In this document: positions 1 through 64,000 of the stretch, one piece after another
Position numbering within the stretch: position 1 is the stretch's first letter
Layout: each line of letters begins with the position of its first letter
NCBI GenBank assembly: GCA_964016885.1
Contig: OZ024751.1
Coordinates: 5,828,001 to 5,892,000, forward strand
DNA length: 64,000 nt
From: Eledone cirrhosa
Lineage: Eukaryota
Reading direction: 5' to 3'
Notes under the pieces: model-generated
Told to the model about the DNA's origin: nothing
The model's database searches: none
What the model saw: the letters and a program-made list of their open reading frames with translations, nothing else
Made by a program: the position numbers and the translations under genes

Positions 1-884
1 TTAAATCAACGGAGACAACCTAGAATAATTACCGGTTTTCCAAGCTCCTGTTTATTACAACACGCCACCTATCCCCCTCCTTATTTCAACTGCCCGCGCT
101 TATCCCAACATTCCAGCTTATTACAACATCCTGCTTGCTGTAACCACCCGCTTATTCCAATAGCCCCGCATTTTTCATCCCCTGCTTCCCCCCCCCCCCC
201 AGCTTATAAACCCCCCCTCCCCCGAGTCTTTGGGACCTGAGAATGATTGAAAATACAAACGTTAGACGTATATAATTCTTCTCAGGCAAGTTAGCCCCCC
301 AAAACCTTCATGTTTACCAGGGAACGTTTATCTTTAATACATTGATTTATATATAGACACAACAAACCTCTGACATCAGACCTAGTACGATATATTTCCT
401 TCCCCATTCCTTCACAATCCCATATTCATCAACAAACCTCCCAATAAAAATAGAATGAACATAATAAAATTGTGGTTAAAGCATCACAGCTTTCTTCCAT
501 ATAAATTACTTTTTTCTAACCAATTCTTTAAAATATGATTTCACCAATTTTTTTTTCACAATTATAATTGAAAAAAATAGCTCATTTGTTATTTAATGTG
601 CTTCGTTTCTAGAACAAAAAAGTAAAGTAATTTAAATTTAAATTTAACATTTTTTTTTTATGTGGCAAAGGGGAATATGAGACACGCACATATTTTAAGT
701 AGTGTAAATAGTATAACGCTATGAAAAATACTTTTATAATGAAAGCTCAACCATAGACAGATAACAAATTCATGTGAAAATCGATGTTTATTCTTTAGAG
801 CCATACGATAAATAGTCCAACATGTTTTAAGGTACTACACATTAGAAAGTGTTTACGTATAAGGACTTTGTAATTACAATAAAG

Positions 885-920
<36 letters not shown>

Positions 921-924
<4 letters not shown>

Positions 925-1520
925 CAATACGGACTAGAAGCAATAGGATTCTGGCTAGAGAAATATCCCAACGAGATACCTGGCAGAATAGAAAAAATCT
1001 TCATCACCGCGGGATTAAAATTTATCTTACAGAACAACTTTTTTGATTTCGATGGCAGTACTTACTAAGCAAATATCGGGGACTGCGATGGGTACAAAAG
1101 CCGCTCCAACTTATGCCAACTTAGTCATGGCATACTTAGAAGTCCAGATATATGAACAGTCCAAATCAAAATACGGATTGAACTTCCAGAAATATTTATC
1201 AGAGAATTGGAAACGCTACTTGGATGATTGTCTCATTCTTTGGTCCCACACACTCGACCAACTGAATGATTTCAAAAACTTAATAAACGGCATCAATAAC
1301 CACATCCAATTCACAATGGAATACAACCAAGATCAACTCCCATTTCTGGACATCTTAATCTTAAAAAAAGACACAAATATTGAAATTGACATACACTACA
1401 AACCAACAATTTCCAAACAATACCTGTTATTCACCTCCAACCATCCAAAGCACACGAATACGAACATTCCTTTTAACCTAGCAAAAAGAATTTGCACAAA
1501 TGTCTCCAATTATGAAACGC
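921..1520 (+). pseudogene. Penelope-like element reverse transcriptase fragment, flanked by (TA)n
   Basis: ORF 1043-1654 has PLE RT motifs GTAMGTKAAPTYANLVM, WKRYLDD, LPFLDILI, YKPT, SNHP..IPFNLAKRI. An upstream frameshifted segment reads ...FILQNNFFDFDG. Confidence 0.85.
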
Positions 1521-1584
1521 CTATATCAGTAAAATGGAGAGATGCCTATATCAGTAAAAATGATACACATACATATATATCATT

Positions 1585-1652
<68 letters not shown>

Positions 1653-1654
<2 letters not shown>

Positions 1655-1848
1655 CAAAGGAATTGTGGTAAGGAACCAGATGGACCATAACGCACCAGAG
1701 TACTCAATACTTAGGGTAGTAGAGTGGGAAATAGGAAAAAGTATGACCCCGATGGCTAATTCTGGACAGAAATAGCCGTCCAGAAATAGCCGTCCAGAAA
1801 TAGCCGTCGAAACGGCTTGAGCTCTGCCATCGGGTTCATACTTTTTCC
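1653..1848 (-). mobile_element. Non-autonomous fold-back element, family A (copy 1)
   Basis: Inverted arms 1734-1756/1826-1848 plus an ~80-nt tail, between (TA)n tracts. Same sequence at 7213-7410 and 47280-47480. Confidence 0.75.
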
Positions 1849-2387
1849 TATATATATATATATACGGACACACATAGAGGCGTATAAATACGGTTCATAC
1901 TGAAGGGTACACTTAATACGTAGTAAATGCACAGAAACTATTTAAAGACATTTAAAAACACTTTTAAAAAACCCTTAAAAAACCCTTTAAAAAACCCTTA
2001 GAAAAACCCTAAACAAAACCCCTAGGAAAATCATTTTAAAAACATAAAAAAAAAACCACCTTAGAAAAATACCTTAAAGAAATACACATTTTAAAAAACA
2101 TTTTAAATAACGCTTAAAAGAACCTCTCAAAAAATTATTTCAAAAGTATTTCTAACAAATATATATACACACGCAGTACTCAAGAAAGCATATATACTTA
2201 AAAGACACATATACATGAAACAATATATATGTGTGCACATATATACACATGAAAAAACGGAAAATATACATACAAAAACGGAAAAATACATATACATACA
2301 CCTACACAGCTATACATATACAAACACCTACACGCTTTAAGCATCCCACACTATATTTATCTATCTATCTATCTATATATCTATCTA

Positions 2388-2434
2388 TCTTTGTATTTGT
2401 CCCCTTCTTTTGTGCCCCTGTGGCTAATAAAGAA

Positions 2435-2436
<2 letters not shown>
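2388..2436 (+). mobile_element. Very short 3' end of a second Tx1-like LINE copy in (TCTA)n
   Basis: ttgtatttgtccccttcttttgtgcccctgtggctaataaag resembles 6301-6345 ttgtacttgtcccacttcttgatgccctggtggcaaataaaa; both are followed by (TCTA)n. Confidence 0.7.
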
Positions 2437-2480
<44 letters not shown>

Positions 2481-2482
<2 letters not shown>

Positions 2483-5400
2483 GTGGGCCCCCCTGCGTCG
2501 GGCCCATTAACCGCGTCCTCCTAAAAAACTACCCCACCCCTCCCCAAACACCCACACAACTCCAAACACCCCAACCACACAACACACTGATGCCCCTACA
2601 CTTCCACAAACCACCACCCCACCCAACAACCCACCACCCCACCCTCATGGAAATTGTGCAGCCCGATACCCGGGACGCAGAGAGGTAAGTGCCTTTTCTC
2701 TTCACCACCAACATGGCTATGCTAAGAGTAGGCTGTTTAAATGCGCGTGGCCTGGGCTCAACTTGGAAGCATGCAATGCTTCTAAATAACCTCAGGTCAC
2801 AACGTATAGATGTGATGGTTATTTGCGAGGCCCGGATCAGCAACGTGCGACATCTGGCCCCCACCTTTGATGACTTTGAGATGCACGCATCTCTCTGTCA
2901 GCCCGGAGGTGGGGGTGGGGTTGTCGTTCTGCTGCAAAAACATCTGTGTCTCGCAACACAGACGGTACATTTGGACCCGGAGGGTCCTTGGCAGTGGTGA
3001 AGGCGGAGCGTTTAGGTTGGTAGCCGCCTACGGCCCTTTCGGGTCAATGCGGCCGGACTTCTTCCATCGTCTGGAGATTTCTAGAGACGTCCCGCCCCTT
3101 GCTATTAGTGGGGGACTGGAATGGTATCCTAGATGCACGCTGGGACTACGTAGGGGCCTGTCCCGATAGAGAGGGGTGTAATAGCCTCATAGGGTTAATC
3201 GGTCGATTTGACCTGGCCGATAGATATCGACTAGATTTTCCGACTGCGCCAACCCGGACTTGGGCAAATCGCAGCGGATCATGTAGGTCGTACCTAGATA
3301 GGTTCTTAGTTAGAAACAAGGATAAGGACTTTTTAAGTTGTCCAAAATTGAGCATGGTTGGCTATTCAGACCACAAGTTAGTGAGCTGCATGGTCAACCT
3401 TGACAGAACGCATAGACAGGGACCCGGTTACTGGCAGCTCAACTTGTCCTTACCGGCAAGTAAGGCTTACAGGAACCGGATTAGCACTTTAGTTAAGGAG
3501 CGTTTGACGGGCGCCATCGTCAACAGCAGGTGGTGGGGATCTCTCAAAAGAGAGATTAGAGTAGTCTCTATAGAATTTAGTAAGGAGTTAGCCTCAAATA
3601 GAAATAGGAAGGAAAGGGAGCTGGTAGATAGTGTAGAAGAGGCAATTAGAAGCGGCGACGTGGCCAGAGTGCTAGCGTCGAGAACGGCCCTGGGCCAGTT
3701 CTTCGACGCGAAACACGAAGGCTGCATCGTCCGAAGCAAAATACGTGCTCTGGGAAACGAGGGGACCAAAGCTGGGCCCGTGTGACAGAAGCCAAAAGAG
3801 GGAGCAGATCCACTATCAGGTCTTTGCGAGACCAGGATGGACGGGTGATCCTTGAACCTAAGCAGATGTGCGAGGCTTTTCAAAAGCACTTTGTCGGATT
3901 GTTCGGAAGGGGCGGGGGGCCGGTTGGGGATGTGGACTTCGGTCCATACCTCGACGGCCTGCCGCGTCTCTCGGACAGGGAGGCGAAGTCCTGCGAGGAG
4001 CCGATTTCGGCCGCTGAGATAGAGGACGTGCTAAGCGAATGCGGCAAACGTAAATCCCCGAGTCTCGATGGTCTTCCATACGAACTGTATCTAGCTATGC
4101 CGGACTTGTTCCCCGATCTCCTCGAGGCGGTCTACTGCAACTGGCAACATAACGGGATAATTCCCTGTGCTGTGACCAAGGGTGTAGTCACGCTAGTGAG
4201 GAAGGACGAGAACAAGGGGGACGATATAAATAATTTCAGGCCCATAACTCTGCTAAATACAGTTACAGATTTTGGCCAAGGTGCAAGCAAAGAGGTTGGC
4301 GCTTGTCGTGGGCAACCTGGTGGGAGATGCGCAGACATGTGCTATCCTGTCCAGGTCCATCCACGACAACCTCCACCTCATGCGATACATCATAGAGAGG
4401 GTTGGGAACGAACCCGGCTTTGGTGGGGCCCTGATCAACTTGGATCAATCTAAGGCGTTCGATAGGGTCGACCATGGTTACCTGGATGTGGTGCTAGCGG
4501 CGGCAGGCTTCGGAACCGTTTTCAGGGGCTGGATCAATGCAATGCACAGCAGCCGCATCTGCTCTAGGGTCAAGGTGAATGGCTACCTCTCGGAACCGTT
4601 CGAAATCGCGCGGTCCATCCGACAAGGGTGCTCTCTCTCCTCCCTTCTGTATGTAATGACTCTAGAGCCACTGCTGCGGAAGTTGGAGTTGTTGCAGGGC
4701 ATCCCGTTGGAACCGGGATTGCGGAAAGCGGTGTCGGCCTACGCCGACGACGTAACAGTGATGGTGTCGACGGCCTCGGAAATCGGGGCGATCGGCACCT
4801 TACTGGAAGAGTACGAAAGGTTTACAGGGGCTAAGCTGAACCGGGACAAGTCGATCGGTCTGCAACTCGGCACGTGGAGGGGCAAATCGATGCGTCGGAG
4901 GGCCCGGTGAAATTGCTCGGGGTCTGGTTCGGACCAGACCTCCAGGTGGAGAAGAACTGGGGTGAGGTAACGAACAGGGTGTTTGCACTGACCCAGAAGT
5001 GGGCCGAGTCACAAACTGTCCCTGAAATGTCGGGCGGAGGTGGCGAACACTTATATAGCGTCCGTCATCTACTACCGCCCGACCGTTGTGCCTTGCCCAA
5101 GGGAAACGCTCGCCAAAATGGAGCGCGCACTCTTCCAATTCCTTTGGAAGAAGCGGGTTCCTATGGTGAGGAGATCCATCTGCTGTCAACACCCTTCGAA
5201 AGGAGGGCTGGGATGCCGTGGCTAATGATACGTAAACACGCATTAAGACTACGGCACCTCCAGGTATTCCTCACCGGTCAACCGGTGTGGGCCCCGTTTT
5301 TGAGGCGAGCCTTTCCCAGACTCGTCTCATTCACCGAGCTGCAATTCTGGGTCAAGCAAAGACCGAGAAAACTGGGCGCCTGGCACACTGAGTGTGCCCA

Positions 5401-6350
5401 GGCGCTCACGGCTCTCTGGCAGGCGGACACGGCTGTCAGTGGAGAATCCACCTCGTCATTCTATAGAGGCCTGGTGATTAGCAGGTGCGACGACGCCCTC
5501 GGAGAAGCCCTAGGCATGGAGGAAGACGAACTGGCCAACCTGTTCGGTAGGACATTCAGCCCGGGACCCATGGATAACTTCCAGAGGTCCCTAGCCTGGC
5601 AGTGGTTACAGAAGGGCTCTGCCCGTTCGAGTAAAGGCTCTACAGACACGGGCGCCCTCGAAAAAGATCTGTCCCAGATGCGTGTGCGACGAGGAAACCG
5701 TTGCACACGCATTGGTACACTGCTCGGGCATTGCCGATCTGTGGGGCTATGTCGAACAACTGCTGTCAAGGGTGGGACCGATCCGGTTGACCACCGAGTC
5801 TATTGTAACGATCAAGCCGCCTCCCCTCTTCAAAAACGAAGGAGAGGCGGTGTTTCTGTGCGTAATAGTCATGGCGAAAGAGTTTGTATGATGGACGCGT
5901 CTGAAAGGACTGAGGTCAGACACCTTTCTCTCTGGCCAACAACTGGTCCGTTTCTTCCGATATCATTTCGGAAGAAGGATCAGGATGGAGAGAGAGGTGC
6001 TGCACCCCAGCCGTTTTTATCAAAGATGGGTGAAAGTGGCGAGAATGGCCCGTGTAAATGGGCCTTCACTCTACATCAGACTATAGGTGAGGAAGATGAA
6101 AGACCAAGGGAGCACCTCTCTCTGTGCTCCTGGGGAGAAGGGTTGCACACTTTTTTTCGGAGGTGTGTGCGATCCCCAAGGCGCCTCCTCTCTATTGAGG
6201 ATTTTGTTATAAATTTTATTTTGTTATATTTTATTTTATTTTTATATTTTGTTATTGCCTCCTCCTTATTGAGGACGCCTTGTTATGTAAACTCCCCCCA
6301 TTGTACTTGTCCCACTTCTTGATGCCCTGGTGGCAAATAAAAATAGAATT
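2481..6350 (+). mobile_element. 5'-truncated Tx1/L1-clade non-LTR retrotransposon inserted in (TCTA)n
   Basis: GC-rich block bounded on both sides by (TCTA)n, containing ORF2 motifs, a 3' UTR and an AATAAA near 6336. Confidence 0.9.
2713..6086 (+). pseudogene. LINE ORF2 (APE endonuclease, RT, C-terminal CCHC), multiply frameshifted
   Basis: APE: LRVGCLNARGL, LLVGDWN, SYLDRFLV, YSDHKLV. RT: KSPSLDGLPYELY, FRPITLLN, DQSKAFDRVDH, RQGCSLSSLLY, AYADD. C-terminus: C..EETVAHALVHC. Split over at least 7 ORFs. Confidence 0.92.
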
Positions 6351-6365
6351 ATCTATCTATATCTA

Positions 6366-6445
<80 letters not shown>

Positions 6446-6729
6446 AAGTTTTGTAAAAATCGGTTTCGAACTCCAGAAGTTATGAAGTTTATTTGCATTG
6501 CACTGCAGTGCTTCAGTCGACTCTAAGGAAGTGGTACAGGGGGGTTATCTGCCGGGAGGCCCTATAATCAATATCTGGGAAAAATGAAAGTGCCCATCAG
6601 GATGACATAAGTAACATATGTCTTAATTACATTTAAGTAACTGCCGTACTAAGAGTGAGAAATGAAATTTCGTTTCATTCTATTCCATTTATCGTTTTCG
6701 GTGGGCCTGGCCGGCTAAATTCACGCGAT

Positions 6730-6737
6730 ATGCAAAT
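6730..6737 (+). promoter_or_regulatory. Octamer motif ATGCAAAT conserved in family R monomers
   Basis: Exact ATGCAAAT ~80 nt upstream of the HHR core; seen as ATTTGCAT in the minus-strand copies. Function is inferred only. Confidence 0.45.
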
Positions 6738-6811
6738 TAGGCTGCTCAGCCGTTAATATTTATAAGGAAAGTATATACTTTCAGACGTTCAACCATCTGG
6801 CAGGAAGGTAT

Positions 6812-6854
6812 ACGATGCTGACGATAGCTAATAAGCTTGAAACTAGTACATCGT
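6812..6854 (+). ncRNA. Minimal type I hammerhead ribozyme (family R)
   Basis: acgatg-CTGACGA-t agct aata agct t-GAAA-ctag-TA-catcgt. Stem I extends outward to gttcaac(6787)/gttgaac(6874). Predicted cleavage after GUA at 6848. Confidence 0.85.
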
Positions 6855-7132
6855 TCCTGTGTGAGTTGTTGAACAAACAGGTGACGTGGTTGCCTAAACA
6901 CTGTACGGCGTAATTCGGCCTGTTTGTTTGTTTACAAACAAACCAAGCATTATAATAAATGTTCGATAAACCGATACGTGCATATATATAGGTGTGATAG
7001 TATGTAAATATATACATCCTACTGTATGTCTGTATACATATATGTATGTACTTATACATACATACATACTTACATTTAAGTAAGTGCCGTACTAAGAGTG
7101 AGAAATGAAATTTCGTTTCATTCTATTCCATT

Positions 7133-7212
<80 letters not shown>

Positions 7213-7409
7213 GGAACAAGTAAGACCCCGACGGCTGAGCTCAAGCCGTTTCGACGGCTAATTCTGGACTGAATCCAGAATTAGCCGTCGAAACGGCTTG
7301 AGCTCAGCCGTCGGGGTCTTACTTGTTCCTATTACCCACTCTACTACCCTAAGTATTGAGTACTTTGGTGCGTTATGGTCCACCTGGTTCCTTACCACAT
7401 TTCCTTCGT

Positions 7410-7410
<1 letters not shown>
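7213..7410 (+). mobile_element. Fold-back element family A (copy 2)
   Basis: Perfect ~55-bp inverted arms 7213-7267/7275-7329 plus tail, in (TA)n. Confidence 0.8.
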
Positions 7411-7712
<302 letters not shown>

Positions 7713-7716
<4 letters not shown>

Positions 7717-7856
7717 AAAGTTTGTCCTTCATCAGTGATCTTCCAACTATCATAGGTATTTCATCCCTTTAAATACCTATGATAGTTGGAAGATCACTGA
7801 TGAAGGACAAACTTTTTTTATATGTAACCCATTTGCAACTCCGCAGCGCCCTTATT

Positions 7857-7860
<4 letters not shown>
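7713..7860 (+). mobile_element. Short fold-back insertion with a half-hammerhead motif (CTGATGA)
   Basis: Arms 7714-7761/7770-7818 plus ~40-nt tail, between (TA)n tracts. Confidence 0.6.
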
Positions 7861-7901
<41 letters not shown>

Positions 7902-8238
7902 ATTAATATGTATGTGATGAAACACAGATACCAACACATCTGTATATATACATATATACATATATACATTTATTATACTATTCTCTTGTCATATCTGTCG
8001 TTTGTATTCCACTCCGTGTTTTTTAATTTTTAATTTCAATTATTGTACAATTCTCTTGTAATCTCTGTCGTATCCATTCCACTCTGTAAATACGAAACTG
8101 TTGTTGACAGCATTAATATCCATGTATCTAGATGATTGTTCAGTTGAATAGGAGGTTAATTATATGTACAAACATTGCTAGTTCTTCGATGACTCCAAAC
8201 GAATAATAAATGAAAAATATTCTCATAACCAAAATATA

Positions 8239-8292
8239 TATCTTATTATACATATTTCAAAGGTACAAAGTACGTTTTCATCAGATAAAATA
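8239..8292 (-). ncRNA. Minimal type I hammerhead ribozyme
   Basis: Minus strand: tattttat-CTGATGA-aaacgtac ttt gtaccttt-GAAA-tatgta-TA-ataagata. Confidence 0.7.
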
Positions 8293-8599
8293 TATGAGAG
8301 ATTGGATATGCGCATTACAGCTAAGGCTTTGCTTATTAAATTCCAATAGTGGCATATATACATACATACATACATACATACATACATACATACATACATA
8401 CATACATACATACATGATTGCTGACCCCTCGTTATCGAGTATGGCCATTGTACGATATACCATTATTAATAATTATTAATTAATTCTATCGTGCAATGCC
8501 TGTGCGTGAAGATATTTTTTAATGAGGAAAGTGAGGAAAGACTGTGCACTGAGCCAATCCCACTCTCTGAGCGACAGTAGCTATAACCCGAAAAGAAGA

Positions 8600-9010
8600 A
8601 AAGATCAATATCATCGGTAACTCCTGCGCCGCATGTTTTATATCGGAGTTATCCCAGTTTCCTGAGTTGCCTTCTCCTAGAAGAATGCTCCGAGAAAGGC
8701 TAGGGGTCCTTCACTCCCAGTGGTTTAACCGCGCAATCGGGTGTCCAGCCCGACTATTTCTACGTCCCCGCGCCTATGCATACACATGCACCTACGGATA
8801 TACCTATATACATACATTATGTCGGGAGACTGTTGAGTGCTACTGGTAACATGTAACCCAGTACAACCTGTCGCATGGTCGGCTCGTCGGCGACTAAACC
8901 GGCAACCCCACGAAGTGATTGGGGTGATGGTGATTTGGGACACGCTGCAGAACAATAACAAAAGCTAACAAAGGGCGGAAGAACTCATAAGACTCAACGG
9001 CCATCTGAAA
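8600..9010. mobile_element. Fragments of a GC-richer retroelement 5'-UTR-like repeat
   Basis: Two segments (ccttctcctagaa... and gctactggtaacatgt...ggcgactaaac.ggcaacccc) recur in the 53743-54355 insertion. Confidence 0.5.
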
Positions 9011-9105
9011 GTGTGTAAATATGTATATAAACATACACACATACATACATAAATATATATATATATATATATATAACATAAAACATGTGACCCGTTGCAA
9101 AACAC

Positions 9106-9202
<97 letters not shown>

Positions 9203-9290
9203 AATACAGAAAAGTGTGTGTTTTCGATTACAAGGGGAAAAGACCACTAGTGTGAAAAGCATATAAACTGCGAAATGTTTGGGAAATACA

Positions 9291-9598
9291 TCTATATATA
9301 TATAAAACTGAGGTTGTCTCTGTATCTGTCTGTCTGTCTACTAAAAGGGTCGGCACACTTCTCCTCCTAAACGATTTTCACAAAACTTGACACATGGGCT
9401 ACGTTTGTTCTACAGATGAATGTGAACTCTCAGAATTGGCACATATTGGGTAGTGCACCCCTGGGGGCAGGAACCCCCTTTTAGAAAAAACCGATGATTT
9501 TGTAAAAGTATAGTTTTCGAAGCAGCACTGAAGTATTGACATAAATAGTATACATAACTGCTATTTAATACCCGAGCAACGTCGGGTACCTCTGCTAG
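9291..9598 (+). mobile_element. Non-autonomous Helitron
   Basis: 5' TC(TA)n...(CTGT)n; 3' hairpin acccga-gcaacg-tcgggt then CTAG; inserted between A and T. Confidence 0.85.
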
Positions 9599-10135
9599 TA
9601 TATATATAAAACTGAGGTTGTCTGTCTGTCTGTCTGTCTACTAAAACCGTCGGCACACATCTTCTCTTAAACCTTACGCTCAAATTTCGGTGAAATTGCT
9701 ATACTCATAGATGAAGGTCCGGCGGAGGCATCGGTCAAACTTATTTTCAAATCAACCCACGCCAAGTGCAAAAATCGAATTTGTAATGTATTGATTTTTC
9801 AGTTCAAATGTATAAATAGAGATGAGAGACGAGTTATTTCCCTTTTATGGCGTCATTCTGTTCACCTATTTACGACGCGTGCAAAAGTACAAAAATACAC
9901 CGAACAGTTTTCGGACCAGCAAAATTTTAATCTGCAAAGTTTATGAGTTCGAAGTTTCAACATTAAGTTTCCATTTTGCTTCATTTCCATTAAAAAAGTC
10001 TTTTAAAACAATATTTTTACTTGAAAAGAAGCCTGTTTGAATACACCGTAAAACAAGCAGATATTTTGTAAAAAAAGCATTGATCTCGAATAAAGCCTTA
10101 TGAGATTTGCATTTAGAAGCAATGATTTTAAACGA

Positions 10136-11295
10136 CAGACAGTCGTGCAGAGAGGTGATATAGGCGATAAAGTTGTGCTGGCAGACAGTCGTGCAGAGAG
10201 GTGATATAGGCGATAAAGTTGTGCTGGCAGACAGTCGTGCAGAGAGGTGATATAGGCGATAAAGTTGTGCTGGCAGACAGTCGTGCAGAGAGGTGATATA
10301 GGCGATAAAGTTGTGCAGGCAGACAGTCGTGCAGAGAGGTGATATAGGCGATAAAGTTGTGCTGGCAGACAGTCGTGCAGAGAGGTGATATAGGCGATAA
10401 AGTTGTGCTGGCAGATAGTCGTGCAGAGAGGTGATATAGGCGATAAAGTTGTGCTGGCAGACAGTCGTGCAGAGAGGTGATATAGGCGATAAAGTTGTGC
10501 TGGCAGACAGTCGTGCAGAGAGGTGATATAGGCGATAAAGTTGTGCTGGCAGACAGTCGTGCAGAGAGGTGATATAGGCGATAAAGTTGTGCAGGCAGAC
10601 AGTCGTGCAGAGAGGTGATATAGGCGATAAAGTTGTGCTGGCAGACAGTCGTGCAGAGAGGTGATATAGGCGATAAAGTTGTGCTGGCAGATAGTCGTGC
10701 AGAGAGGTGATATAGGCGATAAAGTTGTGCTGGCAGACAGTCGTGCAGAGAGGTGATATAGGCGATAAAGTTGTGCTGGCAGACAGTCGTGCAGAGAGGT
10801 GATATAGGCGATAAAGTTGTGCTGGCAGACAGTCGTGCAGAGAGGTGATATAGGCGATAAAGTTGTGCTGGCAGACAGTCGTGCAGAGAGGTGATATAGG
10901 CGATAAAGTTGTGCTGGCAGACAGTCGTGCAGAGAGGTGATATAGGCGATAAAGTTGTGCTGGCAGACAGTCGTGCAGAGAGGTGATATAGGCGATAAAG
11001 TTGTGCTGGCAGACAGTCGTGCAGAGAGGTGATATAGGCGATAAAGTTGTGCTGGCAGATAGTCGTGCAGAGAGGTGATATAGGCGATAAAGTTGTGCTG
11101 GCAGACAGTCGTGCAGAGAGGTGATATAGGCGATGAATTTGTGCAGACAGACAGTCGTGCAGAGAGGTGGTATAGGCGATAAAGTTGTGCAGACAGACAG
11201 TCGTGCAGAGAGGTGATATAGCCGATAAAGTTGTGCTGGCAGACAGTCGTGCAGAGTGTTGATATAGGCGATGATTGTGTGCAGACAGACAGTCA
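10136..11295. repeat. 46-bp minisatellite, ~25 copies, inside the Helitron
   Basis: Unit cagacagtcgtgcagagaggtgatataggcgataaagttgtgctgg; period measured 10141 to 10187. Confidence 0.97.
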
Positions 11296-13464
11296 AGTGC
11301 ATCAACTACATATGTAAGTATGTTAATAAGGGTTCTGACGCTGCTTCGTTCTGTATACTCAACGAAAACAATAGAGACAAAGTAACGCAACTCCAAGTAG
11401 GGCGCTACATAAGTTGTAGCGAGGCTTTTGACGAATCTTCGGTTTTCCAATACATGATAGGCACCCTTCAATTGTAAAATTATATGTACACCTAGAACAC
11501 GGTCAACGGATGTACTATACCAACTAAAATGCAGCTGAATTGGCACAGACCCCAAGGGAGACAACTTTGACTAGATTTTTTAAACTGTGCGAATACGATG
11601 ACTTCGCAAATTATTGCTGTATCTTCAGGTGCCATCATACTACACATGGAATAAAATAACAGGGAGTCGCAGAAAGACTGGCCAAGCAGTTATTGGAGTT
11701 CCCGGGATCAAATTCACTAATTGCTTGGGGTGAGCGTATACGATTCCTCCAAATCAACCCGAGTGCTTCTATAATGCTACTGCATGAGGTCAAATGATCG
11801 ACCAGTTTTCAGGAGCTCAGAACTTACGGTAATCGTGTTTGGTCTACATAAAGAGATGCCTGTTTGGCTCGTGGAATGCTTGAAGATGACTCACGATAGG
11901 ATGCAACCTTGGCGGAGATCGCTTCCTCACACTTAGCTGGAAGCCTATGAGAGCTCTTTGCAAAGCTTCTTCTCTTATGTAACATTTGTGATCCCTACAC
12001 ATTATGGTTGAAGTTTCGGAACCAACTGTCTGAGGACTTCCTGCACCAGGATCAACTTCTACTTCCTGACATAGAAGTAGATTTCAGTGATGATGTATAC
12101 AATAAAGGGCTTATAGACATAGAGGACAGGATTCTCCGTATGGGTCGGAATGACTTGCCAGCATATGGTCTGCCACGAACCCACCACACTGATTCTAATA
12201 ACATTCCAACTCTCATCATCCAAGAAACATCTCATGATGTCGACATTCTAGCTAGATATGTGTTTGAAATGGAACCAAAACTACTTCCCGATCAGAAATT
12301 TGCATATCACCGACTATTTATTTCACCGATGGGGTGGTATATTCTTTCTTCATGCCCCTGGACTGGAAAAACCTTTGTTACTAAACTTCTTCTTGCCAAA
12401 GTTAGACAGAATGAAATTATCGCAATAGCCGTTGCATCATCCGGTATTGCAGCAACACTACTTCTTGGCGGCAGGACAGCACACTACCTTTAAGCTTCCG
12501 CTTAACTTGGTATCAGCTGAAACACCGCTCTGTGACATCACCAAGGATAGTCCAAGAGCAGAACTCTACGACGGTGCCAACTGATTGTGTGGGATGAATG
12601 CACCATGGTTCACAAAGGAGCTATTGAGGCCTTAGATAGAACACTGACAGACATCAGAGACCGTCAGGAGACCATGGGGGTGTAAATCTTTTGCTTTCAG
12701 GGGACTTTCGACAAACTTTGCCGCTAATTACAAAGGGCACCAGAGCGGATCAAGTTCGGGCCTGCTTGAAGTCTTCTCCATTGTGGAAACAGGTAACAAC
12801 ACTTCGTCTGACCACTAACATGCGTGTTCAACTGCATGGCGATACTGTGTCTGAAAAATTTGCTGAAGACTTTCTCATTCTGGCGACGGCAAAGTACCTT
12901 CATATGTGCATGGAGACATTGCACACGACAATATGTGGTGTCTGGTTAACACTGTCGAAGATCTCAAGGCAGCCGTTTTTCCCAACTTGGCAGATAATTA
13001 CCGCAATAATACATGGCTGTGTGAGAGGGCTATATTAGTTCCTACAAATGTCACTGTCACCTCCATTAATCGCCAAATGCTTGAAAGTCTTCCTGGAAAT
13101 GATAAGACTTTTAAGTCTATTGATACCAATGTTGATCCACATGATGCGGTCAATTATCCAATTGAATTCCTCAATTCATCGGATATTCCCGGTCTACTTC
13201 AACATGTTTTGTCTCTCAAGGAAAGATGTCCAGTTATATTTCTCAGGAATATAACCCCTCCCAAGCTTTGCAATGGTACACGCCTTGTTGTCAATAGGAT
13301 GTCACACACAGACTTTATCTGTGGTAAGACTTCACCTGGAGGAGCCATGTTTTTCACATGGACAATTCTACGTTGGATGTTCTCGAGGTGGCCGCCAGAA
13401 CAACCTATTTGCTTTTGCCCCAAACGGAAAAACAAAGAATATTGTATACCGTGAAGTTTTATAG
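11290..13464 (+). pseudogene. Helitron Rep (C-terminal part) and PIF1-like helicase, with frameshifts and stops
   Basis: YICKYVNKGSD (Rep YxxKY), GRYISCSEA, TGKTF, IAVASSGIAATLLLGGRTAH, WDECTM, GDFRQTLP, LTTNMR, LCNGTRL, FSHGQFYVGCSR, TKNIVYREVL. Confidence 0.92.
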
Positions 13465-14439
13465 GGTTTCTTGTTACACAGACTGCCTTAAATATATAGC
13501 GTCTACGAAACCTGTATTCAACATCGATGCAGTGCATTCTATTGATACCTAGGCCTCTAGGGACCAGTATGATTCGCAAATCAAAACGGCTCTGAAATCG
13601 ATGCTTTCGATTGTTAAGGACGCCCCTCCAGTGGCTAACAAGTCCGGCGTTTAATGCCTAGACACACACAACTTGGCGCATACATACAAAGATTTTTCCC
13701 GTCATTTCTTTCATTGTTTCAATATGCATTCCGACCTAGACAACACGCAACAACACCATTTCTGGTGCGTCGAATTAAACTTTCGTGATCATTCTCAATT
13801 GCATTAAAGATGCAATTTAAGCAGCATTTGTTTTGTTGATTTCAGCGATTCTTTTTGGTGAATATGGCTTTTGCTGCAGCTGTCCATTTCGCATGCTGTG
13901 GCTGTCTATAATCTTCCCGTCAAACTCACCATGGGTATGTTATGAGCTCTTCATAGTTTATACTTAAACATCTACGCTATTGTCAATATTTTTTATCACA
14001 GGTGCAAACCTCTTTGATGCTGCCTGCTCCCTCGACTTCGGATAACGCATTTTGTTCTTGTTTTTCATGTCCATCCAATTTCTTTGTTTCAAAATAACTG
14101 ATAGTTTGGTTACGCTGATGTATTTCTCTGAGACAAGTGTTGCAGTGTTTAGATTTTCGATCTTTGTTAATAGATTACCAGTGCAGTTTTTATCCCCAGC
14201 ATCCTCTTTTGTTTTAAGATTCGGGTTATGGTTATGTTTTCTTAACTTCATAAGGCATACTGTTGGTTGAGGGAATATTAATCAAAAGTACCACATGAAA
14301 GTCTACACTGTAGACTCTACAGTTTTTAAGCCAAGAAAGGAATTTAACATTGTAACTTTAACACAGCTACTGAGCAGCCCGCGCAACGCCGGGCTTTACT
14401 GCTAGTATGTTTATATTCACACTCACACATACACATTCA

Positions 14440-14605
14440 TCTCCTTATAATATATAACCAGTAATTTCTCTGTCTGTCTGTCCGACGCGTAGAGAGAGTG
14501 AGAGTGAAAGAAAGAGACAGACTACAAGAGGGGGATAGCGGGAGGGAGAGAGAGAGACGCTGGAAGAGGGGAAGGAAAGCTATGTCTTGCTGTCTGCATT
14601 ACGAT
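14440..14605 (+). mobile_element. Helitron-like 5' fragment
   Basis: Starts with TC followed by an AT-rich stretch and (CTGT)n; shares tgtctgcattacgata with ~15233-15248. Confidence 0.5.
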
Positions 14606-14629
14606 ACATATATATATATACACACACAC

Positions 14630-14924
14630 ACTGAGCGCGTCATAATGACGTAATGCAGACAGCCAGTCATACAGACAGATATTATAAGGGCGCAACGTTA
14701 TATCTATGTATCTATCTAAAAAGAAAGACTAAGAATTATATAGAGAGAACGCTAATCGCCTAATGCAGTCCCTAGGGCATTGAAAATTTGAAATAATTTT
14801 TGCTCAAAACACTCACAGGACCATAAGTATTACATGTCTAAAGTTTGAAAACAATCGGTTGGATGGTTCTCAAGTTTTAGTGAGCTGACAGACAGACAGA
14901 CATTCTCTGTTTTAGATATATAGA
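14630..14924 (-). mobile_element. Inverted copy of a Helitron 5' end
   Basis: Diverged reverse complement of 14961-15260. Confidence 0.75.
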
Positions 14925-14960
14925 CTAGCAGAAAACCGCCCCCGGGTGGTTTTCTGCTAG

Positions 14961-15864
14961 TCTATATATCTAAAACAAAGAATGTCTGTCTGTCTATCTG
15001 TCTGTCTGATTCCTTAAAACTCGAGAACCACCTTACCGATTGTTTTCAAACTTTACACATGTAATACTTATGGTCCTGTGACTGTTTTGAGCAAAATATA
15101 TTTCAAATTTCCATGCCATAGGGACCGCATTAGGCGCCGTTTAACGATCTCTCTATAATTCTTAGTATGTCTTTTTAGATAGATACATAGCTACGACGTC
15201 GCGCCCATATAAAATCTGTCTGTATGTCTGGTTGTCTGCATTACGATATTATGACGCTATATGTGTGTTTGTGCATATATGTATATATATAGTGTGTGTA
15301 TATATATATAGTGTGTAACGTATTTTCGAAATATTTACTTCTGCGTTCACAGATAGATTTTTTAGTTTCAGAAGATTCCGTTAAGTCTGAAAGCAGCGAT
15401 TCTTTGCTTAAACTTTAATCTGCTATTTAAATATATGTTTTTCACACGTTGGCTGCACCAGAGTGGGAAGCAAGACAAATCTCTTTGCATATGCCCGTCA
15501 AGGAAGAACAAGGAACATTGTGTACAGGGAAGTGCTACAATACTGTTTTAGGTAGACGAGGCAAAGGGGGATATACACGATTGGCTGAATAAGGACGAGA
15601 ATGTGTTAGTAGTACGACCAACGGCTTCTATCAGACCCACAGCAGCAAAAACAACAAAAAGAGGGGGAACGCAATTACATGCTTTTGAAAAATCTTAATG
15701 GAAAATTATTTGCCTATTCAGCGAAGGCGACTTCACTTTTTAGCACTTCTGTTGGTGAACATACGATGAAATTGGTGAACATACGATGAAACTGTTTCAG
15801 AAAGGAGGGATAAACATGCCAATCTATGTTTAGAATCCCGAGCAACGCCAAGCCATTCTGCTAG
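14961..15864 (+). mobile_element. Non-autonomous Helitron carrying the helicase C-terminus
   Basis: 5' TCTATATATC..(CTGT)n; ~15447-15540 translates VGCTRVGSKTNLFAYARQGRTRNIVYREVLQ; 3' degenerate hairpin and CTAG at 15861-15864. Confidence 0.8.
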
Positions 15865-16061
15865 TACTCTCTAAAACAATATTCCTAAAATAGAATTTCT
15901 GTTCACAATCCCATTTGCCTCTCTCATTTACCTCTCTCCTCTATAGCAATTGCTTCTAGCTTACATTCTCCTCTTCACCACCTCCATCTGAACTCTTGCC
16001 CAATCCTTTAACACATTTGAGACTATTACTAAAAATAATTTTATTCTGTGAAAAGACACAA

Positions 16062-16063
<2 letters not shown>

Positions 16064-16138
<75 letters not shown>
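16064..16138. repeat. (CTA)n microsatellite
   Basis: Direct reading; gives the poly-S and poly-L pseudo-ORFs. A similar tract lies at 28468-28528. Confidence 0.95.
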
Positions 16139-16139
<1 letters not shown>

Positions 16140-16464
16140 CCTCTGTTTCTATATATAAGTTTCCATTTTAGACCCAGTCTTCGCATGAAGAAAGATGAAC
16201 AGACCTCTTCAACATTTAATTTAAAATTTGAAATTTTTAATTCTTTCAACATATGATAGGATGGTTTACAATGATACAACGAAACCGGTTATATTTATAT
16301 GCATTACAAAACTCCCTTTTTATGAAAGAATTATTCTTCTCATTTTTTCAATAATGTCGCTTTGACGAATCAAAGAAGAAAAATAGCAAAACACATCCTT
16401 AAATATATTTACCGTGCTATTTCCAATTCCACTTATTCTCTATAACCCCTGTTTTTTATAGAAG

Positions 16465-16511
<47 letters not shown>

Positions 16512-16713
16512 TTCCGGTATTATAATTTCACAAATTTTTACCAATCGAGAGAGAGAGAGTCGGGTTCTAACATAGACACAAGACTCTCTCATTGGAATTT
16601 ACACAACATCAACTATGTATGTCTGCATGAATGTGTAGATATGGATGTTATTGTATGAGTGGATGTGGCTGTTTTGAGTTGTAGGTGTGCATGTGTGCAT
16701 GTGTATGAATGTT

Positions 16714-19135
16714 TTACATACATTTTCCTGTTCCATTAATGGATTGTACTTGTAATTTCCTAACTAGTTGTGTTCTTTCTGTTCCTGTGAAGCCTAGCTT
16801 CTCACGATTTGCATTGAGGCAGTTACTAACATACCCCAGTGCTCCAATAACCACAGGCATAAATTTGAAAGTGCAATCAGGGTGAAGTATCTGCAGATTA
16901 CTCATCAGTTCTGCATAAATATTTTCCTTTTCGCTAATCTTTGATTTTTTATATTGGCATTTGCTGGGCAGCTAATTTCGAATACTGTGCATGCTTTCTT
17001 TTCCCTGTCCCATATAATATTTGATCTGTTATGCCTGAATTTTATTGGGGTTTTTACTGGAACATTCCACCAGTATTTTTCATATTATGTATATGGATGT
17101 CTTCCAAATTGCTGTAGCTTTTAATGTGTTTATTATCGGGGCTATCTTTTCTATGGATTGTATTGTACAGTGTTTTGGCCGCTACATCATGCCGCATAGT
17201 TAGATAGTATCGCGATGATATCTTTGGACAGCTGCTGATAACATGGGTGACATCTTCGATGTTAATTCTGCATTTTGCACTTGTTATCCCATCTAGGTGT
17301 CTTGCTTGCATCGCTATCTCTTTTGTGAATCAGGTATGTCGTGTTAATTTCCTATTCTTGGATTGCAAAAGCGTATCATTCAAAGTGGGAGCCAATATAG
17401 CGGTTGTTGGTCCAAGATAGACTACTTTCCTTATCTATATTACTCTCACTCTGGAGATTCCTGTCAACATATCCATGCATGATTTTTTGCTGATAAGCAT
17501 GCAGATTTTCATCCATGGATTCACTGCGATACTGCTGGGCGACTTCCCTGGGTGTGAGTTTTGATTATCACACAGGGAATATCTCTCGAGGTGTTCCTTC
17601 CAAACTCTCATGATATCATCTGTTTCATGCAGATAGACTTGCTCGAGAGACGGGCTCCTACGCTTCGAGGTTCGTAGATGTTGTCGGAGGGATATGATGC
17701 GACATTCAAATGCTCTCTGGGCTGATATTAGGCCTCTACCTCCCTGCCTACGTTTCAAGTAAAAGCGGTCAATTCACTGTTGATGTGGAAGTTTCGTCAA
17801 ATTGAGTATTCCAAACTTTGGTGTTAGGACAGGCACAACAAACACATTGTGAACCACAGATTTGATTTGCGCAGAGAGTTCTGATGACGAAATCTTTCTT
17901 AATCGAGTGTAGTATTCCCTGGCTACGCGTTCTTTATTACAGATACCATTTTAGGATATGTTCTCATCTATACCCAGGTATCTGTAGCAGTCCTCATCAG
18001 ATGTCGGTGAAACAGTTAGGCCATTGATGACAATGTTTCTAGATTGGGTTGTTGTTTTCCCCGCTTTACAGTCATATATAAGCATATATCTTGGCCAAAC
18101 TCCATTCCTATATCCTTCTAACCAGGTCAAGATTTTTCTTCACCCCATCCATGTTCTTGGCATAGAGTTTCAGATCAGCCACAAAGAAATTATGAGTTAG
18201 GTTCATATTTCTGTTCTCCTGTGAGACAATGATGTATCCTTCACATTTCTTGAGCAGAAAGGACAAGGGGTTTAATGACAGGATATTTCGTATATATTTC
18301 GTATATATTTCGTATATTTTTTTGTAGTGTAGGATCAATAGTTCTTTCGGATTTCTTTTAGCCACACTGCATCTTGGTTGAAATTCTTCTTTTCACCCCA
18401 TATTTTTCTCCAAAAGTAATCTATGTCTTTCTGGGATGGGGCCACAGGGACACTTATTATTTTGGCCTTCATATCTCTATAGACTGATGTTTGGTTTCGT
18501 CTGAATCTTTTATTACGCACTTTTCTCTCATCTACCTTCTTCAGGTATCGGCGTTTTTCGCTAACAGCTCACAATTCTTGTTTGAGGGTGATCAGCTTAT
18601 ATTGAAGAATTTTGATTCTACTGTTACCAAACATCGTCTCTATTTTATTTTTCACTCTTTGTTGGTGAGGAGTGAGGTTTTTTGTGTTTGTTTGCATGTA
18701 AGGAGCATTGTCACATATCCTATGTTTTTTCGTAGGTCAGCAATCTTTTTTCTATTTTAGTTATATATGATGGTATTTTTGGTGGTGTTTTGTTCTTGTT
18801 AATATCTCTGCTATCACCAAGATAATGCTTCACTGTCGTTGCTAAGTCATATAAACAGGCGTTGATTTGCCAAAATGCTGGGTTTTTTATCCGTCGTAAA
18901 TATCCATCCCCTATTTCGTAAAAAACACGTAATATTTCATTATTTAGTTCTTTTTATTAAACATTGTTGTTTTAATACCTTCTGCAAGAGAGATATTTAT
19001 ACATGAATTAATTTCTCTCTGGAAGATTTCGTTGAGGGAAATTTTCAATTGTTTATACTTTTGATTATAATCATTATCAATAGTATTTGCCACAACAGTC
19101 GAGGTAGACTCGGATGGCACACGTGGTGTCAAATT
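16714..19135 (-). pseudogene. Decayed non-LTR retrotransposon with restriction-like endonuclease (Dong/R4-like), RT internally deleted
   Basis: LSLNPLSFLL, HNFFVADLKLYA (YMDD equivalent), KRRQGGRGLIS, EDVTHVISSC..RHD (CCHC/RHD), FMPVVIGALG. Confidence 0.85.
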
Positions 19136-19165
19136 TCTGCATACATGTATATATATATCTATCTA

Positions 19166-19248
<83 letters not shown>

Positions 19249-19254
19249 GTATAT

Positions 19255-19328
<74 letters not shown>

Positions 19329-19487
19329 CGTGGTGAGCGCGTACTTTGCGTTCATCATCTATTACCACCCGACTGTCGGGCTTTGTCCCCATCACGCCTC
19401 GCCAAATTGGAAAGCTTGCTCTTCAACTTGTTTGCGAAGGGAAATGTTCCATTGGGAAGGGAGTCCATCTGCTTCCAACACCGCCAC

Positions 19488-19571
<84 letters not shown>

Positions 19572-19601
19572 AGAACAAAAGATGGTTAAAAGAGTTCCAT
19601 G

Positions 19602-19670
19602 TATTTTATTATGCGCATTTCAAAGACAAATATCATCATGCAATAATATGTGTTTTCATCAGATAAAATA
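19602..19670 (-). ncRNA. Hammerhead ribozyme (family B, inverted arm)
   Basis: Minus strand: tattttat-CTGATGA-stem II-GAAA-tgcgca-TA-ataaaata. Confidence 0.8.
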
Positions 19671-20035
19671 GGAAGACATGATATGAAGGTTAAGAAACAC
19701 TTGTGGATAGTGCAGTTTTAAATCAACATATGAAAAGTAGTTTTAGATTGATGTGTGATATTGGGGAAAAAAAAAATATTTTTTTTTAGGGGGAGGGGGT
19801 TGGAAAGGATGAAAAAAGAGGAGGAGAGTAAAAAGTGGAGAGGGAGGAGTATAATGAGGAAGGATGAGATAGGAGGAGAGATGGGTGATAGAGAGAGAGA
19901 GATAGCTTTTATAACTGAGAGAAATATATTGTTTTACATAGAGAGGTTGAAAAACCGTTGGAAGATAATGTATAAATTAAAAGAATTTGAAAATTAACGA
20001 AGAGAAAATAATGTAAAGTTAAGGTTTGTATATTG

Positions 20036-20385
20036 AAGGGTTTAATAATATGTGCGATGAAAAGAAAATATTAATATGTATTAAGAATAATATTTAAGGG
20101 TTTAATAATATGTGCGATGGAAAGAAAATGTTAATATGTATTAAGAATAATATTTAAGGGTTTAATAATATGTGCGATGAAAAGAAAATATTAATATGTA
20201 TTAAGAATAATATTTAAGGGTTTAATAATATGTGCGATGGAAAGAAAATGTTAATATGTATTAAGAATAATATTTAAGGGTTTAATAATATGTGCGATGG
20301 AAAGAAAATGTTAATATGTATTAAGAATAATATTTAAGGGTTTAATAATATGTGCGATGGAAAGAAAATGTTGATATGTATTATT
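20036..20385. repeat. 60-bp tandem repeat, ~5.8 copies
   Basis: Lines 20041-20341 are nearly identical at a 60-bp period. Confidence 0.95.
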
Positions 20386-21096
20386 AAAAAGAATAACAAG
20401 TAATGTAAGTAAGGATATATTGTGAGATGAGAATGAGTAAGTTAGATGAAAGGGAGAAAAAAAAAAAATGAATTGAGGATGAATAATCTAACGTCAAAAA
20501 ATGTTTATGTTTACGAAGGATTTTTGCAAGGTAATATGAAGTAAGAATGTATTGTATTGTGTAATAATTGTTTCTATGTTAGGCAACAGTGAGAAAAGGT
20601 ACAGATCAGGGGTTAGACATTAAAAGAAAAAGAGAAGAAAGGGAAAATGAAGAAAGGGAAGTGATAAATAGGAGTGATATAGAATGAGTAACAAGTATTA
20701 TATAATGTATAATAAATAACTTTGAAATAAGGTAGATAGATGGGTATATCTTTAAAGAAGTATATATATGTGCCTTTGAGAAAAAGATTCTAAATTGATA
20801 AAGTTTTTCAACGGTTTTTCAACCTCTCTACTCTCTATGTAAAACAATATATTTCTCTCAGTTATAAAAGCTATCTCTCTCTCTCTATCACCCATCTCTC
20901 CTCCTATCTCATCCTTCCTCATTATACTCCTCCCTCTACACTTTTTACTCTCATCTCCTCCTCTTTTTCATCCCCCCCCCCCCACCTAAAAAAATATTTT
21001 TCCCAATATCACACATCAATCTAAAACTACTTTTCATATGTTGATTTAAAACTGCACTATCCACAAGTGTTTTTTAACCTTCATATCATGTCTTCC

Positions 21097-21167
21097 TATT
21101 TTATCTGATGAAAACACAAATATTATTGCATGATGATATTTGTTTTTGAAATGCGCATAATAAAATA
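21097..21167 (+). ncRNA. Hammerhead ribozyme (family B)
   Basis: tattttat-CTGATGA-aaacacaaatattattgcatgatgatatttgttttt-GAAA-tgcgca-TA-ataaaata; 8-bp stem I and palindromic stem III. Confidence 0.85.
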
Positions 21168-21287
21168 CATGGAACTCTTTTAACCATCTTTTGTTCTTAT
21201 ATATATATACTCCAGTCCTACAAACTGTGGAGTGCTTCTTATCCGATATCTGCATTGCTTTATTGTACTACAATAAAACTCACCTCC

Positions 21288-21422
<135 letters not shown>

Positions 21423-21717
21423 TTATATATTTAATATAGAAATAGCTTCTACGGGACTGGAGCTGTTACTCGCGATTGAACCCGGGATATACATATATTT
21501 ATATATATGTACCACGTGAAGTGTGATGAACGTGAAAATGATTACTCAATAAAGAGTAAGGTTTAAATAATATTTATTATCGCTTATAAATTAGTTATTT
21601 ACTCTTGAATTTCATCTGTGTACTCACAGGATCAACGGACAAATGTCTCATGATTCTTGAAGTACACAAGTGAAACTCCAAAGTAACAAGACTTGTGATA
21701 AGTAGTCATAATGAAGA

Positions 21718-21810
<93 letters not shown>

Positions 21811-22221
21811 AATATATTTATATATATGTTTACACACATATATATATACACACACAGATACAGACGGTGAAACACTCACACGCACACAAACACGCACACA
21901 AACACACACACAGATATATATGTATGGTGTATATGGTATGTACGGTATTAGTAACCGTAAAATTGTAAAAATAGCTATCAAATTATCAAAGTTTACGAAG
22001 CGGTGTCTTAGTAATATCAAATAAATTATTTTTATGAGAAAAATATGTTTTTCATATTTACCATAAAATTTAATGTATTTTTTTTTTCTTCCTTTACGTC
22101 TTATCCTCATGTTTTGGATCATTGAAGCTTAAGAACATAAATGTTTTAAAGGAAATAAACGTCATATTCTATTCTTTGAAATGAATTTTTTTAAGTTTGC
22201 ACACCTGAACCGGTTCATTAA

Positions 22222-22311
<90 letters not shown>

Positions 22312-22377
22312 AATATATATATATACATATATATAAATATATATATATATATGTAAATCTTTATATATATATATATA

Positions 22378-22420
<43 letters not shown>

Positions 22421-23009
22421 TTACATACAACATACACACACATGTACACACAATGTATGTGTGTGTATGTTCTTCAGTATAGAAATACTGTGTCAATGAG
22501 GTTTTAAAACATAAGACTTAGAGCTTAATACAAACATCTTAGTCAAGTCATTCTTCTTAGAATTAATTAATTCGGAGTTCAAAGGTGCTTAGTGAATTAT
22601 TCCACATGACTGTTCGTTGAAATGCTTTATATTATATTGAAATGAAAATAATGTATATCTTTCACACTCTCATGTACATATATTTATATTTACAGACACA
22701 CACACACTGACATACACACTCATACACATAGACACATACACTCACACACACACACACACTCATACACACGCACACATACACTTATACACACACACACACA
22801 CTCGCGCACAAATATGTATGTTATGTTACAGTATGATACCATAACTCCTGCTGGAGGTGTAGTATTCCGGTGGGTGTACCAAGCGCTTTTGTGGCATTTT
22901 ATTTTAAGCCTGGCGGAGCCCATCGCCGCTCCTTGTCCGAACAGAGTAGATATCTTGCAGAGAAGCGTAGAAAGTGACTGAAAGGAAGTGAGAAAGAGAT
23001 TTAGAGGAA

Positions 23010-23150
23010 GAATCGACCCCAGTAGTAGACTGGTACATTTCTTATCCACCTTGAAAGGATGAAAGGTAAAGGTGACAACGACAGAATTTGAACACGGAGT
23101 GAAGAGAACCCCAACAAATACGGCAAAGCATTCTATCCGCGAAGCATACA
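23010..23150 (-). mobile_element. tRNA-derived SINE with Nin/Deu-like core, diverged
   Basis: ctggtac...gaaaggatgaaaggtaaagg...atttgaac matches the other copies. Confidence 0.7.
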
Positions 23151-23763
23151 TCCGGTGAATGTACATATGCGTATATCTATATTGATAACCCCCTACACAC
23201 TGCTACACACATTCAACTTATATAATTATTATTCATAATGATATACACACGTAAACACAGACACGCAGAATTATATACGAATCTATATATAATTGAAACT
23301 TTTAAATCCTAGTACAGAATGATAATAACCTTGTACAATTGGTTAAAATCCCGTAATGTCCTGCCACTAGACTGATATACAGATCTTATAATGAGAACAC
23401 AAATATTATCAAAAGTAGCAATACTGTAGTGGCGAGTGACCACGTTGTTTACAATTTCTAAAGGTTTTGTAATCTATTTTAATGTTATTATCAATTATCG
23501 TGATTCTCTGTTTCAAATTTCGAATCATCGAAACGCATCGATAAATCGTTATATATATATATATATATATTTAATAATCTCCCGTTAGGGAGAGATAGAA
23601 TTGGGTGATATTGGGCTGCGCTCTCTAGCAACAAGCCTACCCGCCGTAAGCAACTAATCACATTCTTTCTAACTTGACCACTGCCACGTCACGATTCTTA
23701 GCCATTTTTGAATCTATTTTTGGTGCGATCACTTTGGAAAATTAAATGTCTAATTTTGAGTTT

Positions 23764-23838
23764 TCTCCTGATGAGTCTGTTACTCCGGATATCCTGATAA
23801 TTGGAAGTCTAAAAATACGGACGAAACCATGGTAGAGA
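23764..23838 (+). ncRNA. Hammerhead ribozyme with enlarged stem II loop, in a (TA)n-flanked insert (~23570-24085)
   Basis: tctc-CTGATGA-gtctgt..(36 nt)..acggac-GAAA-ccatgg-TA-gaga. Confidence 0.75.
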
Positions 23839-24139
23839 TATAATTACGGTAGGTACACTTTTCTTCTAAGTTTCAATTTACACCTAATTGTGTATGGTTG
23901 ACGGTATATTTAGTCAGTTTCTACATGCTGTTGAAATGTTGGATAAATACTCTATTGGGGCCACCGCGAAGAGGCCGCTTTCGGTTATTTGTCGGAAATT
24001 TCTTCATAGGAGCCTTTATTCTTATAGCCTGGTCTAATTGATTTTTTTATATAGTTAATTATGCTAATTGGGAGAGGAAATGGTATATATTATATATAAT
24101 AATTCTAAGGACATGATTTATGATATATATATATATCTG

Positions 24140-24496
<357 letters not shown>

Positions 24497-24582
24497 ATTC
24501 AAGAAAGAAGAGTGACATGGTTCGCTATACAATAAGGGCTTTATTCACGTATGTTATATATATATATATATATGTATGTATA

Positions 24583-24711
<129 letters not shown>

Positions 24712-24712
24712 T

Positions 24713-24751
<39 letters not shown>

Positions 24752-25094
24752 ATATAAATATATATGTGTGTGTGTGTGTGTTAGTTAGGTGAGTAATAAC
24801 AGTTACAGGCTGCGTACCTTTCGAAGCAATCGATGCTTTTACGAGATCCATTTCGTTTCGATTGTATTCCTGAATTACGTCTGTAGTGTGCAGGGTGTTA
24901 ATAGATTATGTAGATATATGTTTGCGCATATAAGCTCGCATATCTGACGAGATATCGAAAAAGAGTCGGGCCCCATCACTTTGATTGGGCCGGAATTGAT
25001 CGCTATTTAAACAATTGTAATATGCAAATAAAGCTTGTACATCTACTACAACACCGACTTCGACTTTCTAAAATCTCTCTCTCTTTCTCTCTCC

Positions 25095-25945
<851 letters not shown>

Positions 25946-25968
25946 TTTATATATGTGTGTGCGTGTGC

Positions 25969-26011
<43 letters not shown>

Positions 26012-26359
26012 GCATGTATTATGTGTGTGTGGGCATGTATTATGTGTGTGTGGGCATGTATTATGTGTGTGCGTGTATTAGATAAAACATGAATGAAAAA
26101 ATATACTAGATATTAATTTGGGGAGTAACATTAGGGCATGTTTTTAGATGACATTGATTACTGAAATATTCTGATAGGTAAATTACTTGCAACAAAAACT
26201 ACAATTACGTAGTCTCTTCTAACCCTAATTCTAAACTAATATCTTTCTCCCTATATTTTTTCGATCATTTTCATTTCCCGTTTTTGCATTACATTCATTC
26301 TTGGCTTTGCACGACAAATTTAATCTAAACGCAACAGTTTTAATAAAAAAAATAAAATA

Positions 26360-26956
26360 TCTGCATGTTCTTATATAGTAATTTTGCATCTTCTTATATT
26401 GTAACTCTGCATCTTCTTATATTGTAACTCTGCATCTTCTTATATTGTAACTCTGCATCTTCTTATATTGTAAATCTGCAGCTTCTTATATTGTAACTCT
26501 GCATCTTCTTATATTGTAACTCTGCATCTTCTTATATAGTAATTTTGCATCTTCTTATATTGTAACTCTGCATGTTCTTATATTGTAACTCTGCATCTTC
26601 TTATATTGTAACTCTGCAGCTTCTTATATTGTAACTCTGCATCTTCTTATATTGTAACTCTGCATCTTCTTATATTGTAACTCTGCATCTTCTTATATTG
26701 TAACTCTGCATGTTCTTATATTGTAACTCTGCATCTTCTTATATTGTAACTCTGCATGTTCTTATATTGTAACTCTGCATCTTCTTATATTGTAACTCTG
26801 CATCTTCTTATATTGTAACTCTGCATCTTCTTATATTGTAACTCTGCATCTTCTTATATTGTAACTCTGCAGCTTCTTATATCGTAACTCTGCATCTTCT
26901 TATATTGTAACTCTGCAGCTTCTTATATCGTAACTCTGCATCTTCTTATATTGTAA
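26360..26956. repeat. 23-bp minisatellite, ~26 copies
   Basis: Unit gtaactctgcatcttcttatatt; period 26401 to 26424. Confidence 0.95.
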
Positions 26957-27710
26957 GTATACGAAATGTAATTTCAAAGAGACAGGAACGTTTATTATTA
27001 AAATGAGATTAACAAAGGGAATATTCAATTTATTTTTCATTATATATTAGACTCGTGTGTTGCGTTAGTGTATCATGTTCAATCACTTCCTTTCAACGTA
27101 TCCATGATTTTGATATGTACTTCTAAAACGATAATAAATATATCTTTGTGAAAATTACAACTGATATCTTTTTTTTTCCATTTTTGGTTGTATGAAAATT
27201 AGTTAAACGATAACAAATGTAGCGTCCCATACTTAAACTCACCTCTCTATGGAGTGGGTGTGTTTCGATTTGCTGAAGTATCTTTGAAAGACTTCAAATC
27301 TTTATTCTAAATATTTTACATATATATAGTTCAAGGAGACAACAAACAGAGGCGCAAAAAATCTTATTAGTTTCACACTTTATATGGAAAAGGCGAAAGG
27401 AAGTTCAACGTCTCTAGCTTTAGGAGTACAAAATTAGAGGCATGATCATAAAGGAGATACAGAAATAATACGTGCCTATATATACATATATGTGCCCTCC
27501 GTAATCTGAACAGTAACACTCACATTTAGAGGAAATTTGTTTAAAGTTCTATACAATCGCGACTGGAACTGAGTTAATCGTAAACAACGAAAAGCCTACA
27601 GCCAATAGAATATAACTCACTAGTAAGACGAACTCACACATATTTGTTAATGGACGTTTGAAAAACATTTCATATTTTGTTGGTTCTTTTCTTTTTATCA
27701 CTTTTATCAC

Positions 27711-28075
27711 TGTCAACTATATTCTATTTCCTGTCTCAATTCAAATTTAACAAAACCTTCTTAACATTAAACAACATGTTTTTTTACAAGATCAACTTGA
27801 GGAAAACCAAACACATTTTAACAACAATGAAATTCAGATTATACTTTTTATATAAACGTAAATGTAGAAATATTTCATAATTTGTTGGTTGTTTCTTTTA
27901 CTGTCAACAATATTCCATATATCTCAATTCAACGTGAACAACAAAAAAATCCACAATATTGAACATGCATTTTACAAGATCAACTGGAGGAAAACTATAC
28001 ATATTTTAACAACAATGCGATTCACCGTGTAATAATCAGATTATATATTTTTTTATATAAACATAGATTGTAGAA
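27711..28075. repeat. Old ~190-bp tandem duplication
   Basis: ctgtcaac...tttacaagatcaact.gaggaaaac...tcagattata occurs twice (from 27711 and from 27901). Confidence 0.7.
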
Positions 28076-28467
28076 AAGATACATTCCCTGTTCGCCGCCA
28101 GTGATAATGGAGTGTGTAAATATATTAGTATTTTAACTTTGATCTCGGAAATGAATCTCTCTACAGAAGATGTTTAACTCAAATTTAGAACAAAAATATT
28201 CACGTGAAGTTTATTCATAAGAAAACGTTAGTATTTCCTAGAATTAAAAAAAGAACCAATAGATATTGACTATTTAATAGATAATTCCATTACACAAACA
28301 CACACATACACATACACATACACGCACATACAAGGACATGTACACACGCGCACACACGCACATATATACAAAAGCACGTGCACACATAAACATGTATCCT
28401 ACGTTTGAGATATGTTTTGTAAGAATATGTGAGCAGAAACGGAATTGAAAGGAGAACAGGAAAATAG

Positions 28468-28515
<48 letters not shown>

Positions 28516-28539
28516 TTACTACTACTACAGAATAATAAT

Positions 28540-28720
28540 AATTGTTTCTTCTTTTGGCACAAGGCCAGCAATTACCGAGTACATTAGTGGTAGTTTATTT
28601 TATCGACCACGTAAGGGTGGAAAGCAAAGTTAATCTCGGCAGATTTGAACTCAGACAATAAAGGGCCGTAACTCTATGCTGTAAAGCATGGTGCCCGACA
28701 CTCTACTGATACTACCAATC
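28540..28720 (-). mobile_element. tRNA-derived SINE (Nin/Deu-like core)
   Basis: ggcacaaggccagcaatt...tttatcgacc...gatttgaactcag. Confidence 0.8.
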
Positions 28721-28744
28721 ATAATAATAATAATAATAATAAAA

Positions 28745-29560
28745 TCCCTTCATAGCGCCTTTTTTAAGAAAACGGAATTCAGAGTTCCACAAACATGGAG
28801 CTGGTTAAAAAGAGGAGATCTTAAAAACGCTACAGAAGGAATGCTAATGGCTGCACAAGAGTAAGCCCTCAAAACGAAGTGGGTGAAACACCATATTGAC
28901 AAGGAGGAGATTAGCTCACTGTGTAGAGGAGAGGAGACTGTGGCTCGCATCGTATCCGAGTGTAAACATCTACCCCAGACTCACTGAAAAGGCTGGAGGC
29001 ATGATATAATAGAAAATGTGATTTACTGGCATTTAGGAAAACTAAATAATTTAGCACACTCTGAGAAGTGGTATGAGCATAAGCCAGAGTCGGTGATAGA
29101 AAACGATCAGGTGAATGTGCTATGGGATTTCAGGATACAGACGGACAAGAAATTAGAACACAAGAGGCCTGACCTGGTTTGTTTTTGACAAGGAAAAATG
29201 ATTGTGCCTGATTGTAGATGTAGGCTGCCCATTTGACACGAGAGTGTAAGAGAAGGAGAAGGAGAAAATTAACAGATACCAGGATTTAAAGTGGGAGTTA
29301 AAAAAGATTTGGGACTGTTACGAGATCAAGGTGGTCCCGATTGTCATAGGAGCACTAAGAGTTTTGAATGATGGTTAAAGAACATTAGTCCAGCCCCCTT
29401 TTTTGGAACATTTCAAAAGGCATGCTTTCTTGGAACAGCAAGAACACTTCGATACGTCCTGAACATCTGAGGCTGCAAGTAGAAGCTTGATGTTCATTTG
29501 AACAAACTTTCCAGTTAAATAATGACTGAGACTCCAAGAATAACAATAATAATAGTAATA
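28745..29560 (+). pseudogene. 3' part of a Dong/R4-like RLE LINE in (TAA)n
   Basis: TWSWLKRGDLK..TEGMLMAAQE, EETVARIVSEC, WYEHKPE, LWDFRIQTDKKLEHKRPDL, KVVPIVIGAL, QKACFLGTARTLRYVL*; (TAA)n-type repeats on both sides. Confidence 0.88.
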
Positions 29561-29789
29561 GTAATAATTATCATTATTATAGCAATATTATTCCTACCAT
29601 AATTTAGTAGCCGTTTGATGATTCGGAGAAAAAATACAATATTTATATACTGATATAATATCTCCTTTGGAAAAACAAGAAATCTCACTTTCATATAGCA
29701 CTAATATTCATTATAATACCATATTCCATAAATCGTCGATTTAAATGAATAAAAATTATGTCTGAAACACCAGGTATAAAGCTTCAATT

Positions 29790-30872
29790 GATAACAACAC
29801 CAACAACTAAATGAAACAGCAGCAGAATCAACAAAAGTAGCAACACACAATTAACGGCAACAACAACGATACTACCAGCAACAACATCAACAGCAACAAC
29901 AACAAAAACACCAACAGGAACAACAACAACAGCAATAACAACACAATTAACAGCAACCACAACACCATCAACAAGCACAACACCAACATCAACAACATCA
30001 TCAACATCAACAACATCATCAACAGGAAAAACAACATCAACAGCTAACAATCAACACAATTAACAGCAACACCATCAATAACAACAACACCAACAGCATC
30101 ATTAGCAACACCACCACCACTACCACTAACGACACTAATAACAACACCAACACCAACACAGGCAACAATAACACAACAGTAACAACACCAACAACAACAA
30201 CACCAACACCAACACAGGCAACAATAACACCAACAGTAACAACACCAACAACAACAACACCAACACCAACACAGGCAACAATAACACCAACAGTAACAAC
30301 ACCAAAAACAACAGTAACAACAACAACACCAACACAAGCAACAATAACACAGCAGTAACAACACCAACACCAACAACAACAACACCAACACCAACACAGG
30401 CAACAATAACACCAACAGTAACAACACCAAAAACAACAGTAACAACAACAACACCAACACAAGCAACAATAACACAGCAGTAACAACACCAACACCAACA
30501 ACAACAACACCAACACCAACACAGGCAACAATAACACCAACAGTAACAACACCAACAACAACAACAGCGACACCAACACCAACACAAGCAACAATAACAC
30601 CAACAGCAACAACACCAACACCAACAACAACAACACCAACACCAACACAGGCAACAATAACACCAACAGTAACAACACCAACACAAGCAACAATAACACC
30701 AAGGGCAACAGCACCAACAGTAACAACAACAACACAGGCAACACCAACAATAACAACACCAACAGTAACAACATCAACAGCAACAAGACCAACACCACCA
30801 ACAACAACAACAACACCAACACAAGCAACAACAACACCAACAATAACAACACCAACAGCAACAACATCAATC
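29790..30872. repeat. Complex (ACA/CCA)-based low-complexity repeat with ~57-bp higher-order units
   Basis: Recurrent acaccaacaccaacacaggcaacaataacaccaacagtaaca. Confidence 0.9.
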
Positions 30873-31178
30873 ACGAACACAAGAAACATGTTGGTAATTT
30901 TCCCTCGTTTGATGTGAATACCAAACGGTATTTGCAAGCCAATTAGTGTTTCATTTAGTAATGTTTTATATTTGAAATATCCATATTAATGAATATTGAT
31001 TTTCATACGTCAGTCAATAGTTTCTAGAGAAGATTCAATACACTGAATGGATTCTCTCGAACATTCGATACATGAATGATTCAACAATAGATAATTCAGT
31101 TTTAAGTTTAGTCTATTAATCAATAAATAAAATAAAAATCAATAATATATATATATATATATGTATATATGTACATAT

Positions 31179-31210
<32 letters not shown>

Positions 31211-31223
31211 GAATAAATATATG

Positions 31224-31282
<59 letters not shown>

Positions 31283-31332
31283 GTGTGTGATAAAGAACAC
31301 AAGAGCGTCTACAACATCAACAGATTTTTATT

Positions 31333-31380
31333 GGCTTACAATGTTTCTTCCTTACGTAACCGTAGGATTCTTCAGAGCTA
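31333..31380 (-). ncRNA. Hammerhead ribozyme in a PLE-type 3' fragment (31291-31565)
   Basis: Minus strand: gct-CTGAAGA-atcctacggttacgtaaggaa-GAAA-cattg-TA-agc. Confidence 0.6.
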
Positions 31381-31562
31381 TAAAAGGGGTTTGATTGGTG
31401 TTATGCACTCTACCAACCAAACATTCAAGAACAAAGAGTAAAGAGAGTAAAGAGCAACAGCAGGGGACGATAAGTCTAATTTTGGTGCGGGAGGGTGGGG
31501 TTTGGGTCCTTGTTTACTAGCTGTGGTCATATTCATTCCCGGGAGTCGAGTGGTTAGTTGAG

Positions 31563-31612
<50 letters not shown>

Positions 31613-31740
31613 AAAGTTATATTTAAAATTGTTGGGTTACAACTAGTAAATATTTATAACTGATATAAAAGCACTCAACAAGTATTTGGAGTATATTTAC
31701 GATATTAAATAAATGGAAACTATATTTATAAAACCATATT

Positions 31741-31806
31741 TATTTCATTATATATATTTCAGGGATATCATATTAACAATATGTTATGCCTTCCTCAGAC
31801 AAAATA
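31741..31806 (-). ncRNA. Hammerhead ribozyme (related to the 25324 and 8239 motifs)
   Basis: Minus strand: tattttgt-CTGAGGA-aggcataacatattgttaatatgatatccct-GAAA-tatata-TA-atgaaata. Confidence 0.75.
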
Positions 31807-31969
31807 CAATATAGACAGTTTTATAGATAAATAGATTTGACATGCCGTTCAACATCGACTTGTATTTGAAAAAGTTGATTTGGCATATATATATATATAT
31901 ATATATATATTTATTTATTAAAATTTATATATATATATATATAAAATTTATATATATATATATTTATTT

Positions 31970-32660
31970 ATTAAAATAACAGATTAAAATTTAATCAAAG
32001 AATCGCATCTTTCATCCTTAACGGGATCTTCTGAAACTAAAAAGGTCAATCTGTGAACGCAGAAGTAAATATTTCAAAAAACGTTGCAACCGAAGGAAGA
32101 CAGGAAGACGATACTTTGGTTCGTGGAAACGTTCCCTGGCAAAGAACGGGAAAAAAAACGACGATAATACGTCATTATTTGGTGCGGTGAAAACAATTAC
32201 ACGCATAGACAAAACCACGTTCATGGTATAAATGAAGTCATAGACTAATATTCTATTAGGTGGTTCATGGAGACATGCTCTGGCAATGAACGAAAAAAAA
32301 CGAAGTTCATACGACATTATGTGGGTCAATGAGAACAATTACACGCAATGACAAAACCACGTAAATGGTATAACTGAAGTCGTAGAATAAAATTCTATTT
32401 AGGAATCCAAATGATTTTGGGCTTCAGAGTTAAGAATAAAGTAAATAAAATACAGAGGTAATTGAAATTAAATATATACATACACGCATCCATATACGTA
32501 CATACACAAGCATACGCAAAAACACTCGCCATGGGTATGCACATACAAGCACGTACACAAAAAAAACAAAAATAAACGCGCACGCACATACAGAACCCAG
32601 GCCACGCCTGTACCCGAACACATACGAACGTATACACCAAATAAACATTAAAATATATCT
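31970..32660 (-). mobile_element. Repeat family with 3' end gattctttgcttaaactttaatctgttatttta, and an internal ~125-bp duplication
   Basis: The same terminus occurs at ~15397-15432, 41772-41805 and 51860-51918, mostly next to (TA)n. Confidence 0.6.
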
Positions 32661-32699
32661 AAAAACATATACATATTCATGTGTGTATATGTGTGCGTG

Positions 32700-32730
<31 letters not shown>

Positions 32731-32789
32731 CAAGGCTCTTATACCATCAACACTATAAACACAGAGCTGGCATATCTAAGAACTGACTA

Positions 32790-32845
32790 ACTGCCTGATG
32801 AGATCATAGCCATTCAATGGCTATCATCGAAATATATATAGCAGT
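32790..32845 (+). ncRNA. Hammerhead ribozyme in a solo pLTR-like fragment (32727-32890)
   Basis: actgc-CTGATGA-gatcatagccattcaatggctatcatc-GAAA-tatata-TA-gcagt. Confidence 0.85.
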
Positions 32846-32886
32846 AAATAAAGGACTATGAGTTCATGTAATTGACTTATGTTTCG

Positions 32887-32961
<75 letters not shown>

Positions 32962-33224
32962 CATAGTTAAACGGACATGAGAAAGGTGTAGATATATGAT
33001 TGGGTTGAGTGAATAAAATGCAGAAGAAAAAGTAGAATTTTTAGCAACACTATATCTATCACTACTGTTTTCTGTCTCTTTGGCATTCTCTTTCTCTTTC
33101 CCTTTCCCTCTCACCCACCTTCTTCATATATCTCTATATATATGTATGTATATATATAATATATAATATATATATATATAATATATAATACATAATATAT
33201 ATATATATATATAACATATAATAT

Positions 33225-33415
33225 AATTGTTTCTACTATTGGCACAAGGCCAGAAAATTACCCAGTACATTACTGGTACTTTATTTTATCGACCCCGTAA
33301 GGATGAAAGGCAAAGTTAACCTCGGCGGGATTTGAACTCAGAATGGCAAGGGCCGTAACTCTATGCGTCAAAGCATGGCGTCCGAACCTCTACCGATACT
33401 GCCAATCCACCGCCA
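33225..33415 (-). mobile_element. tRNA-derived SINE (Nin/Deu-like core)
   Basis: Minus strand: tggcagtatcggtagagg (A box), gagttcaaatcc (B box), gcctttcatccttacggggtcgataaaataaagtaccag. Confidence 0.88.
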
Positions 33416-33433
33416 TATATAACATATAATATA

Positions 33434-33681
<248 letters not shown>

Positions 33682-33682
33682 C

Positions 33683-36600
33683 ATAGAAATTAAATGTCAG
33701 ACAAAACAATACCAAATTCTTGAACAAATATATTTAATGGCTGGCAATAGTTTCGGAAACCATATCAGATTCTGCACATACAGATGATAATTATCGATTA
33801 TAAAATCGATAATAGTAAATGAAAATAAAAAGAAAAGTTTGATATGGTCTCCTTATCGGAGCCGAAAAGGAAAAACAAACAGAAATTCAGAAATACATGT
33901 CACTTAAAATAGGGAATACAATAAATGTAAAACTTGAAGAGTACCCATGTACATATTAAAGATGGAAGTAAGACAATAATACATCTTACATTCTAAGAAT
34001 TTAACCATTTAATATAAAGGAGAAAGTATGAAACAGGAAGTAGTTCAGTAAATATAACAATGGCATAATTATGAAGAAAGGGAGATAATTAATTAGAAAT
34101 TCATAATAAATAATTAATTTTTTTTTTTTAATATACCTAATGGTCGAATAAAAAGATGAATATATGTGTGGAAAAAAATATCATGTAAAATTGAACAAGA
34201 ACGTAAACATATGAGCAGTCATTAAAAATAACAATTAGAAGGGGTAATGTTTATCAAAATAATTTGAGAAAGGCCAAAAGATAGGTTTATATTACGAATT
34301 GAAGGGGAAAAGAATGCAATATAAAAGAACAATTATTCTGATATTTAAAAGTCAGGCTATGCATACCAAAGTCTATGACGTCAAATAATTAAGCACAAGT
34401 TCCTCTAGTGGAAGATAAACAATTAAGAAGAAAATGATAGATTAAATTAAAATAATTGTTTCTACTTTTGGCACAAGGCCAGTAATTATCCAGTACATTA
34501 CTGGTACTTTATTTTATCGACCCCGTAAGGATGAAAGGCAAAGTTAACCTTGGCCGGATTTGAACTCAGATAGTAAATGGGCGTAACTACGGTGGAAAAC
34601 ATGTCCAACCCTCTACCGATACTGCTAATACACCACCCTTATTAAATTAAAATAATGGTTTAAAAGAAGGTGTATATAAAGAATATAGTAAAGGGGTGTG
34701 TAAAAGGAGAAGAAAGGCCAAAATAGTAAGGGTTAACACTAAGAAAAAATACTAATATAGGAGGATACTATAGGCAGTGTATTATAAGTTATTATGAAAA
34801 TGAGTAAGTTAACTGGCGGATAAATAGGTGTAATAAGGATTTGCGCTGTGGCCGAAATGGATAGGGCAATTGGGATACTAATTTTAGCAGTAAAAATATA
34901 TAAAGGTAAATAAAACAATATAGAAAGAGATTAAAAGTAGAATGGTTAAAAAGGATGGGTTTATAAAGAACATGGTGAAAGAGTATTAAATTAGTTACAA
35001 AAGAGGGAGAAGGGCGGGGATTAAGAAAGTTAAAGCTAAAGAGGAAACCATAGAGGGAAATAATAGGAAATCCATTAACATCCATTAAATAATTGTACAT
35101 GTGAGTGGGTTATATTAAAAGTGAAAAGATAGGATAGTTAAAGGATCACCCATTAACTAAGAAAATGAAAATAGAGACTAAAGAATCTGGGTGATAAATT
35201 AAGATGATATAATAGGTGGGAGTAAAGAAAGAGTGATATTAATATAACATGAGTAAAAATAAAATATAAAAAAAATACGATATTAATTAATTAGGAAGAA
35301 AATTTGAACTAGTTAAAATGTGAAGGTAAGATAAGTGGAGTGAGAGGTTAAAAGGAATAGTAAAAAAAGGAAAAAATGGAAATAGCCAAAATTCCAACTA
35401 ATGGAATCTAAGTGGCATCAAAAACCCTGTTAGCGAACGAGTATGCCAAACGATGTTGGAAGTTAATTACAATCTCGTTGCGATCATTTATTGGGCTGCG
35501 CTTAGGCATAGTTATGAAATAAGCTTCCGATAAACAGAGATCACTATGACCTTTACAACCTTTTTAAGGAGAGGATTTAGCTAAGATATACCAGACTAAA
35601 GAGTATTCACTATCAGTGAGTTTTCGTGTATTTATATGTCTGGCTAAAAAAAAAAAATAAAAACTTTAAAATACTATTTCAATTCTTAAATTCTTAAAAG
35701 AATGTCTTTGAGAATTAAAACGAATCTTGAAAGGAGTAGCAGTAGCTCAAAATTATATTTTAGTATCATAATGGGTTTTAACAGTGCATCTGTATTTTAC
35801 ATTATTATTAAGACATTGACCATTCAGAGGGCAGTTATTAGGATTTCTACAAGTACAGTTACGTTTAGGGGCGGGAGAGATTGTAGGTAAGGGGATAGAA
35901 CTAATAGGCGTATCATTTGAAGGTGAGGCGATAGGCGATAGGCGAGTTAAAAGAATAACTATTCATGTTAGAATTATTCGTATATGAAGGTTTAAGAGGT
36001 TGAGGTAAATTAACAGAAAGGGAGGCACTATGTTTTCTTTTTAGTTTCTCATGGTAACTAAAAGCAATATAATCAGCCAGGTTAGGGATAGTAGGGAAAA
36101 TAATCTTAGCATTATTGTTGTTAAATAATTTATAGTACTTATGGTTAGGAGGGAAATTGTTGCGTAAGATGGAGAAAAAGCTTTTAGGGGTGTTAAAGGA
36201 GAACGGAGGATTAAACCAGGACAGATTACGAGATCTATTTCGGCGCGGACTACTAGCAGTATTAGAAGGGTTTATAGGTATATTTAGAGTATTTTTAAAG
36301 TCATTATGCGTAGCAGTGCATGGATTCTTAGTATTACAGGAAGGTGTTTGCTTAAGGTGTCTATTAGAACTAATCCTGAACTCATTGCCAGGAGTAAGTA
36401 GCGAACCATTATAAGCAGACCGGTTTTTTCTATTAGTGTTTTTAAATCTATTATTACTAGAAAGACAGCTCTGTTCAATTACATTATTATTACGTAATCT
36501 ATGGTTAGACTGAACAGCAGGTAGGTAATACATTTTACCCTTGTAGCCTGATTTAGAAAGACCGTCTATCTCGTTAAATATGTTCTCATTTGTAGAGAAC

Positions 36601-37207
36601 CTAGAGATTCTATGTGAAATAGACATTACAATAGATTTAAGAATAGAGTGGGGTGGGGGTGGGGGTGGGGGGATACAACTATTAATATAGGTTAAGATCT
36701 TACCGGGTTTATGATAAGGACGATAGGGTTCCTGTATTAAGGTCTAAAGTATCATCAAAGAACTTAATTACCTTATAGTTAGACTCGATTGTTCTAGAAA
36801 GACCAATGCTTTAAAAAAGATTATGGAAATACTTTTTGAGAATCTCGATTCTACGTACGTTACATTTATCTACAGTAAATAGAGCATCGTCTCTATATAA
36901 GCCGACTTGCAGAGTGGATAATTCCCCTGTCGCTTGTGTACGATGTAAATTCCCAGAAAGTCAGTAACATGTGCAGAGTCACTTGACCCCATAGTGATGT
37001 GAAAGTTATCTGGTCTATTAGCCCTAGTCCAATAACAACCATTGAACTCTATTATAGTGTGTCTAGAAGTCAATAAAATGTATATTTCTTTTTTTTAGAT
37101 AAATCAGTATTAGTTCTAGCTACGATTAGGGCTTTATTAAGTAAAATAGGCTATATAGAGGCATATTAGCTATCGATGTCAACTAATATCTTATCACTCC
37201 TCCTCGA
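33683..37207 (-). mobile_element. Decayed Penelope-like element (RT, zinc finger, GIY-YIG relic, long 3' region); SINE inserted at 34455-34640
   Basis: FHITMGSSDSAHVTDFLG, SISHRISRFSTNENIF, WFNPPFS, NFPPNHKYYKLFN, CTCRNPNNCPLNGQCL, DLCLSE; relic HHR at 33739-33863. Confidence 0.85.
34455..34640 (-). mobile_element. tRNA-derived SINE (Nin/Deu-like core)
   Basis: Closely similar to 33225-33415. Confidence 0.85.
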
Positions 37208-37235
37208 CTAGATTGTATGCATAATTTTGATATAC

Positions 37236-37267
<32 letters not shown>

Positions 37268-37330
37268 CATATACATATACACATACATATAAATAACTGT
37301 GTTTGCATGTGTATGTGTATGTGCGTATGT

Positions 37331-37386
<56 letters not shown>

Positions 37387-37984
37387 AATATAACTTAGAG
37401 ATAGAATTCATAAAGTGATGAGAATGCAAGCAAGTCTGAAGAAAAGATAAGTAGGCGGCAATCGATGTAGAATTAGTTAAGTAACTGTATATATCACTAT
37501 TATAGAGATAAACCTTCATGTGCTTACCTGTGTCATTGTGTGTGTATGTGTGTGTGGTGTTTGTGTTTGTGTATTTGTGTGTTTCTGTGTGTGTGCTTGT
37601 GTGTGTGTTTGTGTGGATATGTCTGTGAGTGTTTGTGTGTGTATATGTGTGAATGTGTTTGTGTGTATATATGCATCTATATCTGTTTGTGTGTGTATAT
37701 GTGTGAATGTGTTTGTGTGTATATATGCATCTATATATGTTTGTGGGAGTATGTGTGCGGTTATGTGTGTGTATCTGTGCGTATGTGTTTGTGTATGTGT
37801 TTGCTATTTTAGATATCCGAAAATTGTGTTGTTGAATTCAAATATGTAATGTATATATTTACAATAAATATCTGCAACCCACACACATTCACAAATACAT
37901 CAAACCACTTACATACGCAATGCACATTCATACATATATACATCTATCTAGCTATAACTCTCTGTATATATATATATATATATA

Positions 37985-38715
37985 TCCTAAAAAATATATT
38001 AAAAAATATAGTCCAAAAAAATTCTCTGTACTTACTATATGTGCCGTTTCCGCAGTTTCAGATCCCAAACCAATAGATAATCCAATCGGATTTTCAGTGA
38101 GAAAGTGATCCTCGTCAGAAGGCTTTTCTCTCTCGGAGAATATAAAATTCCTGAGTTCAAATTACAAACTCGCGCCATACAAAACTGCGTCAGAATGAGA
38201 ATAAATGAATGATGAAATAATTTTGTCTAGTACCGTGTGCAAAGACAGAAAGCTGGGTGGACAGGTCAATGCCGTGCTGCTAAAAATAGCAGCATTTCAA
38301 ACGACCAATGGTTTCTCTACCGTTGGGTACTAGACAAAATTGTTTCATCATTCATTTATTCTCATTATGAGGCAGTTTTGTATGGCGCCAGTTTGTAATT
38401 TGAAATCAGGAATTTTATATTTTCCGAGAGAGAAAAGCCTTGTGACGAGGATATCTTTCTCAATGGAAATCCGCTTGGATTATCTATTTGTTTGGGATCT
38501 AAAACCGCGGTAATGGCACATATAGTAAGTACAGTGAATTTTTTAGAATCTATAATCTTTAAATATTTTCTAGGATATTTTCTGTGTTTAAACTCCCTGA
38601 TTTTATATGTTCTGGCTTGTTAATTTATTAACTTGCCATTGAACCACATTAGCATACGGTCGGACTATACTTATTTCCCTATGTGTATTAATTTCATGTG
38701 GGAACATATATCTTT
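37985..38715 (+). mobile_element. Fold-back element with ~245-bp inverted arms and a tail
   Basis: 37985-38232 is a diverged reverse complement of 38328-38575; flanked by (TA)n. Confidence 0.75.
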
Positions 38716-38824
38716 TATATATATATATATATACAATTGGCAACATGACCCTCCCAAAGTATAACAATATCGGTTTCAACACACGATTTTAGATTAAGAA
38801 TCTTGCTAAACAAATTCAGAAACG

Positions 38825-39345
<521 letters not shown>

Positions 39346-39589
39346 TATATATATATATACCCTTATCCTTTTTATTTTTATTTACAATTTTTTACTTTTT
39401 ATCTTCCGTCCTTAAAACTCCCCTACCACATTCTGTTCTTCCCCTGTTCTTCGCCTATCCAAACTTTCCTAATGAAGGACTTCTATCCGAAAAGTTTAAA
39501 CCTCCTCCACTTACGCCAAACGTGAAACTAATATAACTGTGTACAATTACCACCTGTGTTTTGGTCGTTCATTTTCAACTATATATAAC

Positions 39590-40198
<609 letters not shown>

Positions 40199-41001
40199 GT
40201 ACATATATATATGTATACAGACGTACAGTAGTATGTATATATATATACATACATGCACACATATATATATATGTACGTATGGATTCACCGAACATTTATT
40301 ATAATGCTCGGTGTGTTTGTAAACAAACATCCCGTATTAAGCCGTAGTGTCTAGCAACCATCGTTGCTCGTTTGTTCAACACTGACAAAGGAACGCTGTA
40401 CTAGTTTCAAGCTTATTAGCTATCGTCAGCAACGTATACCTTCCTGCCAGATTGTTGAACGTATATATATACCTTATGCATATTAACGGCTGAGTAGCCC
40501 AATTTGCATATAGAGTGGGTTAATCGGCCGGGTGCACCGAAAACTATAAACGGAAAAAATGAAACAAAATTTTATTTCCCATTCTTAGTACGGCTGTTAC
40601 TTAAATATAATTATGTACACGTACATACATATATGTATACAGACGTACATTAGTATGTATATATATATACAAATATGCACACATATATATATGTACGTAT
40701 AGATTCACCGAACATTTATTATAATGCTCGCTGTGTTTGTAAACAAACATCCCGTATTAAGCCGTAGTGTCTAGCAACCATCGTTGCTCGTTTATTCAAT
40801 ACTGACAAAGGAACGCTGTGCTAGTTTCAAGCTTATTAGTTATCGTCAGCAACGTATACCTTCCTGTCAGATTGTTGAACGTATATACTTACCTTATGCA
40901 TATTAACGGCTGAGTAGCCCAATTTGCATATCGAGTGGGCTACTCAGCCGTTAATATGCATTAGGTAAGTATATACATTCAACAATCTGGCAGGAAGGTA
41001 T

Positions 41002-41044
41002 ACGTTGCTGACGATAGCTAATAAGCTTGAAACTAGTACAGCGT
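41002..41044 (+). ncRNA. Hammerhead ribozyme (family R)
   Basis: acgttg-CTGACGA-tagctaataagctt-GAAA-ctag-TA-cagcgt. Confidence 0.85.
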
Positions 41045-41419
41045 TCCTTTGTCAGTGTTGAATAAACGAGCAACGATGGTTGCTAGACACTACGGCTTAA
41101 TACGGGATGTCTGTTTACAAACACACCGATCATTATAATAAATGTTCGGTGAATCCATACGTACATATATATATGTGTTCATGTATATATATATATATGC
41201 ATACTACTGTACGTCTGTATACATATATGTATGTACGTGTACAAACTTATATTTAAGTAACAGCCGTACTAAGAGTGGGAAATGAAATTTCGTTTCATTT
41301 TTTCCGTTTATCGATTTCGGGGCACCCGGCCGATTAACCCGCTCGATATGCAAATTGGGCTACTCAGCCGTTAATATGCATCAGGTAAGTATATCTGTTC
41401 AACACTGGCAGGAAGGTAT

Positions 41420-41462
41420 ACGTTGCTGACGATAGCTAATAAGCTTGAAACTAGTACAGCGT
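41420..41462 (+). ncRNA. Hammerhead ribozyme (family R)
   Basis: Core identical to 41002-41044, 418 nt downstream. Confidence 0.85.
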
Positions 41463-41731
41463 TCCTTTGTCAGTGTTGAACAAACGAGCAACGATGGTTG
41501 CTAGACACTACGGCTTAATACGGGATGTTTGTTTACAAACACACCGAGCATTATAATAAATGTTCGGTGAATCCATACGTACATATATATATGTGTGTGT
41601 GCATGTATGTATATATATATACATACTACTGTACGTCTGTATACATGTATGTATGTATGCACGTGTACATACATATATTTAAGTAACAGCCGTACTAAGA
41701 GTGGGAAATGAAATTTCGTTTCATTTTTTCC

Positions 41732-41778
<47 letters not shown>

Positions 41779-41811
41779 TAACAGATTAGAGTTTAAGCAA
41801 AGAATTGGTGC

Positions 41812-41876
<65 letters not shown>

Positions 41877-41880
<4 letters not shown>

Positions 41881-42395
41881 TAATAAAAACAATGAATAAA
41901 AACAAAGAACAAGTTCCTTATATTAAAATATTCATCATTTTACGATCGTTTCTAGGATATATATGTGTGTGTTGGTATGTATATCGTATAGATCTATGTA
42001 AAAATATTACAAACTATTAGAGGAAATATACATACCTTCACATATATATGCTGTCTTCAGAAATAATGAACTATTTCATTATTTCTGAAGACAGCATATA
42101 TATGTGAAGGTATGTATATTTCCTCTAATACTTTGTAATATTTTTACATAGATCTATATGATATACATACCAACACACACATATATATCCTAGAAACGAT
42201 CGTAAAATGATGAATTTTTTAATATAAGGAACTTGTTCTTTGTTTTTATTCATTTTTTTTATTAATTTATCTTGACTCTTTTCCTGTGATTTTCATCGAA
42301 AATTTTTGAATACATCTTCTCTTTTCATGATATTTGGATTACATTGAGTTCTTCATACGGATTGGACACTACCGTGTATTTTGGTAGATTTATAG
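41877..42395 (+). mobile_element. Near-perfect fold-back (~195-bp arms, 4-nt loop) plus tail, with long-stem-II HHRs at 41931-42070 (-) and 42075-42214 (+)
   Basis: ttcattattt-CTGAAGA-cagcatatatatgtg...cacatatatatccta-GAAA-cgatcg-TA-aaatgatgaa. Confidence 0.85.
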
Positions 42396-42418
42396 ATATA
42401 TGTATATATATATATATA

Positions 42419-42754
42419 TTGGTAAACGGAATAGAAAATGCTGACAAATTGTTCACAGTTGAAAAATGGTTTAATTTTTATGTTAAAAGAGTGACTCCAG
42501 CGCTACTTGGTGTTTGCAAAAATTCTTGTGGTCAAAACAATTTTGATTGGTCGGTAGAGGTCATGTGAATAAAAAATTGATTTTGCGCCAAGACTGAGAA
42601 ATGACACTTTCACAACAAATATGTGTGTGTGTGTGTGTGTGTGTGTGTAGTAGTAGTAAGGTGTTCGATATTGTGATAATGGTTAGCAGGGATGTGTGTC
42701 AAATAATTATTAAGATAAGTGTGTGTGAGTGTGTGTGTGTGTCTTATACGCGAA

Positions 42755-42787
<33 letters not shown>

Positions 42788-42913
42788 CACACACACACAC
42801 ACTCTTCCCGTATAAGACAAAAGCTGAAAAATATCTTTTGACATGCTAAAATACCCCCCACTGCTTACAGACACATTTCTACTGACCATCCCTGCTACCA
42901 CGAATTACTCTGC

Positions 42914-42956
<43 letters not shown>

Positions 42957-43488
42957 TTGTTGTGAAAGAGTCATTTCTCAGTTTTGGCGCAAAATCAGTT
43001 TTTTATTCACATGACCTCTACCGACCAATCAAAATTGTTTTGACCACAAGAATTTTTGCAAACACCAAGTAGCGCTGGAGTCACTTTTTTAACATAAAAA
43101 CAGTCTTGGCGCAAAATCAATGTTTTACATTCCCATGACCTCTACCGACCAATCAAAATTGTTTTGACCACAAGAATTTTTGCAACACCAAAGTAGCTCT
43201 GGAGCCACTTTGTTAACATAAAAACAGGTAGAATTCCCCAAACTAATCAGATCAGAGCAAACAACACGGACACTCTATCACAAAATTTTTTTTTGAAAAG
43301 CATTTCGAAATGCGCAACCAGTAAAAACTTAAAAACTTAAAACCACAACTGAATACTAACCCATACAATTGCTAATACTCTTTTATTCCTAATTAAACCA
43401 TTTTTCAACTGTGAACAATTTTTCAGCATTTTCTATTCCGTTTACCAATATATAATAACTTGTGTGTTACACCTCTATTCTTTTAACT
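42419..43488 (+). mobile_element. Complex fold-back element with internal duplications
   Basis: 42419-42473 mirrors 43392-43449; 42476-42700 mirrors 42880-43100; ~125-bp direct repeat at ~42985/43107; ~40-nt tail. Confidence 0.75.
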
Positions 43489-43504
43489 ATATATATATAT
43501 ATAT

Positions 43505-43787
43505 ATTATAAAATCAAAAGATGGTTAAAATAGTTCCATGTATTTTATTATGCGCATTTCAAAATCAAATAACATCGTGGGATGATATTTGCGTTCTCAT
43601 CAGATGACAATGCAAATATTCCGTGATGATATTTGTTTTTGAAATGCGCATAATAAAATACATGGAACTCTTTTAACCATCTTTTGATTTTATATTATTT
43701 ATACTCCAGTCCTATAAACTGTTGAGTGCTACTTATCCGATATTTGCATTGCTTTATTTGTGCTACAATAAAACTCACCTCCTACAT

Positions 43788-43788
<1 letters not shown>
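43505..43788 (+). mobile_element. Fold-back element family B (copy 3), folding inside the HHR
   Basis: Same arm start and tail as the other B copies; minus-strand core CTGATGA..GAAA-tgcgca-TA at 43541-43604. Confidence 0.8.
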
Positions 43789-43822
<34 letters not shown>

Positions 43823-44149
43823 TAATTTGATTAACATCACAGGAAGCCGGAATGGCAATATTCCTTTAATGTTTTATTGTTGCAAAAATCACTATATATA
43901 TTTCAATGGCTTGGTTACGTGAGATTTATATTGAATATCGCCCTGTTACGCGCGTTTCGCAGATGTCTGGCCCAAGATCCGGCGTAAAGGTTAGGGACCC
44001 AGACTTCATTGTCGATCTGCTCTTCAGACTGGCGATCCATCAAAACATATAGGAGAGAAAGAGAGAGAGATAGCGAGAGAGAGAGAGACGAGTCGGGGCT
44101 AAAGGTAGATAAATATTCAGAATTTGTTAGAAAGCAGGTCTGGACCAAT

Positions 44150-44360
44150 TCAGCAGTATCAGTTGTGCGTCAGACATTATGCTTTGCGTCATAGAGTTAT
44201 GGCACTTTACGTTCTGAGTTCAAATCCCGCCGAGTTTAGCTTTGCATTTCATCCTTATGGAGTCAATAAAATAAAGCACCAGTTATTCAATGGGTTCGAT
44301 TTAATGGACTTTCCCCTCTCCCCAAATTGCTGACCTTGTGCCTATGGTAGAACCCATTAT
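44150..44360 (+). mobile_element. tRNA-derived SINE (Nin/Deu-like core), diverged
   Basis: gagttcaaatcccgccgag..tttcatcctt..gtcaataaaataaagcaccag. Confidence 0.75.
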
Positions 44361-45082
44361 TAGGTACTCCAGTGTCTGGCAGATCGGGGAAAAATATATG
44401 ACGCGAATTATGTAAGACGAGTGACGTTCAGTTTGACACTCATCATCATTATCCGGTGGCCTCAGCATAAGTCGACTCAACAATTGCCGTTGCCAAATCC
44501 TGGATTTCAATACCAGAATCTCTGGAGATGACATCGGGATAGGAGAGCTTGCGCCCTCTGTTATTAGTAACTGCTTGTGGTTTCCAAAACTCTAATGGTG
44601 ACACAAACTCATAGGTGGCCCAATGGCAGTGGCCAACAAATCTGACTCTACTTTTACGTACAATGACGGATATGGTGTGAGAGGCCGGTATATATCTCTT
44701 TCAAAATCAGACTCTTCCAAGTAACAATTCAACCAATCCTGCTATAAGTTAAACATTCACCCTGTCATCCAAACAACAAAAGCGCCTTGATAGCTCTTAA
44801 ACTCGCCTGTTTCAAACGCATTCATTGACCCTCAACACTGAGCCAAACATCGCTATACTAGTATAATAGCAACATTTAATATTGTAATGTTGTTATTTCA
44901 TTTAGTAAACATCAGAAATATAAATGTCATAGACAATTTTAAATACGAATTCAAATTATTGAATTTTGAAACAAAATATTTTAATGCTGCATTATGACAT
45001 TTTATCAAAAAGGTTATATTTCTTTTTTTCTCTCCGTGATATTTCATAAGGTATGTTTAGTTACAGAGTATGATATATTTAC

Positions 45083-45265
45083 TTTGGCAGTATCGGTAGA
45101 GGGTCGGACGCCATACTTTCCAGCATAGTTACGTACCTTTATGTTCTGAGTTAAAATCCTGCCAAGGTTAACTTTGCCTTTCATCCTTACGGGGTCGATA
45201 AAATAAAGTACCAGTAATGCACTGGGATAATTGCTGGCCTTGTGCCAAAAGTAGAAACGATTATT
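45083..45265 (+). mobile_element. tRNA-derived SINE (Nin/Deu-like core)
   Basis: tggcagtatcggtagaggg...gcctttcatccttacggggtcgataaaataaagtaccag...ggccttgtgcc. Confidence 0.88.
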
Positions 45266-45599
45266 TTATATCAGTCACAATGTCCTTAAATATCCATAAT
45301 AATGTCATACGGTATATGTTTAGATTGCTTGATATCTAATATCTATGTTTGCCCGCTTTATTCATCTACCGGTGCAGAAAGATAAATAAATACTTCGCAT
45401 ATCACTTATAATCCCATGTAAATAGCTGAAATTTCCAGTAAGAACATACGAAAATATATACACAGGAAGCTGTTGTCACGAAAGAAATATATTTCAGAGG
45501 GGTTTTCTGGAAAAAATCCCGTTTCCTTACAAGTAAAGTCATATGAAGTAAACACATTAATAAATGATTGTTGAATATCTAAGTGAATCAGTTGGATGA

Positions 45600-45995
45600 A
45601 GATAATGCTACTGACAGTTATCGTGGCTTACAAGACTCATGGGGAAATTCATTGCAGGGATTTGTGTTGGCACTCCGTCGGTTACGACAACGAGTGTTCG
45701 AGTTGATACGATCAACGGAACAGCCTGGTCCTGAAATTAACGTGCTAGTGGCTGAGCACTCCACTGATACCTGCACGCATAACGCACTTCTCATGGAGAT
45801 TCGGAGTGACACGGTATGTGACAAGGTTGGTTGGCTCTTCGAATTACAAATACAAATCATTTTTGCCAGCTGAATGGACCGGAGTAACGTGAATTAAAGT
45901 GTCTTGCTCAAGGATACAATGTGCCTCTGGGAATCGAATTTACCATCTTACAATTGTGAGCCGAATACCCTAACACGATGGCCACGGACCTTCAT
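45600..45995 (-). mobile_element. tRNA-derived SINE, second family
   Basis: aacgtgaattaaagtgtcttgctcaagga...ggaatcgaa...gccacggaccttca matches 24245-24360. Confidence 0.7.
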
Positions 45996-46564
45996 TGCGT
46001 ATATATAAGTTTCTATTAACTATACTTCCCACTTCTTGAGTGTAGTTAAATAAATATTTTTTATAATCTTATTTAGTGAGAGAGTTTATGGAATATATAT
46101 TCTTACGGAAGTAATTTCCATGTAACACCAACCCGCCAGGTGTTTCTGGTATAAAAGTGACTAATTGTACAGCTTATCACGTCTGCTACATTTTGTTTAC
46201 TTCCTCAAATCTGTCCACTATTGAGGCATTTTAGTATAGTATTAAAATGAAGAGACATTATGTTTACAATTCAGGAATGAGATATATCCCTCCGATGGCC
46301 TTACACACAGACTCTGTGTACTACATTCGCCCAAGGGTTTTGGCAAACAGAGATTGTAGTAGGTAAATTTTCCAACAGCTGCCATGATTAAACCGGAAAC
46401 CATGTATTTGCGAAGTATTGTTATTAAACCCCAAACCATGCCTGACGTTATTGATATTGTTAAGAATATAAAACATGGAATATTTATTTATATATATAAA
46501 CACTAAATGCAAACGCAGATTTCAATAATTGGACATAAAGTCATAGCTTTATAACGTTAGCTGG

Positions 46565-46628
<64 letters not shown>

Positions 46629-47211
46629 GTATGATACATTTTATTACTAATTATATCTAAATGTTTCTTCTCTCTTCATAATGTATTTTTAACTCTGATA
46701 CTGGTTCAGTCTAGTTCAACTGAATTGGTCTGTCCCAGTCATTCATTGAGCAACATCGGTGAAGTTGGCACCCTAAACTCACAGTTGGGTGCAGATGCAT
46801 TCATGTATATATGTGTGTGTCCGCATGTATCTGTTTGTTTCTAAATATATTATATATATATATATATATATATTCGTACACTAGTATAGTGCGTTGAACT
46901 ATTACAAAAGGTTAAATATGATGGGTTGCCTAATACTGACATGTGTGGAAATAAAATATTCTAAGAACTATAGAACCATAGAAGATACGACTTAAGAAAA
47001 CCTCACATCATAACTACACGGGCAGCCAGACATTTGCAAAGTAAAATGGGAATAATATTATTATAAATACATAATAAAGAAAAAGCAGGAGAAAACAATA
47101 ATAGTTCACAAAAATGCATATGTTCTTGTAGATAATAATGTCGATAACCTTTAGAAACAGATTGTGTGAATATAGTATCAGTATATAAATATGGTTAACT
47201 GTCATAAAATG

Positions 47212-47279
<68 letters not shown>

Positions 47280-47281
<2 letters not shown>

Positions 47282-47480
47282 AAAAAGTATGACCCCGATG
47301 GCAGAGCTCAAGCCGTTTCGACGGTAAACATTCTAATTTAGTCAAGAAATAGCCGTCGAAACAGCTTGAACTCTGCCGTCGGGGTCATACTTTTTCCTAT
47401 TACCCACTCTAGTACCCTAAGTATTGAGTACTCTGGAGCGTTATGGTCCATCTGGTTCCTTACCACATCTCCCTCGTTAC
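47280..47480 (+). mobile_element. Fold-back element family A (copy 3)
   Basis: Arms 47280-47324/47353-47397 plus tail. Confidence 0.8.
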
Positions 47481-47516
47481 ATATATATGTTATTTATGTA
47501 GAAATGTTACATACAC

Positions 47517-47564
<48 letters not shown>

Positions 47565-47639
47565 GTATGTATATATATGTGTATGTAAAGGTTCTACATA
47601 AATAACAACACAGTCGGTAAGTATATATATATATAAACA

Positions 47640-47687
<48 letters not shown>

Positions 47688-47931
47688 CATACAAACATAC
47701 AAATATTTTGAAGTGTTATGATCAGATATCGCAACATCAAAGTAAACAATTATTTTGGGGACAAAGATTATCTAATTGTGGAACTATTGAAAGGAAATGT
47801 CAACATATTGCTTGGCTAAGAATATGCATGTGTACTTTTTTTCTACTACACCTGAGATTTCACCAAGAAGACCTACATTCTTGCTCCACACCATGTGGAG
47901 CGCTTCACACAGTAGCAGAAATAAAGTCGCA

Positions 47932-50545
47932 ATGGAAAATCTGGCAACCTTGGCGGCATTGAAGGATATCCCTTTAGCAGACAAACAGGTGTACACCAAT
48001 GATCTCATTAAGAGTACAGACTCACTCATTCGAAGGATGCGATGGAGGGCGTTCCACTTTGAAAGAGGAACTCCCAAACTTACCAACACCTAAAACATGG
48101 AGTACCTTTTTAGATCAAGGAGGAACCCTCTCCACAACAGGTTACTGGAGGAGTTCGAGAATGAGATGATTAACATTATCTCCAACCTCAAATCCTCTGG
48201 AGTACCTGAGACACCTGGGAAACGGGATTGCCAAACTTAAGGTGTCGACCGGAATACTTGTCCATGCTGATAAAACTAGCAACGTCTACAGCACGGACAT
48301 AAATATGTACAATAAGCTAATTCTCAGGGAACCGAGGAAGAGCTACAAAAACCACCTGGAGTTACTCTGGAGGAGATCAACGCCAATGCTTACAGGATAG
48401 TATCCGGATTCGGTATAGATGATAGCACGGCCCCATACCAACTGTGGGAGTCGAGGATTACCATTAAGGATCACAAACCCAACTTTCAGTCCGACCTCCC
48501 GATAAGACTAATAGCCCCTTCGATGGCGGACCTGGGGATTGTCAGTAAAAGCATACTCGATGGAATTTTGCCGACGCTTAGGAAAAAAACTAAATTACAG
48601 CAATGGTCATGCACAGGTGAGGTAATAGAGTGGTTTACACTATCAGAAAAATAGGACCAGCTTTATCCAACTGGATATTGCTGGTTACTACTCAAACTCG
48701 CCATAGTACATACTAAGGCCCTTATTTTCGTGATGTCTGAAACAGACCTATCCCGAGAGGAGGTGGACATCATCCACGCCACCCGTAAGACCTTGATCCG
48801 TGTCGGTGGGGACCTCTTGATCAGGAGTGATTGGCCAAATAACTTTGACATCACGATGGGCTCTAGCGACTCTGCGCAAGTGATTGACCTGGTTGGGCTC
48901 TTCCTGCTGAAGCAGATAAAAGAAATCCCCTGCCTCGGCGGCGGACTACACCGTGACGATGCCCTCTTCACAGTCTGTTACCACAGCACCACTATGGTGA
49001 AGAGAAGGAAGAGGCGAATTAGACATTTTTTTAGGGATCATGGGTTCAGTATGGAATTAGACCCTAATAGAAAGGTAGTTAACTTCCTAGACACAACCCT
49101 AAATCTAAACACTGAGCTATACTACCCTTATCACAAGCCTAACGAGAATCTGGTATATGTTAACACTAAGTCAAACCACCCCAGATATATCATTAAGGGC
49201 GCCCTCAGGAGTGTCTCGGACAGAATCTCCAACTTGTCCGCAAATAGTTAGATCTTCGATAGCAATGTTGATTATTATAATACAGCTCTAGGTAAGGCGG
49301 CCCATTACGAAACCATATCTTATAACCCGAGGCGCCATGCTAGAGATGGCCCATCGGGCCCCTCGATCTGCGGTATCCAGAAAGGGTGAAACCCAAACAG
49401 TACAGCCAGGGTTAAGGCCACTAAACGCCCTGAACGCGGCACCAATACGGTAGCGAATAAGACGCACACGCCTGGGCATGTGAGAAAACCCTGTACGTTA
49501 GTCGGACTTAGGGTTGATACTAACCACCCCGGACCCAGCGCCGCCAACCACATGAAGCAGACCAGGATGGATGGAGGAACATCTTAATGTAGAACTTCCG
49601 GACACATCTCCCCACCGGTACGGGCAGAACAGTTAGTAAAACCCATAGCGCTCATAGAGACAGCAATAATGCGGAAAGCAGTAGCACCCCAACAACTCCC
49701 CAACGGCCAACGGCGTTCTCCACCCACCCTCGTAAGGATAGACGAAGGTACACTCCACCCTACGTAGTACAATCCACCCTAATCAGCGGGCCTCAAGACC
49801 AGCATTGCCCGGGCATTCTTTAGGGCACTGGATAAGTGCTTCCCGAGGAACCACAGATACCGCAAAATATTCAATAGGCACACGGTGAAGATCTCGTACT
49901 CAACCACGCACAGTGTATCCCAGCCATAGCTAGTATCAATAGGAACAGACTTAGGAACTATGGGGCGCCAGAGGCTGACCCTATAGGCACCAGCAGAGCC
50001 ATGATGGGGTAAATGTTGGACGTGGGACTGAGGCGAGGACCACCAACCAACCACGGGTGCCTGTACTAGGCTCAGGGATCAACCACCCCAAGCTACACAA
50101 TGGGAACCCCACAGTAGACATTGAGGGGTTGACCAATTCATGCAACTGCAGAACCGCCACGTTATACCCCCTTGGTAATGAATGCTTACTGAGGAACCTT
50201 ATACAGATGCAAGGTTACAACCCCTAACTCAGAACACCTTTACACAGGAGCCACATCAACGAGCTTCAAGGACAGATGGTATAACCACTGCCATTCTTTC
50301 AATAGGATAGACAAGAGGAAAAGTACGCCCGTTTCCGAACTGATCTGGAAGCTCAAGCTAGAAAAGACCACGTATGCTTTGGTCTGGTCCAAGATTAGGG
50401 AGGTACCACCTAACGGAGGGCGATCTGGCATCTGCAAACTCTGTCTAATACTCAGGGGTGGGAGTAACTTAATCAACCTTAGGACCGATTTCATTGGTAC
50501 CTGTAGACACCTTAGAGCGGGAACTTTCCTCAAACTATATGGATA
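47932..50545 (+). pseudogene. PLE polyprotein (RT and GIY-YIG endonuclease)
   Basis: KDIP..LIRRMRWRA, ADKT, ITIKDHKPNF, FIQLDI, FDITMGSSDSAQV, GLHRDD, VNFLDTTLNL, YVNTKSNHP, FPRNHRYRKIFNRHTVKISYS, CNCR, YTGATSTSFKDRWYNH, CKLCL, CRH. Confidence 0.9.
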
Positions 50546-51614
50546 GCAACCCCGTCACACTGGGCCCCCGTGACACCAAACCCACCCCCTATACCTAGCT
50601 TTCACCATCTCCTCTCGTCTAGAATAGCAATTTTAACACCACACTTACCTAGCAGCAAGAACCGTGCCTCACACCGCTGTGGTCCACCCTTCTCTTTAAC
50701 TTCCATAACTCAAACCCAAGTTAGCGGAAACTAGATAATTAGCAAAACAACATACGTCGGCGGAGTCCTACCCTGTGCGTAACCAGGCAACCCACGTTTC
50801 CGACCACCCAACTCCGGCTTATGATCTGATTACCCGAAGGATATGCTACCTCAAGTCTGACCACTTTCGCAAGAGTCAGTGCTAACTACTACAAGTAAAT
50901 AGGACCCACCTATTACTTCTCTCCCCACTCCATGAGGGGAGCTTTGAGTCTGTGTCCATGTGTGCGCATCCGAAAATGTACGTATATGTAATTGTGTGTA
51001 TGCGTGCATGTATGTGTGCCGATGTGTGAGATTGTGTGGATGTGGATTTTTAAATGCACTTAGACTTGTTCTTATACGTGTGTACACGTTTGCGGGTGTG
51101 TACTAAATGTCTAAAATATGAATTGTAATTCTTTACACGCCTACCATTTAACACACAGACTTTATTTCTTTCAACACACACGCTTTATTTTAGCATCTCC
51201 CACTATAAGACCTAATGGTAGAGAGAAGCACTGAACTCTGTCACTCTATATATATAAATTCTTCTTGACAACACTACAGGGGATTAGAGTTTACAAGCAA
51301 ACCGGCCTACTCACGCCACTACCACTACGACCAGAAAAGTCGGTCAACCGGACTAGAACATGCAGTTAAAAGCAATATTAACAGGCTCGTCTGTTTCTGA
51401 AGAATTTCAGGAGATTTTCGGCTGGGGGAGGTATGATACCTGACCAATGAGTTGGGGACATATCATTTGGACGCTGAATTTCGTTCATTCTTAAGCATAT
51501 GCTTCAATTCCTTAGAGGACTAACAACACACCCAGGAGCTGGACATATCAACGAATTAACCTGGTAAAATTCCTTACAACATCATGTTTTCCCTTTTTTC
51601 TGTTTAAATCCTTA

Positions 51615-51671
51615 CTGCCTGATGAGGTCATAGCTGTTGAATAATGGCTATCACTGAAATATATATAGCAG
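51615..51671 (+). ncRNA. Hammerhead ribozyme in the PLE 3' pLTR
   Basis: ctgc-CTGATGA-ggtcatagctgttgaataatggctatcact-GAAA-tatata-TA-gcag; homolog of 32790. Confidence 0.82.
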
Positions 51672-51726
51672 CGAATGTGAATAAACAAACCCAATTTTAC
51701 CCCGTTGACTTACACTTCTTATTTTT

Positions 51727-51775
<49 letters not shown>

Positions 51776-52489
51776 ATAATAATAAATTTGAAGACTAAAA
51801 TCCAAAGAGGGCTCGATAAGAATAAATATATATCAAATATATAAGAACCATAGAGCAAATTCTTTGCTTAAACTTTAGCAGCGATTCTTTGCTTAAACTT
51901 TAATCTGTTATTTTAATATATATATATATATTATCTCCAGACTTAGTGATTGATTGATTAATTTAATTAGACAATTCTATTGATTGATTAATTATTTATG
52001 ATTGTTTAATAACGTCTGGTCGACAGCTTTATTTGGTTTGGGGAAAGGAATTTATTCCTTTGTTCAAAATTTTTATTTTGACCGCTAAAAACCGGGGGTT
52101 ACCTCCCTTTGGGAAAGCTATGTGACCGCCAGCAGTACTTACTGCTAAAAATCACAACCGGCACGGCAGAGAAAGGATACTTGTTGAGAAAGTCAAACCT
52201 CTGTTCGATTTTCCAAAACCAATAACTTGCACACCCCGCAAGTGGATTTTGTTGATTTCGGATTTCACTGAAACCTAGCGAAGATATTGCATAATATCGA
52301 CGCGATGGTCCGGGTTTGTCAAATGATCCTGAGTCAGTTTTCTCGTTGCTTTGGTCCCTGCGGCTGGTTGTACGGCTAAACGTAATGTTATTACTCTAAG
52401 GTAAAATACCTTATTGAGTGCTTAGCTGTACATTCCGATTGCATTCGTTAGCTGCAGCCAGAGCTTCGATTATGCCGAACTTCCATTTG

Positions 52490-52641
<152 letters not shown>

Positions 52642-52681
52642 AATATATGAACGTATATATATATATATATATATGTATAAA

Positions 52682-53662
52682 GTGAAAGAGTGAAGAATAA
52701 CATAGTCAACAGTACAAAAAGGGTTTTATTTACAGTATTAACAATTGTTTCATTGATTAAGTTGTCTAAACATTGCTAATCCCTTGAAGTTGTGTCACTC
52801 AATTTTAAATACAATGTATGCTTAATCAAATCATCGGAAAAACTGGTTAAGATTATACACGCCGATTGTAATATACTACGACTTTGTAATATGGAGTTGC
52901 TCCATATTTTAAAAAATGACATAATGCTGCTTAACAACAAAATTGATCGGTCAATTTTCTGTAAGCATAAAGCAGCTACTAAATTCGCTAATTTCACACC
53001 AACTTGTTTCGACCCAACAAATTTCAGGTTTATACCATCTGCATCTTTACATTTTAATCACCACCACCACAACTATTTTCAACAATCATATTATGTTCAC
53101 TTTTCTTCACGCACATATACATTTTTTTATTTATTTGTTATCAACTTCATTCTAACTTATTTATTATTGATTTATTATTTTTTCTTTTTCTTTTTCTGTA
53201 TCATTTTTTCTTTTTTCTCTTTTGTTTTTTCTTCTTTCTTTTTCTCCCTCTCTTTTTCTTATTTTCTCATTCTTTCTTTATTACTGATGTTGTGATTTGA
53301 ATTTTCAAAGGCCGTGTATAATGTTAATCAGTTCTTCCGATGATTTAATTAAGCATACATTGTATTTAAATTTGAGTGACACAACTTCAAGTAATTAGCA
53401 ATTTTTAGACAACTTAACCGATGAAACAATTGTTAATAATGTAAATGAAACCCTTTTTGTATTGTTGACCATGTTATTCTTCACTCTTTCACTATTATTA
53501 CTCCAAGATTAACCTGCATAGGAATTCCCGAGAACGCGTAAACTCTCTACCTGAGGAAACCTCTTGTTGAGTAAAAAAACGCCGTACGCTAAAACTATCC
53601 ACAATACTACAGAGTATACACAACCTCTATCTCGATTACCTATAACGATAATTTGTTAACCC
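52682..53662 (+). mobile_element. Fold-back element family C (copy 2)
   Basis: Arms 52682-52870/53310-53492 plus the same tail as 39180-39345. Confidence 0.8.
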
Positions 53663-53671
53663 ATATATATG

Positions 53672-53703
<32 letters not shown>

Positions 53704-53742
53704 GATATATATATATATAAATATAAGTATGTATACGTACAT

Positions 53743-54355
53743 GGTGGCTGCCAACTCGTTTTCGAGTACGGCCACTACTTTATATCCATGTAGGAGAACC
53801 CATACCGATGCGCTGAACGTATGTGACTTTTTAGTCCAGCCAGCGACTTGAAAACTCTGGTACAAACACTACACTTGCGACAATTATTAACACATAGAGC
53901 TGGGCCCATGGTACCATGTGACGACAAGTGCAGAGAGATCTCCAGATATAAAGCAATGCCTGTGCCGTGAAGCTTTTATAGTGAGCAAAGGCACTGCACA
54001 AAGCCAGTCCCGCTCTCTTAACCAAGATGATATTTACCAAAAAGAAGAACAAGTCAACATCATTGGATACCATCAGGTTTGCAGGTGTTATATCAGAGTT
54101 TTCCTTCTCCTAGAATTATGCCTTGACAAAGGCTAAGTGGTCATCTCTCCCGGTGATTTTGGATGGCCATTGACTCTTAAGAGTTCCTTTGCCCTTTGAC
54201 AGGTTTTGTTTTTAGTCCTGCAGGATGTCCAAAGTCACCCTCCTCACCAAGAAACCTTGGTGGGGTTGCCAGTTTAGTCGCCAACGACCCAACCATGAGA
54301 CAGGTTCTACTGGGATACATGTTACCAGTAGCACCAACTGGTGACCTGACATAAC
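53743..54355 (-). mobile_element. ~610-bp retroelement 5'-like insertion interrupting a family R monomer
   Basis: Family R sequence aatataagtatgtatacgtacat at ~53720-53742 resumes at ~54356; possible TSD gtacat; related to 8600-9010. Confidence 0.6.
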
Positions 54356-54419
54356 GTATAAGTACATACATATATGTATACAGACGTACAGTAGTATGTA
54401 TATATATACATACATGCAC

Positions 54420-54469
<50 letters not shown>

Positions 54470-55964
54470 GCATCGGTTTACCGAACATTTATTATAATGC
54501 TCGGTTTGTTTGTAAACAAACAGCCCGAATTATTAGCCGAACAGTGAGCAGCCTAATTTGCATATCGAGTGAGTTAGTCGGCCGGGCGTACTGAAAACGA
54601 TAAATGGAAAAAATGAAATTTCATTTCTCACTCTTTCTACGACTGACACTTAAATATAAGTATGTATACGTACATACATATATATATACAGACGTACAGG
54701 AGTATGTATATACATACATACATGCACACATATATATATATATGTGCTTATGGGTTTACCAAACATTTATTATAATGTTAGGTTTGTTTGTAAACAAACA
54801 GCCCGAAGTATTAGCCGTACAGTTTTCGGCAACAATCGTTGCCCTTTTGTTCAACACTGACAAAGGAACGATGAACTAGTTTCTAGCTAATTAGCTGTCA
54901 TCAGCATCGTATACCTTCGTGTCAGTCGATTGAACGTTTGAAAGTATATACTTTCCTTATTTATATTAACGGCTGAGCAGCCTAATTTGCATATCGAGTG
55001 AGTTAGTCGGCCGGGCGTACTTAAAACGATAAATGGAAAAAATGAAATTTCATTTCTCACTCTTTCTACGGCTGATACTTAAATATAAGTATGTATACGT
55101 ACATACATATATGTATACAGACGTACAGTAGTATGTATATACGTACATACATGCACACATATATATATATATATATGTACATATGGGTTTACCTAACATT
55201 TATTATAATGCTCGGTTTGTTTGTAAACAAACAGCCCGAAGTATTAGCCGTACAGTTTTCGGCAACAATCGTTGCCCTTTTGTTCAACACTGACAAAGGA
55301 ACGATGAACTAGTTTCTAGCTAATTAGCTGTCATCAGCACCGTATACATTCCTGTCAGTCGATTGAACGCTTGAAGGTATATACTTTCCTTATGAATATT
55401 AACGGCTGAGCAGCCTAATTTGCATATCGAGTGAGTTAGTCGGCTGGGCGTACCGAAAACGATAAATGGAAAATGAAATTTCATTTCTCACTCTTTGTAC
55501 GGCTGATACTTAAATATAAGTATGTATACGTACATACGTGCATATGTATACAGACGTACAGTAGTATGTATATACATACATACACACACACACACACATA
55601 TATATATGTACGTATGCGTTTACCGAACATTTATTACAATGCTCGGTTTGTTTGTAAACAAACAGCCCGATTTATTAGCCGTACAGTGTTCGTCAACCAT
55701 CGTTGGCCATTTTTTCAACACAGACAAGGGAACGATGAACTAGTTTCTAGCTTATTAGCTGTCATCAGCACCGTTTACCTTCGTGTAAGTCCATTGAACG
55801 TTTGAAAGTATATACTTTTCTTATGTATATTAACGACTGAGAAGCCTAATTTGCATATCAAGTGAGTTAGTCGGCCGGGCGTACCGAAAACATTAAATAG
55901 AAAAAATGATATTTCATTTCTCACTCTTTGTACGGCTGATACTTATATATAAGTATGTATACGT

Positions 55965-55975
<11 letters not shown>
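54356..55975 (-). mobile_element. Family R (retrozyme-like) locus 3: ~4 head-to-tail monomers
   Basis: Period 433/431 bp. HHRs at 54868-54910, 55301-55343 and 55732-55774 (acg[a/g]tg-CTGATGA-cagctaat[t/a]agcta-GAAA-ctag-TT-catcgt). The first monomer lacks the HHR block. Confidence 0.9.
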
Positions 55976-56052
<77 letters not shown>

Positions 56053-56099
56053 AATGAATAATAACAGGTAGAAATCATAAACAGGTAATTTATTCCGTG

Positions 56100-56211
56100 T
56101 GCTTACAAATGTTTCCACGGTGGTTAGACAGCCTAGTTATGCGATGACCAAATTTATAACTATTTGCAAAACTCAATTATCAAATGCTGTGACCACTGTA
56201 TCATCAGAGCA
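56100..56211 (-). ncRNA. Hammerhead ribozyme with long stem II in a PLE-type 3' end (56050-56660)
   Basis: Minus strand: tgct-CTGATGA-tacagtggtcacagc...accaccgtg-GAAA-catttg-TA-agca. Confidence 0.72.
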
Positions 56212-56889
56212 GAATGGTTAAAATGTACAATGTAAATACCCTTAAGTGAGGTTATTGGGGAAGATAGAGTAGAAAAGGAAGAGAGAAAAGAAGGGGAGAG
56301 GGAGAGAGAGAGATATGATGCAGGAGTTGGAGAAATGGGAGAGAGTGGTTTGTAGATATCTTAATCAAAATGGTGTGGTAGGGGTTTTATTATTCTGGTT
56401 ACTCTTAAAGCGACCACCTTATCGATGCGTTGATAGTTAAGGTTGGAATTATTTATTGCCACATAGGGCAGGTTCATAGATGTGGAGAGGGAGGGAGGTG
56501 GACCTAGGGCGAGAGAGAGAGAGAGAGAGAGGTAGAGAGAGGGGGGAATGAATAGAGACAGAGAGATAGAGAGGGGACAGACGAAAGCTATGGGAGAGGT
56601 GTACATTGAATTTATAGTAGTAGTCTACAAATTGCACTAAGTTTCAATTTATATTGATAAGCAGGGTATTGTCTTGTAGTGTGGGGGAAGATAAAGTGGT
56701 TAGCTAGAAATCAATGTTATAGTTACGGGTTCGAATGTTAAGTTATTTTATAGTGAGAGAATTTAGCCTTCAGTTTGTGGTTGCACTATAATGATCGTTC
56801 GATTCTATCATTTAGTAATTTATTTTTGGATTTTAAGATGTAAAAGAGTTCAAAGTTACATAACCTACAGTACTTCAATCCATTCCGAT

Positions 56890-57020
56890 ATGCACTAGCG
56901 CTAGAAAGTATATCCCATTTCAATTAAACATCCTAATCACCGTTTTGTGACCACGCTCGCCAACAAGACCTGGCAACTCCGTGAACGCAACCAACAGTTC
57001 ACCTTGAAATGGGATATACC
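56890..57020 (+). pseudogene. PLE GIY-YIG endonuclease fragment
   Basis: SIKHPNHRFVTTLANKTWQLRERNQQFTLKWDI parallels the H.SF...LIWKLK...W segment at ~50290-50400. Confidence 0.55.
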
Positions 57021-58077
57021 GACCTAAGTCCGGAGCAACCACAGTAAATAAGGTACGCAATACATGTGTAGAGTGACGAGAGCAGAGTTTTATATAGAAA
57101 AGGCTTCTACTGTTTCATTCGTATGAAACACTTCTAGTCCTGTAGAGGCTGTGTCATTAACACGTCAATTAGTTGTATTTTCAGAAGTGGAAGTGTCTAA
57201 AATAAGTAATGAGCATGTGAACAGTTTTTCAAGAATCTTATCGTTTGAACAGCAATGTTTTCTACAACAATCATTTGTGTAAATCAAATTGTCTTTCCTC
57301 TTCATATATGATATGTTTATGTTTGAATACGATGTGGTGTTTTATACAGCAACGTAGGTGTTAATATGTAGATAACGCATTCTTCGTTTATTTTCTTTTT
57401 CTTGTGTTCCAGATATTCAACTCTGATAGACTTATTTACTCTTTACTTATCTTAAAATGAAGTATGAAATTATATTACAGAAACAAAAATGATTTTTCGG
57501 AATTGTTTGAACAACAGAAAGGATATATTAGTTTATGTTTGTATGAAATATATTTAATGCCATTAAACCAACTGCACCATATTTTCATGTCAAAAGTAAT
57601 TTGGTTTACGATTTTTCAAATATTTTATGTAAGCCAAGAAAAAGAAATACTTTTGTAAATTATATTGAGTTATTTTTCAGTAGTGTACATTAAATTAAAT
57701 CATATTTTATAGCCATTTATTCACCGATAGGCCCCAATGCCGCATATCTACGATAGAAGGTATTTTATCAGTAGATATTCCTAAATATTTTTATGAATCT
57801 TTCATTATAATATATACCCTGGTTAAATATGGCTTAATCCAGCATGGGGTAAAATATAAACAGTCTTATTTCATTTCAACAATATTGGTTATAAATTGGT
57901 TGGCATTGTCCCGTAACTCCTAATAGAATCGTAGAGGCTCCGTATTGATATACGGCGTTTCTTTGGCATTTTTTAAAACTTAGTGGAGACCATCCCTTCC
58001 CAGGCCTGAGTACAGCAGATTTCTTCCAGAGAAAGTTAGAAAACGAGAGAGAAGATATGAGAAATAGATACAGAAGA

Positions 58078-58150
58078 AGAATCGACCAGTATTAGACTGG
58101 TACATTTTTTATCGACCTCGAAAGGATGAAAGGCAAAATGACCTCGGATA
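58078..58150 (-). mobile_element. Partial SINE (Nin/Deu-like core)
   Basis: gaatcgaccagt..ctggtac..atcgacctcgaaaggatgaaaggcaaa. Confidence 0.65.
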
Positions 58151-58811
58151 AAATGGTTAGGTATGGTTTAATCCAGCATGAGGTAAAATTTAAAGTCTTA
58201 TTTTATTTCAACAATATTGTTTATAAAATTATACAGTTACGTATTTTATTTTTGTTTTAGAAATACATCATATTTATTAGGACAATATGGCTCTCTCCAA
58301 ATACAATAATATCTGTTTCATCACACTAAGTCTCATCAAAAACATTGAAAAACAAATACATCGCCTATACAATTAAAACATTTACTTTTGTTGTTGCTCT
58401 GATTGTGTAGCCGCAGTGTAGCCAGGATCTGGTATTCCTTTGATCAATGTTGCAGCATTGACAAATATGTTAGATAGTGATCATAGTGTATTTAGGAGAG
58501 CATTAAAGGTTTTCTGGCATTCTGTTATGATCGGAAGGATATGTTTCTGCTACTTTCATCAAAATGCGTGATCCCGTATGTGTTAAAGTGTTCTCAGATA
58601 TCAGAGGAAGCAAACGTATATTCAGAAAATGCATTTATACAGCTGCACATCTTATAATTAAATTCACATATATATGATCGCTTGCACACCCGCACACACA
58701 CCCATGCGCACACAAACCCATGCACACACACACACACACACAGACACATACGACAATACACGAACAAATGTATTTTGAACCCATGATGTAATTTGTTCAT
58801 AGTGAAAGAAT

Positions 58812-58850
<39 letters not shown>

Positions 58851-59349
58851 CACACGCACATAATTATATATATATACGCATACATACACACACACATATA
58901 CACACATATATATATATACTTTCATACATATATACTTATACAGACATACACACATGTGTGTGTACAGTGAAAATCTTTGTTGTATATTTGATATCAACAG
59001 ATAGATAATATTTGAAAAAAAAAGAAAAAATGGCAGTAGCCATCTATTGCATATCTATATTTCCTATATAAGATTTTAATTTTAGTTGAATTGCCTGCCA
59101 GATACATGTTTTATAATATTCTCCTATCGATTCATGCACGCGATGGGGAGGCGAAAGAGTTAAAATTTTAAAGGTATGTAGAAAATAATATTGCATGAAC
59201 TGTTAGAAACATTAAATTTCCAACAATACTGGATAAATAACATGAAAATTAAAGAGCCTTAACAAAATATATTCACGCAAGCATATTTTATATATATATA
59301 ACATGTATACATATGTGTGTGTGTATGTGTGTGTGTGTACATACACATG

Positions 59350-59383
<34 letters not shown>

Positions 59384-59697
59384 TAGAGACATATATACAT
59401 ATATCATATATGTACATACATACATGTACAGATATATCCATATATACATACATACATATATATATGTATATATATATATATATCATATATATATATATCA
59501 TACATATATATATATTATATATATATATATATATCATATATATATATATAAAGAGGCTTAACAAAATATATTAACGCAAGCATATTCCAAATTGTATATC
59601 TATATTGAAAACAGGCAGCGTGTAATTACATATCACATGTAAATGTTCTCATATTTTATATAACTCTGATCTATGTCCCATCACATACATGCCTATA

Positions 59698-59792
<95 letters not shown>

Positions 59793-59893
59793 ATATATAT
59801 ATATACAATTACACACACACATACACAAACACACACACACACATATATATATACATATCGTTCTTAATCGATTAATCGATGACGTGGTTTCAG

Positions 59894-59966
<73 letters not shown>

Positions 59967-60979
59967 AATGTTTGCGTAAGAAAGAGTGTGTATGTTTGAC
60001 TGTAACGTATGACAGCATATATATATGTGTTCATATATATAGTCTTAAAATAGACGAGAACTGAATGGAGATCACGAATTGAAATATTAACTACACTGAA
60101 CTCTATCAATTATTACTTCGCCTCAATGAGAAGTGAAAAAAAAACAAACAAGCAAACAAACAAAACAAATCAAAACCAGTTCGTCTAATAAAAGTTTAAA
60201 AGACAACCTGAAGATATTAGATTACATATTGCTATATTTCAGTATGAAACTCCGAAAGAGTTGCGTGCATCAGAGAGCATTTCATTTGGAGTTAGGGAAC
60301 TCTCATATCATTCTGATTAATAGTATTTTTAATAACATCTTGTTTGTTTTTTCTCAAACTGGCAAAATTTATGTTGAAAAAAAAAATTCACTAAAACCAT
60401 GGTTTCGATTATGTCTGTTTTAAATATTCAAATCCAACGTGCATAAATATTTTCATTTTAATACATGTGATAGGCGAAACTGAATAAATCCTAAAATCGT
60501 AAGGAAACCCCAACTATCTCAAGCCACTACTTTTCAGAATTGAGAGTTCCCAGCTGTGATACTATGGGCATGTGGTTAGAATGTCTCAGAAAAGAATTGC
60601 TGGATAGATTTTACGGTCAAAACCAAACGCTAAGAGACCCATGAGTATACCCCGAGCAAGATGGTTGGATAACATCCATGAGCTTGGCGGGTCACGCTTG
60701 GGGATCCAGCCGGATCAGATGGAGATTCTGCCCACATGACCCTCTCAGGAATACGTGGGTGAAGAAGAAGAAGTATCAATGTTACTTTTTCTGTTTTGGT
60801 TTAGAGTGCGTGGAAATAATATGATATAAAGAGAGCCAGATAGATAGATATATAGACAGGCAGATAAATAGATAGATAAATTAATTTAATATGCTGGTTA
60901 AGATCTGTATATATATATGTAACATGTGTTGCGGTGCCGCCTGGGCGGCCAACGTGTGGGCTCCCATTTGTACATAATA

Positions 60980-61160
60980 ATTGTTTCTACTGTTAGCACA
61001 AGGCCAGCAATTACCCAGCGCATTACTGGTACTTTATTTTATCGACCCCGTAAGGATGAAAGGCAAAGTTAACCTCGGCGGGATTTGAACTCAAAATGGT
61101 GAGGGACGTAATTCTATGCGTCAAAGCATGGCGTCCGACCCTCTACCGATACTGCCAAAC
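60980..61160 (-). mobile_element. tRNA-derived SINE (Nin/Deu-like core)
   Basis: Closely similar to 33225-33415. Confidence 0.88.
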
Positions 61161-61759
61161 GATGGAGAGAGCGGGAGAAACGGTGGGAGTGGTAGTGGTA
61201 GTTTGGCTCCTTTGCTTTCGGACCTGATATAAAGTTATAGACTTATAGAAATACAGATATTTTGTATAAGAATACGAACATAATTCATTATGCAAATATC
61301 GAAGGTGACAATCGTCATATCGGAGGAAGGATATCAGCATTCCATTGGCCCTTTTATCGATCGTATTATCTGCTGTTGAAAACTCATTTGGCAGAGAAAG
61401 GAAACTGTGTTACAAATGTAATTGTACATATCACATAATCCAAGGTACTCTGTTCGACGTTTACACATACCAATAACCAATTGCACATGTACTATTTATC
61501 GACCCCGAAATAATGCAAATAATCTATGGACTAATTAGGATTTAAACACTGAGCGTAGGCATTTCAACCGACTCAGTTAATACCCCTATGTTATGCAAAC
61601 ATGGAATATTATTATTGGTTTGAGTTCAGTATGCAAATTAGTTTTTCTGCTGACAATAAAAAATATACAAAGATTTGGTGATTGAGGATACTTTGTTAAG
61701 TCCCACCGTGGCAAATAAATAAGGTGCATTTTATTTACACTGTATATATAATTTGTAGT

Positions 61760-61950
61760 GTGAAGGCACGTGGCTGAGTGGTTAAAGAATCACGAGGTTG
61801 TGAGCTCAATTTCAGACAGGGTGATGCGGTATTTCTGTGAGCAAAACACCTTATGTCACGTCGCTCTTTCTACCTGGATTTACGACCAGTAGATAGTATT
61901 AAAAATTGGAAAGACCAATGGAAACATTGTTTTCACGGTTCGATTTGACG
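61760..61950 (+). mobile_element. tRNA-derived SINE, second family
   Basis: gtgaaggcacgtggctgagtggtta...; the 3' part mirrors 24160-24240. Confidence 0.75.
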
Positions 61951-62787
61951 GGCTCCACCCCACTCGTTAAGCGAATGAGGTCTGGGATCTTGTTGATCGA
62001 CTGTTATATATATTTTATGCTCATTGCTATTTTGATCTGTATAATAGATCTGATCTAAGCTAAGATCTTATGAGTATGATGTTCAGAATCCGGGTTAAGG
62101 CTTCAACTAAGGAAATTATTCAATCAGAATTTCTAAGGCTGAATATAATAGGGGAACGAATTAACATGAATAAATCCTTATTTGAAAAATCTTGAGATTA
62201 AGATGTGTCCCTAAGATAAAGATGACTGATTTTAATGCACATTCACGCCTATAATTAAAATGCCCGCCAATAGAATATAGAGTTACGTATTTTTAAAAAA
62301 TAAATACATACATTCATAAACATATAACGGTTAAGTGTTATTTATTACATTCTATAATATACTAACCAATGTGTATAATGTTGATGGCAAAACAATATAA
62401 TATATACAATAAAATATATACGATTAACATTTTAGACATTTTACAATATTCGAAAAATATTCTTCTTAACAAGTAGTTTCTTGTTTTTATTTTAAAACAA
62501 ATAGCTTAAAATTACCGAACCTAAATATTATATCATTTAGTTATAGTCATGAATCATATTCGTGTCAACATGATTTTTAGTGACTTCGAATTATTAATTC
62601 ATTGACATTCATATACAATACTTTAAATATAATTGCCTACAGAGAAAATTATATCCGGATCCGGATTCTCTAATATAGTCCTTAAACTGTAAAGTGCAGA
62701 AGGAAAATATTTTTCAGAAACGTCATCGCAATATTTGTTAGGCTTACACACATATAATATCACTTGTTCTTTACACCTGCTTCTCAA

Positions 62788-62820
<33 letters not shown>

Positions 62821-62828
<8 letters not shown>

Positions 62829-63089
62829 GTGAGGTTTTTTTTACAAAATGAAAAATATCCGAGGTGTCCTACACGAGTGAAAGTATAAAGAAAAAGAGAT
62901 GAAATCGAAAATGCAACTGGAGTCTTATTTTTTTTTTTTTTAAATATATATATTTATTTGGTTCCTTTACCGGTTTCGCAGTTCTTCTGCTTTTCAAAAG
63001 AACTGCGAAACCAGTAAAGGAACCAAATAAATATATATATTTAAAAAAAAAAAAAGACTCCAGTTGCATTTTCGATTTCATCTCTTTTT

Positions 63090-63095
<6 letters not shown>
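62821..63095 (-). mobile_element. Fold-back element family D; second copy at 63801-64000 runs off the window
   Basis: Arms 62885-62987/62999-63095 plus ~65-nt tail, in (TA)n. Confidence 0.78.
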
Positions 63096-63120
<25 letters not shown>

Positions 63121-63124
<4 letters not shown>

Positions 63125-63415
63125 GAGGTTGTGAATACTTCGTATTTTGGATCGTTTTATTGTAGGGCGATGTTTGACTCAACAAGAGGTTCCCGTAGGT
63201 GGCGAGTTTATGAGTTCTTTTGTATTCCTATGTAAGTTTATCTTGGAGTAATAATATTGAAAGAGTGAAGAATAACATGGTCAACAGTACAAAAAAAAAA
63301 GGTTTTATTTACAGTCTTAGAAATTGTTTCACTGATTAAGTTGTCTAAAAATTGCTGAACACTTGAAGCTGTGCCACACAATTTTAAATGCGTTGTTAGC
63401 TTAACCAGATCATCA
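63121..63415 (-). mobile_element. Family C copy 3 (tail plus arm)
   Basis: Reverse complement of ~53330-53630. Confidence 0.7.
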
Positions 63416-63454
63416 GTTTTTCTTTGGATTTATTATTATTACTATATATATATA

Positions 63455-63644
63455 GGGCGGTTGATTGGCAGTATCGGTAGAGGGTCAGACACCATGCTTT
63501 CCAGCACAGTTACGTCCCTTTATGATCTGAGTTCAAATCCCGCCGAGGTTGACTTTTCCTTTCATCCTTACGGGGTCGATAAAATAAAGTACCAGTAATG
63601 CACTGGGTAATTGCTGGCCTTGTGCCTAAAGTAGAAACAATTAT

Positions 63645-63645
<1 letters not shown>
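63455..63645 (+). mobile_element. tRNA-derived SINE (Nin/Deu-like core)
   Basis: ggcggttgattggcagtatcggtagaggg...gagttcaaatcccgccgagg...gtaccagt. Confidence 0.88.
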
Positions 63646-63680
<35 letters not shown>

Positions 63681-63770
63681 CCTTATCGAGCCCTCTTTGG
63701 ATTTTAGTCTTCAAATTTATTATTATTACTATATATATATAAATACACACATACACACACACACACACAT

Positions 63771-63808
<38 letters not shown>

Positions 63809-64000
63809 GTGAAGTTTTTTTTACAAAATAAAAAATAACAGAGGTGTCCTACTCGAGTGAAAGTATAAAGAAAAAAAGATGAAATCGAAAATGCAACTGG
63901 AGTCTTATTTAAAAAAAATATATATATATTTATTTGGTTCCTTTACAGGGTTTCGCAGTTCTTCTGCTTTTCAAAAGTAGAGTTGAGATGGAGGGTCTGT

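What the first reader, a model, noticed from the sequence alone, without database searches (positions are those of the whole stretch)
54356..55975. A ~430-bp non-coding tandem repeat family with one hammerhead ribozyme per monomer: candidate cephalopod retrozyme (self-cleaving, circRNA-producing system)
Seen: the same monomer occurs at three loci (6629-7134, 40191-41737, 54356-55975) and carries 8 HHR motifs at 418-433-nt spacing. Each has CUGA(U/C)GA and GAAA, a 4-bp stem II (agct/agct), a palindromic CUAG stem III and a long interrupted stem I (gttcaa..ctg[g/a]ca..aagg-TAT bulge-acg.tg / ca.cgt-cctt-tgtcag-gttgaac). Stem I changes preserve pairing: acgAtg/caTcgt versus acgTtg/caGcgt, and ctgGca versus ctgAca against tgtcag. 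The monomer has other hairpins (caccgagcatt/aatgttcggtg; tacggct/agccgta) and no ORF. Known: tandem 170-450-nt HHR repeats in animals (non-LTR retrozymes, newt satellite 2) are transcribed, self-cleave to monomers and can circularise; palindromic stem III is typical of dimer-cleaving minimal HHRs. Inference: this is such a family, yielding ~420-440-nt RNAs. I do not know whether it has been described. Caveat: the first stem II pair is non-canonical (U-U or C-A), and locus 3 has a GUU triplet.
Basis: partly seen in the sequence, partly recalled or inferred. Interest (0 to 1): 0.92.

Follow-up and report, generated by a model that had tools for sequence, protein, structure and literature searches.

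The report
Hammerhead retrozyme with Penelope insertion marks
A 420-430-base non-coding repeat that carries a predicted self-cutting RNA motif in every unit has spread to thousands of places in this animal genome, and its insertion ends bear the marks of Penelope-like jumping genes, which points to the enzyme long suspected of moving such repeats.

Summary
Observation confirmed: eight type I hammerhead cores at 418-433-nt spacing in three window loci, seven intact. G000 holds 12,200 exact matches to the 30-nt core and 40,365 to the wider clade's core. Stems I and II show compensatory changes between families only 62% alike. This is a new member of the animal non-LTR retrozymes, a known class; host taxon, cleavage, expression and circles are untested.

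Head-to-head pairs carry one end of each kind (26 mixed, 1 alike, 13 unclassed, of 40). This is the known one-sided 'tail' of Penelope-like elements (PLEs), and a coding PLE in G000 shows it too (3 of 3). Arms read through the ribozyme cut site, so the template was a circle or an uncut multimer, not the cut monomer. The helper PLE was not found. The scan noted PLE-type ends before, on a ribozyme-free repeat in another genome.

The parts
54356..55975 (-). Locus 3: single arm of 431-433-nt units (family F4/F7, about 84-87% like the locus 2 family); 5'-truncated next to (TA)n at about 55975; 3' end at the tail-less (N) site at 54356
55738..55768 (-). Hammerhead core, GUU triplet, C-A first pair of stem II; predicted cut after 55738
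55307..55337 (-). Hammerhead core, GUU triplet; predicted cut after 55307
54874..54904 (-). Hammerhead core, GUU triplet; predicted cut after 54874
54539..54545 (-). Junction of an internal deletion (unit position about 328 joined to about 51-55) that removed the fourth ribozyme of locus 3
55976..56049 (.). (TA)n run at the 5' side of locus 3
40180..40950 (-). Locus 2, left arm (family F1, 420-nt unit): 5'-truncated, ends at the tail-less N site (unit position about 214-217), then (TA)n
40936..41737 (+). Locus 2, right arm: 5'-truncated, ends at the tailed T site (unit position 273), then (TA)n; joined head to head to the left arm over a short shared stretch at 40936-40950
40399..40429 (-). 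Hammerhead core, GUA triplet, U-U first pair of stem II
40819..40849 (-). Damaged hammerhead core (GCA triplet, stem II mismatch)
40976..41062 (+). Full type I hammerhead: bulged stem I, core 41008-41038, predicted cut after 41038
41394..41480 (+). Full type I hammerhead: core 41426-41456, predicted cut after 41456
41682..41737 (+). 56-nt 'tail' between the two 3' end sites; holds a hairpin that is also predicted in families F2-F4; candidate binding and priming signal for the helper reverse transcriptase (inferred)
41348..41355 (+). Octamer ATGCAAAT inside the unit, kept in all five family sequences; candidate internal promoter element (inferred)
40063..40179 (.). (TA)n run beyond the N end of locus 2
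41738..41773 (.). (TA)n run beyond the T end of locus 2
6627..7135 (+). Locus 1: single 5'-truncated arm of an older subfamily (79-84% like locus 2), ends at the T site, then (TA)n/(CA)n
6818..6848 (+). Hammerhead core, GUA triplet

Best explanation
A non-autonomous, non-coding retroelement of the animal non-LTR retrozyme kind that is copied into the genome by the RT/GIY-YIG protein of a Penelope-like element (PLE). SHOWN in sequence: one type I hammerhead per 420-500-nt unit; thousands of dispersed, randomly 5'-truncated arms; two fixed 3' ends (N at about 214-217 and T at 273 nt after the cut site) followed by (TA)n; head-to-head arm pairs with one N and one T end; arms that run through the cut site, often for more than one unit. 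INFERRED: tandem loci are transcribed (perhaps from an internal octamer-containing promoter); the ribozymes cut mainly as double hammerheads through the palindromic stem III; unit RNAs are ligated to circles. A PLE protein binds the tail region, cuts both strands of a (TA)n site and primes one cDNA at T and the other at N. Both cDNAs run back along a template without a 5' end (a circle, or an uncut multimer), stop at random and are joined at their truncated ends. A few loci later grew into long arrays by unequal crossover.
For: Eight cores in the window against 0 in 100 shuffles. 12,200 and 40,365 genome matches against controls of 0 and 7. 6 of 16 hammerhead pairs change on both sides across 14 hand-picked copies, 94.2% of cells paired, covariation score 0.348 against 0.123 (0 of 500 shuffles). 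In two long arrays the catalytic core differs from the consensus at 12 of 653 positions, the non-ribozyme, non-microsatellite parts at 358 of 9185 (Fisher p=0.005). In 78 position-picked loci 108 of 128 arm ends fall in two windows that make up 11% of the unit, 39 at exactly 273 and 26 at exactly 217; (TA)n follows 89 of these 108 but 6 of 20 other ends; of 40 head-to-head pairs 26 are N+T, 1 N+N, 0 T+T, 13 have an unclassed end (p=4e-7 for 26 to 1). Picked by the T end instead, 16 of 30 loci have a partner arm: 14 N, 2 other, 0 T (8 N and 1 other among the 18 loci new to the sample). Sister family F3, 62% alike, has its own two ends about 70 nt apart, N+T in 2 of 2 complete pairs. A coding RT/GIY-YIG PLE of G000 has two ends about 68 nt apart, tail on one arm only in 3 of 3 two-armed loci. 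18 of 30 T arms and 13 of 14 partner arms cross the cut site; 1 of 29 stops within 6 nt of it. 18 variants recur within one locus only, against a permutation mean of 0.9 and maximum of 7. Published PLE signature: inverted 5'-truncated copy, tail on one end, (TA)n bias (PMC8557442, PMC3846280, passages); two RT start sites bracket the tail and both strands are cut and extended in vitro (PMC11167929, parts 1-2).
Against: No helper was found: none of 64 PLE-picked loci has this ribozyme or tail as its own terminal repeat, and the three Neptune-type 3' ends seen are unlike the tail. No cleavage, RNA or circle data. The count of pairs with two-sided change is not above the shuffles (6 against 5.2; 199 of 500), and most changes stem from one family split. 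The ribozyme has two weak features at once (one-to-two-pair stem III, unpaired first pair of stem II); in the predicted minimum-energy folds CUG mispairs with stem III, and the locus 3 unit tested does not form stem I. Only 1 of 9 Xenopus retrozyme dimers cleaved in vitro (10.64898/2026.07.22.740005), and in the anole PLE uncut RNA was the main template (PMC11167929). Some insertions are mosaics of subfamilies (L091, L051), which fits a mixed multimer or template jumps better than one circle. The N end lies in an AT-rich stretch that resembles the target, so its exact base is uncertain. Samples come from the first 53 Mb of one chromosome plus best hits.
Confidence: 0.8

Rival explanations
1. 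Same PLE-driven insertion, but the template is an uncut multimeric transcript; the hammerhead is a passenger or acts at another step, and no circle is needed.
For: Read-through of the cut site fits a multimer as well as a circle. Mosaic insertions exist. Ribozyme mutants did not affect insertion by the anole PLE in vitro (PMC11167929). The ribozyme is predicted to be weak.
Against: Units within one dispersed insertion differ by 2.7-2.9%, units within the two long arrays sampled by 5.6%, so those arrays are not the source. In L005 all 7 units of both arms share one locus-private variant. The core is conserved across families, so cleavage appears to be selected.
Confidence: 0.3
2. The units are solo pseudo-LTRs: 5'-truncated debris of an autonomous PLE whose terminal repeat is this sequence, later duplicated locally.
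For: The ends look exactly like PLE ends. Half of Xenopus retrozyme families match PLE terminal repeats (24 of 57; 10.64898/2026.07.22.740005). Local duplication occurs (L048).
Against: 58 of 128 arms are longer than one unit and continue in unit sequence. No PLE-picked locus had this unit as its terminal repeat; where PLE pieces lay beside a copy and were read (L021, L028, L121, L157), a (TA)n run separated them. Longest ATG frame in tripled units is 50-93 codons.
Confidence: 0.08
3. A satellite or rolling-circle DNA element (Helitron-like, extrachromosomal circles) spread at the DNA level, with a fossil ribozyme.
For: Long arrays of at least 20 units exist on C11 and C28. A Helitron-like helicase relic lies in the window.
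Against: Fixed 3' ends with random 5' truncation, one-sided tails and head-to-head arms are reverse-transcription marks shared with a coding PLE in the same genome. Compensatory changes keep an RNA fold.
Confidence: 0.04
4. The inverted arms are fold-back artefacts of sequencing or assembly.
For: The window has many near-perfect palindromes.
Against: Arms of one insertion differ by 2.7%, have unequal, uncorrelated lengths (Spearman -0.10, 26 pairs) and different 5' points (6 of 26 within 30 nt, 3.8 expected), and obey the N+T rule.
Confidence: 0.02

Closest known systems
Animal non-LTR retrozymes (coral, mussel, axolotl; Cervera and de la Pena 2020, PMC7229834; vertebrate survey 10.64898/2026.07.22.740005)
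   Same: Tandem non-coding units with one type I hammerhead each, low GC (35-38%), thousands of copies, dimers to long arrays, PLEs in the same genome.
   Different: Units are at or above the usual upper size (420-500 nt). RNA and circles are not shown here. The parts of these papers that I read argue for PLE mobilisation from co-occurrence and terminal-repeat homology; they do not describe fixed 3' ends, head-to-head arms or a one-sided tail, and the 2020 review (PMC7761336, passage) says no motif points to the helper.
Axolotl HHR_Amex1 and HHR_Amex2, newt satellite 2
   Same: Amex1: helix III of one pair capped by a palindromic tetraloop. Amex2: U-U at the base of helix II. Both cut poorly as monomers (6% and 22% in an hour) and well as dimers (PMC7229834, part 3).
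   Different: Family F1 here has both weak features in one motif; sister family F3 has a G-C first pair. No sequence comparison with the amphibian repeats was made.
Endonuclease-bearing Penelope-like elements (Neptune, Hydra, Naiad, Penelope/Poseidon)
   Same: 5'-truncated partial tandems, inverted head-to-head copy, tail on one end, (TA)n bias in Neptune, Hydra and Naiad (PMC8557442, PMC3846280); two RT start sites that bracket the tail (PMC11167929).
   Different: No RT/EN ORF; tail is 56-70 nt rather than 30-40; ribozyme is full-size rather than minimal; no matching autonomous partner found.
Non-autonomous Chlamys elements such as MRC1 of Chlamydomonas
   Same: Non-coding PLE dependants that form multicopy head-to-tail insertions (PMC8557442, passage).
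   Different: Those share 3' sequence with a known autonomous family and mostly lack hammerheads.

Membership tests
Animal non-LTR retrozyme | One canonical type I hammerhead per repeat unit | tested here: met
   no Rfam model matches, so by descriptor and covariation
Animal non-LTR retrozyme | Short tandem units (about 150-450 bp), dimers to large multimers | tested here: met
   F1 412-453 nt (83 units); F4/F7 431-435; F3 466 and F2 about 490 lie slightly above; arrays of at least 20 units
Animal non-LTR retrozyme | GC below 45% and no protein coding | tested here: met
   GC 35-38%; longest ATG frame 50-93 codons in tripled units
Animal non-LTR retrozyme | No LTR, primer binding site or polypurine tract | not tested
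   Arm anatomy shows no LTR pair; PBS and PPT were not searched
Animal non-LTR retrozyme | Self-cleavage as monomer or dimer | not testable with these tools
   Needs in vitro transcription; predicted dimer-dependent (ACUAGU duplex about -6.8 kcal/mol)
Animal non-LTR retrozyme | Expressed as linear and circular unit RNAs | not testable with these tools
Animal non-LTR retrozyme | Autonomous PLEs present in the same genome | tested here: met
   775-codon RT plus GIY-YIG frames in many near-identical copies; Hydra-like pieces
PLE-type insertion (works like) | 5' truncation with fixed 3' ends | tested here: met
   108 of 128 ends at two sites; 5' points spread over the whole unit
PLE-type insertion (works like) | Inverted 5'-truncated copy joined head to head | tested here: met
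   40 pairs in 37 of 78 loci, no tail-to-tail pair; 16 of 30
PLE-type insertion (works like) | Tail on one end only | tested here: met
   26 N+T, 1 N+N, 0 T+T, 13 unclassed of 40; 14 N, 0 T, 2 other of 16
PLE-type insertion (works like) | (TA)n target bias | tested here: met
   89 of 108 N or T ends against 6 of 20 other ends; whether the run pre-exists or grows at insertion is open
PLE-type insertion (works like) | Target-site duplication | tested here: inconclusive
   Hidden by (TA)n; 1 of 33 insertions had an empty-site homologue among held loci
Derivative of a known PLE family | Sequence homology of the unit to the terminal repeat of an autonomous PLE | tested here: inconclusive
   None in 64 PLE-picked loci, a small sample of 10,000-34,000 candidate places
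Autonomous PLE | ORF with RT and GIY-YIG endonuclease | tested here: not met
Minimal PLE-type hammerhead | Lacks helix III or the loop I-loop II contact region | tested here: not met
   Stem I of over 20 pairs with a UA(U/A) bulge after 6 pairs and a conserved stem II loop; that this bulge and loop make the classical tertiary contact is recalled, not tested

The most novel reading that the evidence does not exclude
Twin-primed rolling-circle retrotransposition: a dimeric PLE protein sits on the tail of one circular retrozyme RNA, one subunit at each start site, and extends both cut strands of a (TA)n target around the same circle. That would explain the near-strict N+T pairing, arms longer than one unit, read-through of the cut site and locus-private variants in both arms. 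It would be the first genomic footprint of the proposed circle-to-genome step of animal retrozymes, and a minimal 420-nt RNA substrate for PLE priming.
Probability: 0.35. Interest if true: 0.8.

Novelty: new member of a known kind. Interest (0 to 1): 0.55.

Why it matters
Who copies animal retrozymes back into DNA, and from which RNA form, is stated as open in the papers that defined the class: PLEs are named as likely helpers on indirect grounds. This family gives direct end-structure evidence for PLE machinery acting in trans on a non-coding ribozyme RNA, locates the two probable priming sites to a few bases, and gives a rule (one tailed, one tail-less arm) that any model of PLE integration must explain. 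With 12,000-40,000 ribozyme copies it is also a large unannotated source of self-cleaving RNA and of inverted repeats in this genome. The class itself is known, so the family alone is of moderate interest.

Tried and rejected
Rfam: no hammerhead model matched. Sequencing runs: no RNA holder listed among 6 runs; no read data were obtained, so expression stays open. Dimeric-circle reading of the A-B-A-B-A pattern at L048: rejected, because unit 1 lacks two variants of units 3 and 5, which fits a recent local duplication of an 842-bp block; L035 may be the same. The 31% against 5.8% sharing of derived variants is partly subfamily structure, so it was redone with locus-private variants: 18 in all, 12 without L048 and L035; 6 in both arms, of which the window case is an overlap artefact, leaving 5 against a null mean of 0.4 and maximum of 5. 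The one N+N pair (L071) comes from overlapping alignments but was kept in the count. Linear cut monomer as template: rejected. Snap-back self-priming as the general source of the second arm: not favoured, as 5' points coincide in 6 of 26 pairs (3.8 expected). Helper search: 30 loci of one young Neptune-type family, 30 GIY-YIG loci and 4 Hydra-like loci gave no match to unit, tail or ACUAGU ribozyme; 23 of 85 held loci with PLE protein hits also hold a family ribozyme, and only L021, L028, L121, L157 (read) and L185 (by coordinates) were inspected. Clade names Neptune and Hydra rest on domain order and motifs; no tree was built. Idea that (TA)n is made by the RT at insertion: not decidable. Host taxon: ESM Atlas and the homologue search gave no cephalopod name; the few named hits are bivalve-symbiont assemblies. 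Coats et al. 1994 on the newt promoter is not held; that it involves an octamer is recalled.

Full report
OBSERVATION. The three loci and eight hammerhead cores are in the window as described. A structural type I descriptor gave 8 matches against 0 in 100 block shuffles. Seven cores are intact; 40819-40849 has GCA. Spacings are 418, 420, 431 and 433 nt. Rfam has no matching model. Locus 2 is two arms pointing outward, not one array.

EXTENT. The window lies at G000:C11:5828001-5892000 in a 3.0-Gb assembly. The 30-nt core pattern has 12,200 exact matches (control 0); the looser pattern for any core with ACUAGU stem III has 40,365 (control 7). Most listed places are dispersed; long arrays exist on C11, C28 and C1. 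Clustering 57 distinct full units gave F1 (420 nt, locus 2), F4/F7 (431-435 nt, locus 3 and older copies), F2 (about 490) and F3 (466, 62% like F1), plus two chimeric units that were set aside. GC is 35-38%; tripled units have no ATG frame over 93 codons. The host taxon was not established.

RIBOZYME. Type I: six pairs, a UA(U/A) bulge, then a long outer stem I; stem II of 4-5 pairs with an AA(U/C)A loop; stem III ACUAGU. In 14 hand-picked distinct copies 94.2% of cells pair and 6 of 16 pairs change on both sides; the covariation score beats all 500 shuffles, the number of covarying pairs does not (199 of 500), and most changes come from the F3 split. Over five family sequences CUGANGA is invariant at 6 of 7 and GAAA-to-cut at 9 of 10 positions, against 28 of 87 in the hairpin region; this is partly by construction, because units were cut at the core, though F3 was first met through its tail. 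In two long arrays the core varies half as much as the rest (12 of 653 against 358 of 9185, p=0.005; units over 5% diverged left out, CpG not controlled). Circular folds are 5-11 standard deviations below 30 shuffles, inflated by an AT-rich stem. As a single motif the minimum-energy fold mispairs the core; the palindrome can form a 6-pair duplex between two motifs. Axolotl ribozymes with either weak feature cut poorly alone and well as dimers (PMC7229834, part 3). Dimer-dependent cleavage is therefore inferred, not shown.

ENDS. I took 78 loci by position from the first 100 places listed (first 38 Mb of C1) and aligned each arm to a multimer of the F1 consensus. Of 128 arms 55 end at unit position 194-222 (N; 26 at 217), 53 at 257-275 (T; 39 at 273) and 20 elsewhere. 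(TA)n follows 45 of 55, 44 of 53 and 6 of 20. 5' ends are spread over the unit. 37 loci hold 40 head-to-head pairs and none a tail-to-tail pair: 26 N+T, 1 N+N, 0 T+T, 13 with an unclassed end. In 15 best-hit and window loci: 7 N+T, 1 T+T, 2 unclassed. Exact junction patterns occur 2,412 (T) and 3,635 (N) times, controls 0 (patterns differ in strictness). In 30 loci picked by the T end, 12 of them already sampled, 16 have a partner: 14 N, 2 other, 0 T. F3 has its own ends at 228-233 and 301-303, N+T in 2 of 2 complete pairs. Window locus 2 is N+T, locus 1 a single T arm, locus 3 a single N arm.

MEANING OF THE ENDS. PLE insertions are 5'-truncated partial tandems, often with an inverted copy, and a 30-40-bp tail often at one end only; several clades prefer (TA)n (PMC8557442 and PMC3846280, passages). 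For the anole Poseidon protein the tail is the stretch between two internal RT start sites, both DNA strands are cut and extended, and a dimer is predicted (PMC11167929, parts 1-2 of 4). G000 has a young PLE with a 775-codon RT plus C-terminal GIY-YIG frame and a Cys linker (Neptune-type by motif). It shows two ends about 68 nt apart, one per arm in 3 of 3 loci where both ends were in view. The retrozyme thus carries the full PLE signature without coding. The helper itself was not found in 64 PLE-picked loci.

TEMPLATE. 18 of 30 T arms and 13 of 14 partner arms cross the cut site and 1 of 29 stops at it, so the cut linear monomer is not the template. Units of one insertion differ by 2.9% within an arm and 2.7% between arms, against 4.3% between loci and 5.6% within long arrays. 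18 variants recur in one locus only (null mean 0.9, maximum 7); 12 remain without two locally duplicated loci; 5 span both arms after one artefact is dropped (null mean 0.4, maximum 5). This fits one circle copied from both primers, but also a uniform multimer or later conversion between arms. Against a single circle, L091 and L051 are subfamily mosaics, and the period-two pattern at L048 is a local duplication. Arm lengths are uncorrelated.

PROMOTER. An octamer box is the best-kept part outside the ribozyme core (15 of 21 invariant). Newt satellite 2 uses an snRNA-type promoter (passage in PMC2220036); the octamer's part in it is recalled. No test was made.

WHAT IS KNOWN. Non-LTR retrozymes are a described class, with circles shown in coral, mussel and axolotl (PMC7229834: passages, part 3 of 6, discussion). 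Their authors call PLEs strong candidates for the helper, and a review says the repeats show no motif that would reveal it (PMC7761336, passages). A 2026 preprint adds co-occurrence and terminal-repeat homology in Xenopus, covers no mollusc, and found cleavage in 1 of 9 dimers (parts 1-3 of 5). Seven library searches listed no paper on a cephalopod retrozyme or on retrozyme insertion ends; a 2026 Octopus vulgaris repeat annotation has no occurrence of 'ribozyme' or 'retrozyme' in its main text (PMC13282606). Supplements, Repbase, Dfam and most subscription papers were not seen and may hold this family. The scan's own notes hold no look-alike of the sequence but one ribozyme-free tandem unit with PLE-type ends in another genome.

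VERDICT. A real, very abundant new member of the animal non-LTR retrozymes, most likely moved by PLE machinery through twin priming at two fixed sites (confidence 0.8; circle as template about even). Interest 0.55.

Noticed in passing
window 32717-32890 and 51560-51730: Two further hammerhead-like motifs (cores at 32795 and 51619) with palindromic AUAUAU stem III and long stem II, next to (TA)n; each hits 11 held sequences, the window included.
   Followed up: partly
window 25092-25561, 25660-25860 and 8180-8290: A third hammerhead-bearing short family: cores at 25331 and 25759 (428 bp apart, G at the cut position) and 8255-8284 on the minus strand, in inverted-repeat units; 29-35 held sequences hit.
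   Followed up: partly
window 7212-7330, 39736-40077, 41875-42270, also 38016-38544, 42475-43100, 52681-53493: Short near-perfect palindromes bounded by (TA)n; the three tested are repeat families (15-43 held sequences hit). Probably short head-to-head PLE-type insertions nested in each other's (TA)n; two of them flank locus 2 directly.
   Followed up: partly
L121-L130 (for example G000:C2:151608610-151616110); window 1019-1654: Young Neptune-type PLE with an upstream 409-codon frame without Pfam match before the RT/EN frame, and a hammerhead variant with U3-A8 in place of C3-G8 and palindromic ACCGGU stem III in its terminal repeat (read).
   Followed up: partly
window 35913-36743 (-) and 48655-49251 (+): Fragments of a Hydra-like PLE protein (clade by recalled motifs); 34,088 candidate places in G000.
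   Followed up: partly
L126:6118-6738 (-); L171:25 (+): Other tandem hammerhead families: three cores at 310-nt spacing in L126; one canonical-looking core in L171.
   Followed up: no
G000:C1:5738326-5752444: Array of 31 F3-type ribozymes at about 466-nt spacing on the minus strand with one inverted copy at its 5' side: a long array that keeps the head-to-head form.
   Followed up: no
L135: An F3 insertion lies in a (CAT)n run rather than (TA)n, as does one end of L209.
   Followed up: no
window 3024-6322 (+) and 11951-13657: Broken LINE (endonuclease plus RT) and a broken PIF1/Helitron-like helicase, named from the look of the translations.
   Followed up: no
window 10136-11294, 20030-20383, 26360-26956: Minisatellites with units of 46, 60 and 23 bp at 94-97% identity.
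   Followed up: no
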